Assembly: GCA_964498775.1 (NCBI GenBank)
Contig: CAZCJS010000002.1
Span: forward strand, 6,142 to 60,747
DNA from: an uncultured Armatimonadia bacterium
Lineage (GTDB): Bacteria > Armatimonadota > Zipacnadia > Zipacnadales > UBA11051
Length of the DNA stretch: 54,606 nucleotides
Direction: 5' to 3'
Shown: positions 1 through 54,606 of the stretch, one piece after another
Numbering within the stretch: the stretch's first letter is position 1
How the letters are laid out: every line of letters starts with the position of its first letter
Translations under genes and position numbers: made by a program
Notes under the pieces: model-generated
Told to the model about the DNA's origin: nothing
Databases searched by the model: none
The model's input: the letters and a program-made list of their open reading frames with translations, nothing else

Positions 1-299
1 GCATCGAAGCCCTGCCGGCGCCTGCTCAGCCATTTCCGCCTGCGGCTGGCACTGAGCCGCAACCTCCAGGCGCGACTACCCCTCAGCCGCCGAATTACAG
101 GCTGGAACTGCAGCCGGTGCCTGAGGGTGCAGTGACACTTGCCGAAGACATCCCTCTCCCACCTCCGGGCAGCTTCCTCGATACTGCAACACCGGCAATC
201 ACGCGACCTCAGACTGTCACCACTGCACCCAGCATCGAAGCCCTGCCGGCGCCTGCTCAGCCATTTCCGCCTGCGGCTGGCACTGAACCACAACCTCCC
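1..299 (+). repeat. in-frame direct repeat inside fliK (1-68 and 232-299, period 231 bp)
   Basis: The first 55 nt are identical, with 3 mismatches over 68 nt. Both copies encode IEALPAPAQPFPPAAGTEPQPP in the fliK frame. Confidence 0.85.
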
Positions 300-1244
300 A
301 GCATTGCGGAGGTTCCACCTGACAACGCGGCCGGCACGACTCATCCAACCGCAGGGCAGCCCACTCAAACAGACTCACCGGCGCGTGATGTGTGGCTTGA
401 TGGTGCTTCGCAGGATAATACATCGCTTCCTGCTCCGCCCTCCTCGTCGGCGCCAGCCGCAATGAGCAAAGCCGATACCAGTGAGATTGCCGCTGCTACT
501 ATCCGGAAAGCCGCCTTGTCCGACTTTCGTGCCAACGATCGTACTGATCTCAGTGCCATCGTCGCCCAGCGGGTCTCACAGGCTGTGGCGGCTCAGGCCA
601 GAGAGAAGACTTCCGACAGGGTGGGGGAGATGCTCAAACAGCTTGCCATGACCGGAGCCGGGACGCACCTGGAGCCGTCTGCCGAAGTGGCGGTGGGGGA
701 TGCTTGGGCGTCCTCACCAGCAGCCGGTGCTCGGCCGCCTGCTCAGCCGTTAAATACCGCTATATCTGAGCCGCCCCGCTTCGAGCAACTCACCATCGAG
801 CTATCTCCGCCGGAGTTGGGCAAGGTCCACATCCGCTTCCAACTAGACGGGGATGCCGCCCGCGTCGAGGCCCACGCCGACAACTATGCCACTGCGGTGT
901 ATCTGAACAATTCCTTCCGGAGCCTCGCGAACAATTTCGAGCAGCTCGGTCTCAGGCTCAGCGGTCTGACGGTGAGCTATGACAGCATGGATGGCTTTGC
1001 GCGAGATCACCACGGCGAGGGACACTCCGACGCAGGCGCAAGTGAAAGCTGGAGCTCTGCCACCGATCTCTCTGCCTATCTGTCGAACCGTTCTATGGGG
1101 GGGCAAGCGCCGCTGTTGCCCGAACAAATCGAGGCCCGGATTCTTCAGGCGACCACCGTGGCAGAGCGGCCTATCGTCCATCGCGCACACGGTACGTCCG
1201 CCCGGCGCGGAGCACTCACCGCAGTCGTGGATGCAATTGCCTGA
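1..1244 (+). CDS. fliK: flagellar hook-length control protein FliK (5' end lies outside the window)
   Basis: The frame starting at nt 3 is open with no stop before the listed GTG at 117, so the ORF continues upstream of the window. Pro/Ala/Thr-rich N-terminal part. C-terminal Flg_hook-like block LTIELSPPELGKVHIRFQLDGDAARVEAHADN...LGLRLSGLTVSY. Lies directly upstream of flgD-flgE. Confidence 0.8.
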   Translation, partial: IEALPAPAQPFPPAAGTEPQPPGATTPQPPNYRLELQPVPEGAVTLAEDIPLPPPGSFLDTATPAITRPQTVTTAPSIEALPAPAQPFPPAAGTEPQPPSIAEVPPDNAAGTTHPTAGQPTQTDSPARDVWLDGASQDNTSLPAPPSSSAPAAMSKADTSEIAAATIRKAALSDFRANDRTDLSAIVAQRVSQAVAAQAREKTSDRVGEMLKQLAMTGAGTHLEPSAEVAVGDAWASSPAAGARPPAQPLNTAISEPPRFEQLTIELSPPELGKVHIRFQLDGDAARVEAHADNYATAVYLNNSFRSLANNFEQLGLRLSGLTVSYDSMDGFARDHHGEGHSDAGASESWSSATDLSAYLSNRSMGGQAPLLPEQIEARILQATTVAERPIVHRAHGTSARRGALTAVVDAIA

Positions 1245-1311
1245 TAGTACGAGCGACATTGAGGCGCACCCGAACCATCAATAGAGTGCCGTACTGACTG
1301 GAGCTACGATC

Positions 1312-1707
1312 ATGCTCATCAATCCCACTGCAGTCACCTCAACCACCGCGACCCCATCATCGGCTGCTTCCGGTAAACAGATTATAACCGGCGACGACTT
1401 CATGACTTTGCTGGTCGCTCAGTTGACAAATCAGGACCCGATGTCTCCTATGGACAGCGAAGCATTCATCAGCCAGTTATCTCAGCTTGAGATGGTCTCA
1501 CAGTTGAGCGACATCAAAAGCATACTACAATCAACGGGCAGCTATACCGACCTCGTCAGCACTCTGGGCCGGACCGTGTACTGGACCGAAGTGGACGGCT
1601 CCAGCGCCAGTGGTGAGGTTACTGCTCTCGTCGAGTATGCCGGCGCATTCATGCTCCACGCCGGCGACCGGCTGCTCAATTTCTCAGACATTCTCATGAT
1701 CGAGTGA
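1312..1707 (+). CDS. flgD: flagellar hook capping/assembly protein FlgD
   Basis: 131 aa. FlgD N-terminal signature DDFMTLLVAQLTNQDPMSPMD..FISQLSQLEMVSQL. GGAG upstream of the ATG. Positioned between fliK and flgE. Confidence 0.85.
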   Translation: MLINPTAVTSTTATPSSAASGKQIITGDDFMTLLVAQLTNQDPMSPMDSEAFISQLSQLEMVSQLSDIKSILQSTGSYTDLVSTLGRTVYWTEVDGSSASGEVTALVEYAGAFMLHAGDRLLNFSDILMIE

Positions 1708-1760
1708 CACTACCGGGTGCTCTATCCCCGCTGAACCATGCCCACGGGAGATGATGAACA

Positions 1761-3092
1761 ATGGCACCGAAAAGAGACCGGAGCGCGACCCATGACGCCG
1801 CCGGGGTGTGTGTGCCAATATTGCCCACAAGCACCGACGCTCTCGAAATCCCAGAGTTAGAGCAGGAGGCGGTGTTGCTGGAGAAGCTGGCGCGTCTCGG
1901 TGTGGGTGGCTGGGACCTCCGCCACGCCTTCGAGTTGATAGCCGAAGAGGTCGCCCGCTTCATACAACATGACGCCGCCACATTCCTCACTTACCACGCC
2001 GATCGCTGCGCCCTTGTGGTTCAGGCTACCGCGCCCATCGGGAGCGGGCGTCTCGTCGGCGGCATCCAGGTGCCTTGTGACGGAGCCATCGCCGACCTCA
2101 TCAGCGGTTCCCTTTCCGCCGCCGTCTGCATGGACACCGCCAGTTCCTGTTGCGCCCTCGAGTGTGATCTCTATCGCGCCGGGCTGACATCTTGCATCAC
2201 AATACCGCTGTGGTTGCCGGCCCGCGACGGAGACGAGCCCCGCCTCATCGGGCTTCTGAGCCTCGGCAGTCGTCGCCGAAATCACTTCACAACTGCGGAC
2301 CGGGCCGTGCTCTACCGGCTCCAGCGACCGCTCGCCGTCGCCATCCAACACCTCCTCGCAGCCGAACAGACACACACACCCCACTTCTTCGAGCGCACCG
2401 CGGAGCTCAACAAGATGCGCTCCATCCACGAGCTCAGTGGCGGTATCGCTCACCGCCTCAACAATGTTCTTGCTGCGGTCCTTGGTAACGCTCGCCTGGC
2501 GATGGAGGCCAACTCTGACCCCCGACTCGCTGAATATCTCCAACGCCTATACGAAGAGACGCTCCAGGGCGTTAGTGTGGTCCATGCGATGGAGCAGTTC
2601 GCCGCCGCCCAGGCCCCCACCACCGCCGCTGCAGTGGACCTCCACGAAGTCGTCGAGGGCGTTGCCCGCATAACCGACGGCCTCTGGCATCATCAGGTCG
2701 AGGCGCAGAGCATACGCCTCGAATGCAGCAACAAGCGCCGCGACATATCCGTCGCACTGGCCAATGCTCCGGAGTTGCGCGAGGCAACAGTAAACCTCGT
2801 CTTCAACGCTATCCAGGCCCTGCCTGCCGGAGGTACCATTACCCTAGCTGCCATCTCGGCGCCGCCTTGGGCTGCGATCGAGGTAACCGACGATGGCGTC
2901 GGTATGGAAGCCGAAATCGTCCGGCGCTGTACCGAGCCGTTTTTCACCACTCGCGAGAATGCCTACGGACTGGGACTGAGTACCGCTGCTGGTGTCGCCC
3001 GCAAGTACGGTGGCCATCTTCAGGTACACAGCGAACCCGGACGCGGCACAACCGTACGCATGATGCTGCCCGCAGCCGACCACGGCATCTGA
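1761..3092 (+). CDS. soluble GAF-domain sensor histidine kinase
   Basis: 443 aa. H-box HELSGGIAHRLNNVLAAVLGNARLA, N-box LVFNAIQALP, G1 DDGVGM, F-box PFFTTR, G2 GLGLS...GRGTTVRMMLP. GAF-like N-terminal ~200 aa. No hydrophobic membrane span is visible and there is no response regulator next to it. Confidence 0.85.
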   Translation: MAPKRDRSATHDAAGVCVPILPTSTDALEIPELEQEAVLLEKLARLGVGGWDLRHAFELIAEEVARFIQHDAATFLTYHADRCALVVQATAPIGSGRLVGGIQVPCDGAIADLISGSLSAAVCMDTASSCCALECDLYRAGLTSCITIPLWLPARDGDEPRLIGLLSLGSRRRNHFTTADRAVLYRLQRPLAVAIQHLLAAEQTHTPHFFERTAELNKMRSIHELSGGIAHRLNNVLAAVLGNARLAMEANSDPRLAEYLQRLYEETLQGVSVVHAMEQFAAAQAPTTAAAVDLHEVVEGVARITDGLWHHQVEAQSIRLECSNKRRDISVALANAPELREATVNLVFNAIQALPAGGTITLAAISAPPWAAIEVTDDGVGMEAEIVRRCTEPFFTTRENAYGLGLSTAAGVARKYGGHLQVHSEPGRGTTVRMMLPAADHGI

Positions 3093-3194
3093 CCTGCTCT
3101 CTTGCCGTTTGTAGGGTGCAGTGCAAGCGTAGCTGGCACCCCTGTGCCGCGCCGGACATCCCAAAACACCCCCAAACAAATCAGGAGGTAGTCT

Positions 3195-4409
3195 GTGAAC
3201 AGGGCACTATTCGCCGGCCTCGCCGGCACAATGAACAATCAAACTCGTCTCGACATCATCGGCAACAATCTCGCCAACGCTAACACCATCGGCTTCAAAC
3301 AGAGCCGGGTCACATTTCGTGACACCTACTACCAGACGTTGCGTAGCGGTTGTGGCTCCACCGCCGAAAGCGGAGCCGTAAACCCGATTCAGGTCGGCAG
3401 TGGGAACGCTCTTGCCGGTGTCCAGACCCTCTATACCCAGGGATCCCTGGGCAGTACCGGCCAGGCCCTCGACGCCGCCGTCGAAGGCAATGGAATGTTC
3501 GTCCTCAGTGACGGCGAGACGCAGTGGTTCACCCGTGACGGCTCCTTCGCACTTGATGACACTTACACACTCGTCTCGTCACACAATGGCATGAGAGTCC
3601 AGGGATGGCTAGCCGACAGCGGAACCATAGACACCACTGCGGCGCTAACCAATCTCGAGTTCCCCATGGGGCAGATGACCGCCGGTGACGCCTCCACCGA
3701 GGTGGCCATGGGCGGCAACCTCGACGCGGGCGCCACCGTCGGTGACAGCATCGTCACATCCATAAATGTCTATGACTCTCTGGGTGTCGCTCACGAACTC
3801 ACCGTCACGATGACCAATAACGCCGCCGCCAACACCTATGATGTTGAAGTTCTCTGCGCCGGCACTACCGCCACCGGCCAGATTACCTTCGACGAACTCG
3901 GCGTACTCGCCACCGGCAGCCCGGTCAGCATCAGTTTCTCTCCCGGCGGCGGCGCGGAAGACCCCCAGGTAGTGAACGTTGACTTCTCCGCTGTCACCCA
4001 ACTTGCTCATGATGGCAACGCCGCTGCTCGCCTTCAGAACGGCCGGCCCGCTGCCACTCTCACCGATGTCAGCATCCAGGAGAACGGCATGATTGTCGGC
4101 GCCTACAACGATGGCCGCCAGGTCACGCTCGGACGAATTGCGCTCGCTGCCTTCGCCAACCCGGCCGGCCTCGAACGCACCGGCAACAACCTCTACAAAG
4201 CCGGCTCAGCAACCGGCGAAGTACTTATCGGCGCAGCCGACTCCGGAGGCCGAGGCAGAGTTGTCGCTCAGGCCCTCGAACTCTCAAACGTGGACCTAAC
4301 CGAGGCCTTTGTGGACATGATCAGTACTCAACGCGCCTTCCAGGCCTCGACACGAGTCATTTCCGCTGCTGACAAGCTCCTTGAGGAAGTCATGCGCCTC
4401 GCCAACTGA
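3195..4409 (+). CDS. flgE: flagellar hook protein FlgE
   Basis: 404 aa with a GTG start 7 nt after AGGAGG. N-terminus MNRALFAGLAGTMNNQTRLDIIGNNLANANTIGFK. C-terminus LELSNVDLTEAFVDMISTQRAFQASTRVISAADKLLEEV. Confidence 0.93.
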   Translation: MNRALFAGLAGTMNNQTRLDIIGNNLANANTIGFKQSRVTFRDTYYQTLRSGCGSTAESGAVNPIQVGSGNALAGVQTLYTQGSLGSTGQALDAAVEGNGMFVLSDGETQWFTRDGSFALDDTYTLVSSHNGMRVQGWLADSGTIDTTAALTNLEFPMGQMTAGDASTEVAMGGNLDAGATVGDSIVTSINVYDSLGVAHELTVTMTNNAAANTYDVEVLCAGTTATGQITFDELGVLATGSPVSISFSPGGGAEDPQVVNVDFSAVTQLAHDGNAAARLQNGRPAATLTDVSIQENGMIVGAYNDGRQVTLGRIALAAFANPAGLERTGNNLYKAGSATGEVLIGAADSGGRGRVVAQALELSNVDLTEAFVDMISTQRAFQASTRVISAADKLLEEVMRLAN

Positions 4410-4489
4410 GCCGTATGACGTGAACACTATTTTGTCCAACAGCTAACTCAAGCCGCCGATCTGCAAAAGCCTCCCTTGCGCACATCGGC

Positions 4490-4504
4490 GGCACGAGAAT
4501 TGTA
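4490..4504 (+). promoter_or_regulatory. weak sigma-54-like motif upstream of flbD
   Basis: GGCAC-gagaa-TTGTA. Spacing is correct, but the -12 dinucleotide is GT rather than GC. 14 nt before the flbD ATG, which lacks an SD. The flank cggcGGCAC is the same as at the fliO site. Confidence 0.3.
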
Positions 4505-4518
4505 ACCCCAACAAGTGC

Positions 4519-4758
4519 ATGATCTATCTAACACGTCTGGACAATTCCGACCTTCTCGTCAATGCGCTTCTCATCGAGCGCGTCGAGGCTATCCCCGACA
4601 CTGTGGTGACGCTTACCACCGGCCGGAAGATACTTGTGCGCGAGCCGCCGGAGGAGGTAGTGCAAAGAGCTGTCGCCTATCTGCGCAGTCTGCGGGCGCC
4701 CGATGATGACCCCGAAGCAGTCATCAACATCGCCCAGGTGGGCCGAGTCACCAGGTGA
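4519..4758 (+). CDS. flbD: flagellar protein FlbD
   Basis: 79 aa. MIYLTRLDNSDLLVNALLIERVEAIPDTVVTLTTGRKILVRE matches the FlbD pattern. Located between flgE and motA. No SD upstream. Confidence 0.8.
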   Translation: MIYLTRLDNSDLLVNALLIERVEAIPDTVVTLTTGRKILVREPPEEVVQRAVAYLRSLRAPDDDPEAVINIAQVGRVTR

Positions 4759-4884
4759 GCGGAACCGCCATGACAACCACCCCCGCAGCCTGTCCATGAC
4801 AGGTATGTATATGCGCGTGTTACTCCTAAGCATGCCTGCGATGAATTGCTCGCCGCGCGTGCGGCGAGTGTAGAGGGTTGACCC

Positions 4885-5703
4885 ATGGATGTAGGTACCA
4901 TCATCGGCTTGATTTGCGCCTTCGGCGCACTGGGGATCGCCGTCATTCTCGAAGGCGGCCATCTCGGCAGCTTCTTTAACGTGCCCGCCGGCATCATCGT
5001 TTTTGGCGGCACTATCTGTGCAGTCATCGTCTCAACACCCGTACCCATACTCGCCAGAGCCCCCCGAGCACTGATGCTGGCATTCTTCGGCAGCAAGCTG
5101 CTTAATCCACGTGAAGCAGTCACCAGGCTCATCGCACTTTCACGCCGCGCACGACGCGAAGGACTCCTCGCCCTTGAGTCCAGTATTGCGGAAGCCGGAG
5201 ACGAGTTCCTCAAAAAGGGCCTTCAGCTCGTCGTGGACGGTACTGACGCCGAAGTCTTACAGTCAATCCTTACCTCCGAAATCCGCAACCGCAGCCATCG
5301 CCACCAACAGACCAGCGGTATTTTTGGCGCTATGGGCGGCCTCGCCCCGACCCTCGGCGTCACAGGCACCGTCATGGGCCTTGTCCACATGATGGAAAAT
5401 CTCAGCGATCCGTCATCCATGGGCCCTGCTATCGCCGGCGCATTCATCGCCACTCTCTACGGGGTCGCCTCCGCAAATGTCGTCTTCCTTCCCATTGCCA
5501 ATAAGCTCAAGGCCCGTAGCGACGCCGAGAAAGCCATCCACGCCCTGATGCTCGAGGGGCTTGTAAGCCTGCAGAACGGGGAGAACGTCATCACCATCGA
5601 GGAGCGTCTCAAGGCCCACTTGCCACCGACTCTCCGCGACACCGGTGAGACGCCCGCCACAGACACCTCGCAATCCTCTCCAGAGGAGCGAAACGTTGCT
5701 TGA
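4885..5703 (+). CDS. motA: flagellar motor stator protein MotA
   Basis: 272 aa with four hydrophobic segments. C-terminal MotA/TolQ/ExbB-like block GIFGAMGGLAPTLGVTGTVMGLVHMM...AGAFIATLYGV. Followed by motB. Confidence 0.9.
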   Translation: MDVGTIIGLICAFGALGIAVILEGGHLGSFFNVPAGIIVFGGTICAVIVSTPVPILARAPRALMLAFFGSKLLNPREAVTRLIALSRRARREGLLALESSIAEAGDEFLKKGLQLVVDGTDAEVLQSILTSEIRNRSHRHQQTSGIFGAMGGLAPTLGVTGTVMGLVHMMENLSDPSSMGPAIAGAFIATLYGVASANVVFLPIANKLKARSDAEKAIHALMLEGLVSLQNGENVITIEERLKAHLPPTLRDTGETPATDTSQSSPEERNVA

Positions 5704-6541
5704 CGAAGAACACGAAGAAGAGGAAAGCGAAGAGCGCTGGCTAATCACCTACGCCGATATGATCACTCTGCTCATGGCCTTTTTCATCATGATGTATGCC
5801 ATGTCCCGGGTGGATCAGGACAAGTTCGCCGCCCTTGCGACATCCGTACGCATCGAGTTCACCGGCACCGGGCTCCCCTCCGGCCCAGATGTCACACTCG
5901 TCAATCAGGGCATCGCAACAAGCCTCGGCATCGTCAACGGCACGCGCTTCGGACTTCGCAACAACGTCGAGAAGCTGTTCGACAAGACCATCAAGGACCC
6001 CGAAATGCGCAAGCACGTCCAGGTCCTCGAAGCGGATGACAACCTCGTCATCCGGCTCCTCGATGACGACGTGCTCTTCCCATCTGGAAGCGCCCGCCTC
6101 ACCGAGAAAAACCGCCGCCTGGTGGCTCAGGTCGCTACCGTTCTGCATATCCTCCCTTACAGAATCTGCATCGAGGGGCATACCGACAGCGTACCCATCA
6201 ATACTGACGCCTTTCCGTCAAACTGGGAGCTCTCGATACGCCGCGCCACCAATGTAGCGATCTATCTAATCCGCCGCCACAACCTCTCGCCCGACCGTAT
6301 CAGCGCTGCTGGCTACGCGGACACCAAACCCGTTGCTCCCAATGACACACCCCACAACCGCCGGAAGAATCGCCGCATAGACATGGTGATATACAGCGGA
6401 CACGAGCAGGCCCCGGTGGCAGACACCGCACAGCCTGCACAATTTGCACAGCCCGCGCAGATACTTGGCGGCGCCTACACCGACACGGGGCTGGCCCGAA
6501 CCAACATCATACCGCCGATAGACATCACCGCACCACCATAG
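5696..6541 (+). CDS. motB: flagellar motor stator protein MotB (OmpA-like C-terminal domain)
   Basis: WLITYADMITLLMAFFIMMYAMS plug/TM segment. OmpA-like IEGHTDSVP...SNWELSIRRA...NRRKNRRIDMVI. I prefer the TTG at 5696 because GAGGAG lies 7 nt upstream and it overlaps the motA stop. The track ORF begins at GTG 5645, which has no SD. Confidence 0.85.
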   Translation: MLDEEHEEEESEERWLITYADMITLLMAFFIMMYAMSRVDQDKFAALATSVRIEFTGTGLPSGPDVTLVNQGIATSLGIVNGTRFGLRNNVEKLFDKTIKDPEMRKHVQVLEADDNLVIRLLDDDVLFPSGSARLTEKNRRLVAQVATVLHILPYRICIEGHTDSVPINTDAFPSNWELSIRRATNVAIYLIRRHNLSPDRISAAGYADTKPVAPNDTPHNRRKNRRIDMVIYSGHEQAPVADTAQPAQFAQPAQILGGAYTDTGLARTNIIPPIDITAPP

Positions 6542-6576
6542 TCGGCCGCGGACTCCGCCCTGCCCTTAGCCGTTCC

Positions 6577-6599
6577 CCCCTCTCCGTCTCGGAGAGGGG
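6577..6599 (+). other. GC-rich perfect hairpin between motB and fliL
   Basis: CCCCTCTCCG-tct-CGGAGAGGGG (10-bp perfect stem, 3-nt loop), 36 nt after the motB stop. No U-tract follows. Confidence 0.6.
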
Positions 6600-6728
6600 C
6601 CGGGGGTGAGGCCGCCGTTGCCGTCGGAGGGGCCGCATAGCGTCGGGCTTGCGCAGCAAGACCGAGGCTATCCGGCCCAGGCTTGCCATCACGATCCAGA
6701 TGTTCCCTGCATCTAAAGGAGACATCAC

Positions 6729-7286
6729 ATGTTCCGCTTGCCACGAACATCGCTGAACACGACCCGCACCCACTTCGGTGCCATCAACAACAAGTTCATC
6801 TTGGTGCTTGCATTGGTGGTGCTTCTCGCTGCCGGCGGCGCATATGTGCTCTACGGCCGGTCGGCGGCTACTCAAGATGAGAGCGAAGCAACCACCGAAG
6901 ACACCGCCGGAGAAGCCGACCCGCTGGAACCCCCGGTCGTGTATGAAGTGGGCAATTTTCTCGTCAACGTCCACACCAATGATGAGCTACGCTACTTACG
7001 CGTCGAGATTGCCGCCTCGATCAGTGATTACGGCCCTCAGGAGGAAGTCGGCGGACATGGGGGGCACGGTGGCGATGATGACGACAAACTGCCCTCCCTT
7101 AGGTCCGAACATGAAGCACTCGCCCGCGATGCCATTGTCAGGATACTCTCCGCATCCGGCTTCGCGGCATTACGCACTGAGGCGGGGCGCGAGCAGGCCA
7201 AAGAGCGCATTGCGGCGACACTCACCGACACTCTCGATGGTGCACAAGTCGAGAGTGTCCTTTTCCTATCATTCGTCATGCAATAA
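6729..7286 (+). CDS. fliL: flagellar basal-body-associated protein FliL
   Basis: 185 aa. N-terminal TM segment FILVLALVVLLAAGGAYVL, then FLVNVHTNDELRYLRVEIAASI...RDAIVRILS...AKERIAATL. AAGGAG upstream of the ATG. Confidence 0.8.
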   Translation: MFRLPRTSLNTTRTHFGAINNKFILVLALVVLLAAGGAYVLYGRSAATQDESEATTEDTAGEADPLEPPVVYEVGNFLVNVHTNDELRYLRVEIAASISDYGPQEEVGGHGGHGGDDDDKLPSLRSEHEALARDAIVRILSASGFAALRTEAGREQAKERIAATLTDTLDGAQVESVLFLSFVMQ

Positions 7287-7436
7287 GAGGGGCAAGGCCA
7301 GATTGGCGACAGGAGCAAAGCTTGCCAGCCTCACGGCTCGACAATCTACCGACGTTGAACACTCCCACTCCCAATGACAGATCGCGGGTGAGTACGCAAG
7401 CGGCACTCTGTGGCCGGAAAGAGAGGACCTACGCAA

Positions 7437-8021
7437 ATGCCGTCACCAGATGCAGTAGAGCTGCCGCAGGACAAACCCGACGCCACTAGTCCGGATGAGC
7501 CGGCTGATGGCCAACAGGATGCCGCCAGCGCGCCTGCCGGGGCAGGGGTTTCTGCCAAGAACGCCTCATCGCCCGATGATACTGCTTCGGCAGACGATGC
7601 CGCTGCCGGCCTGCCCGATTGGGCCGTCAAAAAGATGCAGGAACTGGATCACGCAGACAGTAACAGTCCGGCCGAACAAGACGCTCCCGCGCCTGACGCG
7701 CCCCTCGAGGCTCCTTCTGCGCCCGCCATGGACATCGGGTCCGCGCCCGATGGCCCGCTCGTCTCCGAGGACCTCAAAGACACGGCCCCCAACCTCGACC
7801 TCATGCTGGATCTGCCTCTCGACGTGACCGTCGAATTAGGACGTGCCGAGCTGCCTCTGGCGCACGTCCTTGCATTGAATACCGGGGCTGTCATACAGCT
7901 TGACCGCCTCCCCGGTGAGCCGCTTGATCTCCTCGTCAACGGCCGGCTCGTTGCGCGCGGCGAGATCGTTGTCCTCAACGACACCTTCGCCTTCCGCATC
8001 ACCGATCTCATCGAATCCTGA
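7437..8021 (+). CDS. fliN: flagellar motor switch protein FliN with a long acidic/Pro-Ala-rich N-terminal extension
   Basis: C-terminal SpoA/FliN domain LDLMLDLPLDVTVELGRAELPLAHVLALNTGAVIQLDRLPGEPLDLLVNGRLVARGEIVVLNDTFAFRITDLI. The ATG at 7437 has AGAGAGGA upstream. The track ORF starts at GTG 7410. Confidence 0.85.
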   Translation: MPSPDAVELPQDKPDATSPDEPADGQQDAASAPAGAGVSAKNASSPDDTASADDAAAGLPDWAVKKMQELDHADSNSPAEQDAPAPDAPLEAPSAPAMDIGSAPDGPLVSEDLKDTAPNLDLMLDLPLDVTVELGRAELPLAHVLALNTGAVIQLDRLPGEPLDLLVNGRLVARGEIVVLNDTFAFRITDLIES

Positions 8022-8103
8022 CAACAAAACGAGCGACCCTTCCTTCGGATCGCCCGTTGTATTGCACATACTCTTCGCCGCCTTGCGCAGCTACTCGGCA
8101 CAG

Positions 8104-8751
8104 CTACTCGATCTCTATCGAGGTTAGCCAATCACCACTGGGCGGGTCAATCTGATCCGGCTTCATCCACTTCGCATGCCCGTCGGCGAACGCGTAATTT
8201 GCCCCGCCGTTATGCCGTAGCGCCCATGCGTCGGTCGGCACCCACCGCTCGTTGGACTCGGGCCCGACCTGATGGCTGCCGTTGCTCTCGAATATGAGGA
8301 TCACGCTCGATGCATCCTGCAGTTGCGCCAGTGCGATCCCCGTGTACACCGGCGTCGGTGCGCCCGACTCGTGATGTGCAACGTTCCAGCCGTAGCTGGC
8401 GTTCATACCGAGATCATTCCACCGACCGTCGAAAACGGTCGCCGCCGGCTTGTGGCTCGGGCAGATGAACACTTGGCTATTCTTACAGTACGGGTTAATC
8501 ATACCCCGCCACGTCGGATCACCGGCGGTCTCGCCGTCTCCATTCCAGTCCAGATCATCATGTGGCAGAATCTCGTCGTAGTCCTGCGTGTACATTAGTG
8601 CTGCCAGCCCCAGCTGCTTCATGTTCGACAGACAACTGCTCTGCCTGGCCTTCTCCCGCGCCCTCGCGAACACCGGGAAAAGAATCGCCGCCAGAATCGC
8701 GATGATGGCGATCACTACTAATAACTCAATCAACGTAAATCCCTTGCGCAT
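8104..8751 (-). CDS. prepilin-type N-terminal cleavage/methylation protein with H-X9-DG motif (DUF1559-like pseudopilin), copy 1
   Basis: [51 protein letters not shown]-terminus (G-F cleavage site, Glu at +5). C-terminal [16 protein letters not shown]. Confidence 0.9.
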
Positions 8752-8857
8752 CTGTCCATCTCCTTTTGGTATTGTTTTCCGTTCTCAATTGCACTCATAC
8801 GCGCGTATGAAGACAATCTATATGCTACGCTCTTGTGGCGAACAGGTCAAACACTTT
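8627..8857 (-). repeat. duplicated promoter, 5' UTR and N-terminal coding block of pseudopilin-like copy 1
   Basis: About 230 bp nearly identical to 9468-9697. Includes a 121-nt perfect run (8648-8768 = 9489-9609) and a 37-nt perfect run over the promoter (8821-8857 = 9661-9697). Confidence 0.85.
8822..8850 (-). promoter_or_regulatory. sigma-70 type promoter of pseudopilin-like copy 1
   Basis: Minus strand reads TTGACC-N17-TAGCAT. Identical sequence occurs upstream of copy 2. The perfect 16-bp palindrome TCATACGCGCGTATGA (8795-8810) lies just downstream of the -10. Confidence 0.55.
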
Positions 8858-8932
8858 GCCACCATCAGGGAGCTGTTTTTTTGCGCCATAGGGAGGACGA
8901 AAATCATCGTTGCCGTGAGTTGCGGTTTGTGG

Positions 8933-9592
8933 TCAGTGGCTGCCGGACAGACTCCACTGACATTCGGATGCGGTGCATTTGATCGACTCGGGGCGGTCCC
9001 ACTTGGCGTGGCCATCGGCATAGAGCCAGTTTGCGCCTTCGTTGTGGCGCTTGCCGGCGGCATCGGTGTAGAGGAAGCCGGGGTCATTTGTGTTGTAGGA
9101 ATGTCCGAGCCAGGCACCGCCAGTGGCGCCGATTTCACCGACCAGGATGGTGGATGCCGGGTACTGGAATTCGGCCAGTGCCCTCCCGGGTGGCGGATTG
9201 GGGTCACCGGAATCCCTGTGGACGTGATTTATGCCATAGGCGGCGTTCTGATTGTAGTCCATGGTACCGTCAAATGGGTTGGTCATATTCTGACTGGGGC
9301 ACTGGAATATCTGGACGTTGCGGATGTAAGGCAGCAATGCCCAGCGCCAACTGTAGTCGGGCTCGGACCAGTAGCCGTCCGCGTCGAGGTCAAACACATG
9401 GCGCGGTAACATCTCGTCGTAGTCCTGGACATACTGCATGAACGCCAGGCCGATTTGCTTGGTGTTGGACAGACAGTTGCTCTGCCTAGCCTTCTCCCGC
9501 GCCCTCGCGAACACCGGGAAAAGAATCGCCGCCAGAATCGCGATGATGGCGATCACTACTAATAACTCAATCAACGTAAATCCCTTGCGCAT
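8933..9592 (-). CDS. prepilin-type H-X9-DG pseudopilin-like protein, copy 2
   Basis: Same N-terminus from [11 protein letters not shown]. Start set at 9592 by identity with the copy 1 start context (GGAGATGGACAG-ATG); the track ORF extends 12 codons further. C-terminal [16 protein letters not shown]. Confidence 0.88.
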
Positions 9593-9697
9593 CTGTCCAT
9601 CTCCTTTTGTATTGTTTTCCGCTCTCAATTTCCCTCATACGCACGTATGAAGACACTCTGTATGCTACGCTCTTGTGGCGAACAGGTCAAACACTTT
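9468..9697 (-). repeat. duplicated promoter, 5' UTR and N-terminal coding block of pseudopilin-like copy 2
   Basis: Partner of 8627-8857, with a one-base indel in the UTR. Confidence 0.85.
9662..9690 (-). promoter_or_regulatory. sigma-70 type promoter of pseudopilin-like copy 2
   Basis: Minus strand reads TTGACC-N17-TAGCAT. 37 nt are identical to 8821-8857. Near-palindrome TCATACGCACGTATGA at 9635-9650. Confidence 0.55.
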
Positions 9698-9706
9698 CTC
9701 AATGAA

Positions 9707-9751
9707 TACAATGAATACAAAGAGACGAGCGACTCAAATAGGCCGCTCGTC
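9707..9751 (-). terminator. terminator candidate after pseudopilin-like copy 3
   Basis: Minus strand reads GACGAGCG-N12-CGCTCGTC followed by TCTTTGTATTCATTGTATTC. About 30 nt after the stop. The T-rich tail contains a 9-bp tandem repeat, TGTATTCAT x2. Confidence 0.5.
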
Positions 9752-9782
9752 ACCTTGCTCGAAAATAGTGGACTGCAGGCGA

Positions 9783-10436
9783 CTAGTCCTCGATTTCGAT
9801 ACTCATCAGCGAGTCACCGGTCGTCTTGTCAACATCGCCCGGCTTCATCCACTTCGCATGGCCGTCAACGAAGGCATAGTTAGAGCCGTCGTTATGCCGC
9901 TTGCCGTACGTTGAACCCGGCTGCCAGCCGCGGTCATTGCTTTCCTGCCCGATGCTGTGCGTGCCATCGCTTTCCAGAAACAGGACACACGACGCGCCGT
10001 CTTCGACTCTTGCCAGCGCTTGGCCGTACGGCGCTGTCGGCGAGCCGCTGGCCCAGTGACATACGTTCATCGCATAACCCGCATTCATCCCGAAGTCATT
10101 CCACCGGCCGTCAAACACATTGCTCGTAAGCTTCTTGCTCGGGCACATGAACAATTGCGAGTTCTTGCAATACGGCCGGATCATCCCCCGCCATGTTCCG
10201 TCACCGGCATCCTCGGCACCACTACCATTGTAGTCCAGGTCGTCATACGGGATCATCTCATCGTAGTCCTGCACATACATCAGCGTTGCCAGCGCCAACT
10301 GCTTGGTATTCGAAAGACAGTTGCTCTGTCTTGCCTTCTCCCGCGCCCTCGCGAACACCGGGAAGAGGATGGCGGCCAGGATAGCTATAATCGCGATGAC
10401 CACCAGTAGTTCAATCAACGTAAAACCTTTACGCAT
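9783..10436 (-). CDS. prepilin-type H-X9-DG pseudopilin-like protein, copy 3
   Basis: [43 protein letters not shown]... C-terminal [16 protein letters not shown]. The N-terminal codons differ from copies 1 and 2 at many synonymous sites. Confidence 0.9.
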
Positions 10437-10506
10437 GCGAATCTCTCCTCTCTGTACGCCTCAGATTTGTACGACTGACCGCTGTGCATTCTTGTACTTC
10501 TATACT

Positions 10507-10535
10507 ATGATATGCCCTTTCCCGCCGCAGGTCAA
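10507..10535 (-). promoter_or_regulatory. sigma-70 type promoter of pseudopilin-like copy 3
   Basis: Minus strand reads TTGACC-N17-TATCAT, about 70 nt upstream of the ATG, in a locally AT-richer intergenic region. Confidence 0.55.
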
Positions 10536-10715
10536 TATTTTCTTGCCAAGGTAACGCCACCACCCACACACGCGCATAGCCCTATATATGCTGCGCGTTA
10601 TTCAGACAATACCAGTAAGCCTAAAACTATTATTACCCATCACCCTCGCACTCCAAACGATTCCTTGCCGTCTATTGACATCCATTTCACTCCCTGCAGT
10701 TGTCTCCCTTCGCCT

Positions 10716-11789
10716 CTACCACCAATACCTCCGGAACTCCTCCATCGCTGCACATAGGGCTTCCACATTCTCCGCCGGAGTCGGTGGGTAGATCCCACAC
10801 AGCAATTCGAGGCCTCCTTGCGGCGACCCCAGCTTCCGCACTTCCTCCGCGATCAATTCTCGCACCTCCGCCGCCGTCCCAAACGGTACTACCGTCTGCC
10901 GGTCTATATCCAGCCGGATGCACATACGCCCTTTGACCTCCCGCGCCAGGGCGTCAATCCCGTTGCAGAGGTCCTGGGGGTTGATGATATCAATGCCGCA
11001 CTTGACGAACTCATCCATCAACTCCATGATATACCCGTCGCTATGCAGCGCTATTAGGCATCCCGCCTCCCGACATGGCTTTATCAGCTTTCTATATGCC
11101 GGCGTAATCCATTGCGCGAAGTCCTTTGGGCTGATGACTGAGGCCGTCTGGGTCCCCAAATCCTCGCCGAATTCCATCTTATCCACGCCGATATCCAGCC
11201 ACTGGCCGATGAGCCGTGAGTTATGGGCAACCAGCATATCAATCAGTTCTTGTAGGCGCGGTTCTTGCGTTGCGAAGTCATACATGAGGTTCTCGAAGCC
11301 GCGCAGGTAGTACATCCGCATGAACAAGTAGCCGTGCGGAACACCTCCGGAGGTTAGCTCCCCGCGCGCTCGTTTGCCCTCGATACTGCGCCGGTTTGCC
11401 TCCCAGTCAACCGGCCCGCGGTCTCCCGTCTGGACCGGATCGGGTGCCTCATAACTTGCCAGATCATCCCATTCGGCCAGTAGCGAGTTGATTACTACGC
11501 CTTCGATACCGTCTATATCACTGCGCCAGATGCAGCCCCAGGCGTCCTCAAAATACTCGCCCGCTCGATGTGCGGGGCCGAAGTCCCAGTTGTCGTAGTC
11601 GCGCCGTCCTTTCTCAAAGCCCGGAAACAGAACCGGGTGTTGCGCCATGACTTCCTCTACATCATCCCGCAACTGATTGTACGAGGCCCCCGAGATCACC
11701 ACCCGACACGGTATCCATTCGGGGCTTTCCGCATTATCCCGTCCCATCTTGACTGTCCGCAGATAGTTCTCGCGTTCCGATATCGCCAT
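10716..11789 (-). CDS. uroporphyrinogen decarboxylase (URO-D) family protein, possibly a MtaA/CmuA-like methyltransferase-type member
   Basis: 357 aa. The C-terminal half shows the URO-D family pattern: LIALHSDGYIMELMDEFVKCGIDIINPQD...RLDIDRQTVVPFGTAAEVRELIAEEV...GGLELLCGIYPPTPAENVEAL. Family call by eye only. Confidence 0.55.
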   Translation of the reverse strand: MAISERENYLRTVKMGRDNAESPEWIPCRVVISGASYNQLRDDVEEVMAQHPVLFPGFEKGRRDYDNWDFGPAHRAGEYFEDAWGCIWRSDIDGIEGVVINSLLAEWDDLASYEAPDPVQTGDRGPVDWEANRRSIEGKRARGELTSGGVPHGYLFMRMYYLRGFENLMYDFATQEPRLQELIDMLVAHNSRLIGQWLDIGVDKMEFGEDLGTQTASVISPKDFAQWITPAYRKLIKPCREAGCLIALHSDGYIMELMDEFVKCGIDIINPQDLCNGIDALAREVKGRMCIRLDIDRQTVVPFGTAAEVRELIAEEVRKLGSPQGGLELLCGIYPPTPAENVEALCAAMEEFRRYWW

Positions 11790-11863
11790 CCTTCAACCTC
11801 CACTCGATACCTGCGCCCGCCGGTTGCCGATGTCTCTTCGCCCTCCCGCTGTTGCCTTGCTTA

Positions 11864-11896
11864 CCGCTCTGCGCAGCGGAGGAGGGGGGCCCCAAC
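11864..11896. repeat. short GC-rich palindromic intergenic element (REP-like), copy A
   Basis: CCGCTCTGCGCAGCGGAGGAGGGGGGCCCCAAC just downstream of the ADH stop. Related to 13043-13088. Confidence 0.45.
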
Positions 11897-11910
11897 GCTG
11901 TTCGCCTTAG

Positions 11911-13011
11911 TCAGCTTTTCACCGCCACTCGCAGCATATCTTTCCGCGTCTGGGCTTGCTTGACCGCCTGCTCTATCTCCGCCAACGGGTACTCCTCGGC
12001 GACCACCGTATCAAACGGGAATTTCCGCCCCTCACCGCTGAGGAAGTTCAGTGCCGTTTCGAGATCTTGCGGCGCGTAGTTATGCAGGCCCTGGATAGTG
12101 ATTAGTCGTGTGATGATGTCATACGCATCGAGCTGCACCATTGCACCGGGAAATACGCATCCGGCCCACAGATAGCGCCCACCGATCCGCAGCGCATCCA
12201 GTCCCTGCGCTATTGCCGCGGGCTGGCCGCAGGCCTCAATTGCGGCATCGCAGCCATGTTCGCCGAAGATATCCCTTGCTGTCGCGCCGAATTCCTCATC
12301 CGCGAGATCGGTCACATTCAGCGTATCTGTCGCCCCGAAGCGCCGCGCCTGTTGCAGCCGCTGCCCGCTCACATCCGTCGCCAGCACCACCTTTGCACCA
12401 TGGGCGGAGCACAGCGCACACGCACACAGCCCGACGAGACCTGCCCCTTGCACGAGCACTGTTGCACCCGCCTCAACCTGGATCATTCTCACTGCTGCGG
12501 CCATCGTCGCCAGAGAGCAGTTTGCGAACACCACGGTCGCATCATCCAGCTCATCGGGGATACGCAGAATAGTGGTACCGGGCACAAGATAGACATACTC
12601 GGCGAAGCCCCCATTCAGTGCCGGCTCGACTCCAATGCTTTCATGTCCATACTTGAAAAGCGACGTGCACTTTTGCGGAATCCCATGGCGGCAGTAGAAA
12701 CACTCCTCGCAACTGGCGGCAATACCCCACGTCACTCGTTGCCCGATTGCGAGGGGCTTACCGCCGGCATCGTGCGTCACTTCTTCACCCAGCGCGGCGA
12801 TCGTGCCACATATTTCATGCCCGAGGATCAGGGGCCCTTTGGGCTGCCTGCGCCCCTCAATAGTATGCAGATCCGACCCACAGATGGCGCTGAGGCTCAC
12901 GCGCACGAGTGTTTCTCCTGCCCTTGGGGGCCGCACCGGCATCTGCACCAGTTCCAGCTTTGCCTGCTCCGGATGATACACTGCTGCCATACAGTTCTCA
13001 GGTATGGGCAT
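11911..13011 (-). CDS. zinc-dependent medium-chain alcohol dehydrogenase, possibly of the phosphonate-catabolism-associated clade
   Basis: 366 aa. Catalytic Zn motif GHEICGTIAALGEEV, structural Zn cluster CEECFYCRHGIPQKC, Rossmann motif VLVQGAGLVGL. Immediately downstream of phnX on the same strand. Confidence 0.8.
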   Translation of the reverse strand: MPIPENCMAAVYHPEQAKLELVQMPVRPPRAGETLVRVSLSAICGSDLHTIEGRRQPKGPLILGHEICGTIAALGEEVTHDAGGKPLAIGQRVTWGIAASCEECFYCRHGIPQKCTSLFKYGHESIGVEPALNGGFAEYVYLVPGTTILRIPDELDDATVVFANCSLATMAAAVRMIQVEAGATVLVQGAGLVGLCACALCSAHGAKVVLATDVSGQRLQQARRFGATDTLNVTDLADEEFGATARDIFGEHGCDAAIEACGQPAAIAQGLDALRIGGRYLWAGCVFPGAMVQLDAYDIITRLITIQGLHNYAPQDLETALNFLSGEGRKFPFDTVVAEEYPLAEIEQAVKQAQTRKDMLRVAVKS

Positions 13012-13042
13012 CCATCCGACTCCTCACTTTTTGCCCTCTCTG

Positions 13043-13088
13043 CCGCTCCGCACAGCGGAGTGGGGGGGCTGGGGTATATGACCCCAAC
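13043..13088. repeat. short GC-rich palindromic intergenic element (REP-like), copy B
   Basis: CCGCTCCGCACAGCGGAGTGGGGGGG-ctggggtatatga-CCCCAAC just downstream of the phnX stop. Contains CTCCGC-aca-GCGGAG and TGGGGT-atatg-ACCCCA hairpins. Confidence 0.45.
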
Positions 13089-13148
13089 AGGGTGGGGGGG
13101 GGGAGCCCCACGGTATTGGTGTTGCCTCTCAGCCGTTCGCCATTACAG

Positions 13149-13994
13149 CTATTCACGCATGTTCTTTTCGATTAGTTCAATCAATTCCGGCACTTCTTCG
13201 ACGCTTTCGACGACATAATCGGCGCCGGCTTCGTGGAGGCGTTTTTCCGCCGTTGCGATGCGCGCGGCGAGCTCTTCCGGCGCAAGCTGGGCCACTTCCT
13301 GCTCGGCGAGGCCGAGTTCATTGCCGGTCCGCGTGACACCGATGCTCCAGACTCCGGCATTGAGTCCTTCGTGCACATCGGCTATGGTATCGCCGACTTT
13401 CACTACTGCTGCGGCCGGATAGACGCCGGTATTCATCATATTCTGATAGATCATCCATGGCGCGGGGCGTCCGGCGGGCACATCTGTCGAGCACACGATC
13501 GCGTCCGGTTCATAGCCGAACTCTGCCGCATGGGGCACGAGCACGTCCATTATCTCTCTGAAGTACCCGGTGGTCGAGCCTATTTTGATATCTCGTTCCC
13601 GCAGCCAGGCCATTGTTTCAAGCATCCCGGTAATCGGCTTTGAGTATTGCCTGACGACCTCGATTTCCGCCTCCTTGAAGTCGGCAAACAGCGCGTCAAT
13701 ATCTTCGCCGGTGCAGTCCCGGCCGTACTGATTACGCCACAGTTCAGCCACTGGCGGCATTGCCATAATTGCTTCGATATGGTCGCGCTTATCCATACCC
13801 ATCGGTTCTCGCGCCTGGGCCATAGTTAGTGCGATGCCATGCCGGCCGAAGATTTCGATAAACACACTTGCCGGCGCGAAACAGCCGTGATCCACGGTGG
13901 TCCCTGCCCAGTCGAAGATTGCGAGTCGCACTGGCCCTTTGTACTGCCCTCTATAACCCTGCTCCATTTTCTCGACTCCCTTATCCACATCCAT
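13149..13994 (-). CDS. phnX: phosphonoacetaldehyde hydrolase (phosphonatase) PhnX
   Basis: AIFDWAGTTVDHGCFAP (HAD motif I plus PhnX-specific context), PMGMDKRDHI, IKIGSTTGY, DVPAGRPAPWM, VKVGDTIADVHEGLNAG. Collinear with Bacillus PhnX as I remember it. An alternative start at 13967 has GGGAG upstream. Confidence 0.88.
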   Translation of the reverse strand: MDVDKGVEKMEQGYRGQYKGPVRLAIFDWAGTTVDHGCFAPASVFIEIFGRHGIALTMAQAREPMGMDKRDHIEAIMAMPPVAELWRNQYGRDCTGEDIDALFADFKEAEIEVVRQYSKPITGMLETMAWLRERDIKIGSTTGYFREIMDVLVPHAAEFGYEPDAIVCSTDVPAGRPAPWMIYQNMMNTGVYPAAAVVKVGDTIADVHEGLNAGVWSIGVTRTGNELGLAEQEVAQLAPEELAARIATAEKRLHEAGADYVVESVEEVPELIELIEKNMRE

Positions 13995-14116
13995 CTTCCC
14001 GGCGATCTGCTGGCGGTAAAGTTAGCTGACAAGGCCACAAGGACCTTGCCAGCTATACATCTCTTCACATCCAAACATGCTACCTGCAGAAGGCGAGGAG
14101 GCGTTCAGGTACACGA

Positions 14117-14389
14117 CTACAGCTTCTCTAAAACATCGTGCCTGCCGAGCCGCAAGAGCACATACCCCTCGGTCGTGATCAGGAACAGGAACCGGTAGTC
14201 CATATTGATACTGCCCTCATAGACCTCTTCGTACTTCCGGACCCGCTTCACCCGCAAGGACGGGTGGGCCACATTATCGGCCAGATACTGGAGTTTCCTG
14301 TCGGTCTGCTTTTGCACCTGAGGCGGCAGTTTCCGGTAGTCTTCAAGGAACCGCCGGGTCCTAATGAGCATCATCGTGTAGCTCTTCAA
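14117..14389 (-). CDS. type II toxin, RelE/ParE superfamily-like
   Basis: About 85-90 aa. FLEDYRKLPPQVQKQTDRKLQYLADNVAHPSLRVKRV...YRFLFLITTEGYVLLRLGRHD. Overlaps the 3' end of the upstream antitoxin ORF. The start may be an internal Met at 14374 or 14371. Confidence 0.65.
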   Translation of the reverse strand: MKSYTMMLIRTRRFLEDYRKLPPQVQKQTDRKLQYLADNVAHPSLRVKRVRKYEEVYEGSINMDYRFLFLITTEGYVLLRLGRHDVLEKL

Positions 14390-14642
14390 TCAGAGCCTCT
14401 ACGCTGTCGTGCTCCTTGACCCGGCCCTCGCGGACATCTTCGAGAGCCTCCTCCAGCATCTGCTCGCCTTTCTGTGACAGGCTCACTGGCGGCAGTTTGG
14501 TCACCAGCGCCTGAGGCACCAGGACTATCTTGTTGCCGTCCACTGTGACCTGTAGATAGTCGCCCTCCTCAATGCCAAGCGCCTGCCGAATTTTGAGGGG
14601 CAGCGTGATCTGCGCCTTAGTCTTCACCTTCACCAGTGGCAT
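14361..14642 (-). CDS. type II antitoxin, AbrB/MazE/SpoVT-type DNA-binding domain
   Basis: 93 aa. MPLVKVKTKAQITLPLKIRQALGIEEGDYLQVTVDGNKIVLVPQ (looped-hinge-helix pattern) and an acidic C-terminal tail. AGGAGA lies upstream of the ATG. Confidence 0.7.
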   Translation of the reverse strand: MPLVKVKTKAQITLPLKIRQALGIEEGDYLQVTVDGNKIVLVPQALVTKLPPVSLSQKGEQMLEEALEDVREGRVKEHDSVEALIEELHDDAH

Positions 14643-14685
14643 AACGGGCTGCTCTCCTTTGTCTATAGCTCATGTCACTGTAGTA

Positions 14686-14712
14686 TAGTAAGAAAGTATT
14701 ACGTTCTTACTA
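14686..14712. promoter_or_regulatory. inverted repeat, candidate operator of the toxin-antitoxin operon
   Basis: TAGTAAGAA-N9-TTCTTACTA (perfect 9-bp arms), 45-70 nt upstream of the antitoxin ATG and overlapping a TATACT -10-like hexamer on the minus strand. Confidence 0.5.
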
Positions 14713-14826
14713 TGCGCCACTGTCGGCCCTTTGTCAAGGCCCTGCATACGCGCCAACCATCCCCGCGCCCGTGGGCATAACATCGGCATCGCATCCAGGT
14801 GCAGGCTAAATGCGTCCACATCCTCA

Positions 14827-15423
14827 TCACAGGTTCATATAGATTGAGAACACCCGGTAATCCTTACAGAACTGGCTCTCGGTCAGCCATTTCGCGTGAC
14901 CGTCGAAATAGATATGGTTCACGCCTCCGTTATGTCGCACGGTTACGGTCCCGTTATCACACCGCGACCCGCTGTTGGCGCAGCGCGGGTAGTGGTTGAT
15001 ATACGATGTCGACTCCCAGACCATGATTCTCTGCGCGGGTTCCTCGATCATCCCCAGCCGCGTCCGCTCCCAGTGCTCCGGCCGGAACGCGCCGCCGCAG
15101 CAGGCTCCGTAGCTCAGCGTCGGCGGCGTGTCAGTACCTATCCGGTCATCGCTCGGACAGATGAAGATCTGGTCGTTCTTCACATAGGGCCTGATCACGT
15201 TGTACCACGCCCCGCCTTGATACCGACTCGGGAAGTACTCGTCGAAATCATCAATGTACATTCTTATGCCCAGACCCAACTGCCTCACATTTGACAGACA
15301 CGACGTCTGCCTTGCCTTTTCCCGCGCCCGCGCGAACACGGGAAACAGGATCGCCGCCAAGATGGCGATTATCGCTATCACGACCAGCAACTCAATCAAC
15401 GTAAAGCCGTGCTCTCTCCTCAT
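14827..15423 (-). CDS. prepilin-type H-X9-DG pseudopilin-like protein, copy 4
   Basis: [46 protein letters not shown]-terminal [16 protein letters not shown]. The ATG at 15423 has GAGGAG 8 nt upstream; the track ORF starts at GTG 15432. Confidence 0.88.
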
Positions 15424-15536
15424 CTGTATCACTCCTCAGTATTTTCGTACTAATCTACCGCACGACTCCCACGCGCATATACTACCACAAACCAGGTCAC
15501 TTTTCACCCCTCCTTTCATTACCACCTCCTTCATTC

Positions 15537-15552
15537 CGGAACGACTATTGCT
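15537..15552 (+). promoter_or_regulatory. candidate sigma-54 type promoter for flhB-flhA
   Basis: cGGAAC-gacta-TTGCT with exact GG-N10-GC spacing. The -12 C is only 13 nt before the flhB ATG, and the intervening sequence (tccttcattcctc) has no SD. Confidence 0.35.
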
Positions 15553-15564
15553 CCTTCATTCCTC

Positions 15565-16668
15565 ATGGCAACGGAGGAAAAGACCGAACAAGCCACCCCC
15601 CGCCGCCGCCAGAAGGTGCGCGAGGAGGGCCAGGTGGCCCAGAGCAAGGACCTCACCGGCGCAATATCCCTCGCCGCCGCCATCGCCGTTTACAACCTCG
15701 CCGGCAGCGCTATCGGCCGCTCCCTTGCCAACGCTACCGAGTGTCACTTCATTGACGCCGCCTCGGTTGCCTTTACCGCCACTGCTCTCAGCCGCCAGGC
15801 CACCACCTGGCTGGGTCTTATCGCCGCTGCAGTCATGCCGGTGGCCCTTGCCGCCCTTGCCGCCGGCCTCACCGCAAACCTCATCCAGACCGGCTTCATC
15901 TTCGCCACTAAGCGCATCAACCCCACCGCCGACAAGCTCAACCCTCTCAACGGTCTCAAGCGCATATTCTCCCTCAACGGCCTTGTCGAAGCCGCGAAGG
16001 GCCTCCTCAAGGTCGTCATCGTCGCCTTCATCGCCTGGATCACCCTCAGCGCTCATCAGGCCGAGCTCCTCAATCTCCAGCGCATGGCGCTTCCGCAGGC
16101 CCTCAGCCTGGTCTCCGCCATCGTTTTCCAGTTCGCCATTAGATATTGTGTGGCGCTGGTAGTCATCGGCGGCGCTGATTATGCCTTTCAGCGCTGGCAG
16201 CATGAGAAGCAGTTGCGGATGAGCCGCCACGAAATCAAGCGCGAGCATCGCGAGGCCGAGGGCGACCCACAAGTCCGCGCTCAGCGCCGCCGGCACGCCC
16301 GCGCACTTCTTCAGCAGGGCATATCTCACCAGATGCCGCATGCCGATGTCGTAGTCACCAACCCGACGCACCTGGCCATAGCTCTGCTGTACGAGGATGG
16401 GCAAATGCCGGCTCCGCTTGTGGTCGCCAAGGGAAAGGGTGGCATAGCCGCCCGCATCAGAGACCTCGCCCACACTTACGCCATCCCCATCGTCGAGGAG
16501 CCGACCACTGCCCGTGCGCTATATGAATCGAGCCGCCTCGGCGAGTTAGTCCCTCCGGTTCTTTATCAGGCAGTCGCCGAGATCCTCGCTACTGTGTATC
16601 GAGCTGCTGCGGAGCGCCAGGCCCGCCGCCTCGCCCGTCTCCGTGCCCACAACTCCCCTCCTCCATAG
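15565..16668 (+). CDS. flhB: flagellar export apparatus protein FlhB
   Basis: 367 aa. MATEEKTEQATPRRRQKVREEGQVAQSKDL N-terminus, four TM segments, autocleavage motif VVVTNPTHLAIAL. Confidence 0.93.
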   Translation: MATEEKTEQATPRRRQKVREEGQVAQSKDLTGAISLAAAIAVYNLAGSAIGRSLANATECHFIDAASVAFTATALSRQATTWLGLIAAAVMPVALAALAAGLTANLIQTGFIFATKRINPTADKLNPLNGLKRIFSLNGLVEAAKGLLKVVIVAFIAWITLSAHQAELLNLQRMALPQALSLVSAIVFQFAIRYCVALVVIGGADYAFQRWQHEKQLRMSRHEIKREHREAEGDPQVRAQRRRHARALLQQGISHQMPHADVVVTNPTHLAIALLYEDGQMPAPLVVAKGKGGIAARIRDLAHTYAIPIVEEPTTARALYESSRLGELVPPVLYQAVAEILATVYRAAAERQARRLARLRAHNSPPP

Positions 16669-16756
16669 CCCGCGCCATGGAATTTGCGCAGCAAACTCCT
16701 AAGCGGACGTGGCAGCGTCTACAGGCACGCTTGTTGCAGCTATACATCCCACGCAA

Positions 16757-18895
16757 ATGGATATCCTCCGCAAATCCTTCGAACAGAGCGACCTCATGGT
16801 GGCGGCCGGTGTCATCGGCCTCATCGCCATGATGATCATACCAGTACCCCAGATCGTCCTCGACATGATGATCACGCTTAACTTTGCCTTGGCTCTCTGC
16901 ATCCTCCTCGTCGCCATGTATGTCGAGAAGCCGCTGGATTTCTCGATCTTCCCGCCACTCCTGCTCATCGGCACGCTCTTTCGCCTCGCTCTCAACATCT
17001 CCTCGACGCGCCTGATTCTTCTCTACGCCGAGGCCGGCCAGGTCATCGAGGCCTTCGGCCATTTCGTAGTCGGCGGCGACCTCGTTGTCGGCCTCGTGAT
17101 TTTCCTTATACTCATCATCATCCAGTTCGTCGTCATCACCAGTGGCTCTCAGCGGGTCGCCGAGGTCGCCGCCCGTTTCACTCTCGACGAGATGCCCGGA
17201 AAGCAGATGAGCATAGACGCCGACCTCAACGCCGGCCTCATCAATGAGACCGACGCCCGCCAGCGGCGCAAGCATATCGAGCGCGAAGCTGATTTCTATG
17301 GCGCTATGGATGGCGCCAGCAAGTTCGTGCGCGGCGACGCCATTGCCGCAATCATCATCGTCGTCGTCAACATCATCGGCGGCCTGGCCATCGGCGTACT
17401 CCGCCACCACTTGGCTGCCGCCGAGGCTCTCCAGCGTTACGCTCTACTCACTGTCGGCGACGGCCTCGTCAGCCAGATTCCCGCCCTCCTCATCTCCACC
17501 GCCACCGGCATCGTCGTCACTCGTGCCGCCTCCGAAGACCATCTCGGCAAAGAGGTCATGACGCAGATATTCGCTCAGCCACGCGCCCTCATGATCGTCG
17601 CTGTCATGCTGCTATTCTTCGGCCTCGTACCCGGACTTCCCAAGTTCAGTTTCCTCGGCGCCGCAGTTGTCGCCGGAAGCATCTCCTGGATCGTCTCACG
17701 CCGCGCTCCTCAGGTCGAACAGGAGCCAGACGAGCTATCCGAGCCGCCCCCCGAAGACGCCCTTGACGAAATCCTCCATATTGACCGCCTTAGCCTTGAC
17801 ATCGGCTACAACCTCGTCGGCCTCGTCGGCTCCAGCGAGGAGTTCCAGGTTTCACCGCAAGCCGTGTCTACCCCGGATGATCTACTCGAACGCATCGCCG
17901 GGGTCCGCAAGCAGCTTGGCCGCGACATGGGCATCGTCATGCCCGCTGTCCGCATCCGCGACGACATGTCAATGCCTCCCAATGCGTATGTCATCAAGCT
18001 TAAGGGTGCCGAGGTCGGTAGGGGAGATGTTTATCCCGGACTCCTGCTGGCCATGGCTTCCGATCCGACTGCGGAGCCGATTGGTGGACGTGACACCCGC
18101 GAGCCGGTTTTCGGCTTGTCTGCCAAGTGGATTGAGCTGGACAACCGCGCAGTCGCCGAAGCTCGCGGCTACACCGTAGTCGAGCCGGCCACCGTCATTG
18201 CCACTCATTTCGCCGAAATCGTCAAGTCAAAAGCTGCCGAAATCCTCAACCGCCAGGACGTTCAGGCGCTCATCGAGCGCGTCCGCACGACCCAACCCGC
18301 CGTCGTCACCGAGCTCATTCCGGAGATGGCGTCAGTCGGCCAGATCCAGGCGGTCCTCCGCAGCTTGCTTACCGAGCGAGTGCCGATCCGCGACATGCCG
18401 ACGATACTCGAGGCCCTCGCCGACGCCTTGCGCGTTACTGAGGACATCGAAGAGGCAACTGAGATCGTGCGGCTGGCACTCGCCCGTTTCATCAACGAGC
18501 AGTACCGCGACCAGAACGAACCCCTCCATGTCATCACTGTGCACCCCGAAGTCGAATCTCAGATTGCCGAAAATACCGCGAGGACCCTGCAGGGCTCGGT
18601 CTGCGCGGTTGAGCCGGGCCTCATGCAGCAGATGATACGGAGTGCGAAGGAGGCAATCGAGCACACGATTGCACGCGGATACGAACCGGTGATACTTACC
18701 TCGCCGGGGGTTCGCCGCCACCTCCGCGCGCTTCTCGGGCGCTATTTCCCAGCCGTGCCGGTATTGTCACACGCTGAGATCGTGCCCGAGATCGAGGTCC
18801 AGGCTGCGGGTATGATCCAGCTTCCGGGGCCGACGCTTGTCGAGGCGGGCGCTCAGTCGGTACCCGACGTCGGCTCCACCCTCTCCGCCGCCTAG
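16757..18895 (+). CDS. flhA: flagellar export apparatus protein FlhA
   Basis: 712 aa from ATG 16757 (MDILRKSFEQSDLMVAAGVIGLIAMMIIPVP). FHIPEP region VITSGSQRVAEVAARFTLDEMPGKQMSIDADLNAGLI...FYGAMDGASKFVRGDAIA. The track ORF begins 16 codons earlier at a GTG. Confidence 0.93.
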   Translation: MDILRKSFEQSDLMVAAGVIGLIAMMIIPVPQIVLDMMITLNFALALCILLVAMYVEKPLDFSIFPPLLLIGTLFRLALNISSTRLILLYAEAGQVIEAFGHFVVGGDLVVGLVIFLILIIIQFVVITSGSQRVAEVAARFTLDEMPGKQMSIDADLNAGLINETDARQRRKHIEREADFYGAMDGASKFVRGDAIAAIIIVVVNIIGGLAIGVLRHHLAAAEALQRYALLTVGDGLVSQIPALLISTATGIVVTRAASEDHLGKEVMTQIFAQPRALMIVAVMLLFFGLVPGLPKFSFLGAAVVAGSISWIVSRRAPQVEQEPDELSEPPPEDALDEILHIDRLSLDIGYNLVGLVGSSEEFQVSPQAVSTPDDLLERIAGVRKQLGRDMGIVMPAVRIRDDMSMPPNAYVIKLKGAEVGRGDVYPGLLLAMASDPTAEPIGGRDTREPVFGLSAKWIELDNRAVAEARGYTVVEPATVIATHFAEIVKSKAAEILNRQDVQALIERVRTTQPAVVTELIPEMASVGQIQAVLRSLLTERVPIRDMPTILEALADALRVTEDIEEATEIVRLALARFINEQYRDQNEPLHVITVHPEVESQIAENTARTLQGSVCAVEPGLMQQMIRSAKEAIEHTIARGYEPVILTSPGVRRHLRALLGRYFPAVPVLSHAEIVPEIEVQAAGMIQLPGPTLVEAGAQSVPDVGSTLSAA

Positions 18896-18926
18896 CTGCA
18901 CCATCTTGCACCGATCTGCCCCTGCC

Positions 18927-18942
18927 TGGCCCGACAATTGCA
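18927..18942 (+). promoter_or_regulatory. candidate sigma-54 (-24/-12) promoter for the fliA-like sigma factor gene
   Basis: TGGCCC-gacaa-TTGCA. Exact GG-N10-GC spacing and one mismatch to TGGCAC-N5-TTGCA. 32 nt after the flhA stop and 43 nt before ATG 18985. Confidence 0.5.
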
Positions 18943-18984
18943 GAGGGATTTTAGTGCCTGCTCTCACAACCCGGCAGCCGAGCG

Positions 18985-19809
18985 ATGACACAGGGGGCAA
19001 TCATGACGCGGCAACCTCAACGAGAAGACGAATTCGAGCGCCGCAGGGACGAACAGGCCGGTTCCTCTGCCTCGCCTGATACCTTTGCCGATGGTTCCCA
19101 GTACCGCGATCTGATTGACCAGTACGCTTATGTCGTCAAAGCCGTCATCTCCCGCCTCGACTGCTGTCTTCCCCCGGAGGTTGATCGCGGACTGCTCATC
19201 GGTAAGGCCATAATGGCGCTGGTGGACACAGCTCACCAGACACCGCCGGGTGACTTCTTCGAGCAGCAGGCACGCAGCAACATCTGGAAGACGATCGTCA
19301 AGTGGCTTGCCGACCAGCCGTGGTTACGCCGCCGCCTCAAGCAGTCCGCGGATAGGCTCTACGAAGCCTACATCGCCGTTCTCCAGCGCATGGAACATAC
19401 TCGGCGCTCTTCGGACGGCCCGCTCGACCCGGGTGCGTTGGCCCGCCAGCTCCAGGTCACAGACGTCCAGCTCGAGCAGTGGCTCAACGAGGTCGGTGCC
19501 TATTTCACTGCTTGGCCGCGCAGCTTCCTCGGGGTTGATAAATCCGTCGGCGCCAGCGCTACTGATGTAGAGTTTGGGCAGCAAACTCCGATGGGCTGCG
19601 AAGCATCCCCCAAGTTTGGCCCCCCCAAGCTTGCATCATTTATCTCAAAGTTACCTCCCAGAGCGCGCCTGGTGGTCACGCTTTCTCACTACGAGGAGTT
19701 AAGCCACGACGAGATTGCCATGATCATGGATATACCCGTGGAAGAGGTCCGCCGCACTTATGCGGAGGCCGGCCTTCAGCTTCGCGCCATGCTCGCTGAT
19801 GCCGCCTGA
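18985..19809 (+). CDS. fliA: RNA polymerase sigma factor, FliA/WhiG (sigma-28) family candidate
   Basis: Region 4 HTH LPPRARLVVTLSHYEELSHDEIAMIMDIPVEEVRRTYAEAGLQLRAML. Region 2-like YAYVVKAVISRL...LLIGKAIMALVDTA...FEQQARSNIWKTIVKWL. Located directly after flhA, the usual fliA neighbourhood. Start uncertain (18985 or 19003). Confidence 0.65.
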   Translation: MTQGAIMTRQPQREDEFERRRDEQAGSSASPDTFADGSQYRDLIDQYAYVVKAVISRLDCCLPPEVDRGLLIGKAIMALVDTAHQTPPGDFFEQQARSNIWKTIVKWLADQPWLRRRLKQSADRLYEAYIAVLQRMEHTRRSSDGPLDPGALARQLQVTDVQLEQWLNEVGAYFTAWPRSFLGVDKSVGASATDVEFGQQTPMGCEASPKFGPPKLASFISKLPPRARLVVTLSHYEELSHDEIAMIMDIPVEEVRRTYAEAGLQLRAMLADAA

Positions 19810-19911
19810 CACGGACCGTTTTTCAGCCGCTTTCCCCGAAGAGCCTTTGCTTGCCCTTCTGTGCGCCTGCTTTACCAACTGACCTTCCCGTTCGCCCATC
19901 CTCAACAAAAC

Positions 19912-20697
19912 TCATACTCCCAGAACACGCACGAACGCGACGATATATTCCTTCAAGTCGCTAACCAGTAGCGCGACGGTATAGAGCAGCAAGGGCGCTG
20001 AAACACTGAGTACTGCCAGGCCGACGAGTAGCTTGGCCGGAATCCCGACGAGGAACACATTCATCTGTGGCACTACGCGGGCGATGAAGCCGAAAGCCAG
20101 ATCTGTCAGGAAAACTGCTGCCATGGCTGGAGCCGCCAGCCGCAGCCCGACTGAGAAGATGCTGCCGACGAGGTCCAGTATCAGCTCAACGAGGCCGTGG
20201 CTGAAGTTTGCGCCACCTAGCGGGACGATCTCGAAGCTGTGGCCCAGCCCGGCCAGTACCCAGTGGTGCCCATCAAGCTCCAGGAAAATGATCAGCGCCA
20301 CGAAGTAGTATGCCCGGGAGATGACCGCCGTCTGATTCGTAGTCGCCGGATCCAGCGCTGTAGCCTGCGACAGGCCGATCTGTACATCGAGGGCCTCGCC
20401 GGCGAAACGAATGGCCTCAAAGAGCAGCGAGAGCCCGAAACCGATGACCGCACCGAACGCCAGTTCAGTGAAGATGGCGATGATGTAAGCGCCGAGGCCG
20501 GAGAATTCGACTATCTGCGCGCGGGAGATATGGGCTCCCATAATCGCGCCCAACGACAACGCGAAGCAGGCACGTACGGAAACCGGTACCGCGTGCGCAG
20601 AAAAAGCCGGTGCAAATGCCACGATCCCGACGATGCGCACCACCGCCAGAAGCTGGACATATATATAGGGGAAGAGCGCGTCAGTGAGGCTTGCCAT
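19912..20697 (-). CDS. fliR: flagellar export apparatus protein FliR
   Basis: 261 aa polytopic membrane protein. Last gene of the fliOPQR order. FPYIYVQLLAVVRIVGIVAFAPAFS... is a typical FliR N-terminus. Confidence 0.88.
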   Translation of the reverse strand: MASLTDALFPYIYVQLLAVVRIVGIVAFAPAFSAHAVPVSVRACFALSLGAIMGAHISRAQIVEFSGLGAYIIAIFTELAFGAVIGFGLSLLFEAIRFAGEALDVQIGLSQATALDPATTNQTAVISRAYYFVALIIFLELDGHHWVLAGLGHSFEIVPLGGANFSHGLVELILDLVGSIFSVGLRLAAPAMAAVFLTDLAFGFIARVVPQMNVFLVGIPAKLLVGLAVLSVSAPLLLYTVALLVSDLKEYIVAFVRVLGV

Positions 20698-20733
20698 GGC
20701 CGGTGGGTTCGCAGTCCTTTCTCCACCATCCCC

Positions 20734-21003
20734 TCAGCGCACCAGGTCCCCCATCCGCTCGAACAGACCTGTGGTGAATACCACCATCGTCTCCATCATC
20801 CATGAGCCGAAGAACAGCACCACGGCGGCAATGCCCACGGCCTTCGGCACGAACGTGAGGGTCATCTCCTGGATCTGAGTGATGGCCTGAAAGAGACCGA
20901 TGGATACACCGATGAGAAGCGCGGTGCCGAGCACTGGCCCGGCGATCTTCAGCGATACCCAGAATGTCTGGTGCAGGAGTTCCAGAACAATCGTATCAGT
21001 CAT
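20734..21003 (-). CDS. fliQ: flagellar export apparatus protein FliQ
   Basis: 89 aa from the ATG at 21003 (GGAGG 6 nt upstream). MTDTIVLELLHQTFWVSLKIAGPVLGTALLIGVSIGLFQAITQIQEMTLTFVPK. The track ORF is 16 codons longer. Confidence 0.9.
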   Translation of the reverse strand: MTDTIVLELLHQTFWVSLKIAGPVLGTALLIGVSIGLFQAITQIQEMTLTFVPKAVGIAAVVLFFGSWMMETMVVFTTGLFERMGDLVR

Positions 21004-21067
21004 CGTCGTTCCTCCGGAAAATCTTCGGTCTTCCAGACTGATGCACCGCACCTACGCCGGCGCGGCG

Positions 21068-21913
21068 TCAGTGGAAGCTCAATATCACCGACTTCACCAG
21101 CAGGTGCCAGCCGTCAATCATCACGAAGAGCAATATCTTGAACGGAAGCGAGATCATCACTGGCGGCAGCATGAACATTCCCATACTCATCAGCGAACTC
21201 GCCACGACTATATCCACGACCAGGAAGGGGATGTAGATGACGAAGGCAAGCTGGAAGGCGGACTTCAGTTCACTGATGACGAATGCGGGCATGGTGATGT
21301 AGAAGGGGAGTTGCTCGGGGCTGTCAGGGCGCGGCGCGGCGGACATCTTCACGAACAGCGCCAGGTCCTTATCGCGGGTCTGACGCAGCATGAATGAGCG
21401 CAACGGGCCGCCGGCGGCTTCCATCGCAGCCTGGTAATTGATTTCCCCCGCCATGTAGGGCGCGATAGCATCAGTGTTGATGGCCTGCCAGACGGGCTGC
21501 ATGATGAAGAATGTCAGGAACAGAGCCATTCCGACGAGCACGGTGTTCGGAGGTGTCTGCTGGATACCGAGGGCCTGACGCAGGAAACCCAGCACGATCA
21601 CGATGCGCGTGAAGGACGTCACCATCATCAGTAGCGCCGGCGCCAGCGACAGAACCGCCAGCCCGATGACGATACGCAGCGCGAGCACGAGATCATCTGG
21701 TTCGGCTGGGCCGATCATATCGGCCGGCAGTTTCGGCATCATCGGCGGCGCCTGGGCATGTGCCGCCGGTGACAACGATAGTAGCATGACGACGATGAAG
21801 AGCCACCGGCAAGTACGGATTCGCCCACCCGGCTCAACCCGTACCGGCAACAACGCGTCCGCCGCACCGCAAATGCAAGGCTGGAAGACGACCTCGGAAA
21901 CCCGCCGCATCAC
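21068..21913 (-). CDS. fliP: flagellar export apparatus protein FliP
   Basis: FTRIVIVLGFLRQALGIQQTPPNTVLVGMALFLTFFIMQPV and FVISELKSAFQLAFVIYIPFLVVDIVVASSLMSMGM. N-terminal signal-like segment. The ATG overlaps the fliO stop (ATGA). Confidence 0.92.
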   Translation of the reverse strand: MMRRVSEVVFQPCICGAADALLPVRVEPGGRIRTCRWLFIVVMLLSLSPAAHAQAPPMMPKLPADMIGPAEPDDLVLALRIVIGLAVLSLAPALLMMVTSFTRIVIVLGFLRQALGIQQTPPNTVLVGMALFLTFFIMQPVWQAINTDAIAPYMAGEINYQAAMEAAGGPLRSFMLRQTRDKDLALFVKMSAAPRPDSPEQLPFYITMPAFVISELKSAFQLAFVIYIPFLVVDIVVASSLMSMGMFMLPPVMISLPFKILLFVMIDGWHLLVKSVILSFH

Positions 21914-22671
21914 GACTCTATGGACCCCTGCAGCGCGCGAACCAGCGCGTCGCGCTTCTGCTCCCAGTCAGTGACCCGCCGTGAATCCTCGCGGAAGGAA
22001 CTGTCCGCTCTGTCCGAGGAGGCCCGCCTTGCAGGAGCCACTGCTCCCTCGGTCATTGCCACCTCATTGTCGAAAGAAACGGACTCGTGCTGAACCGGCA
22101 AAGACGAGGTATCCATTCCCTCCATCTCGAAGGTTGAGTTCCCGGTCAGCAGTGTCACCTTGTCGCCAACGGCCGAAATGAGCAGACTCCGCGACCCGAA
22201 CGCAACAACATACAGATACCCTGCCGAGCCCAGCGAGACTCTCTCGCGAACGCGGATCAGTCCTCCCCGCCCACCACCGGGAGTCGCAATCCCCCGAACT
22301 CGCCACTTCGCCCAGCCCCATAGCCCGGCGTACAGAAGACCCGCGGTTAGGGCCAACTTGCCGAGCAACGCACTGATCGAGACCGGCTGGATATCGCCAC
22401 CTATCTGCACAGAATCTGATGATTGCCCTGGATCACCGAGGCTACCGTGAGGGCGGGGAGGGGATGATGGCAGCCAATCGGGGGCAATGGACTCCGATGA
22501 TGGCGCGGAACTCGAATCCACCCCCTGGGGGAATGTCGGAGCAATACCCAGGGCGAAGAGCAGGAGGCACGAGGCAAGCGGCGTCAAAACCGACCTCTTT
22601 GTGCAGGATGCGCGTCGTCCAGAACTCTGAGGCAGGGCAGAAATGGGCAGGCGAAAATGAAAAGCGGGCAT
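21910..22671 (-). CDS. fliO: FliO-like flagellar biosynthesis protein with an extended N-terminus
   Basis: TM segment LLGKLALTAGLLYAGLWGWAKW followed by LIRVRERVSLGSAGYLYVVAFGSRSLLISAVGDKVTLL (FliO pattern). Immediately upstream of fliP. The ATG at 22671 has GGAGGA 7 nt upstream; the track ORF starts at 22686. Confidence 0.7.
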   Translation of the reverse strand: MPAFHFRLPISALPQSSGRRASCTKRSVLTPLASCLLLFALGIAPTFPQGVDSSSAPSSESIAPDWLPSSPPRPHGSLGDPGQSSDSVQIGGDIQPVSISALLGKLALTAGLLYAGLWGWAKWRVRGIATPGGGRGGLIRVRERVSLGSAGYLYVVAFGSRSLLISAVGDKVTLLTGNSTFEMEGMDTSSLPVQHESVSFDNEVAMTEGAVAPARRASSDRADSSFREDSRRVTDWEQKRDALVRALQGSIES

Positions 22672-22703
22672 CTTTGTATCCTCCATTCAGATGCCCTGCA
22701 AAC

Positions 22704-22719
22704 AGCAATTTATGTGCCG
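22704..22719 (-). promoter_or_regulatory. candidate sigma-54 (-24/-12) promoter for fliOPQR
   Basis: Minus strand reads cGGCAC-ataaa-TTGCT. GG-N10-GC spacing is exact, with 5/6 and 5/5 matches to TGGCAC-N5-TTGCW. About 33 nt upstream of the fliO ATG, with GGAGGA between them. Confidence 0.55.
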
Positions 22720-22764
22720 CCGCACATAGGCCCATATTCCCACGGTCTGCCGCCGTAGTTGACG

Positions 22765-22816
22765 CGACAAACAACAAAGGGCACCGATGGCGGACGGCAT
22801 CTCGAATCATCGGCCC
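22765..22816 (-). terminator. terminator candidate after the YjzC-like gene
   Basis: Minus strand reads GGGCCGATG...CATCGGTGCCC (9 bp with a 2-nt bulge) followed by TTTGTTGTTTG. Lies between the small gene and the fliO sigma-54 motif. Confidence 0.4.
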
Positions 22817-22849
22817 GACGGAATCACATCACAGGTCGGATCTGGAGAC

Positions 22850-23071
22850 CTATCCCTTCTTCTTTGGTTTGGCCTTTGGCTTGGCGACGGCTTTCTCCTT
22901 CTCGACGAAGACGTACTTCTGGCCCTTCTCCGGTGTCGGCGGGAGCTTGGCGCCGCGCTTCGCTGTGGCCGTACGGTTGGTTTTTCCTCCACGAGCACCA
23001 ACGACTGCATAGGTGCCGGCCCGGGGAGCCTTCTGCCCGGGACTTAACATGTCCGCGCTCTTCTTTGCCAT
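22850..23071 (-). CDS. small basic protein, YjzC-like core with a Lys-rich tail
   Basis: 73 aa. LSPGQKAPRAGTYAVVGARGGK...GAKLPPTPEKGQKYVFVEK resembles the YjzC pattern (PGQKAP..G.Y...G..G.....G...P.T) as I recall it. GGGAGG lies upstream. Confidence 0.45.
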   Translation of the reverse strand: MAKKSADMLSPGQKAPRAGTYAVVGARGGKTNRTATAKRGAKLPPTPEKGQKYVFVEKEKAVAKPKAKPKKKG

Positions 23072-23289
23072 GAGATATTTCCTCCCTATATATACATCTG
23101 CCGCTACGGCAATGCTTCGCCTGGATGAATGAGAGTTCCTCTTTTTGGTGGAAGGAATAATCTAAATGTTTGAGCATGCAGGCCGCAAAGAGGAGTTGGG
23201 GATACTGCCCAGCGCATTGAGTTTCCCCTCGAAACCACCTCGCATCAGCAGTACTCTCAAATTATATTGCGAAATGTCGCGATTATAAG

Positions 23290-23318
23290 TTGACCGAGGG
23301 AAACGGAGAGCCTATAAT
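23290..23318 (+). promoter_or_regulatory. sigma-70 type promoter of pseudopilin-like copy 5
   Basis: TTGACC-N17-TATAAT, 68 nt upstream of the ATG. The 5' UTR contains the inverted repeat GATGTC-aca-GACATC (23347-23361). Confidence 0.7.
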
Positions 23319-23385
23319 AATAGATACATTGGTGTGAGATGCGAGGGATGTCACAGACATCCACCGCAAAAAAAGAGGAGGGATT

Positions 23386-24015
23386 ATGATGCGCAAAGGC
23401 TTTACGCTCATCGAACTACTGGTGGTCATTGCGATTATCGCCATTCTGGCCGCCATCCTGTTCCCGGTGTTCGCAAGGGCCCGGGAAAAGGCACGACAGT
23501 CCAACTGTTTGTCCAATGTAAAGCAGCAGGTTCTCGGGATGATGATGTACGCGCAGGACTACGACGAAATGCTGATGTCAATCTACTACGACCTCGATGA
23601 CAGCGACAGCTATACTGTGGCTGATACGACCTGGATTAATGTCGTCATACCGTATGTGAAGAACAGCCAGATTTTCCAGTGCCCGAGCAAGAAGACTTGG
23701 ACCTATGGCTACGCAGCGAACTATAGCTATTGGAGCAGCTTGGATGGCTACACACCTCCGATGGGCCGAGCGCTTGCAGAAATGGCCAGGCCGTCTGAGA
23801 CGGTACTGGTGATGGATAACAACTCCTCCAGCCAGATGTGGTACTCATGGGAGGCCTGGGGCGATACGCCGACATACAGTTCCTTGCTCCCCGACCGCCA
23901 CAATGACGGTTTGAACGTGGGCTACTGCGACGGACACGCCAAGTGGGGTAAGCGCAGCGACATCGGCGGCGCCGCAGCCACCGTCTGGCCCAACTGGACG
24001 ATAGAGGACGACTAG
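23386..24015 (+). CDS. prepilin-type H-X9-DG pseudopilin-like protein, copy 5
   Basis: [48 protein letters not shown]-terminal [24 protein letters not shown] upstream. Preceded by a consensus promoter and followed by a terminator hairpin. Confidence 0.9.
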
Positions 24016-24040
24016 GCAGCAGTCGGGAAATTCGACACAC

Positions 24041-24076
24041 AAAGGGCGGCCTGATAGGGGGTCGCCCTTTTTCTTT
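24041..24076 (+). terminator. rho-independent terminator after pseudopilin-like copy 5
   Basis: AAAGGGCGGCC...GGGTCGCCCTTT stem (8 perfect bp plus extension) followed by TTCTTT. 26 nt after the stop. Confidence 0.65.
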
Positions 24077-24316
24077 GGTGCGCCCGCCGGGTACGCAATC
24101 GCCTGCTGCGACAGTGCTTCTTGAATGTCGGGATGGAGCCGAAGAGGGAGTCTCACGGGCAATACAGACGGCGCTACGGCGAATTCCACCCCGGGGCTAG
24201 CGCTTGCTTTGAGATACCATATAGATAGCTAGTGGCTGCCATCCTGGATGGTGCAGAGTTGTAACGTCCCCGTTTGTCAGCAAGACGAATCACTGCGGGA
24301 TTGCTTGCTTTTTTCC

Positions 24317-24344
24317 TCAATGCCGGCCTGTATCTAACCGATAT
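24317..24344 (+). promoter_or_regulatory. weak sigma-28-like motif upstream of flgF
   Basis: TCAA-N16-ACCGATAT, about 95 nt upstream of the flgF ATG. Mismatches in both elements and spacing off by one. Confidence 0.25.
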
Positions 24345-24437
24345 ATGTTTGGGAGAGGCTTCTTAGGGGCTTTTCTGCTCTGCTGCTCGCCGTCGAGTAG
24401 ACGGGTAGGGGAGAGTTGTGAGATAGGAAGCTTCCAC

Positions 24438-25181
24438 ATGATCAGAGGCCTTTACTCGGCCGCCTCCGGTATCGCCACCCAGACAGCGAAAAACGCCGTA
24501 TATGCTGCGAATCTGGCAAATGTCTCCACTGCCGGATATCGCCGCAGCCGCGTCACCCAGACCGGTTTCCCACGGGATCTGGCGATATCGAACTTGCTTT
24601 CCGACGCCTCGGCTTCCTCCGGCGCGACTGGTGGTTTGCGCGGCGGCGTTACCGTATCTGCCGCCGGCATAGAGCTCTCCCCTGGCCCGATTTCCCAGAC
24701 CAACAATGATTTTGACCTGGCCATTTCCGGCGCAGGCTTCTTCTGCCTCAACTCCCCACAGGGCGTCATATTCACCCGTAGCGGCCAATTCCAGCTTGAT
24801 GCGAGCAACACGCTGGTATCGCGAAGCGGCTATCCGGTGCAGGGGCGCGGCGGTTCGATTCGCGTTACCTCCGGTTCCCTGAGAGTTGACGAAAGCGGGC
24901 AGATTTGGGACGGCGGGCAGCCCGTTGACACCCTCCGCATTGTGACCTTCGCCGACTCGGCCGCCCTGACGAAAACCCAGGGCGGACTGCTCGCTGCCGG
25001 CGGCTGGCAACCGGCAACCGGCTACAAAATTATCCAGGGCGCGGTCGAAGGCTCGAATGTCGAGGCGATGTCGGAGATGCAGAAGATGATGAATGGCCTG
25101 CGCCTATACGAGGCGAACGTGCGCGCGCTGCAGGCCCAGGACGACAGCATCGCGACACTATTGCGCGAGGCCGTCGGGTAG
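24438..25181 (+). CDS. flgF: flagellar basal-body rod protein FlgF
   Basis: 247 aa from ATG 24438. MIRGLYSAASGIATQTAKNAVYAANLANVSTAGYRR. C-terminus IIQGAVEGSNVEAMSEMQKMMNGLRLYEANVRALQAQDD. Directly upstream of flgG. The track ORF extends 31 codons upstream. Confidence 0.85.
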   Translation: MIRGLYSAASGIATQTAKNAVYAANLANVSTAGYRRSRVTQTGFPRDLAISNLLSDASASSGATGGLRGGVTVSAAGIELSPGPISQTNNDFDLAISGAGFFCLNSPQGVIFTRSGQFQLDASNTLVSRSGYPVQGRGGSIRVTSGSLRVDESGQIWDGGQPVDTLRIVTFADSAALTKTQGGLLAAGGWQPATGYKIIQGAVEGSNVEAMSEMQKMMNGLRLYEANVRALQAQDDSIATLLREAVG

Positions 25182-25230
25182 GCCGGCACCTACACATAAT
25201 AATATGTAATGAAAAGGAGAGATGGTAGCG

Positions 25231-26022
25231 ATGATGCGAGCATTGTGGTCGGCGGCCAGCGGGATGATCGGCCAGCAGCTTAATGTGGACACGATCGCCA
25301 ATAACCTGGCTAATGTCAATACAGCGGGCTTCAAGCGCCAACGCGTGGATTTTCAGGACTTGATGTACCAGGCGACGAAATTGCCCGGCTCGCCGGCCGC
25401 CGGCGGCGTCGAGGTGCCCACCGGCATTCAAGTCGGGCTGGGCGTACGAGCCGCCGCCACGACTAAGATCTTCGCTCAGGGCACCTTCCAGAATACCGGC
25501 AACCCGCTCGACCTGTGCATCGAGGGTGATGGCTTCTTCCAGGTGCTCAAGCCGAATGGCGAGGTCGGCTACACGCGGGCGGGCACCTTCAAGCTCGACA
25601 GCAACGGCAATCTGGTTACCAGTGACGGCTATCCAATGGAGCCGCCGATAGCGATTCCGACTGATGCGGAGACGATCTCGATTGGCGCTGACGGTACGGT
25701 GGGGGTGATTCTGGCCGGTGACACGACGCCGCAGGAGATCGGGCAGATAACACTGGCGCGCTTCGCCAATCCAGCCGGGCTCCTGAATATCGGTCATTCC
25801 TTGTATGCCGAGACTGCCGCCTCCGGAGCCCCACAGACCGGCGCGCCGGGCACGGTGGGCCTCGGGGAGATGGCCCAGGGCGTGCTCGAGCTCTCCAATG
25901 TCGAAGTCGTCGAAGAGATGGTCAATATGATCACCGCCCAGCGCGCGTATGAGGCCAATAGCCATGCTATCAAGATCGCCGACGACATGCTGCAACTCGC
26001 CAACAACGTAAGGCGTGGATAG
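25231..26022 (+). CDS. flgG: flagellar distal rod protein FlgG
   Basis: 263 aa. [48 protein letters not shown]-terminus [48 protein letters not shown] lies 9 nt before ATG 25231. Confidence 0.93.
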
Positions 26023-26679
26023 ATGAGGAATCGCGCTGAGAGCAGACTGAAATGGGCTGTGGCCATATTGGCAGTTGCGACGCTGGCCGCCTTCGCATCA
26101 CCTTGCCGAGCAGCGCCGGTGGCGGTGTTACTCCATGATGAGGCAGTAGTGGCAGCCGGACCGGTGACATTAGGCCAGTTAGCGGATATCGAGCCCGGAA
26201 GTGAAACCAGCTCGCAGATTGCGGCGGTGATAATCGGCACCAGTCCACTGCCCGGGCACCAGCGCACGATCACCGCCGGCTATGTGCGGATGCGCATGGC
26301 ACGAGCCGGAATCGGTAGCGATACGGCAAGCCTGACCGGAGCCGCGGCGGTTGTGGTGCGCGTCGCAGCCGAGAAGGCCGTGCGGCCTCAGGTTGCGGCG
26401 GCGCAACCTTCGACGCAGCGACTTCACTACGACAAGCGGTTTGGACAGGCAGGGATGCCTGTCCTCCAAACGGCAGAAGGCAACGGCAAGTCGTGGAGCT
26501 GCAAGCGGGGCCAGAAGGTGCAGATACGGGTCCTCTGCGGCAATATCGTGGTACTTACCAGCGGGCAGTTGCTTGAGAATGCCACCGCATGGGAACCGGT
26601 GACGGCGAGAGTACAATCAACCGGGGGGAAGGTTTTCGGCGTGCTCAGCGGCCCACGTGAGTTGACGGTGAAGCTATGA
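26023..26679 (+). CDS. flgA: flagellar P-ring assembly chaperone FlgA
   Basis: 218 aa with a signal peptide. SAF-like VTLGQLADIEP...GTSPLPGHQRTITAGYVRMRM. C-terminal KRGQKVQIRVLCGNIVVLTSGQLLENATAWEPVTARVQSTGGKVFGVL. The ATG abuts the flgG stop. Confidence 0.8.
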   Translation: MRNRAESRLKWAVAILAVATLAAFASPCRAAPVAVLLHDEAVVAAGPVTLGQLADIEPGSETSSQIAAVIIGTSPLPGHQRTITAGYVRMRMARAGIGSDTASLTGAAAVVVRVAAEKAVRPQVAAAQPSTQRLHYDKRFGQAGMPVLQTAEGNGKSWSCKRGQKVQIRVLCGNIVVLTSGQLLENATAWEPVTARVQSTGGKVFGVLSGPRELTVKL

Positions 26680-26725
26680 AACCAATATCCGGAATCATGT
26701 GAGGCGAATTGGAGGGGCAATGTAC

Positions 26726-27301
26726 ATGAAACGTGTTGCGGTTACAGCAGTGGTGTTGATGATGCTTGCCGGTAGCGCAGTCAGTGATGACCTCTACAAG
26801 TCGGGCAGTTTTTTCACTCGGATGTTTGCGGATCGGAAAGCAGCCGCAGTGGGGGATGTGCTGCATATCCTGATAGCCGAAAGCGCGTCCGCGACCCAGA
26901 AGGCCGCACGTGTACACAGCAAGGATTCCGATACGACCTCGGGTGCAGGCGTCGGCTGGCTGGACTTCATTCCGCTGCTGGGTTATGGCGCCAAGAGCAG
27001 CTACAACGCAGGAGCCACGGCAACACGTAGCGGGACGCTCTCCGCGCGGCTCACTGTTACCGTCAAGGAAGTGCTGCCGAATGGGAATCTGCTCGTCGAG
27101 GGGCGCCGCCACGTGCAGGTGAACAAGGATCTGCAGGATATCACCATCCGAGGTGAAGTGCGCCGGCGGGATGTCAGCCGCGATAATACCGTGTTCTCCT
27201 ACCAGGTGGCCAATGTCGAGATCGAGTACACCGGCTCCGACCCTCGGAAGCCGGGCGGTAAGGTCGGGATCATCTCAAGACTCATCAACTTGCTGTTCTA
27301 G
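26726..27301 (+). CDS. flgH: flagellar L-ring protein FlgH (no cysteine, so apparently not a lipoprotein)
   Basis: DLYKSGSFFTRMFADRKAAAVGDVLHILIAE...NGNLLVEGRRHVQVNKDLQDITIRGEVRRRDVSRDNTVFSYQVANVEIEYTG. GGAGGGG lies 8 nt before ATG 26726; the track ORF starts at GTG 26699. Confidence 0.88.
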   Translation: MKRVAVTAVVLMMLAGSAVSDDLYKSGSFFTRMFADRKAAAVGDVLHILIAESASATQKAARVHSKDSDTTSGAGVGWLDFIPLLGYGAKSSYNAGATATRSGTLSARLTVTVKEVLPNGNLLVEGRRHVQVNKDLQDITIRGEVRRRDVSRDNTVFSYQVANVEIEYTGSDPRKPGGKVGIISRLINLLF

Positions 27302-27379
27302 GGCGGGCGACGGCAGGGGCGATGGCTGTCGTTCAGGAGGCCGGGCACAAAGCGCAGAGATCTCGACAGGAGAATGAGC

Positions 27380-28717
27380 ATGATGAGAAGATTCGGCATA
27401 GCGATACCTGTGGCAGCGATGCTCGTCGCGATGATGATACCGGCGCGGGCCGGTGCTGTGGAGTTGCGGGTCAAGGACCTGGCCTCACTCAGCGACGGCG
27501 GCACACATAAGCTCATCGGCTATGGCCTCATCGTCGGCCTGCAAGGCACCGGCGATGGGAAGAAAGCCATCTTCACCATGCAGGCACTGGCCAATATGCT
27601 TGAGGCATTCGGACTGACCATAGCCCCGTCACAGCTCGAAGTTGACAATGTGGCCGCGGTGATGATCACCGCCGAACTGCCCGCAGATACTTCCGTCGGC
27701 ATGAAGTTGGATGTCACCGTCTCCTCCATGGGGGACGCAAAAAGCCTGCAGGGAGGAACACTGCTACTGTCGCCACTGCGAGGCGCCGATGGCGAGGTTT
27801 ATGCGATAGCGCAGGGCAGCGTATCAATAGGCGGCTACAACGCCGGGAGCGGTAGCAGCAACGTACAGAAGAACCACAGCGCCGTTGGTCGCGTGCCGAA
27901 TGGGGCCTCTATCGTCAGAGCGCTGTCGAGTACGCTGCTGGGGCCGCAGGGCCGGGGCAGACACTTGATGCTGCAGTTGCACCAGGCGGATTTTACCACC
28001 GCCCAGCGCCTGGCGGACACTATCAATGAAAGGTTGGAAGGTGGCTACGCACGAGCCGGCAGTGCAAATAGCGTGGAAGTCGCCCTGAATGCGGGGTGTG
28101 CAGATGTGATGGCATTGATCGCGCGGATTGAGAATATGCCGATCGAGCCGGATATGCCCGCGCGAGTAGTCATCAATGAGCGTACCGGCACAGTTGTAAT
28201 TGGCTCGCGAGTGCGGATCCTGCCGGTGGCAATCGCGCACGGGGCCCTGACGGTGAAGACACAGCGGGAATACCAGGTCTCTCAGCCACCGCCGCTTATC
28301 TACGAGGACAACAGCACCGTCATTGCGGCGCCGGCGGAGAGCAGTGAAGAGGGGGCCGTGAAGACGGAGGCGGTGGAGATAGCGCAGAAGGCGACGTTGA
28401 CGACGGAAGCGGGCGGCGGAGACGACACAGCTGCAGCCGAGATAGGGAGCGAGAATAAATCGGCCGTGCAGGTCACGGATAAACACGGGGGCGTTGTGCC
28501 GATCGTACCCGGCGGCGGGAGGACAGTGGTGGTTCCTAAGGATACGGTCGAGGTCGAGGAGGAGGCCCGCAGGCTGCTGCCGGTTGGTGGCGAAGCGACC
28601 CTGGAGGACCTCACGGCCGCTCTGAATGCGCTTGGAGTGAAGCCTCGGGACCTGATCGCTATCATCCAGGCGCTCAAGGAAGCCGGGGCGCTGCAGGCCG
28701 AATTGATTATTCAGTAA
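27380..28717 (+). CDS. flgI: flagellar P-ring protein FlgI with an internal insertion of about 70 aa
   Basis: Signal peptide, LIGYGLIVGLQGTGD, LQGGTLLLSPLRGADGEVYAIAQG, INERTGTVVIG, and C-terminal LEDLTAALNALGVKPRDLIAIIQALKEAGALQAELIIQ. About 445 aa, versus roughly 365 for typical FlgI. AGGAG upstream. Confidence 0.9.
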   Translation: MMRRFGIAIPVAAMLVAMMIPARAGAVELRVKDLASLSDGGTHKLIGYGLIVGLQGTGDGKKAIFTMQALANMLEAFGLTIAPSQLEVDNVAAVMITAELPADTSVGMKLDVTVSSMGDAKSLQGGTLLLSPLRGADGEVYAIAQGSVSIGGYNAGSGSSNVQKNHSAVGRVPNGASIVRALSSTLLGPQGRGRHLMLQLHQADFTTAQRLADTINERLEGGYARAGSANSVEVALNAGCADVMALIARIENMPIEPDMPARVVINERTGTVVIGSRVRILPVAIAHGALTVKTQREYQVSQPPPLIYEDNSTVIAAPAESSEEGAVKTEAVEIAQKATLTTEAGGGDDTAAAEIGSENKSAVQVTDKHGGVVPIVPGGGRTVVVPKDTVEVEEEARRLLPVGGEATLEDLTAALNALGVKPRDLIAIIQALKEAGALQAELIIQ

Positions 28718-28729
28718 GACAATAAAGCG

Positions 28730-29107
28730 ATGGTGGGCGATGCCATGAGAGTTGATGGATTGCGCAACGACCGCCCGGCGCCGGCTCTGCACAATATGCG
28801 GGCCGATGCAACCGGGCAGAGCAAGCATCAGAATGACAAGCTGCGGGACGTGTGCGAGCAGTTTGAGGCGTACTTCGCGGCGGAACTGCTGAAGACGGTA
28901 CGTGAGAGCGGGCATTTCGAAGGGGTGCTGAAGCAAAGCCGTGCCGAGAAAATCTTCGGCGCGCAGCGAGATGATGAACTGGCGCGGGTTCTGGCCAAAC
29001 GCGGCGCGCTCGGTATCGGGCGGCTACTATATGATGAGCTGTCGCCGCGCCTCGAAGCCGCTACGGCTGTGTATGCAGCAGGCAAGAGCACACAGAATGC
29101 CGTCTGA
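28730..29107 (+). CDS. flgJ: FlgJ-like rod-binding protein (N-terminal domain only, no muramidase domain)
   Basis: 125 aa. LRDVCEQFEAYFAAELLKTVRES...GLGIGRLLYDEL matches the Rod_binding domain pattern. Follows flgI. Confidence 0.7.
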   Translation: MVGDAMRVDGLRNDRPAPALHNMRADATGQSKHQNDKLRDVCEQFEAYFAAELLKTVRESGHFEGVLKQSRAEKIFGAQRDDELARVLAKRGALGIGRLLYDELSPRLEAATAVYAAGKSTQNAV

Positions 29108-29561
29108 TGTGGCGGCAGACAGGGATGCGGCAATGATGGCAGGGGCCGAAGATCTCGCAGGATGGGAAGAGCTCGCGAAGCTAATGGCGCAGCAACGGGA
29201 CATGCTGCTGCGCAGGGACCATAACGGGCTGACGGAACTGAACCGAATGGTGGCCGGAAATCTGGCCGACCAGGCGACACGATACCGCCAAAGCACAAAG
29301 CTGATAGATGGCGTGGGGAATGCCGGGTATTCCACCCAGTTTCCTGCAGAAACTCCATCCAAGGTGGCGGCGCGTCTGGATGAGTTGCAGCGAAATGTGC
29401 GGAACCAGGCGCGGATCAACTGCGAATTGGCTGCCGATGCGCTGGCATATGCCGAGTTCCTGCTGGAGATGCTGTATCCGCAAACACGGAGTCCGGTGTA
29501 TGACGAAGGCGGCAAGGTGAATGGCTGCCATGTGAATGCGGCGGTAAACTGGGAGGCGTGA
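29097..29561 (+). CDS. hypothetical helical protein, FlgN-like flagellar chaperone candidate
   Basis: About 154 aa from ATG 29097, overlapping the flgJ stop. WEELAKLMAQQRDMLLRRDHNGLTELNRMV...ELQRNVRNQARINCEL is helical and lies immediately upstream of flgK-flgL, the usual place for flgN. The call rests mostly on position. Confidence 0.4.
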   Translation: MPSDVAADRDAAMMAGAEDLAGWEELAKLMAQQRDMLLRRDHNGLTELNRMVAGNLADQATRYRQSTKLIDGVGNAGYSTQFPAETPSKVAARLDELQRNVRNQARINCELAADALAYAEFLLEMLYPQTRSPVYDEGGKVNGCHVNAAVNWEA

Positions 29562-29610
29562 GGAATGCCTTTCTTCCAGTCCGTTCTTGTTGAGATAAGG
29601 AGGTGAGGGG

Positions 29611-30984
29611 ATGCCCCGGGGTGTGATGGAAGTAGCGAGGAATACGTTGCTCGCGCAGCGGGCGGCGATGCAGATAGTCGGCCACAATATAGCCAATGTC
29701 AATACCGAGGGCTATGTGCGGCAAGCAGTAGTGATGGAACCGATACCGGGTGCGGTACGAGGGGCGTATGCCGCTACCATCGGTTGCGGTGCGCGCATCG
29801 GTGCGGTGAAGCGGCTGGGGAACACATTTGTGACCGCGCAGATTCACCGGTATGAAGCCTCGCTGGGGCGCGAAAAAGCGATGGAGAATATGCTGTCACA
29901 GGTCGAGGCGATCTTCAGCGAGTTCGGCGAAAGCGGGCTGACAGATAACCTGAACGAGATGTTTTCGGCGTTCGAGCAGATCGGGATGGAGCCCACGAAC
30001 TTGGCGGCGCGCCAGGAAACAGTAATGCGAGCGGGGATCGTGGCGGATATTGTCCGTGGGCGGCAGGAGGATCTGAGTAGCTTGCGTGCCGAGATCAATC
30101 TGCGACTCGAAGACACCGTCGAGGAAGCAAATGCACTGGCGCAACGGATCGCGGACCTGAATGTGAAGATGGGCGAGGCGAGTACGGACGCGATTCGTAA
30201 TGATCTGCAGAATATGCGGGATGTGGCGATGTCGGAGCTTGCAGAGTTGACGGGCGCCTACTTCATCGAGCGGTCGGATATGCAGATAGACGTGCTGATC
30301 GGCGGGCGGCGGATAGTGCAGGCGAACGAGGTCACCCAACTGAGACTGGAGCTGGACCCGGACAACCCGGGGATGCAGCGAGTGTGTCTGGGGGATGTGG
30401 CGGAGCCGAATGGTCTGGGGGGCGCGCTGATGGGCCTGATTGAGGTGCGAGACGGTCAGATGGTCGAGTACTCCGAGCGGCTGGATACGTTCGCAGAGAC
30501 ACTGGCCGAAGCAGTCAATGCGCTGCACAGGAGCGGCTATGACCTCAACGGGGATGCGGGGGAGGACTTCTTCGTCTATGTGGCGGGCGCAGGAGGAAGC
30601 ACCCTGGAGGTGAATGCACAGATCGCTGCCGATCCGGCACTGATTGCGGCGGCGAAGAGCACGGACGCCGTTGGAGATGGGGCGAATGCGTCTGAGATCG
30701 CACAGTTGCGGAATACGAAGGTCTTCGCGGGGACCCAGAACCCGACGGAGTACTACGCGGATTTGATCGGGCAGATAGGGAGCGATACGCGATCCTCGGC
30801 GGATATGGTGCTGGTGCGGACGTCGGTGGTCGAGAGCCTGCAAGCCAATTATGAAGCGACCTCGGGAGTGTCTCTGGATGAGGAGGCGGCGGACCTGATC
30901 CGCTATCAGCAGGTGTATAACGCGGCGGCACAACTCATGCAGACGAGCGTCGCGATGATGGATGCACTGTTTGCGATTGGGTAA
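29611..30984 (+). CDS. flgK: flagellar hook-filament junction protein FlgK (HAP1)
   Basis: 457 aa. ARNTLLAQRAAMQIVGHNIANVNTEGYVRQ. C-terminal SGVSLDEEAADLIRYQQVYNAAAQLMQTSVAMMDALFAI. AAGGAGGTGAGGGG upstream. Confidence 0.92.
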   Translation: MPRGVMEVARNTLLAQRAAMQIVGHNIANVNTEGYVRQAVVMEPIPGAVRGAYAATIGCGARIGAVKRLGNTFVTAQIHRYEASLGREKAMENMLSQVEAIFSEFGESGLTDNLNEMFSAFEQIGMEPTNLAARQETVMRAGIVADIVRGRQEDLSSLRAEINLRLEDTVEEANALAQRIADLNVKMGEASTDAIRNDLQNMRDVAMSELAELTGAYFIERSDMQIDVLIGGRRIVQANEVTQLRLELDPDNPGMQRVCLGDVAEPNGLGGALMGLIEVRDGQMVEYSERLDTFAETLAEAVNALHRSGYDLNGDAGEDFFVYVAGAGGSTLEVNAQIAADPALIAAAKSTDAVGDGANASEIAQLRNTKVFAGTQNPTEYYADLIGQIGSDTRSSADMVLVRTSVVESLQANYEATSGVSLDEEAADLIRYQQVYNAAAQLMQTSVAMMDALFAIG

Positions 30985-31075
30985 CCGAGAACAAAATGAA
31001 CGAGTAGCGGCAGCGGTCAGCGGCATTAACAGGCACGGATGCCTGTCTCCCAATGGCTTCTGAAGGAGTTTGGTG

Positions 31076-32002
31076 ATGAGAATTTCGACGAAGAGCTATA
31101 TGGATATGCTGCAACAAGGGATACGGAGGTCCGAAAGACAGCTGGCAAGGCTGACGGAACAACTGACGAGCGGCAAGCGCATCAACCGCCCATCAGATGA
31201 CCCGGTCGGTGCAAGTCAGGTGCTGCGAGCTCATGCGGCAGTCAAGGCAACGACGAGTAGCCAGCAAGTGCTGACGCAAGCGCAACAGATGAATGTGGCA
31301 CTCGATAGCGCTCTGGCAGAGCTGACTGCGCCGCTGCAGACGGCGTACAATGCGGCGCTGAAGGCCACTGCGACGGGCCTGGGCGACAGCGGTCGCACAG
31401 CCTGCGCCGAGGAAGTCCGGTCTGCTATGGAGAGGATTATCAGAGTCGGCAATTATGAATCCAATGGGGTTTATCTGCTGGCAGGGACCGATAACCGCGA
31501 AACGCCGCTAAGCGAGGTTGGTGGAATAATCGAGTATCGGGGCAATACGCAGGTGGTTGAGATAGCAATCGCGCCAAGCCGGAATTGCCAGATAACCGTC
31601 ACCGGGCAGGATGTCTTTAATTTCGCTGATGCGGTAACTGGCGAGCGGGCAGTGAGTGAGGTGGATGCAAACCTCTTCGAGGTGATGAAGGATCTGGCGC
31701 AGGCTATCGAGATGGGTGACGAGGACAGTATTCGCGAACATATGGGCCAATTGCAGACCCTCCAGGAGCATGTATTGACGCAGAGAGGTAAGGTCGGGGC
31801 GTACGGCCTGCGGCTTGAGCAAAATCTGGAACTGGCGAAGGATGCCGAGACCCAAAGCCGGATCGTACTGGCGGAGGTGGAGGATGTTGATATAGTGCAG
31901 GCGATGATCGAAGCGGAAAGGCAAAAGATGGCGTATCAGTCAGCGCTTGCGGCGACGGCGCAGTTGGCCCAGATTCCCACGTTGTTCGAGCTGATGCGCT
32001 AA
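31076..32002 (+). CDS. flgL: flagellar hook-filament junction protein FlgL (HAP3)
   Basis: 308 aa. MRISTKSYMDMLQQGIRRSERQLARLTEQLTSGKRINRPSDDPVGA. C-terminal VEDVDIVQAMIEAERQKMAYQSALAATAQL. GGAG lies 7 nt before ATG 31076. Confidence 0.88.
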   Translation: MRISTKSYMDMLQQGIRRSERQLARLTEQLTSGKRINRPSDDPVGASQVLRAHAAVKATTSSQQVLTQAQQMNVALDSALAELTAPLQTAYNAALKATATGLGDSGRTACAEEVRSAMERIIRVGNYESNGVYLLAGTDNRETPLSEVGGIIEYRGNTQVVEIAIAPSRNCQITVTGQDVFNFADAVTGERAVSEVDANLFEVMKDLAQAIEMGDEDSIREHMGQLQTLQEHVLTQRGKVGAYGLRLEQNLELAKDAETQSRIVLAEVEDVDIVQAMIEAERQKMAYQSALAATAQLAQIPTLFELMR

Positions 32003-32023
32003 CCCGACGCGGAGAGGGTATTC

Positions 32024-32569
32024 ATGAAGATACAATCGGTACGTTTCGGGGAAATTGATGTGGGAGCAAATGCGGTAATCCATTTTCCCGCGGGAATAGC
32101 GCCATTTGGCAAGAAGCTGGATTTCGTTGTGCTGGCGGGCGGCGAAAAGCACCCAAACTCTCTGGTTTCGCTCCCTTACCAGGGAATGGAGGAAAACCCT
32201 CAGGCTTATGTGGGGTGTCGCCTTGAAAAAGATGAGAGCGAGATGCTGGGAGGACAGGAGCTCGCATGGCTGCAGAGCCTGCAGTTCCCACAATTGGGCT
32301 TCTGGGTCGGGCACGCCGGAAAGCTGTTTCCGGATCGCGACATCGGCATCGAGGCACACCACTTGCAGTCAGTACATATCGAGCGTATGGAGCAACTCTG
32401 CATCGTGCTGATACTAACGATCGAGGCAAAGCAGGTGACGGCGAACCTGCTGGCACCGGTGCTGGTGAACACGGAGGCCGGTATCGGGCGACAGGTTGTT
32501 GTGGCCGCCGGTGTCGAGCAGGTGCGCGTGCCCGTTCCGGCATGTCGGGTGACATTACAGGCGATATGA
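32024..32569 (+). CDS. fliW: flagellar assembly factor FliW (CsrA antagonist) with an internal insertion
   Basis: 181 aa. FGEIDVGANAVIHFPAGIAPFGKKLDFVVL ... AWLQSLQFPQLGFWV ... LILTIEAKQVTANLLAPVLVNTEAGIGRQVV. Adjacent to csrA. Confidence 0.8.
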   Translation: MKIQSVRFGEIDVGANAVIHFPAGIAPFGKKLDFVVLAGGEKHPNSLVSLPYQGMEENPQAYVGCRLEKDESEMLGGQELAWLQSLQFPQLGFWVGHAGKLFPDRDIGIEAHHLQSVHIERMEQLCIVLILTIEAKQVTANLLAPVLVNTEAGIGRQVVVAAGVEQVRVPVPACRVTLQAI

Positions 32570-32646
32570 GCACATTCGCAGGATAGCGAGGCGGCGGAGC
32601 GATTGAGCGTGGTACCCACGCCCCACCATCCATGGAGGGATAAGAG

Positions 32647-32862
32647 ATGCTGGTACTGACGCGGCGGCTGGATGAGGAAGTGGTAATCGGCGGGGAGATC
32701 AGTGTGAAGGTGGTGGAGATACGAGGCAACGTGGTGCGCCTCGGCTTCAGCGCGCCATCCGATGTCATCATCCACCGTAAAGAGGTATATGAGGAGATAG
32801 TGAGAGCAAATGAGGCGGCGGCAGGCATCAGCGCGGAGGAGATAGAGCAACTGCAGAAATAG
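32647..32862 (+). CDS. csrA: carbon storage regulator CsrA, flagellar type
   Basis: 71 aa. MLVLTRRLDEEVVIGGEISVKVVEIRGNVVRLGFSAPSDVIIHRKEVYEEI. GGAGGG upstream. Confidence 0.93.
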   Translation: MLVLTRRLDEEVVIGGEISVKVVEIRGNVVRLGFSAPSDVIIHRKEVYEEIVRANEAAAGISAEEIEQLQK

Positions 32863-32915
32863 TGGTAACTCGCCGCGTCGGCGGTAAGTTGTGACTGTTG
32901 GCGGCAAAAAATAGA

Positions 32916-32951
32916 AACCCCTGCGCCGGAGTATCGGCGGAGGGGTTCTTT
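32916..32951 (+). terminator. rho-independent terminator after csrA
   Basis: AACCCCTGCGCCG-gagtat-CGGCGGAGGGGTT (13-bp stem with one mismatch) followed by CTTT. About 55 nt after the csrA stop. Confidence 0.6.
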
Positions 32952-33080
32952 GAGGGTCGCAATCGCGGCTATAGGCATCAGGAGACTGCAGGCGTGTCTG
33001 AGGTCACGGCTGCAGCCGCGTGCATGCAATGGTGCCGGAGAGCTGTCGGGGGGGGGGAAACTTGTGCTTTTTGGGGCAAG

Positions 33081-33111
33081 TAACTTCAGAAAGGCGACGG
33101 GTAGCCGATAA
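33081..33111 (+). promoter_or_regulatory. possible sigma-28 type promoter of flagellin copy 1 (good -10, poor -35)
   Basis: GCCGATAA (8/8) at 33104-33111. At the canonical N15 distance the -35 reads TTCA; TAAC lies 4 nt further upstream. It would give a ~390 nt leader. Confidence 0.35.
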
Positions 33112-33454
33112 TCATAAGTGCCGGACTGCCTGAGGCGACGTAGCCGAGGCAGACAATTGAGGGCCCGAGGTGATCTTAGGGGAAGACCCCGGGCCCGCTC
33201 CTGGGTGGGAGAGGCGAGCTTTCGTGTGACCCGGCATGACTCGCTATAGTCACTTAAGGATGCTAGGCACCCTCCGGGATAGCACACGTTTCGCCGTTTT
33301 GTTTGTTGCAGTTTCTATGCCAAATGCGGAAAAAGCATTCTGGCGGGGCATGGCAATAAATCTCAAAGTAACCCGGGGAGGTGACGGAAAGAGAACTGAC
33401 GTGACCCGGAATGGGAGCCTTGCGAAGTACTTTTCGTATGCTGTCTGCAACCAC

Positions 33455-33493
33455 GCGGTAAGGAAGCCGCAAGTAACAACAAATCAAGGAGGA
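33455..33493 (+). promoter_or_regulatory. paired CsrA-binding-site candidates in the flagellin 1 leader
   Basis: Hairpin GCGG-uAAGGAAg-CCGC (33455-33470) presents GGA in its loop. A second GGA motif lies in the SD, CAAGGAGGA (33485-33493), 7 nt before the GTG. Confidence 0.55.
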
Positions 33494-33500
33494 ACAAGAA

Positions 33501-35015
33501 GTGTCCTTAACGAGAATTAACCAGAATATATCGGCAATCAACGCACAAAGAAACCTGGAGCTCAACACCGGACGCATCAGTAAGAGCATCGAACGGTTGT
33601 CCAGCGGTCTGCGTATCAACCGTGGTGCTGACGATCCGTCCGGGCTGGTGATGTCGGAGCTTCTGCGCGCCCAGGTCTCCGGCCTTGACGTCGCCCAGCA
33701 AAACTCAGAACAGGGCGTGAACGTTATCAAGACGGCTGAAGGCGCTCTCAACGAAGTCAATGCTCTTCTGCGCCAGATGCGCGATCTGGCCGTCAACGCC
33801 GCATCCGACTCCAACAACAACGACGACTCGCGCGCCGCTCTGCAGCAGCAGGTGAGTTCGGGCATTGCCACGATCAGTCAGATCGCCAATAACACCATGT
33901 ACGGCAGCCGGGCCTTGCTCGATGGTACGGCCGGCACCAAGACCACCATCATCAACAAGCAGGACATCGGTTCGGCCTCGCTGACCCTTGGCGCCGAAGA
34001 GGCCGGTTACGTTGAGGTCACCATTGACACGGCAGCCGAACAGGCCGAAGTCGAATCCAACTTCACCGTTGCCGGCGCTGCGATCACTGGCGCAGGCCAG
34101 GCCGTATCCGCCGCGATCAATGCCATCAATGTGGGTGAATGGGGTGCTGCAGAGACTGCCAACCTCGTCATCAATGGCGTCACCATTATGGCTATTGATA
34201 ATACCACCACCTTCACCGATGTCCTCACCGCCGTCAATACCAACACCGAAGTTGATGTAACCGCCGAGTTGACCGGTACTGGCGGGGTGGACATGGAGTT
34301 GAACTTTCACAGCGACGCCTACGGTGCCGATGAGCATATCAGCGTTGAGTATGACGTCGGTGTTGACACCATCAATCTCGAAGGCATCATCAGTGGCACG
34401 GCGGACGTAAAGTTCGGCGCTGACAATGGTGTGGATATGGTGGGTCATGCGCACTTCAACGGCGGCGCGGCCGTTAACTTCCACGATGGCTCCGGCTTGA
34501 CGCTAAGCAACACTACTCACGGCAGCATCGTAATAGACGCAGGCGCCAACAGTGCTCAGACTTTCACAGACGCCTTATATGTGGAAGAGGGCGAGCTGTC
34601 GTTCCAGATCGGCGTAAATCAGAATCAGACCGCCGGGATGGAAATAGGCGACTGCCGGGCTACCGCTCTGGGTACTGGAGTAGATGCCACCTACACAAGC
34701 CTTTCGCTCATTGACATCAGTACCGTCGAGGGTGCTAGTGCCGCGCTATCGGTAATTGACGGGGCGATCAATGAGATATCCACGCTGCGTGGTAATCTCG
34801 GCGCATTCCAGGTCAACGAGTTGGAAGCCCAGACCCGGTCGCTGGCGGTAGCCAGAGAGAACCTGGCTGCGTCGGAGAGTTCAATCCGAGACACCGACTT
34901 TGGCCGTGAAATGGCAGAATTCACCACTAGCCAGATCCTGGTCCAGTCGGCTACGTCATTCCTCGCGCAGGCCAATGCCTTGCCGCAAAACGTGCTGACG
35001 CTGGTTCGTGGTTAG
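33501..35015 (+). CDS. fliC: flagellin, copy 1
   Basis: 504 aa, GTG start after AAGGAGGA. MSLTRINQNISAINAQRNLELNTGRISKSIERLSSGLRINRGADDPSGL. C-terminal RDTDFGREMAEFTTSQILVQSATSFLAQANALPQNVLTLVRG. The central region contains a flagellin-IN-like motif, LVINGVTIMAIDNTTTFTDVLTAVN. Confidence 0.95.
   Translation: MSLTRINQNISAINAQRNLELNTGRISKSIERLSSGLRINRGADDPSGLVMSELLRAQVSGLDVAQQNSEQGVNVIKTAEGALNEVNALLRQMRDLAVNAASDSNNNDDSRAALQQQVSSGIATISQIANNTMYGSRALLDGTAGTKTTIINKQDIGSASLTLGAEEAGYVEVTIDTAAEQAEVESNFTVAGAAITGAGQAVSAAINAINVGEWGAAETANLVINGVTIMAIDNTTTFTDVLTAVNTNTEVDVTAELTGTGGVDMELNFHSDAYGADEHISVEYDVGVDTINLEGIISGTADVKFGADNGVDMVGHAHFNGGAAVNFHDGSGLTLSNTTHGSIVIDAGANSAQTFTDALYVEEGELSFQIGVNQNQTAGMEIGDCRATALGTGVDATYTSLSLIDISTVEGASAALSVIDGAINEISTLRGNLGAFQVNELEAQTRSLAVARENLAASESSIRDTDFGREMAEFTTSQILVQSATSFLAQANALPQNVLTLVRG
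33606..34732 (+). repeat. 100% identical block shared by the two flagellin genes (copy 1 side)
   Basis: Offset is exactly 1945 bp. First mismatches are at 33605/35550 and 34733/36678. I found no differences in between when reading both copies, and the antisense track ORFs inside both copies are identical. Confidence 0.9.
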
Positions 35016-35081
35016 TCCTAGAGGACGCGGAGCGTCCTTAGAAAACGACACAGCTAACCTATCCGTATAGTTCGCTGCAGT

Positions 35082-35122
35082 GCAAGCGCCCGGCCTTCAA
35101 AACCGGGCGCTTGCTCTTGTTG
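35082..35122 (+). terminator. rho-independent terminator after flagellin copy 1
   Basis: GCAAGCGCCCGG-ccttcaaaa-CCGGGCGCTTGC (perfect 12-bp stem) followed by TCTTGTTG. Confidence 0.8.
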
Positions 35123-35253
35123 CGGCTTATTTCGCCGCTCGACCGTCCTCCCGAGGCTCACCCTCTTTCGCCAACGGCTTGCGACCATTGCCGTCCTTGC
35201 AACTCTGGCCGCGCCCTCCTTCGCCGGTAACACGCCTGTAAACAGAATAGCTC

Positions 35254-35280
35254 TAAAGCGTAATAGCCGTCTGCCGATAT
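35254..35280 (+). promoter_or_regulatory. sigma-28 (FliA/SigD) type promoter of flagellin copy 2
   Basis: TAAA-N15-GCCGATAT, an exact match to the SigD/FliA consensus geometry. 166 nt upstream of the GTG. Confidence 0.7.
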
Positions 35281-35390
35281 AGGACGTGCCGACAGCGAGG
35301 CGGCAGGATACCATTCACAACAATACTGTAGCGAGGTGATGCACACTGCTATAACCGTGCTCAAAGTGAGGCAGTCTGATGCACCAGGGG

Positions 35391-35435
35391 GGCAAGGAAG
35401 CCGCTAGCGCACCCAATATATTGATTCAAGGAGGA
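35391..35435 (+). promoter_or_regulatory. paired CsrA-binding-site candidates in the flagellin 2 leader
   Basis: GGC-AAGGAA-GCC (35391-35402; AAGGAAGCCGC is identical to copy 1) plus the SD CAAGGAGGA (35427-35435). The rest of the leader is unrelated to that of copy 1. Confidence 0.55.
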
Positions 35436-35445
35436 ATCATTAGCT

Positions 35446-36960
35446 GTGTCGTTAACCAGAATAAACCAAAACATATCAGCGATTAACGCACAAAGAAACC
35501 TGGAGATCAACACCGGACGCATCAGCAAGAGCATCGAGCGGTTGGCCAGTGGTCTGCGTATCAACCGTGGTGCTGACGATCCGTCCGGGCTGGTGATGTC
35601 GGAGCTTCTGCGCGCCCAGGTCTCCGGCCTTGACGTCGCCCAGCAAAACTCAGAACAGGGCGTGAACGTTATCAAGACGGCTGAAGGCGCTCTCAACGAA
35701 GTCAATGCTCTTCTGCGCCAGATGCGCGATCTGGCCGTCAACGCCGCATCCGACTCCAACAACAACGACGACTCGCGCGCCGCTCTGCAGCAGCAGGTGA
35801 GTTCGGGCATTGCCACGATCAGTCAGATCGCCAATAACACCATGTACGGCAGCCGGGCCTTGCTCGATGGTACGGCCGGCACCAAGACCACCATCATCAA
35901 CAAGCAGGACATCGGTTCGGCCTCGCTGACCCTTGGCGCCGAAGAGGCCGGTTACGTTGAGGTCACCATTGACACGGCAGCCGAACAGGCCGAAGTCGAA
36001 TCCAACTTCACCGTTGCCGGCGCTGCGATCACTGGCGCAGGCCAGGCCGTATCCGCCGCGATCAATGCCATCAATGTGGGTGAATGGGGTGCTGCAGAGA
36101 CTGCCAACCTCGTCATCAATGGCGTCACCATTATGGCTATTGATAATACCACCACCTTCACCGATGTCCTCACCGCCGTCAATACCAACACCGAAGTTGA
36201 TGTAACCGCCGAGTTGACCGGTACTGGCGGGGTGGACATGGAGTTGAACTTTCACAGCGACGCCTACGGTGCCGATGAGCATATCAGCGTTGAGTATGAC
36301 GTCGGTGTTGACACCATCAATCTCGAAGGCATCATCAGTGGCACGGCGGACGTAAAGTTCGGCGCTGACAATGGTGTGGATATGGTGGGTCATGCGCACT
36401 TCAACGGCGGCGCGGCCGTTAACTTCCACGATGGCTCCGGCTTGACGCTAAGCAACACTACTCACGGCAGCATCGTAATAGACGCAGGCGCCAACAGTGC
36501 TCAGACTTTCACAGACGCCTTATATGTGGAAGAGGGCGAGCTGTCGTTCCAGATCGGCGTAAATCAGAATCAGACCGCCGGGATGGAAATAGGCGACTGC
36601 CGGGCTACCGCTCTGGGTACTGGAGTAGATGCCACCTACACAAGCCTTTCGCTCATTGACATCAGTACCGTCGAGGGCGCAACTGCCGCGCTATCGGTAA
36701 TTGACGAGGCGATCAACGAAATATCCACCCTGCGTGGCAGCCTGGGGGCCTTCCAGGTCAACGAGCTGGAAGCTCAGACCCGGTCGCTGGCGGTAGCCAG
36801 AGAGAACCTGGCCGCTTCAGAGAGCGCGATTCGCGATACCGATTTCGGACGTGAGATGGCTGAGTTCACCACTAGCCAGATTCTAGTCCAGTCGGCTACG
36901 GCATTCCTCGCGCAGGCCAACGCCATGCCACAGAATGTGTTAACCCTGATCCAAGGATAG
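35446..36960 (+). CDS. fliC: flagellin, copy 2
   Basis: 504 aa with a GTG start. Differs from copy 1 only near the termini (about ten substitutions by eye, for example LEI/LEL, LAS/LSS, GAT/GAS, DEA/DGA, GSL/GNL, SAI/SSI, TAF/TSF, NAM/NAL, LIQG/LVRG). Confidence 0.95.
   Translation: MSLTRINQNISAINAQRNLEINTGRISKSIERLASGLRINRGADDPSGLVMSELLRAQVSGLDVAQQNSEQGVNVIKTAEGALNEVNALLRQMRDLAVNAASDSNNNDDSRAALQQQVSSGIATISQIANNTMYGSRALLDGTAGTKTTIINKQDIGSASLTLGAEEAGYVEVTIDTAAEQAEVESNFTVAGAAITGAGQAVSAAINAINVGEWGAAETANLVINGVTIMAIDNTTTFTDVLTAVNTNTEVDVTAELTGTGGVDMELNFHSDAYGADEHISVEYDVGVDTINLEGIISGTADVKFGADNGVDMVGHAHFNGGAAVNFHDGSGLTLSNTTHGSIVIDAGANSAQTFTDALYVEEGELSFQIGVNQNQTAGMEIGDCRATALGTGVDATYTSLSLIDISTVEGATAALSVIDEAINEISTLRGSLGAFQVNELEAQTRSLAVARENLAASESAIRDTDFGREMAEFTTSQILVQSATAFLAQANAMPQNVLTLIQG
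35551..36677 (+). repeat. 100% identical block shared by the two flagellin genes (copy 2 side)
   Basis: Partner of 33606-34732. Confidence 0.9.
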
Positions 36961-37007
36961 GCGTCTTGGCTCGGGGACACTTATCATAGCAGTGCGTTCC
37001 AGTCCAC

Positions 37008-37052
37008 GCGGGCGCTCGCTCCAGACTCTGACCGAGCGCCCGCATCATTTCT
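37008..37052 (+). terminator. terminator hairpin after flagellin copy 2
   Basis: GCGGGCGCTCG-N14-CGAGCGCCCGC (perfect 11-bp stem) followed by ATCATTTCT, a weak U-tract. Confidence 0.6.
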
Positions 37053-37165
37053 AAAGCCCATTCTTACGCTGCTATTTGGTGCGGGCCAATTCTCCAGCCT
37101 GAATCGGCCCTGCCATTGCTTCAACACAGTCCTGCCATATACCTGTTACACGCTGTGAGTTGCTC

Positions 37166-37192
37166 TAAAGAACTCGCCTGAAATGGCGATGA
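37166..37192 (+). promoter_or_regulatory. sigma-28 type promoter candidate for fliD-fliS
   Basis: TAAA-N15-GGCGATGA (6/8 in the -10 element). About 100 nt upstream of the fliD ATG and downstream of the flagellin 2 terminator. Confidence 0.45.
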
Positions 37193-37290
37193 ACATATGG
37201 GGTACAAGCTTCGCTTGCGCCAAGCCTGGGGTATTCTGGACATCCCACGGCGCACCCGCGGAACGGTGCCAGGCTTGTAGGAGGAGAATC

Positions 37291-39558
37291 ATGTCTTGGA
37301 ATCTGGGAAGCATATACATAGATGGTCTGGCGTCGGGTATTGATACCTCGGCGATAATCCAGCAGATAGCGCAAATCCAGCAGCGGCCGGTGCAGTTGCT
37401 GGAAGCGCGCAAGAGCGAACAGACCGATCGGCTGGCGATCTACCAGTCGCTGAATGCAATGCTGTCAGGCCTGGGTATGAGCGCCGGGACAATGACGGAA
37501 CCCGCAAGCTTCATCTCCTACAGCGGTGTGAGCAGTGATAGCGCTGCTCTGGCGGTCACGACATCGAGCGCCGGCGCTCCGGGCAGCTATAGCGTGGTCA
37601 TCGAGACTCTGGCAAGCGCACATAAGGTCTCCTCGGGGACGGTCGCCGATGATGCTGAGGCGCTGGGCTATGCCGGTGACATCCGCATCAACGGCGTGAC
37701 TGTTACGATCGAGAACGCAGATAGCCTGAACAATATCGCTGCGAAGATGAACACATCTGGAGCGGGTGTATGGGCCACGGTGATTGATTATGCCGAAGAC
37801 GATCACCGGCTGGTGGTGACGAGCCGGCAAACCGGCGCCGATAACGCCATCGCGATAGTTGATGCCAATAGCGGTGATATTCTCGAGGGGCTCGGCCTGC
37901 TGGATTCGAGTACGTCCATCAAGCACGCCATCGCCGACGGTGCAGAAAGTGACGCATTTACATCCTCGAGTGGAGTGATGGGGGATTTGCTCGAGCTGAG
38001 CGGTGGGCTGTCGGGGACGGTGCAGATCAATGGCACAGATGTGGACATAGACCTGGCGAGCGATACACTGCAGAATATCGCGTCGCGTATCACCAGTGAA
38101 GTTCCGGACGTAACGGCAAGCGTGGTGTCGGTCGAAGACGACGGGAATTACACATACACACTGCGGATCGTGGGGGGGGCAGGGACGCCGAGCTTCAGCG
38201 ATGACAATAATGTGCTGCACAGCCTGGGTGTGCTGACCAAGGACGCTGCGCATGAAGTGCAGGCGGCGGGGGATGCCAGGCTGAGTGTGGATGGCGTGAC
38301 CGTGTATCGCCCGACTAACAGCGTCAGCGACCTGCTAGATGGTCTGACGCTGGATCTGCTGGAGGCTGATGTCGCGAAGACGATAACGGTGACAGTGGCA
38401 CAGGATACGACCGCGACGACCGGGTCTGTATCGCAGCTTCTGTCAGTGTACAACGCCATTGTTGACAATCTGCGTGCGGGGCAGAGCTTCGATGCGGACA
38501 ATGAGACGGGCGGAGTGTACTTCGGGGATCCGTCGGTGCGGCTGCTGGAAAGCGGACTGCACTCGGCAGCGATGAACGCGGTAAGTGCGTTGGGTGGAAG
38601 CATCACACTGCCCTCCCAGATCGGCCTCTCGACTGATGAATACGGTCGGCTGGTTCTGGATGAGAATGCCTTCGCGGAGGCGCTGGCAGATAACCCGCTG
38701 GGTGTGGCGCGCATGTTCGGGACGTCCGGTGACACGAGCCACGCCGATATCAAGTATATCAGCAGCACCAATGAGACCGTCGCGTCGGATGCGAACGGCT
38801 ATGCGGTGGAAATAACGCAGGTGGCGGAGCGGGCTACCGCGACCTCGGCGACACTTGCGGATGGCGTCACAACGGATGAGACGCTGACTTTTGAGAATAT
38901 CTGCATCGTGCAACTGGATGCCGGGATGAGCCTTGCAGATGCGGCCGAGGAGATGAACAGCCGCTTCCAGCTCTTCGACTTGAGCCTGTCTGCGTCGGTC
39001 GTCGGTGACACGGTGGTCGTGGAGCATGACTACTACGGAGATAGCTACGGTTTCAGCGTGTCTTCGAGCCTGGCTCAGGGTGCAGGTGGGCTTGATATCG
39101 GTGGCGCAGGCGCCGGTCAGAATGCGGATTATACAGGAGTGGATGTGGCCGGGACGATCAACGGGGAGACGGCCACAGGCAATGGCCGGTACCTGAGCGG
39201 CGATGTCGGGAATGCGAACACCGCAGGCGTGCTGCTGCGCGTGGATGCGACAAGCACAGGGAGCAAAGGTGCGGTGATGGTCAGCCAGGGGCTGGGCTCG
39301 CGTCTGGAAAGTTATATCAGCGGGGTAATGGAGAACGATACGGGCTCGATGACGATTGCGACCACCAACATCGAGAACGATATCGAGAGCATTGATGAAG
39401 AGATTGAGCGGCTGGAGGCCAGTGTGGAAAGATATCTGACAAGGCTGCGCGCGGATCTGCTAGCGATGGAGACGGTGATAGCCGAGAGTGAAAGCCTGAG
39501 CACGTACATAACGAACCAGCTGAACGGCCTGTCGACAAGCTACGGCAGTAATAGCTAG
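37291..39558 (+). CDS. fliD: flagellar filament cap protein FliD (HAP2), unusually long
   Basis: 755 aa from ATG 37291 (AGGAGGAG upstream). IDGLASGIDTSAIIQQIAQIQQRPVQLLEARKSEQTDRLAIYQSLNAML. C-terminal coiled coil IEEIDEEIERLEASVERYLTRLRADLLAMETVIAESESL. Two flagellin-IN-like motifs (IRINGVTVTIENADSLNNIAAKMN and VQINGTDVDIDLASDTLQNIASRI). The track ORF extends 36 codons upstream. Confidence 0.9.
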   Translation: MSWNLGSIYIDGLASGIDTSAIIQQIAQIQQRPVQLLEARKSEQTDRLAIYQSLNAMLSGLGMSAGTMTEPASFISYSGVSSDSAALAVTTSSAGAPGSYSVVIETLASAHKVSSGTVADDAEALGYAGDIRINGVTVTIENADSLNNIAAKMNTSGAGVWATVIDYAEDDHRLVVTSRQTGADNAIAIVDANSGDILEGLGLLDSSTSIKHAIADGAESDAFTSSSGVMGDLLELSGGLSGTVQINGTDVDIDLASDTLQNIASRITSEVPDVTASVVSVEDDGNYTYTLRIVGGAGTPSFSDDNNVLHSLGVLTKDAAHEVQAAGDARLSVDGVTVYRPTNSVSDLLDGLTLDLLEADVAKTITVTVAQDTTATTGSVSQLLSVYNAIVDNLRAGQSFDADNETGGVYFGDPSVRLLESGLHSAAMNAVSALGGSITLPSQIGLSTDEYGRLVLDENAFAEALADNPLGVARMFGTSGDTSHADIKYISSTNETVASDANGYAVEITQVAERATATSATLADGVTTDETLTFENICIVQLDAGMSLADAAEEMNSRFQLFDLSLSASVVGDTVVVEHDYYGDSYGFSVSSSLAQGAGGLDIGGAGAGQNADYTGVDVAGTINGETATGNGRYLSGDVGNANTAGVLLRVDATSTGSKGAVMVSQGLGSRLESYISGVMENDTGSMTIATTNIENDIESIDEEIERLEASVERYLTRLRADLLAMETVIAESESLSTYITNQLNGLSTSYGSNS

Positions 39559-39617
39559 CGAGCTTAGGGCCCGACAGCAGAGAGCTGAGACGTAGAGATC
39601 GCATAGGAAGACTGAGA

Positions 39618-40043
39618 GTGGATATGATAGATGGCTACAACGCAGGAAAGCAGGGCTACCCGAAGGTTTACCAGCAGGTGCAGACGCAGGCGGCAGACGA
39701 GAAGCAATTGCTGGTGCTGCTGTTCGATGGGGCGACCCGCCTGCTGCGGGATGGTCGCCGCTTTCTGGTAGCACACAAGTATGAACAATGGGCCGAGTGC
39801 AGCAACCGCGTGCGGCGGATACTCAGCGAGTTGATACTGGCACTTGATGAGGGGGCAGCTCCCGAGCTGTGTGGGTCCTTGAAGGCCCTCTATGTGTACG
39901 TGCAGCGCCTGATCACCGAGGGCGGCCTCGAGGAGGACACCGACAAGCTCGAGGAAGCCATCGAGCTGCTGCAACAGCTCGGCTCGGCATGGAAAGAGGC
40001 AAGATTAACATGCTCCAGTCAGAGAACGCAGAACGCTGCCTGA
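39618..40043 (+). CDS. fliS: flagellin-specific chaperone FliS
   Basis: 141 aa. QQVQTQAADEKQLLVLLFDGATRLLRDG...YEQWAECSNRVRRILSELILALD...LKALYVYVQRLITEG. AGGAAG lies 7 nt before the GTG. Confidence 0.85.
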   Translation: MDMIDGYNAGKQGYPKVYQQVQTQAADEKQLLVLLFDGATRLLRDGRRFLVAHKYEQWAECSNRVRRILSELILALDEGAAPELCGSLKALYVYVQRLITEGGLEEDTDKLEEAIELLQQLGSAWKEARLTCSSQRTQNAA

Positions 40044-40411
40044 GCTCCGGAGGTGTGTTGCCGGCAGAGGCGCAAGATGTGGTCGCTGAATTCCTGCAAC
40101 AGATCGAGCAGCTCTACGATGGACTGATTCGTTACCTGGAGCGGACTTCGTGCGATAAGACTGAGCCGGCCGCGGTCTCGGGACTGCTGCAACAACTGCA
40201 ATTGCTGCTGCTCGGCCTCGATAAGGCGATAGATATGGCGCTGTCGGCGGGAACGCCGCCAGAGCAGCTTGAGGATGTCATCGTGCGAATTGATAATTCA
40301 CACCGGCAGTGCCACGAGATGCTGCAGTCACGCGCCGCAGAGCTTGCGGAGAGAATACTGGCGCTGAGCGACGGCCGCCAGCGTCAGAACGCATATCTAC
40401 AGCATAGTTAA
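40010..40411 (+). CDS. hypothetical helical protein, FliT-like position
   Basis: About 133 aa from ATG 40010, overlapping the fliS 3' end by 34 nt. Leu/Gln-rich helices (VAEFLQQIEQLYDGLIRYLE..LLQQLQLLLLGLDKAID). Function is guessed only from the fliD-fliS-fliT gene order seen in other bacteria. Confidence 0.35.
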   Translation: MLQSENAERCLSSGGVLPAEAQDVVAEFLQQIEQLYDGLIRYLERTSCDKTEPAAVSGLLQQLQLLLLGLDKAIDMALSAGTPPEQLEDVIVRIDNSHRQCHEMLQSRAAELAERILALSDGRQRQNAYLQHS

Positions 40412-40427
40412 TCCCGGCTCTCTGAAG

Positions 40428-42113
40428 ATGAAGTGGAGGATAGGCCAACAGATAAAGCATACTCCATGGGTGGCGGCTGTGGGTCTCTTGGTGCTGATTG
40501 CGGGGGGGACCTCCCCGACTCAAGGTATGCCTGTGCTTAGGAACCTGCAGAGCAAGCTCGACATCGCGAGTGAGTTGCGGGCGCGAAGGGCTGGCGCGGC
40601 CGAACAGGTCAAACCTCCACAGCTCGTTGCACGGTGTTGGATAGATACCTCCAAAACCGAGAATTCCTCAGAAGAACTATCTCCACGCGGACGGCGGCGC
40701 AGAAATTTGAATGCGGCGGCGGCACGTCTCAATGGCGCTGCTGTCTGGCCGGGGAGAGCAACGGGCGTCGTCGCAGATGTCTTGTTGCCACTGCGGCCCG
40801 CAGATGGATTGCACTCCGATGGTTTCTGCTTTGCTCCCGGCAAGCCAGGAGTGGCGATCTGCCTGGGAGCCGGGGCAGAAGACCTACTCCAGGAAGTGGC
40901 GGTGCTGGCTCGTCAAGCTGGTCTACGGGCGGAATGGATTGCGCTGTCGGCCAATAGCCGGCGGTTGCTACCATTCGAGCGGGAACTGCGGCTGCTCTCA
41001 TGCGACGGGGCGGTCTATTACTTCGCGGCACGGCAATGGCGGGATGGGTACGATGTGGCCGTGTGGCGGCAGAGGCTCTCGGAGAAAGTGCTGAAACTGG
41101 CGGCAACGCAGCGAGACGTACAGCCGCTGCGACGGCCTTATGTGACTGTCGCCGCAGTCGGAGACTTGATGCCGGCAGGAGTGGTGCAGACGCGGTTGCT
41201 GCAGGGTGGGGAAGAGGCGCTAAAATCGGTGGCTGAAGTCACGGCGACGGCTGATGTGGCGATAGGCAATTTGGAGTGCCCTCTTACTGACGCGAGGACG
41301 CCGACGCCGCTGAAGAGCAGCCGCGAACTCGCCGCGCGACAGGAGTTCGTGTTCAAGGCGCGACCGCAAGCAGGACGACGACTGGTGCAGAAGCTGGGGC
41401 TGGACATCGTGAGCCTGGCGAATAACCATATTCTCGACTACCAGAGTGCCGGGCTGGAAGATACACAGGCGCATCTGCGAGCGGCGGGTGTGAAGTACAG
41501 CGGCGCAGGGACGCTCAGTGAGGCGAGGAGGCCTGCTATCGTCACGCGGAGGAGCGTCAGAGTGGCCGTGCTGAGTTATGTGGCGGCGGATACGCTGCCT
41601 CGGGCGAGTAGTTTTGCGGCAACCGGCACGCGCCCCGGACCGGCTATGATACGACGCGATCGGCAGGGAGTCACGAAAGCCGGCAGGACGATGATAGCAG
41701 CCGATATCGCAGCAGCTCAGGCCGTCGCCGATATCGTTATCATCGGGCTGCATTGGGGAGAGGAAGGGAGTGCGGAAGTGCGGCCCGGGCAACGGGAACT
41801 GGCGCACTTCTGCATTGACCGGGGTGCGGACATGGTTTGGGGCCATCATCCCCATTGTCTGCAGCCGGTGGAAATATACAAGGAGAAACTCATTGCATAT
41901 AGTCTGGGGAACTTTGTGTTCGCGACACCGGCGCGGGAATGCCTACAGCGGACCGGGATTCTAATAGCGTGTTTTGACACAAGAGGGCTGATAGCGGCAA
42001 GTCTGGTGACGGCGGCTATCGGGCATCCGAACAGCAGGCTGACTGATGCGCCGTATGGATTGCCGGTATTGGTGGGAGATAGTGGCGGAATGAGAACGGC
42101 GGCAACCCGATGA
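40428..42113 (+). CDS. CapA/PGA_cap family metallophosphoesterase-like protein with an uncharacterised N-terminal ~230 aa
   Basis: 561 aa with an N-terminal TM/signal segment. The C-terminal half carries VAAVGDLMPA, GNLECPLTD, DIVSLANNHILDYQSAGLEDT, VAVLSY, IIGLHWGEEGS, DMVWGHHPHCLQPVE and AYSLGNFVF, which together form the CapA-family pattern. Confidence 0.75.
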   Translation: MKWRIGQQIKHTPWVAAVGLLVLIAGGTSPTQGMPVLRNLQSKLDIASELRARRAGAAEQVKPPQLVARCWIDTSKTENSSEELSPRGRRRRNLNAAAARLNGAAVWPGRATGVVADVLLPLRPADGLHSDGFCFAPGKPGVAICLGAGAEDLLQEVAVLARQAGLRAEWIALSANSRRLLPFERELRLLSCDGAVYYFAARQWRDGYDVAVWRQRLSEKVLKLAATQRDVQPLRRPYVTVAAVGDLMPAGVVQTRLLQGGEEALKSVAEVTATADVAIGNLECPLTDARTPTPLKSSRELAARQEFVFKARPQAGRRLVQKLGLDIVSLANNHILDYQSAGLEDTQAHLRAAGVKYSGAGTLSEARRPAIVTRRSVRVAVLSYVAADTLPRASSFAATGTRPGPAMIRRDRQGVTKAGRTMIAADIAAAQAVADIVIIGLHWGEEGSAEVRPGQRELAHFCIDRGADMVWGHHPHCLQPVEIYKEKLIAYSLGNFVFATPARECLQRTGILIACFDTRGLIAASLVTAAIGHPNSRLTDAPYGLPVLVGDSGGMRTAATR

Positions 42114-42121
42114 TGCCCAAG

Positions 42122-42901
42122 CTATGCAATCGGGAAGACGTCGTAGTCGTGGGCAATGTCAAAAGGGAAATTCAAGTGCTCCTCGCACATGCCGCGTAAG
42201 ATAGCTTCGCCCTCGTCGTGCCATGGATCATAAATGTGATTCAGGATCAGCCGCCCGATGTCTCTATCTCCGATGAATGGCAACACTTGCTCCGGCTTGA
42301 TGTGGGTCATCTCCATGACCAGGACATCAACATGCTCGGTCAGAATATCGCCCAGGTTGCGGAAATCCGATGGCTGATCGCCTGAGAAAGCAATGCGCCT
42401 GCGGTCGCCCGTCGCCGGCTGTCCGGTGACGTCGAAAATGAAGGAAAAAGCGGTCGCTCGTTGCGGATCCATGTGCCCGCTGTTCACTGCGGTCACAGTC
42501 ACATATTCGTCCTCGTAGATGAGCCCCGGTTCTCTTATCCCCTTGACCTGGAGATCGAAACGGACTGCATCGGCGGGTATGTGCATCGCGGCAAGCCAGT
42601 TGAGAAAGGGGTATTTGCCCTCCGGCGGCATGAAGCAGGTGAGGGTGCGGTCTGGATCGGCGAAGCGCTGGTAAATGAGCTTGATCAGTTGCGGGAGACC
42701 GCCGACATGATCGCCGTGCATGTGGGTGATGAAGGCGGCGCGAAGGAGTGTGATGTCCTTCTCGAGGCGCCAGAGAGTTGCGGCAGCCGGCTCGCCACAA
42801 TCAATGATGTAAGCGGCCTCACCCACTTCGAGAAGCGTGGAAGTCTGATAGCGGCTGTGAGTGGGTGCGCCATGGGAGGTGCCCAGGGTCGTAATCTGCA
42901 T
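42122..42901 (-). CDS. MBL-fold metallo-hydrolase
   Basis: 259 aa. YIIDCGEP...AFITHMHGDHVGGLPQL (HxHxDH motif), later His and Asp ligands (VNSGHM, FSGDQ, VMEMTH). Convergent with the CapA gene, with 8 nt between the stops. Confidence 0.8.
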   Translation of the reverse strand: MQITTLGTSHGAPTHSRYQTSTLLEVGEAAYIIDCGEPAAATLWRLEKDITLLRAAFITHMHGDHVGGLPQLIKLIYQRFADPDRTLTCFMPPEGKYPFLNWLAAMHIPADAVRFDLQVKGIREPGLIYEDEYVTVTAVNSGHMDPQRATAFSFIFDVTGQPATGDRRRIAFSGDQPSDFRNLGDILTEHVDVLVMEMTHIKPEQVLPFIGDRDIGRLILNHIYDPWHDEGEAILRGMCEEHLNFPFDIAHDYDVFPIA

Positions 42902-43092
42902 CAGATGCTCCGTGTCGGTCGGATCTTTGTGGAAGCGACTGACGCCAATTCGCGGAGCGATAATTGTTTACCTGCCTGGCAGGACATAGAATCAGCGATG
43001 GTGAATTAGTAGTTAGTAGCGTCTGCGAGTGGCGGTAGTAGATGTCCGGTGCGGGCGAGAATGCGACGGCGAAGCATAGAGGAGGAAGTGGC

Positions 43093-45144
43093 ATGAAGGG
43101 TTTACGTGTCGGACTCGTGGTTGGGCTGTTGGTTGCTTTTGTGGGGATAGGGGTGACGCAGCCAAAGCCGAGGCTGAAGACACCCATCAGGACAATTAAA
43201 GCGACACCGCTAGCGCTGAACAACCAGTTCCAGCATGTGCTGAAGACCCATAAGGTACCGACGCAAGCGCAGGCGCCCGCACTTGCCAAATTCCGGGCGT
43301 TGCCGAACGGCCTGCAGAGGGACCTGCTGGAGGTAATGGATGCGAAGGCCGCGGCAAAGAACAATCTGCCTGTGGAGGTACTGCCGCAGAATAAGTACAA
43401 GATAGTGAAAGCAGCAAGGCCGCACCTGGTTCTGCAGCGGCGGATCACTGGCTTCTTCCCTGACAAGGGCACTCCCAACGGTTGGGTCTATGTCTACACA
43501 TTGCCTCGGGCAGGTGAGGGTAGTCAGGTGCTTTTCGACGGAGCAGCGCAAACGACGCATTATCTCAACTTCGATTTCGAGTTCTTCCCCAATACGCTGG
43601 CGTTTCAGGTACCGGCAACAACGCCCCTGGCCACGGATCATGACGTGAGTGTGCAGTACGCGGGGGTTACCGAGGTGGTTGGCCCGGTCTCATACCGGAT
43701 CGTGGCGCCGCGTGGTTACCGGGGCTACTGGGGCTGGAAATTTTCCAACTTCAGCGACCCGACGATTCCGTGGGCGTGCTATCGGGATTTCTTCGGCGCG
43801 TCGGCGGTTGAATACACGAATGGGTCGCACCGGCCGGCAGCCCAGGCGTGGTATGACTCGACATACAAGGGTATCGGCGGAGGCGGCAACTGCTACGGAA
43901 TGAGCGTGTCAAGCTTGCGGGAACGCAACGATAATATCGGCGGCGTACACAGCGCCTGGTTTGCGGGCCACACTGAGAGCTATGTGTGGTTGTATCCCTG
44001 GCTTGCTCAGACGAAGGAGACTGTCCAGGAATATCAGGGTGGCCAGGCCAGCGCGGAAATGGCGGCCCAGATCAACCACTACTACAATCACCAGAACCAC
44101 CGCCAGGCGTGGGAGCGGGTCCGCGACCTGGTGACGACGAGCGATAACCGGCCGGTCATGGGCTTCTGGTTCGCCGGCGGGGGCGGTCATGCGACGGTGC
44201 CGTACCAGACGGAGGTCGTCGGTGATGCGCACCGGATCATCATGTATGATAACAACCGTCCGTATGCGGAGAATGAGACAAGCGGGGCAGACCCGAGTGT
44301 CGCGACGGTCGGCTGGGCTGCTAACAGCTTCAGCTACGGGACCGGAAACAAAATGATCTGCATGTCTTACCAGGAGTGCACCCAGCCTCAGCACCTGCCG
44401 GCTGCAGCGACAGGCGGAGGCGGTATGGGCATGATGGCGGCGGTGTTCGAAGGCGGCGCCCAGGTGACACAGATACAAGACGCGCAGGGACGCCGGTTCT
44501 TCAATGCGGACGGCTCCATCAATACGGATGCGGCCACGCGGATACCAGATTCGATGAAGTTCGAGCCGCTGATGGGTGGGCCGCTGCCCCCTGGCTATCC
44601 CGGAATCTATCTCTTCAATCAGAGCCAGGGCAAGGACCTCAGCTTCACCGTCGCCGGAGCCGGCCAGAAGATGGCCAAGGTGTTCATGCAGGGCGACATG
44701 ATGGAGGTGGAGTTCCAGGGCACAGGAGAGATCATTCTGAACAATATCCTCACGCCCACGCGGACGTTTAGGATCCCCAACCCCTCGGCGCTGCGGCCGA
44801 CCTCGATCCGCTGCATCAAGGTGCTGGCGGTTGACCGGAGCTTCCAGTTGAATAACTTCGCCAACATCGGCAACCAGCCGCTGGCGCTGCTCTCGAAGCC
44901 CGATGGCAGCTCGCTGGAGGTGCAGTCCGGCGAGGCACTGCAGTTCAACATGCAGTTGAGTACTTTCTCCCGTGGGCAGATCATGCAGGGAACGTTCGGG
45001 AATGTCGAGCTGGCGGCGAACAGCAAGGGTACGCTGCGGCCGATGGACTGGAACAACCTGCCCGCAGGAGAGTTGAGCCTGGAGCTGCGGAATCTGCAGA
45101 ATAACCAGAAGATCCGGGATGCGAAGATACGGCCCGGAGGCTAG
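43093..45144 (+). CDS. secreted or membrane-anchored hypothetical protein with an IPT/TIG-like segment and a possible papain-like Cys-His-Asp core
   Basis: 683 aa from ATG 43093 (GGAGGAAG upstream). N-terminal hydrophobic segment LRVGLVVGLLVAFVGIGV. ITGFFPDKGTPNGWVYVYT...VSVQYAGV..VGPVSYRIV is IPT-like. Candidate catalytic residues in GGGGNCYGMSVS and GGGGHATVPYQTEVVGDAHRIIMYDNN. Followed by a strong terminator. Confidence 0.6.
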   Translation: MKGLRVGLVVGLLVAFVGIGVTQPKPRLKTPIRTIKATPLALNNQFQHVLKTHKVPTQAQAPALAKFRALPNGLQRDLLEVMDAKAAAKNNLPVEVLPQNKYKIVKAARPHLVLQRRITGFFPDKGTPNGWVYVYTLPRAGEGSQVLFDGAAQTTHYLNFDFEFFPNTLAFQVPATTPLATDHDVSVQYAGVTEVVGPVSYRIVAPRGYRGYWGWKFSNFSDPTIPWACYRDFFGASAVEYTNGSHRPAAQAWYDSTYKGIGGGGNCYGMSVSSLRERNDNIGGVHSAWFAGHTESYVWLYPWLAQTKETVQEYQGGQASAEMAAQINHYYNHQNHRQAWERVRDLVTTSDNRPVMGFWFAGGGGHATVPYQTEVVGDAHRIIMYDNNRPYAENETSGADPSVATVGWAANSFSYGTGNKMICMSYQECTQPQHLPAAATGGGGMGMMAAVFEGGAQVTQIQDAQGRRFFNADGSINTDAATRIPDSMKFEPLMGGPLPPGYPGIYLFNQSQGKDLSFTVAGAGQKMAKVFMQGDMMEVEFQGTGEIILNNILTPTRTFRIPNPSALRPTSIRCIKVLAVDRSFQLNNFANIGNQPLALLSKPDGSSLEVQSGEALQFNMQLSTFSRGQIMQGTFGNVELAANSKGTLRPMDWNNLPAGELSLELRNLQNNQKIRDAKIRPGG

Positions 45145-45174
45145 ACGAAACAGAGACGTAGGAAGATGACGGAT

Positions 45175-45208
45175 GCCGGGGACAGATGGATGTCTCCGGC
45201 ATTTTTTT
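45175..45208 (+). terminator. rho-independent terminator after the 683-aa secreted protein gene
   Basis: GCCGGGGACA-gatgga-TGTCTCCGGC (10-bp stem with one G-U pair) followed by ATTTTTTT. Confidence 0.85.
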
Positions 45209-45492
45209 CAGTGCCAAGCTGGAAGCCGAGGCTGCAGGAGGACTGGGGATACGCGCGGGGCTTTGTTCCACGTTAACATAATCCTCATTATAATGACATG
45301 CGTTGCGCACGGCATAAGCGGAATCTGACCGGTCTCACCAGCTGCTTTATCTGCACGAAAATATTCTGCGCGCGCTCAAGAGTATCTCAATAATCGCTCA
45401 ATAACTATTGATTTAAGCTAGCGGACTGAGGGAAACTGGGGGGGTGGCAAGTGCAGAGTGTCTGCGTAGCCGTAGCCAATCCGGAGGGGGAA

Positions 45493-45900
45493 ATGACCAT
45501 GTTCAGGGCGCTGATCGTAGATGATGACCGCGACCTGCGAGAATTGATAGCTCTGCGTTTGGGCCAACTCGATGTGGAGGTCGCGCAGGCGGCGAACGGC
45601 CAGAAGGCGCTGAAGGCGTTGTGCGAGGCCTCGGCAGAAGAGCAGCCGTTCGGTGTCATACTCCTGGATGTCGCGATGCCGGTGATTGACGGGTGGCAAG
45701 TCCTCGAAGCGCTGAAAGCAAATCCGCTGTGGCAAAATACCCCAATAATCATGGTCACCGGTATCGCCACCAGTGCTGAAGAGATAACCCGGATGAGCAA
45801 CTACGGCGTACTCTATACTGATAAGGGTAGTGACTGTGTGCAGTTTGTCTCCTCCATGGTCGGTAGGCTGATGGAAGAGCAGCCAAGTGAAGTAGGATAG
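45493..45900 (+). CDS. stand-alone response regulator receiver (CheY-like) protein
   Basis: 135 aa from ATG 45493 (GGAGGGGG upstream). RALIVDDDRDLRELIALRL, phospho-acceptor context VILLDVAMPVIDGWQVL, TPIIMVTG. No output domain. Confidence 0.85.
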   Translation: MTMFRALIVDDDRDLRELIALRLGQLDVEVAQAANGQKALKALCEASAEEQPFGVILLDVAMPVIDGWQVLEALKANPLWQNTPIIMVTGIATSAEEITRMSNYGVLYTDKGSDCVQFVSSMVGRLMEEQPSEVG

Positions 45901-46168
45901 TGATCCACGCGTCACTATTCCACATCATCTCCTCATCACCACGTCACGCCATTACACCCCTCTCCATCGCAAATCACCTCTGAAATCGTGGCCCGGGTCG
46001 AGTTAGAAACCATGCCGGCGTAGTGTTGACCTCGCTGCCGGCCCGAACTTGCACCGTGCAGCAGCGGTAGTCATCCACCCGCCGGCAGATACAGGCAGGT
46101 TAAACCTGGTCCGACGGCGAAGTAGTCATGCTGGCGCACTACCGATACTCGAAGGGAGCAGAAAACTC

Positions 46169-47476
46169 ATGCAGAGATGGCTGATGGCGCTGGGAGCGGT
46201 GGGGCTGGCGATGTGCCTGTGTGTTGCGGCGAGCTACGCCCAGGGGGAGCCATGGACGTTGAGGGTAGGAGTGGCGACGACGCTGATAACACCGGAGGGG
46301 CCGGTGTGGCTGGGCGGATTCGCGAGCCGGAAGGAGCCGACCAAGGGCGAGGTCTATAAGGACCTCGTCGCTTCATGTGTGGTTTTTGACAACGGACAAA
46401 CACGGGTTGGGCTGATGGTGATGGACATGATCAATATCCACCAGCAGCAACTCGATGACATCCGAGATGCGGCGGAGGAGGTTGGTATCCCGCGCCACCA
46501 GATGATGGTGAATCATTCGCACACGCACTGCGGGCCGAGCTTACACGATAAGAACCCGGACTTCTTGGTGCAGTTCAAGACGGAAACATGCGCACTGCCG
46601 CAGAAGGCAGTTGATAATTTGCAGGAGGCGAAGCTGGACTTCACCGTCGGGACCTGCATGATGGGCGTCAATCGGCGGCAGATCGGGCCTGATGGGAAGT
46701 GCCTCGGGATGCGGCCGGACCCGCGCGGGCCGATTGACCCGGATGTGCCGGTACTGCGGGTACTCACGCCGGAGGGCGAGGCTCGGGCCGTAATCTTCGG
46801 ATATGCGTGTCATCCGACCACGATGGGCGGGATGAGGACCGGACCTGACTTCCCCGGCTATGCGCGGGACTGGATAGCGGCGGCTTACGGCGAGGGCTGT
46901 CAGCCGATGTATCTACAGGGCTGCTGCGGGGATATCAAGCCGCGTTATGTAACGGTGCGGCCACCGTACAATGATGAGAATAAGCCGAGTGGGCGGTTCG
47001 GATATGTGCTCCTCGAGGAGCCGCTGGATACGGTCAAGGAGGTCGGCCATGAGCTCGGCCGGGCAGTCGTGTGCGCGACATGTGTGCCGCCGCCTCCTGT
47101 AACCGGTACGGAGTTGGGGGGCGCCAGTGAGATGCTCGACCTGCCGACGAAGAAAGACCCTGACAATGCCATCCAGAAGGAAATCCAGGTGCTGCGAATC
47201 GGGAATGTCTATATCATCGGAATGAATGACGAAGTTCTTGTGGACATCGGGCTGCGGATCAAGCGAGAGCTGGGCGCGCAGGAATGGTTCGATGGGTCAT
47301 ATGCGTGGGTCAACGGCTACACGAATCGGCGGCAGCTTGGAAGCTATGTGCCCGCGGCGGCCACATTCCCGGAGGAAGGCTATGAGGTGAGGACAAGTCG
47401 CGTCGGGCCCGGGGCGGAGAATATCCTGGTAGAAAATGCTATTGAGTTGACAAAAAGACTCTGTGATGCAAAATAG
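46169..47476 (+). CDS. secreted neutral/alkaline-ceramidase-like metallohydrolase, paralog 1
   Basis: 435 aa from ATG 46169. Signal peptide MQRWLMALGAVGLAMCLCVAASYAQG. Motifs VGVATTLITPEG, NHSHTHCGP, VNRRQ, IDPDVPVLRVLTPEGEARAVIFGYACHPTTMGG, GPDFPGYARDW, LQGCCGDIKPRY, NGYTNRRQLGSYVP..FPEEGYEV. Confidence 0.85.
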   Translation: MQRWLMALGAVGLAMCLCVAASYAQGEPWTLRVGVATTLITPEGPVWLGGFASRKEPTKGEVYKDLVASCVVFDNGQTRVGLMVMDMINIHQQQLDDIRDAAEEVGIPRHQMMVNHSHTHCGPSLHDKNPDFLVQFKTETCALPQKAVDNLQEAKLDFTVGTCMMGVNRRQIGPDGKCLGMRPDPRGPIDPDVPVLRVLTPEGEARAVIFGYACHPTTMGGMRTGPDFPGYARDWIAAAYGEGCQPMYLQGCCGDIKPRYVTVRPPYNDENKPSGRFGYVLLEEPLDTVKEVGHELGRAVVCATCVPPPPVTGTELGGASEMLDLPTKKDPDNAIQKEIQVLRIGNVYIIGMNDEVLVDIGLRIKRELGAQEWFDGSYAWVNGYTNRRQLGSYVPAAATFPEEGYEVRTSRVGPGAENILVENAIELTKRLCDAK

Positions 47477-47482
47477 AGGCGG

Positions 47483-48796
47483 GTGAATAACGCGATGACC
47501 AGGAAGCTGCATGTGCGGATTCAAGTTGCCATTACAGTAGCGCTGGTGGCGATGCTTTGTATGACCACGGCCCAAGCGCAAGTTCCGGAGACGCTGAAGG
47601 TTGGTCTGGCGGTCGTTGATATCACGCCCGAAGGGTCAGTCTATATGCGGGGCTTCTCCGGACGAGACAAGAAGCCGTCCGAAGGTGTCTATAAAGAGAT
47701 AACCGCCTCGTGTATCGTCTTTGACAATGGTGAGACGCGAGCGGGCATCGTGGCCGTCAATGTCTGTCGGCTGGGTAAGCGCTACTTCGACCGGCTGCAT
47801 GAAATCGGTGAGACGTTCGGCATTCCCTTCGAGCATCTGCTCATCAACGTCTCGCACACCCACTGTGGCCCGCACGTTGATACCAATAAGAATGCGGAAT
47901 ATGTGGAGAAAATATTTGAGCCGCGATTGCTCAGCCTCATCGAGAAAGCTGTGGCCGACTTGCAGGAGGCGAGCCTGGACTACACAGTTGGGTCCTGCTC
48001 GATAGCAGTCAATCGCCGGCAACTTGGAGCGGATGGGAAGGTAGTTGCTTTTGCCCCTGAGCCTCGGAAGTCAATTGACCCCGATGTGCCGATCATGCGG
48101 GTGCTCACGCCGGAGGGTAAGGTGAGGGCGGTTCTGTTCGGCTATGCATGCCACCCGACGACTATGGGAGGCTACCTAATCGGTCCTGATTATCCGGGTT
48201 TCGCCAAGGACTGGATCGCGGCGGCCTATCCGGAATGTCTGCCGATCTTCTTACAGGGCTGTGGGGGCGACATCAAGTCCCGCTACACAAAAATCAAGCA
48301 GCCAATCGGCGATCCGACCAAGGCTGAGGGCCGCTTCGGTCACGTGCTGCTGGAGCCGGTCAATATCGTCGCCGAAATCGGGCATACACTGGGACGAGCG
48401 GTCATCACGGCGACGTGTGTGCCGCCGCAACCGGTAGGAACATACCTAGGGGGCATATTTGACGATCTGAGCCTGCCGGACAGGAAGGAGCCGGAAACGG
48501 CTTCCCATCCGAATGATGTGCAGGTATTGCGGATCGGAGACATCTACATCATCGGGATGTATTCGGAAATATGCGTGGATATCGGCCTGCAGATCAAACG
48601 GGAATTGGCTGGCCTGAAGGTGTGGACGAATGGCTACTCACATTGGGGTGGCGGGTACCTGACCAATGTGCAGGGCTGTGAAGAGGGTGGATATGAGGCG
48701 AATAACTGGTTCCACCCGACAGCCGCCGACATCATGATGAAGAGAGTAGTGGAAATGACGAGGGAGCTGGCGGCGCGGACAGACAACGCAAAATGA
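47483..48796 (+). CDS. ceramidase-like metallohydrolase, paralog 2
   Basis: 437 aa (GTG 47483, or ATG 47495). Signal peptide ending TTAQAQ. VGLAVVDITPEG, NVSHTHCGP, VNRRQ, IDPDVPIMRVLTPEGKVRAVLFGYACHPTTMGG, LQGCGGDIKSRY, NGYSHWGGGYL..CEEGGYEA. 6 nt after the paralog 1 stop. Confidence 0.85.
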   Translation: MNNAMTRKLHVRIQVAITVALVAMLCMTTAQAQVPETLKVGLAVVDITPEGSVYMRGFSGRDKKPSEGVYKEITASCIVFDNGETRAGIVAVNVCRLGKRYFDRLHEIGETFGIPFEHLLINVSHTHCGPHVDTNKNAEYVEKIFEPRLLSLIEKAVADLQEASLDYTVGSCSIAVNRRQLGADGKVVAFAPEPRKSIDPDVPIMRVLTPEGKVRAVLFGYACHPTTMGGYLIGPDYPGFAKDWIAAAYPECLPIFLQGCGGDIKSRYTKIKQPIGDPTKAEGRFGHVLLEPVNIVAEIGHTLGRAVITATCVPPQPVGTYLGGIFDDLSLPDRKEPETASHPNDVQVLRIGDIYIIGMYSEICVDIGLQIKRELAGLKVWTNGYSHWGGGYLTNVQGCEEGGYEANNWFHPTAADIMMKRVVEMTRELAARTDNAK

Positions 48797-48802
48797 GGAG
48801 AC

Positions 48803-50098
48803 ATGAATATGAGACCGGGATACTTTACAGCGATTGTCGTGGGGCTGCTGGTGGTCTGCGCGGTCATGTGCCAGGCGCAGGCGCAAGAGCCGACACCACT
48901 GAAGGTAGGTCTGGCAACGGTGGATATTACGCCGGAGGGGTCGGTGTTCATGGCCGGCTTCTCGGGGCGGAAGAAACCTTCCGAGGGTGTCTATAAGGAG
49001 CTGACGGCTTCCTGCGTGGTCTTTGACAATGGCGAGACACGCACGGGGATAATGGCAATAGACGTACTGAAGCTCGGTATGGAGCATGTCGAGGCGGTGC
49101 GGGAGACTGCGGAAAAGTTTGGCATCCCACCGGAGCAGATGATGCTAAACGGGTCACATACACACTGCGGGCCGGATCTTTGGCACAAGGCGAATGTTGA
49201 GAGCGGCTATGCTAAATTCTTCATGGAGAAGATCTGTAGCCTGATTGAGCCGGCGGTGGCGGACCTGCAGCCCGCAAAGCTGGATTTCACGATAGGTAGC
49301 TCGACGATGGCCGTAAATCGGCGCCAGTTGAATCCGGAGGGCAAGTGTATCGGGATGAGGCCGGAACCGCGCGGCCCCATTGATATGGACGTCCCGGTAT
49401 TGCGGGTCCTGACGCCGGAGGGCGAGGTCCGGGCGGTGATATTCGGCTATGCCTGCCATCCGACGACGATGGGCGGATACCTCATCGGGCCCGACTTTCC
49501 TGGCTATGCACGCGACTGGATTGCGGCGGCGTACCCGGATTGCTTGCCGGTATTTCTGCAGGGCTGCGGTGGCGACATCAAGCCGCGCTATGTGCGACTC
49601 CAAGCGCCATACAACGATGCGGATAAAGCCCCCGGGTACTTCGGCTATGTGCTGCTCGAGGAGCCGCTGGATGCGGTGAAAGAGATGGGGCATGAACTGG
49701 GCCGCGCCGTAGTCACGGCGGCATGTGTGCCGTGCCGGCCGTTGGAGCCCGTACTCGCCGGCGCGCATGAGTTTGCGCTGCTGCCACTGAAGAAGAAGGA
49801 GCCCACCCGAGACGCGCATGAAACGGAAGTGCAGGCGCTGCGGATCGGGGACCTCTACATTATCGGCATGAACGGCGAGGTCTGTGTGGACATCGGGCTG
49901 CGGATCAAGCGGGAACTCGCCGACCTGACGACATGGGTGAACGGCTATACGAATCGGCGGCTGGCCTACATAGTCGCGGCAAAAACCATGCCGGAGGAAG
50001 GCTACGAAGTCAGAGTCAGTCCCTTTGACGAACGGGCCGAGGAGCCACTGGTGGCGAAGGCAGTCGAACTGGCGAGGAGAGTAGCTGCCGGCCGGTAG
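48803..50098 (+). CDS. ceramidase-like metallohydrolase, paralog 3
   Basis: 431 aa (ATG 48803, or ATG 48809 with better SD spacing). Signal peptide ending CQAQAQ. VGLATVDITPEG, NGSHTHCGP, VNRRQ, IDMDVPVLRVLTPEGEVRAVIFGYACHPTTMGG, LQGCGGDIKPRY, NGYTNRRLAYIV..MPEEGYEV. Confidence 0.85.
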   Translation: MNMRPGYFTAIVVGLLVVCAVMCQAQAQEPTPLKVGLATVDITPEGSVFMAGFSGRKKPSEGVYKELTASCVVFDNGETRTGIMAIDVLKLGMEHVEAVRETAEKFGIPPEQMMLNGSHTHCGPDLWHKANVESGYAKFFMEKICSLIEPAVADLQPAKLDFTIGSSTMAVNRRQLNPEGKCIGMRPEPRGPIDMDVPVLRVLTPEGEVRAVIFGYACHPTTMGGYLIGPDFPGYARDWIAAAYPDCLPVFLQGCGGDIKPRYVRLQAPYNDADKAPGYFGYVLLEEPLDAVKEMGHELGRAVVTAACVPCRPLEPVLAGAHEFALLPLKKKEPTRDAHETEVQALRIGDLYIIGMNGEVCVDIGLRIKRELADLTTWVNGYTNRRLAYIVAAKTMPEEGYEVRVSPFDERAEEPLVAKAVELARRVAAGR

Positions 50099-50123
50099 TT
50101 ACAGCCGGAACGGAGATGCGCTG

Positions 50124-51407
50124 ATGGAGATGGAAAATAGTCTCATGAGTGTAGCAGTATTGGTGCTGGTGCTGTGTCTGAGTGCTGCGGCGTGTCATGC
50201 GCAGGGAGCAGAAACCGAGCCGCTAAGGGTGGGTATGGCCAGGGTTGAGATTACTCCGCAGGAGCTGGCGTATATGGCTGGTTTCGCCGGACGTAAGGAG
50301 AGGTCCACCGGCGCGTACAAGGACATTACCGCCTCATGCCTCGTGTTTGACAACGGTGTGATGCGCCTTGGCCTGATGGCCGTGGATGTGCTGTTCATAG
50401 ACCGCTATTACAAAACCGACCTGGGGCCGGTGCAACTTACCGCGATACGAAAGGCGGCCGAGGCGGTCGGTATCGCGCCGGAGCGCATGATGATTAATGC
50501 CTCGCATACCCACTGTGGGCCGAAATTCGAGGACAATGGGGATTATCCGGAGGTATTCATAGAGAAGGTCTGCGGTCTGCTGGAAGCGGCGGTTGCGGAT
50601 TTGCAGCCGGCGAGGCTGGACTATACGGTGGGCACCTGCAGTATGGCGATCAACCGGCGGCGCACGAATGAGGAGGGCAAGTGTACCGGGATGAGGCCAA
50701 CGCCACTCAAGCCGATTGACATGGAGGTGCCGGTGATGCGAGTGGTGTCTCCAGAAGGCCAGGCGCGGGCAATCATATTTGGTTATGCGTGCCATCCCTC
50801 GACTATGGGAGGCCTGGAGATCGGCCCGGACTATCCGGGATTCGCGCGCGACTGGGTCGAAGCAGCCTATGGCGAGGGTTGCATGGCGACATTCTTACAG
50901 GGCTGTGGGGGTGACATCAAGCCGCGTAATGTCTCGGGGACATCGAGGTTCCGCAGTGGGCCGCTCGAGGCAGTGGAAGAACTTGGACACGAACTGGGAC
51001 GAGCAGTAGTGACGGCAACATGCGTGCCGCTGGAGCCAATGGCCGCCGCTGCAGACGGAGGCGTGCCGCTGGCCGCAACCAGTCAAATTGTGCCGCTGCC
51101 CAGCAAGAAAGACCCCAGTAAGCCGTACCCGATCGAGATGCAGGTGCTGCGTATCGGTGACGTGTATATTGTGGGTATGAACGGCGAAATCTGCGTGGAG
51201 ATCGGCCTGCACATCAAGCGCGAACTGGCGGACCTGAAGCTGTTTGTGATTGGTTACTGCAACCAGCGTGTGAGTTACATACCGGCGGCTTCGTCCTATC
51301 CCGAGGGGGGCTATGAGGTGAACTGTACGCGGGTGGCGCCGACGGGAGAGGACATGATTGTAGCCAAGGCTGTTGAGATGACGCGGTCGTTGGCGACCCT
51401 CAAGTAG
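50124..51407 (+). CDS. ceramidase-like metallohydrolase, paralog 4
   Basis: 427 aa. Signal peptide ending AACHAQG. VGMARVEITPQE, NASHTHCGP, INRRR, IDMEVPVMRVVSPEGQARAIIFGYACHPSTMGG, LQGCGGDIKPRN, IGYCNQRVSYIP..YPEGGYEV. Confidence 0.85.
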   Translation: MEMENSLMSVAVLVLVLCLSAAACHAQGAETEPLRVGMARVEITPQELAYMAGFAGRKERSTGAYKDITASCLVFDNGVMRLGLMAVDVLFIDRYYKTDLGPVQLTAIRKAAEAVGIAPERMMINASHTHCGPKFEDNGDYPEVFIEKVCGLLEAAVADLQPARLDYTVGTCSMAINRRRTNEEGKCTGMRPTPLKPIDMEVPVMRVVSPEGQARAIIFGYACHPSTMGGLEIGPDYPGFARDWVEAAYGEGCMATFLQGCGGDIKPRNVSGTSRFRSGPLEAVEELGHELGRAVVTATCVPLEPMAAAADGGVPLAATSQIVPLPSKKDPSKPYPIEMQVLRIGDVYIVGMNGEICVEIGLHIKRELADLKLFVIGYCNQRVSYIPAASSYPEGGYEVNCTRVAPTGEDMIVAKAVEMTRSLATLK

Positions 51408-51435
51408 TCGTGGTCCAGGCCAAGGAGATGAGAAC

Positions 51436-52704
51436 ATGGTAGGAAGCAGAGTTGCGGTTTTCTCAGTGCTGGTACTGCTATTGTGCCTGAGCACTGCGAT
51501 TGCTCATGCTCAAGGCGCAGAGGCCGGGGCCCTGAAGGTCGGGATCGCAGCGGTGGACATCACGCCCACAGAATCGGTATATATGCAGGGCTTCTCCGGA
51601 CGTGACAAAAACCCTTCCACAGGCGTGTACAAGGAGATCGAGGCATCCTGCGTTGTGTTTGATAATGGCGTCACGCGTGTCGGCCTGATGGCGATAGATG
51701 TCTGCAAGACCGACGTCTCCCAGGTGGCAAAGGTGCGGGAGGTGGCGGAAAAGCTCAGTATCCCGCCCCAGCACATGATGATAAACAGCTCCCACAGCCA
51801 CTGCGGGCCGAAGGTGATGGGCAACCAGAATCCCGACTATGTACCGATATTCGAGGAGCGTATCTGCGGGCTCCTACAGACAGCGGTTGACGATCTGCAG
51901 GAGGCGACGCTCGACTATACGGTCGGATTATCTACGATGGCCGTCAACCGTCGGCAACTCAACGAAGAAGGCAAATACATAGGCATGAGGCCGGAGCCGC
52001 GTAAGCCGATTGATCCGGAGGTGCCCGTGCTGCGAGTCCTGTCACCGGATGGGCAGGTGCGCGCAGTAATTTTCGGCTATGCGTGTCATCCTACGACGAT
52101 GGGTGGGTATGAGATTGGTCCGGATTTCGTAGGCTATGCGCGTGACTGGGTCGAGGCGGCCTATCCGGGCGCGATGGCGATGTTCATACAGGGATGCGGC
52201 GGGGACATCAAGCCCCGCTACTCTCTACCCAGTGGACGCTTTGGTTACGTCTTACTGGAGGCGAAGGAGACGGTCGCGGAGGTGGGACATGAGTTGGGGC
52301 GAGCAGTGATCGCCGCCACCGCGGTTCCGCCGTCGCCCCTAGGCACCTACCTCGGCGGTCGCAGCGGGATGGCCGGAATACCGACGGTGAAACAAGTTGA
52401 GGATACGCCGCAGGGTGGCCTCTTCCCCATCGAGGTCCAGGTCCTGCGCATCGGTGACGTCTATATCGTCGGTCTCAACGGCGAGATTCTCGTCGAGATC
52501 GGCCTGCACATCAAGCGGGAACTGGCGGACCTGAAGATGTGGGTCAACGGGTACTGCAACCGCGACCTGAGCTATATCGCTAACGCCGCCGCCTGGGACG
52601 AGGGCGGGTATGAGATCACGGCAGGCTGGACGACGGCAGACGCAGAGGGCATCCTGGTCGCCAAGGCCGTTGAACTAACGAGGGAACTGGCATCTGCACA
52701 CTAA
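51436..52704 (+). CDS. ceramidase-like metallohydrolase, paralog 5
   Basis: 422 aa with AAGGAG upstream. Signal peptide ending AIAHAQG. VGIAAVDITPTE, NSSHSHCGP, VNRRQ, IDPEVPVLRVLSPDGQVRAVIFGYACHPTTMGG, IQGCGGDIKPRY, NGYCNRDLSYIA..WDEGGYEI. Confidence 0.85.
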   Translation: MVGSRVAVFSVLVLLLCLSTAIAHAQGAEAGALKVGIAAVDITPTESVYMQGFSGRDKNPSTGVYKEIEASCVVFDNGVTRVGLMAIDVCKTDVSQVAKVREVAEKLSIPPQHMMINSSHSHCGPKVMGNQNPDYVPIFEERICGLLQTAVDDLQEATLDYTVGLSTMAVNRRQLNEEGKYIGMRPEPRKPIDPEVPVLRVLSPDGQVRAVIFGYACHPTTMGGYEIGPDFVGYARDWVEAAYPGAMAMFIQGCGGDIKPRYSLPSGRFGYVLLEAKETVAEVGHELGRAVIAATAVPPSPLGTYLGGRSGMAGIPTVKQVEDTPQGGLFPIEVQVLRIGDVYIVGLNGEILVEIGLHIKRELADLKMWVNGYCNRDLSYIANAAAWDEGGYEITAGWTTADAEGILVAKAVELTRELASAH

Positions 52705-52731
52705 GTTAGCATCAGAGAGGACTTGTTTGAG

Positions 52732-54054
52732 ATGCGAAGTAGATTTGGAGGCATTGTAGTATTAGCGCTGATGTTGTGGCTGGGCGCGGGCATCTGCCAT
52801 GCGCAGGCTGCCGAGGCAGGGCCGCTACAGGTCGGCATTGCGGTGGCGGACATTACTCCCGAAGGGCCGGTATGGATGGGCGGCTATGCCGCCCGCAATA
52901 AGCCGTCGGAGGGGACATACAAGGAGCTTACCGCCACGTGCGTAGTGTTTGACAATGGGCAGACCCGCGTGGCGTTCGTAGCCATTGATCTGGTCGCGAT
53001 ATACGAGAAGCAACTCGCCGACTTGCGGGCGACGGCGGCAAAGGCCGGCATCCCGCCACAGCATTTGATGACGAATGCGTCGCATACACACTGCGGACCC
53101 AGAGTGAGTCATAAAGACAACACCGAGTACACGGCATTGTTCCAGGAGCGGACGGACCCGCTCTTTGAGGCCGCAGTGGCGGATCTGCAACCGGCGGTGC
53201 TCGACTATACGGTTGGCTACTCCACGATGGCCGTGAACCGACGGCAACTCAATGACGAAGGCAAGTGCATCGGCATGAGGCCGGAGCCGCGCAAGCAGAT
53301 AGACCCGGATGTGCCGATTCTGCGCGTCCTGTCGCCGGAGGGCAACATTCGCGCCGTCATCTTCGGCTACGCCTGTCACCCGACGACGATGGGCGGGTAT
53401 CTGAATGGGCCGGACTACCCCGGCTTCGCCAGGGACTGGATCGCGGCGGCAATTCCCGACTGCACACCGGTGTTTCTGCAGGGCTGCGGTGGGGATATCA
53501 AACCCCGCTACTCAAAGACCAATGGCCGGTTCGGCTATGTAATGCTCGAGGCGATACCGACGACGGCCGAGATGGGCCACGAGTTGGGCCGGGCGGTAAT
53601 CGCCGCGTTGTGCGCACCCCCACCAGTCGTGCCGGCCGACCGCCCCACCGATCTGCAGGAAGCCGTGAAGATGCCGGTCACAATCGGGGGCATCGTCGAG
53701 CATATCCGCGTCCCCGACAAGGAGACGGAGGGCAAGACGCACCAGATCTACAATGGGGCCTGGCGGATCGGGGATGTCTATATCTTCGGAAGTCAGTGCG
53801 AGGTATGCTCCAATATCGGCCTGCGGATCAAGCGGGAACTTTCCGACCTTCGGGTCTGGACGAACGGCTATACGCACTGGGGTGGGGGCTACATACCCGA
53901 CGCCGCCTCGTATCCTGAGGAGGGCTACGAGATCAGGGTCAGCCGCGTGAGTCCCGCGACTGAGGACATCCTCGTCGGTAACGCCAAGCGGTACATCGCT
54001 GAGCTGCAGAAGACTCCGGTCCACAGCGAACCGATACCGGAGACGGGCGAATAA
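52732..54054 (+). CDS. ceramidase-like metallohydrolase, paralog 6
   Basis: 440 aa from ATG 52732 (the track ORF starts at TTG 52723). Signal peptide ending GICHAQA. VGIAVADITPEG, NASHTHCGP, VNRRQ, IDPDVPILRVLSPEGNIRAVIFGYACHPTTMGG, LQGCGGDIKPRY, NGYTHWGGGYIP..YPEEGYEI. Confidence 0.85.
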   Translation: MRSRFGGIVVLALMLWLGAGICHAQAAEAGPLQVGIAVADITPEGPVWMGGYAARNKPSEGTYKELTATCVVFDNGQTRVAFVAIDLVAIYEKQLADLRATAAKAGIPPQHLMTNASHTHCGPRVSHKDNTEYTALFQERTDPLFEAAVADLQPAVLDYTVGYSTMAVNRRQLNDEGKCIGMRPEPRKQIDPDVPILRVLSPEGNIRAVIFGYACHPTTMGGYLNGPDYPGFARDWIAAAIPDCTPVFLQGCGGDIKPRYSKTNGRFGYVMLEAIPTTAEMGHELGRAVIAALCAPPPVVPADRPTDLQEAVKMPVTIGGIVEHIRVPDKETEGKTHQIYNGAWRIGDVYIFGSQCEVCSNIGLRIKRELSDLRVWTNGYTHWGGGYIPDAASYPEEGYEIRVSRVSPATEDILVGNAKRYIAELQKTPVHSEPIPETGE

Positions 54055-54172
54055 GGCAACGTCAAGAGACAACACCGTGGGGCTCTGCCCTATCCGCTCC
54101 GCTACCATTTAGCTGCGCGGGGCAGGCGCGGGGCGGAAAGGCCAATGGGGAAGCTGAGTAGAGGTGGCTAAC

Positions 54173-54606
54173 ATGCAAAAGGTGTGTCTGGTGGTGGCTC
54201 TGCTGATGATTGGGACAATTGGCGCCGGCGCTAACTATGACAAGGAGCCCGATACCTTCTATCCGCCGGATGAAGATGTACAAGCTTCACTGGACGTGCT
54301 GCTGAGCATGAGGAAGCAGGCCGCCTTCGAAGGCCTGCTCAAGCCGCCGGACATCGAGCTCAAGCGTCAAGGCTTCGCGGCTGACCCGCAAAACTACGAG
54401 AAGAAATTCCGCGAAACCGCCGACTACTGGGCCAGCAAGAGCGACGAGTTCCTCCGCGACATGCTGCCTGCCGAGAACCCGCACATGCTGGTGCCCAGTT
54501 ATGCCAAGGGCTGCCCGCTGCATCTGGGCGGCGTACACACGATGGCCCCGATATGGGGGAAGCCAAATCACTTCCGCTGCCTCGTTGGGGGCGAGGAATG
54601 GGGTCC
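54173..54606 (+). CDS. secreted hypothetical protein (3' end lies outside the window)
   Basis: Not in the ORF track because no stop is reached. ATG 54173 follows GAGGTGG. My translation: MQKVCLVVALLMIGTIGAGANYDKEPDTFYPPDEDV...DMLPAENPHMLVPSYAKGCPLHLGGVHTMAPIWGKPNHFRCLVGGEEWG. Signal-peptide-like N-terminus, and the frame is open to the window edge. Confidence 0.55.
   Translation, partial: MQKVCLVVALLMIGTIGAGANYDKEPDTFYPPDEDVQASLDVLLSMRKQAAFEGLLKPPDIELKRQGFAADPQNYEKKFRETADYWASKSDEFLRDMLPAENPHMLVPSYAKGCPLHLGGVHTMAPIWGKPNHFRCLVGGEEWG

Follow-up and report, generated by a model that had tools for sequence, protein, structure and literature searches.

What would an uncultured Armatimonadia bacterium do with six ceramidase-like hydrolases encoded in a row? 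The window (54,606 nucleotides, the whole stretch of DNA analysed) holds six paralogous ORFs, delimited by ORF calling and alignment, head to tail on the + strand between 46169 and 54054: copy 1 (46169–47476, 435 aa; a predicted exported ceramidase-fold Zn amidohydrolase), copy 2 (47483–48796, 437 aa), copy 3 (48803–50098, 431 aa, used for structure modelling), copy 4 (50124–51407, 427 aa), copy 5 (51436–52704, 422 aa) and copy 6 (52723–54054, 443 aa). These lengths follow our own choice of starts; public gene calls give 435, 433, 429, 427, 422 and 440 aa. Consecutive copies are separated by 6, 6, 25, 28 and 18 nt, in line with the layout first described. Every start has a purine-rich SD-like motif on its 5′ side. 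The family HMM finds exactly these six copies in the window. An identical six-gene array (100% identity) is present in four independent metagenome assemblies and is thus no assembly artefact.

In alignment the copies are collinear, with pairwise identities of 50–61% (estimated by eye beforehand as half to two-thirds) and ~120 invariant columns. The motif series first used to describe them is found in all six, save that copy 1 has L in place of D/E in VG.A..(D/E)ITP. The subgroup loops are also as described: copies 1 and 3 have PPYND...FGYVLLEEPLD, where copy 2 likewise carries an insert, and HWGGGY is common to copies 2 and 6. Each N terminus has a hydrophobic core followed by A-x-A (AQA/AHA/YAQ; ...SYA-QG in copy 1), and the expected Sec-type signal peptides are predicted in all six, as well as in the gene that follows the array at 54173. 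The window encodes FlgH and FlgI, indicating a diderm envelope.

PF04734 matches all six copies with E values between 3.5e-12 and 2e-5, with only copy 3 (3.5e-12, 46.2 bits) and copy 5 (34.4 bits) exceeding the Pfam gathering score; the remaining four, for example copy 1 (7.8e-6), fall below it, and every copy misses the NCBIfam equivalog cut-off for neutral ceramidase by a wide margin. On these scores the proteins are distant relatives, not ceramidases by membership. A family profile searched against the PDB finds the Pseudomonas neutral ceramidase PaCDase (2zws, E 9.8e-18), covering both halves of the catalytic domain. An AF2 model of copy 3 (pLDDT 88, pTM 0.87) retrieves only neutral ceramidases with Foldseek (E 1.5e-27 for 2zws to 2e-24, TMq 0.72–0.74), the next PDB match of any other kind having E > 2e-3. 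Pfam, profile and Foldseek agree in placing the copies in the neutral/alkaline ceramidase catalytic-domain superfamily, as originally proposed, and the C-terminal tail domain is indeed absent.

Positions aligned to PaCDase H97, H99, R160, H204, E411, Y448, Y460 and E461 are invariant in the six copies and in 55 family members. The catalytic residues are hence intact, as claimed, but the listing of the ‘YE’ tyrosine among the metal ligands does not agree with the crystal structures. There Zn is coordinated by the leading His of HxH, the His of CHP, the Glu of GxxGE and a Tyr ~12 residues before GYE, the ‘YE’ Tyr being catalytic and no ligand. Paralogue-specific substitutions across the six-copy array show no enrichment around the catalytic residues (p = 0.70), a result that gives substrate diversification no direct support.

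The duplications are old, as had been supposed: dS among the paralogues is saturated (1.4–2.8), no gene-conversion tracts were found among the six, and for five of the copies a one-to-one orthologue exists in sister species. Copies 1, 2, 3, 5 and 6 are retained under purifying selection, with dN/dS of 0.12–0.20 against orthologues. These lie in locus L006 for copy 1 (dN/dS 0.16); L006 (0.14) and L093 (85% identity) for copy 2; L005 and L092 for copy 3; L005 (0.12), L008, L007 and L092 for copy 5; and L006, L008, L013, L092 and L093 for copy 6 (0.13). The copy 6 type is the most widely conserved, its clade taking in Planctomycetota sequences at about 70% identity, and usually adjoins a lyase-like gene. 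Array size and gene order vary freely among close relatives. Copy 4, on the longest branch, is unique to the source lineage; in the related arrays L005/L006 and L092 the interval from the copy-3 type to the copy-5 type contains no orthologue of it. An otherwise identical assembly (L001) holds an allele of copy 4 with a frameshifting 143-nt deletion (window 50756–50898) that removes the CHP histidine motif. The statement that no copy looks decayed is true of the window sequence, then, but less so of copy 4 at large, which is frameshifted in L001 and without an orthologue in three related arrays. Judged by their sequences, the six copies look still functional and anciently duplicated.

Upstream of the array, on the + strand, lie a 700-aa exported protein without a Pfam match (43042–45144), a terminator-like hairpin that closes this gene (45171–45204, 14 bp stem and T-run) and, directly before copy 1, a receiver-only response regulator (45451–45900, PF00072, E 4e-18). 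The regulator is also 5′ of the array in L001 and L002, a placement whose conservation does not extend to other species; it may or may not belong to the array’s unit. The C terminus of a homologue of the 700-aa protein precedes the array in L013 (match to L013:2–139, 63% identity). The 700-aa protein is unrelated to the M28 peptidase that takes the equivalent position in L083 and L086. No terminator-like site was found on the + strand between 46169 and 54173. With the short spacers, this fits the single transcription unit originally proposed, and we infer that the array and the gene at 54173 appear co-transcribed.

That gene was missed by the earlier reading, which ended at 54054. Only its first 144 codons (54173–54606, + strand) precede the end of the window; they are 75–79% identical to the N termini of full-length proteins in L008, P0270 and P0269. 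The gene is an orthologue of a ~1020-aa protein encoded 3′ of the arrays in L008/L083, L013, L092 and L093, and from homology and modelling it is predicted to encode an exported heparinase II/III-like protein of this size with a PL17-like fold. PF07940 is present in most homologues, which go by the name heparinase II/III family protein; the closest orthologues have no Pfam match. The AF2 model of one orthologue, P0270 (pLDDT 88.9), matches the PL17 structure 8bdd (Foldseek 2.3e-22, TM 0.69 on target) and lyases of PL40, PL12, PL15 and PL21. A dermatan-sulfate epimerase is also among the matches, so lyase activity is not certain; the partner could instead be an epimerase or a non-catalytic protein. 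In L092 a secreted β-helix protein follows it. With a conserved partner of this kind, glycans become a likelier substrate class than lipids.

Using an iterated profile, we found the partner family beside ceramidase-like genes, or in their vicinity, in 17 of 88 loci, mostly on the same strand with a spacing of 0–41 nt; the lyase-like gene is 1.5–6.4 kb away in L031, L044, L072 and L075 and on the opposite strand in L038. The 17 span Armatimonadota, Verrucomicrobiota, Bacteroidota and one haloarchaeon. Pairing is not universal: a lyase-like gene is nearby in only ~1/4 to 1/3 of adequately flanked loci, and some single-copy homologues (for example, L085) sit in unrelated contexts. In Bacteroidota the pair lies inside SusC/SusD loci that also encode Amidohydro_2 and a sugar aminotransferase of the DegT type. 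Among the genes nearby in close relatives are sulfatases, alginate lyase/heparinase domains, CBM4_9, GH123 and a PL8 lyase domain.

The best reading of this neighbourhood is that the six copies are glycan-associated amidohydrolases, not ceramidases; it suggests that they help to digest amide-decorated acidic sugar polymers. As Sec-exported, periplasmic or surface proteins, they would use neutral-ceramidase catalytic machinery (Zn bound by His/His/Glu/Tyr and assisted by His, Arg and Tyr) on a shortened scaffold. The target may be an exopolysaccharide or capsule of bacterial origin, or a polymer resembling glycosaminoglycans; glycan substrate and type of amide bond are both inferred from context. 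The amidases would remove amide substituents, either the N-acyl groups of amino sugars or an amide-linked amino acid or amine at uronate C6, while the lyase-like partner would cut the uronate-containing backbone, and the six old isozymes might each serve different substituents or sugar contexts. Such glycans exist: VPS carries glycine amide-linked to C6 (PMC11637428), and a capsular polysaccharide bears an N-lactyl group (PMC7281560). RbmB cleaves VPS although the glycine amide remains (PMC11637428), so de-amidation is no general prerequisite for lyase action. We found no biochemical characterisation of short family members. For the explanation as a whole, exported Zn amidases and a lyase-like partner degrading an acidic amide-decorated glycan, we put the chances at about even.

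Having neutral ceramidases as their only structural and sequence relatives, and keeping the complete catalytic constellation, the copies might instead be true amidases of lipids, whether minimal ceramidases or deacylases of N-acyl lipids or lipid A, that scavenge amide-linked fatty acids from environmental or prey membranes, with different copies for different head groups or acyl chains. Members are labelled ‘neutral ceramidase’ in some sources, and a carboxylesterase adjoins one single-copy homologue. We consider this unlikely, given scores below or near the gathering threshold and far below the equivalog cut-off, the missing C-terminal domain and about 70 missing mid-catalytic-domain residues, and the recurrence of glycan-active proteins and SusC/SusD as neighbours, where lipases or lipid transporters would be expected. 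The family also occurs in haloarchaea, whose own membranes are not known to contain N-acyl lipids.

Other neighbours hint at peptide or amide chemistry. An M28 peptidase is encoded directly upstream of arrays in L083/L008, L086/L087 and L005, an M14-like protein lies near the array in L086, the window contains a PGA_cap gene and the wider family includes a fusion to an M23 peptidase and PKD. Amidases acting, with nearby metallopeptidases, on peptidoglycan stems, poly-γ-glutamate, glycopeptides or peptide-decorated envelope polymers would account for these, but in the window the M28 position is occupied by the unrelated 700-aa protein, an opposite-strand gene and a terminator-like hairpin separate PGA_cap from the array, and the cross-phylum lyase-like partner and SusC/SusD context are left unexplained; we find this reading rather improbable. 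It overlaps in part with the glycan reading if the substrate is an amino-acid-amidated glycan. Least probable to us is remodelling of the cell’s own exopolysaccharide or envelope after export, akin to the N-deacetylases PgaB and Agd3, with the lyase-like protein trimming or releasing the polymer in the manner of AlgL. Exopolysaccharide biosynthesis genes (two GT4, Wzy, pyruvyl transferase, Wzz and Poly_export) do adjoin the arrays of L083 and L086, and the window’s array neighbours envelope and flagellar genes. However, no glycosyltransferase or export genes adjoin it, biosynthesis rarely needs six diverged isozymes, array composition is fluid among close relatives and the SusC/SusD uptake loci of Bacteroidota are catabolic.

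Compared with the neutral ceramidases PaCDase (PDB 2ZWS/2ZXC) and human ASAH2 (4WGK), the copies share the catalytic-domain fold, a collinear motif order, invariant Zn-ligand and catalytic His/Arg/Tyr-aligned positions, and export by signal peptide. They differ in being only 16–21% identical, in having about 400 mature residues rather than about 650, in lacking the Ig-like C-terminal domain and the ~70 residues between PaCDase positions 258 and 385, and in their glycan-active genomic partners. The partner resembles heparinase II/III and PL17 enzymes in its modelled order of a helical toroid-type domain followed by β-sandwich domains. It differs in exceeding PL17 enzymes by about 300 residues, in carrying additional β domains at both the N and the C terminus, and in being only 14–16% identical. 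Paired de-protecting enzymes and lyases are known, as in pectin methylesterase (CE8) with pectate lyase, and polysaccharide N-deacetylases populate CE4, CE14 and CE18. By analogy, the proposed logic here would be alike, substituent removal from a polymer with uronates or amino sugars plus backbone cleavage by exported enzymes from PUL-type loci, with the difference that the amidases would hydrolyse an amide bond and have a fold related to none of the CE families.

Six consecutive + strand ORFs within 46169–54054 encode proteins of 435, 437, 431, 427, 422 and 443 aa (copies 1–6: 46169–47476, 47483–48796, 48803–50098, 50124–51407, 51436–52704 and 52723–54054), separated by spacers of 6, 6, 25, 28 and 18 nt. 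Purine-rich Shine–Dalgarno-like motifs lie ahead of all six, and a hydrophobic core followed by an A-x-A type cleavage motif is present at the N-terminus of 6/6 copies. MAFFT alignment reveals full collinearity, with pairwise identities of 50–61% and ~120 invariant columns. Searching with a family HMM returns exactly six copies in the window, and four metagenome assemblies made independently contain the identical array; the next ORF downstream belongs to a different family, which rules out a seventh copy. ORF positions, alignment, HMM count and assemblies thus confirm the six tandem paralogues of the original prediction, and the signal peptides it claimed are likewise apparent throughout; the motif series it quoted was recovered in full, save for one trivial exception in copy 1.

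Pfam assigns PF04734 (Ceramidase_alk, the N-terminal catalytic domain) alone to all six (E 3.5e-12 to 2e-5). Relative to the gathering score of 32.1 bits, copies 3 and 5 lie above (46.2 and 34.4) and copies 1, 2, 4 and 6 under (23.8–31.4 bits). Against the NCBIfam neutral-ceramidase equivalog, whose cut-off is 1200 bits, the copies score 20–42; judged by family membership, they would not count as ceramidases. The six-copy profile aligns in two blocks with the Pseudomonas aeruginosa neutral ceramidase (PaCDase, 2zws; E 9.8e-18) and also matches human ASAH2 (4wgk; E 1.7e-4). We modelled copy 3 with AlphaFold2 from a 55-sequence alignment (pLDDT 88, pTM 0.87), and Foldseek identifies neutral ceramidases as its sole fold match in the PDB (2zws, 2zxc and 4wgk, E 1.5e-27 to 2.3e-24, TMq 0.72–0.74; next hit E > 2e-3). 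HMM alignment places PaCDase H97, H99, R160 and H204 opposite copy 3 H119, H121, R174 and H219, and E411, Y448, Y460 and E461 opposite E359, Y389, Y401 and E402; all eight columns are invariant in 6/6 copies and 55/55 homologues. In PaCDase, H97, H204, E411 and Y448 are reportedly the Zn ligands, and H99, R160 and Y460 are said to be catalytic.

The C-terminal Ig-like tail domain was not found in the copies, which have no Pfam match other than PF04734 at E ≤ 1 and end ~30 residues past the GYE motif. Foldseek alignment of the copy 3 model spans about half of the ceramidase chains (TMt 0.47–0.51), and the copies are shorter by ~70 residues between PaCDase positions 258 and 385. Given the invariant catalytic columns, the missing C-terminal domain and this shortening, the array proteins are, as far as sequence can tell, trimmed and catalytically competent-looking members of the neutral-ceramidase superfamily. 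Pfam, the 2zws profile match and Foldseek agree with the ceramidase catalytic domain first proposed for them, the absence of the tail was correctly foreseen, and the putative metal-site positions do appear to be kept in all six. We are confident that copies 1–6 are exported, active ceramidase-fold Zn amidohydrolases.

The superfamily comprises 18,438 representative clusters (50% identity) at E ≤ 1e-3, true ceramidases counted in, and 1,796 at E ≤ 1e-30; its best-scoring members are mostly 410–490 aa, and their source labels read 'hypothetical protein' or 'neutral ceramidase'. In the wider family (P0183, P0186, P0134, P0211 and P0126/P0127, all homologous proteins), the ceramidase-like domain is also fused to RidA/L-PSP, to Peptidase_M23 with PKD, and to DUF7133 with HEAT and cytochrome c, and there are tandem self-fusions of ~900 aa. 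These fusions do not decide the substrate issue.

The nearest genomes to the array are Armatimonadota (Ca. Zipacnadia, Armatimonadia). In a neighbour-joining tree, copies 1, 2, 3, 5 and 6 each group with their own orthologue in a sister Zipacnadia MAG (84–86% identity); more distant Armatimonadia also carry copy-5 and copy-6 types, and the copy-6 clade includes Planctomycetota sequences at ~70% identity. Values of dN/dS against the sister-species orthologues are 0.12–0.20, dS between paralogues is saturated (1.4–2.8), and no gene-conversion tracts were found among the copies. Together these argue that the duplications are ancient, the age first suggested for them, and that purifying selection acts on at least five of the copies. 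Recent duplication or gene conversion is ruled out by the dS range and by inter-copy DNA identities of 60–83%. Residues fixed within orthologue groups and differing between paralogues show no clustering near the catalytic residues (16/48 near versus 24/81 far, Fisher p = 0.70), and so we make no claim of active-site-focused divergence.

Genome comparison, proposed at the outset as a check, reveals that array size and order do differ among relatives. The window order is 1-2-3-4-5-6; that of the sister MAG, joined from two contigs overlapping by 260 nt at 97%, is M28 peptidase-3-5-1-2-6. Other homologous loci read ...3-5-6 (L092), ...2-6 (L093), M28-X-5-6 (L008) and unk700-6-5 (L013). Copy 4 forms the longest branch, and both relatives that cover the junction of the copy-3 and copy-5 types lack it there. 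An otherwise 100% identical assembly (L001) carries a 143-nt deletion in copy 4 (L001:5390, equivalent to window 50756–50898) with 3-nt microhomology at the junction. The deletion shifts the frame and takes out the FGYACHP motif, whose histidine we take to be a Zn ligand; it may be a null allele present in nature or an artefact of assembly. The earlier view that no copy is decayed stands for the window and may not hold for the L001 allele; copy 4 is intact here yet the least constrained member.

Beginning 118 nt past copy 6, at 54173, an exported ORF runs off the window end (54173–54606, +). Its 144 visible residues are 75–79% identical to the N-termini of ~1020–1046-aa proteins lying directly 3′ of the arrays in L008/L083, L013, L092 and L093 (79% to the orthologue P0270). 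Used as a query, the 144-aa fragment gave no match in a homology search; the full-length L008 orthologue did retrieve homologues, and it was only through comparing the window's cut ORF with other loci that this partner was detected. Bulk Pfam counts of flanking genes gave weak signals, since the lyase-like partner has diverged beyond the reach of Pfam. An iterated profile finds relatives in 17/88 loci, among them L008, L013, L028, L031, L033, L035, L036 and L038 in Armatimonadota, L018 in Verrucomicrobiota, L047, L051, L072 and L075 in Bacteroidota, and L044 in a haloarchaeon. Most lie 0–41 nt from the ceramidase-like gene on the same strand; the distance is 1.5–6.4 kb in L031, L044, L072 and L075, and the partner is on the opposite strand in L038. 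The pairing is recurrent and not obligatory: of the loci with adequate flanks, roughly a quarter to a third contain the partner. In one Armatimonadetes MAG (NC_groundwater_1073, JACQGM01), the pair is multiplied as a unit at at least five separate loci (L031, L036, L028, L033 and L035), with up to three lyase-like paralogues per locus; the window, with its six amidases and one lyase-like gene, shows the opposite strategy.

PF07940 (Hepar_II_III_C) has a precomputed match in 21/31 partner homologues, scores E 2.6e-8 in L018, and has no match at E ≤ 1 in the closest orthologues (L008, L013); NCBI names some homologues heparinase II/III family protein. An AlphaFold2 model of P0270 (pLDDT 88.9) best matches PL17 alginate lyases (E 2.3e-22, TM 0.69 on target), followed by PL40 ulvan lyase, PL12, PL15 and PL21 heparinases or alginate lyases, and dermatan-sulfate epimerase, with E values of 2e-22 to 1e-10 across the PL17, PL40, PL12, PL15 and PL21 structures. 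Judged on this orthologue's predicted structure, the partner has a helical toroid plus β-sandwich architecture. Invariant Tyr and His residues in the partner-family alignment would be candidates for the catalytic Tyr/His (and Asn) of β-elimination. Next to the partner in L092 lies a gene (6753–8492 of that locus) for a secreted right-handed β-helix protein (Beta_helix, Disaggr_assoc, fn3); one of this type may be found just past the window end.

A flagellar gene cluster (1–32002 and 37183–39558) takes up most of the window, and its FlgH and FlgI indicate a diderm envelope. The cluster is interrupted by a GAF histidine kinase (1761–3092), by URO-D-like, Zn-ADH and HAD genes (10716–13994, −) and by a DUF1559/N-methyl pseudopilin-like gene (23386–24015). 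Tandem flagellin genes (33501–35015 and 35446–36960, +) encode 504 aa each, with 98% protein and 96% DNA identity, and their ten amino-acid differences all lie near the N- and C-terminal ends; this pair is a recent duplication, unlike the ancient amidase paralogues. In or beside the filament genes, a 421-aa ORF (32022–33287, −) and a 180-aa ORF (39869–40411, +) have no Pfam match.

The order after FliD is the 180-aa ORF, PGA_cap, MBL-fold (−), a 700-aa protein, a hairpin, a response regulator and the array. The exported PGA_cap (CapA-like) protein (40428–42113, +), encoded between the filament genes and the amidases, carries at its N-terminus an extension of ~240 residues without a family match. 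The MBL-fold protein (42122–42901, −) matches the anti-Pycsar Apyc1 family below threshold and is 59% identical to the product of a gene two genes from a single amidase gene in a WS1-labelled MAG (L086); this MBL–amidase synteny spans distant lineages. For the exported 700-aa protein (43042–45144, +), neither Pfam nor PDB sequences offer a relative. In L013, the sequence just before the array encodes the C-terminus of a homologue (63% identity), and an unrelated M28/DUF4910 peptidase takes this position in other relatives; that the 700-aa protein is itself a diverged M28 peptidase is ruled out (BLASTP E > 0.2). A strong terminator-like hairpin (45171–45204) and a receiver-only response regulator then precede the array. 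Since no + strand terminator-like site was found between 46169 and the partner, and an Rfam scan of the window, the 268-nt leader included, yields no known RNA such as a riboswitch, array and lyase-like gene would fit one transcription unit, in line with the single-unit layout first predicted for the array.

Gene neighbourhoods elsewhere point towards glycans. SusC (Plug, CarbopepD_reg) and SusD lie directly upstream in L072, followed by two ceramidase-like genes, Amidohydro_2, a heparinase-like gene and DegT; this gene set recurs, with SusC, in L047. In Bacteroidota the loci that hold the pair are canonical SusC/SusD loci, also encoding Amidohydro_2 and a sugar aminotransferase of DegT type, an organization qualifying as a polysaccharide utilization locus (PUL) that is confined to these distant homologues and does not extend to the phylum of the window. 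Close homologues have among their neighbours sulfatases, alginate lyase/heparinase domains, CBM4_9, GH123 and PL8, and the partner without the amidase is also present in glycan loci (BNR sialidase-like, GH123, CBM9, Gfo/Idh/MocA, PcRGLX lyase-like, YdjC).

These linkages to a PL-fold protein and to glycan-uptake loci, with the export signals, ceramidase fold, intact Zn-amidase set and selection on at least five copies, are the observed base of a proposal in which the array enzymes would hydrolyse amide bonds on a glycan—amino-sugar N-acyl groups, or amides joining amino acids or amines to uronate carboxyls—while the PL-fold partner would cut a uronate-containing backbone. We give action on glycan amides an even chance. 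An M28 peptidase directly upstream of the array in three relatives would fit amino-acid- or peptide-decorated glycans; it supports equally the rival explanation that the array proteins are peptide amidases. Candidate bonds exist, as Vibrio VPS bears an amide-linked glycine at C6 of GulNAcA (PMC11637428) and N-lactyl groups are possible on capsular polysaccharides (PMC7281560), with the caveat that RbmB cleaves VPS leaving the amide intact (PMC11637428). Our literature search found no characterised short family member and no ceramidase/heparinase link. Substrate-range diversification would be a reasonable reading of six separately conserved copies; taken as a whole, the initial interpretation has partial support. 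More speculatively, and with the balance of probability somewhat against it, glycan amide hydrolysis could extend to the short proteins at large: they would be founding members of an unrecognised carbohydrate-active amidase family, stripping acidic bacterial or host glycans together with a divergent PL-fold enzyme. Removable groups would be amino acids or amino-alcohols at uronate C6 or unusual amino-sugar N-acyl groups, and the six-gene array would be a specificity panel for differently decorated polymers.

Little is understood of how heavily decorated bacterial exopolysaccharides, capsules and glycosaminoglycan-like polymers are broken down, in part because enzymes removing amide-linked decorations are largely unknown, and proteins of this superfamily are routinely tagged 'hypothetical' or 'ceramidase'. 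If the short members are glycan amidases partnering a lyase-fold protein, the annotation of many PULs and metagenomes would have to be revisited, and glycan analysis and biofilm degradation would gain a new enzyme class. Six separately conserved copies offer a ready-made panel for mapping specificity, and Bacteroidota isolates with the same gene pair (Cyclobacterium, Lunatimonas/Lunatibacter) render the question experimentally tractable.

The closest known systems are the bacterial and human neutral ceramidases, with which the array shares fold and catalytic residues and from which it differs in domain architecture, size, family scores mostly below threshold and genomic partners. Its proposed mode of action would resemble that of pectin methylesterase and pectate lyase pairs, and of polysaccharide N-deacetylases, in each case on an unrelated fold. 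The superfamily and this ordinary mode of gene-family expansion are already known; new is an uncharacterised subfamily with an informative and apparently unreported gene partnership.
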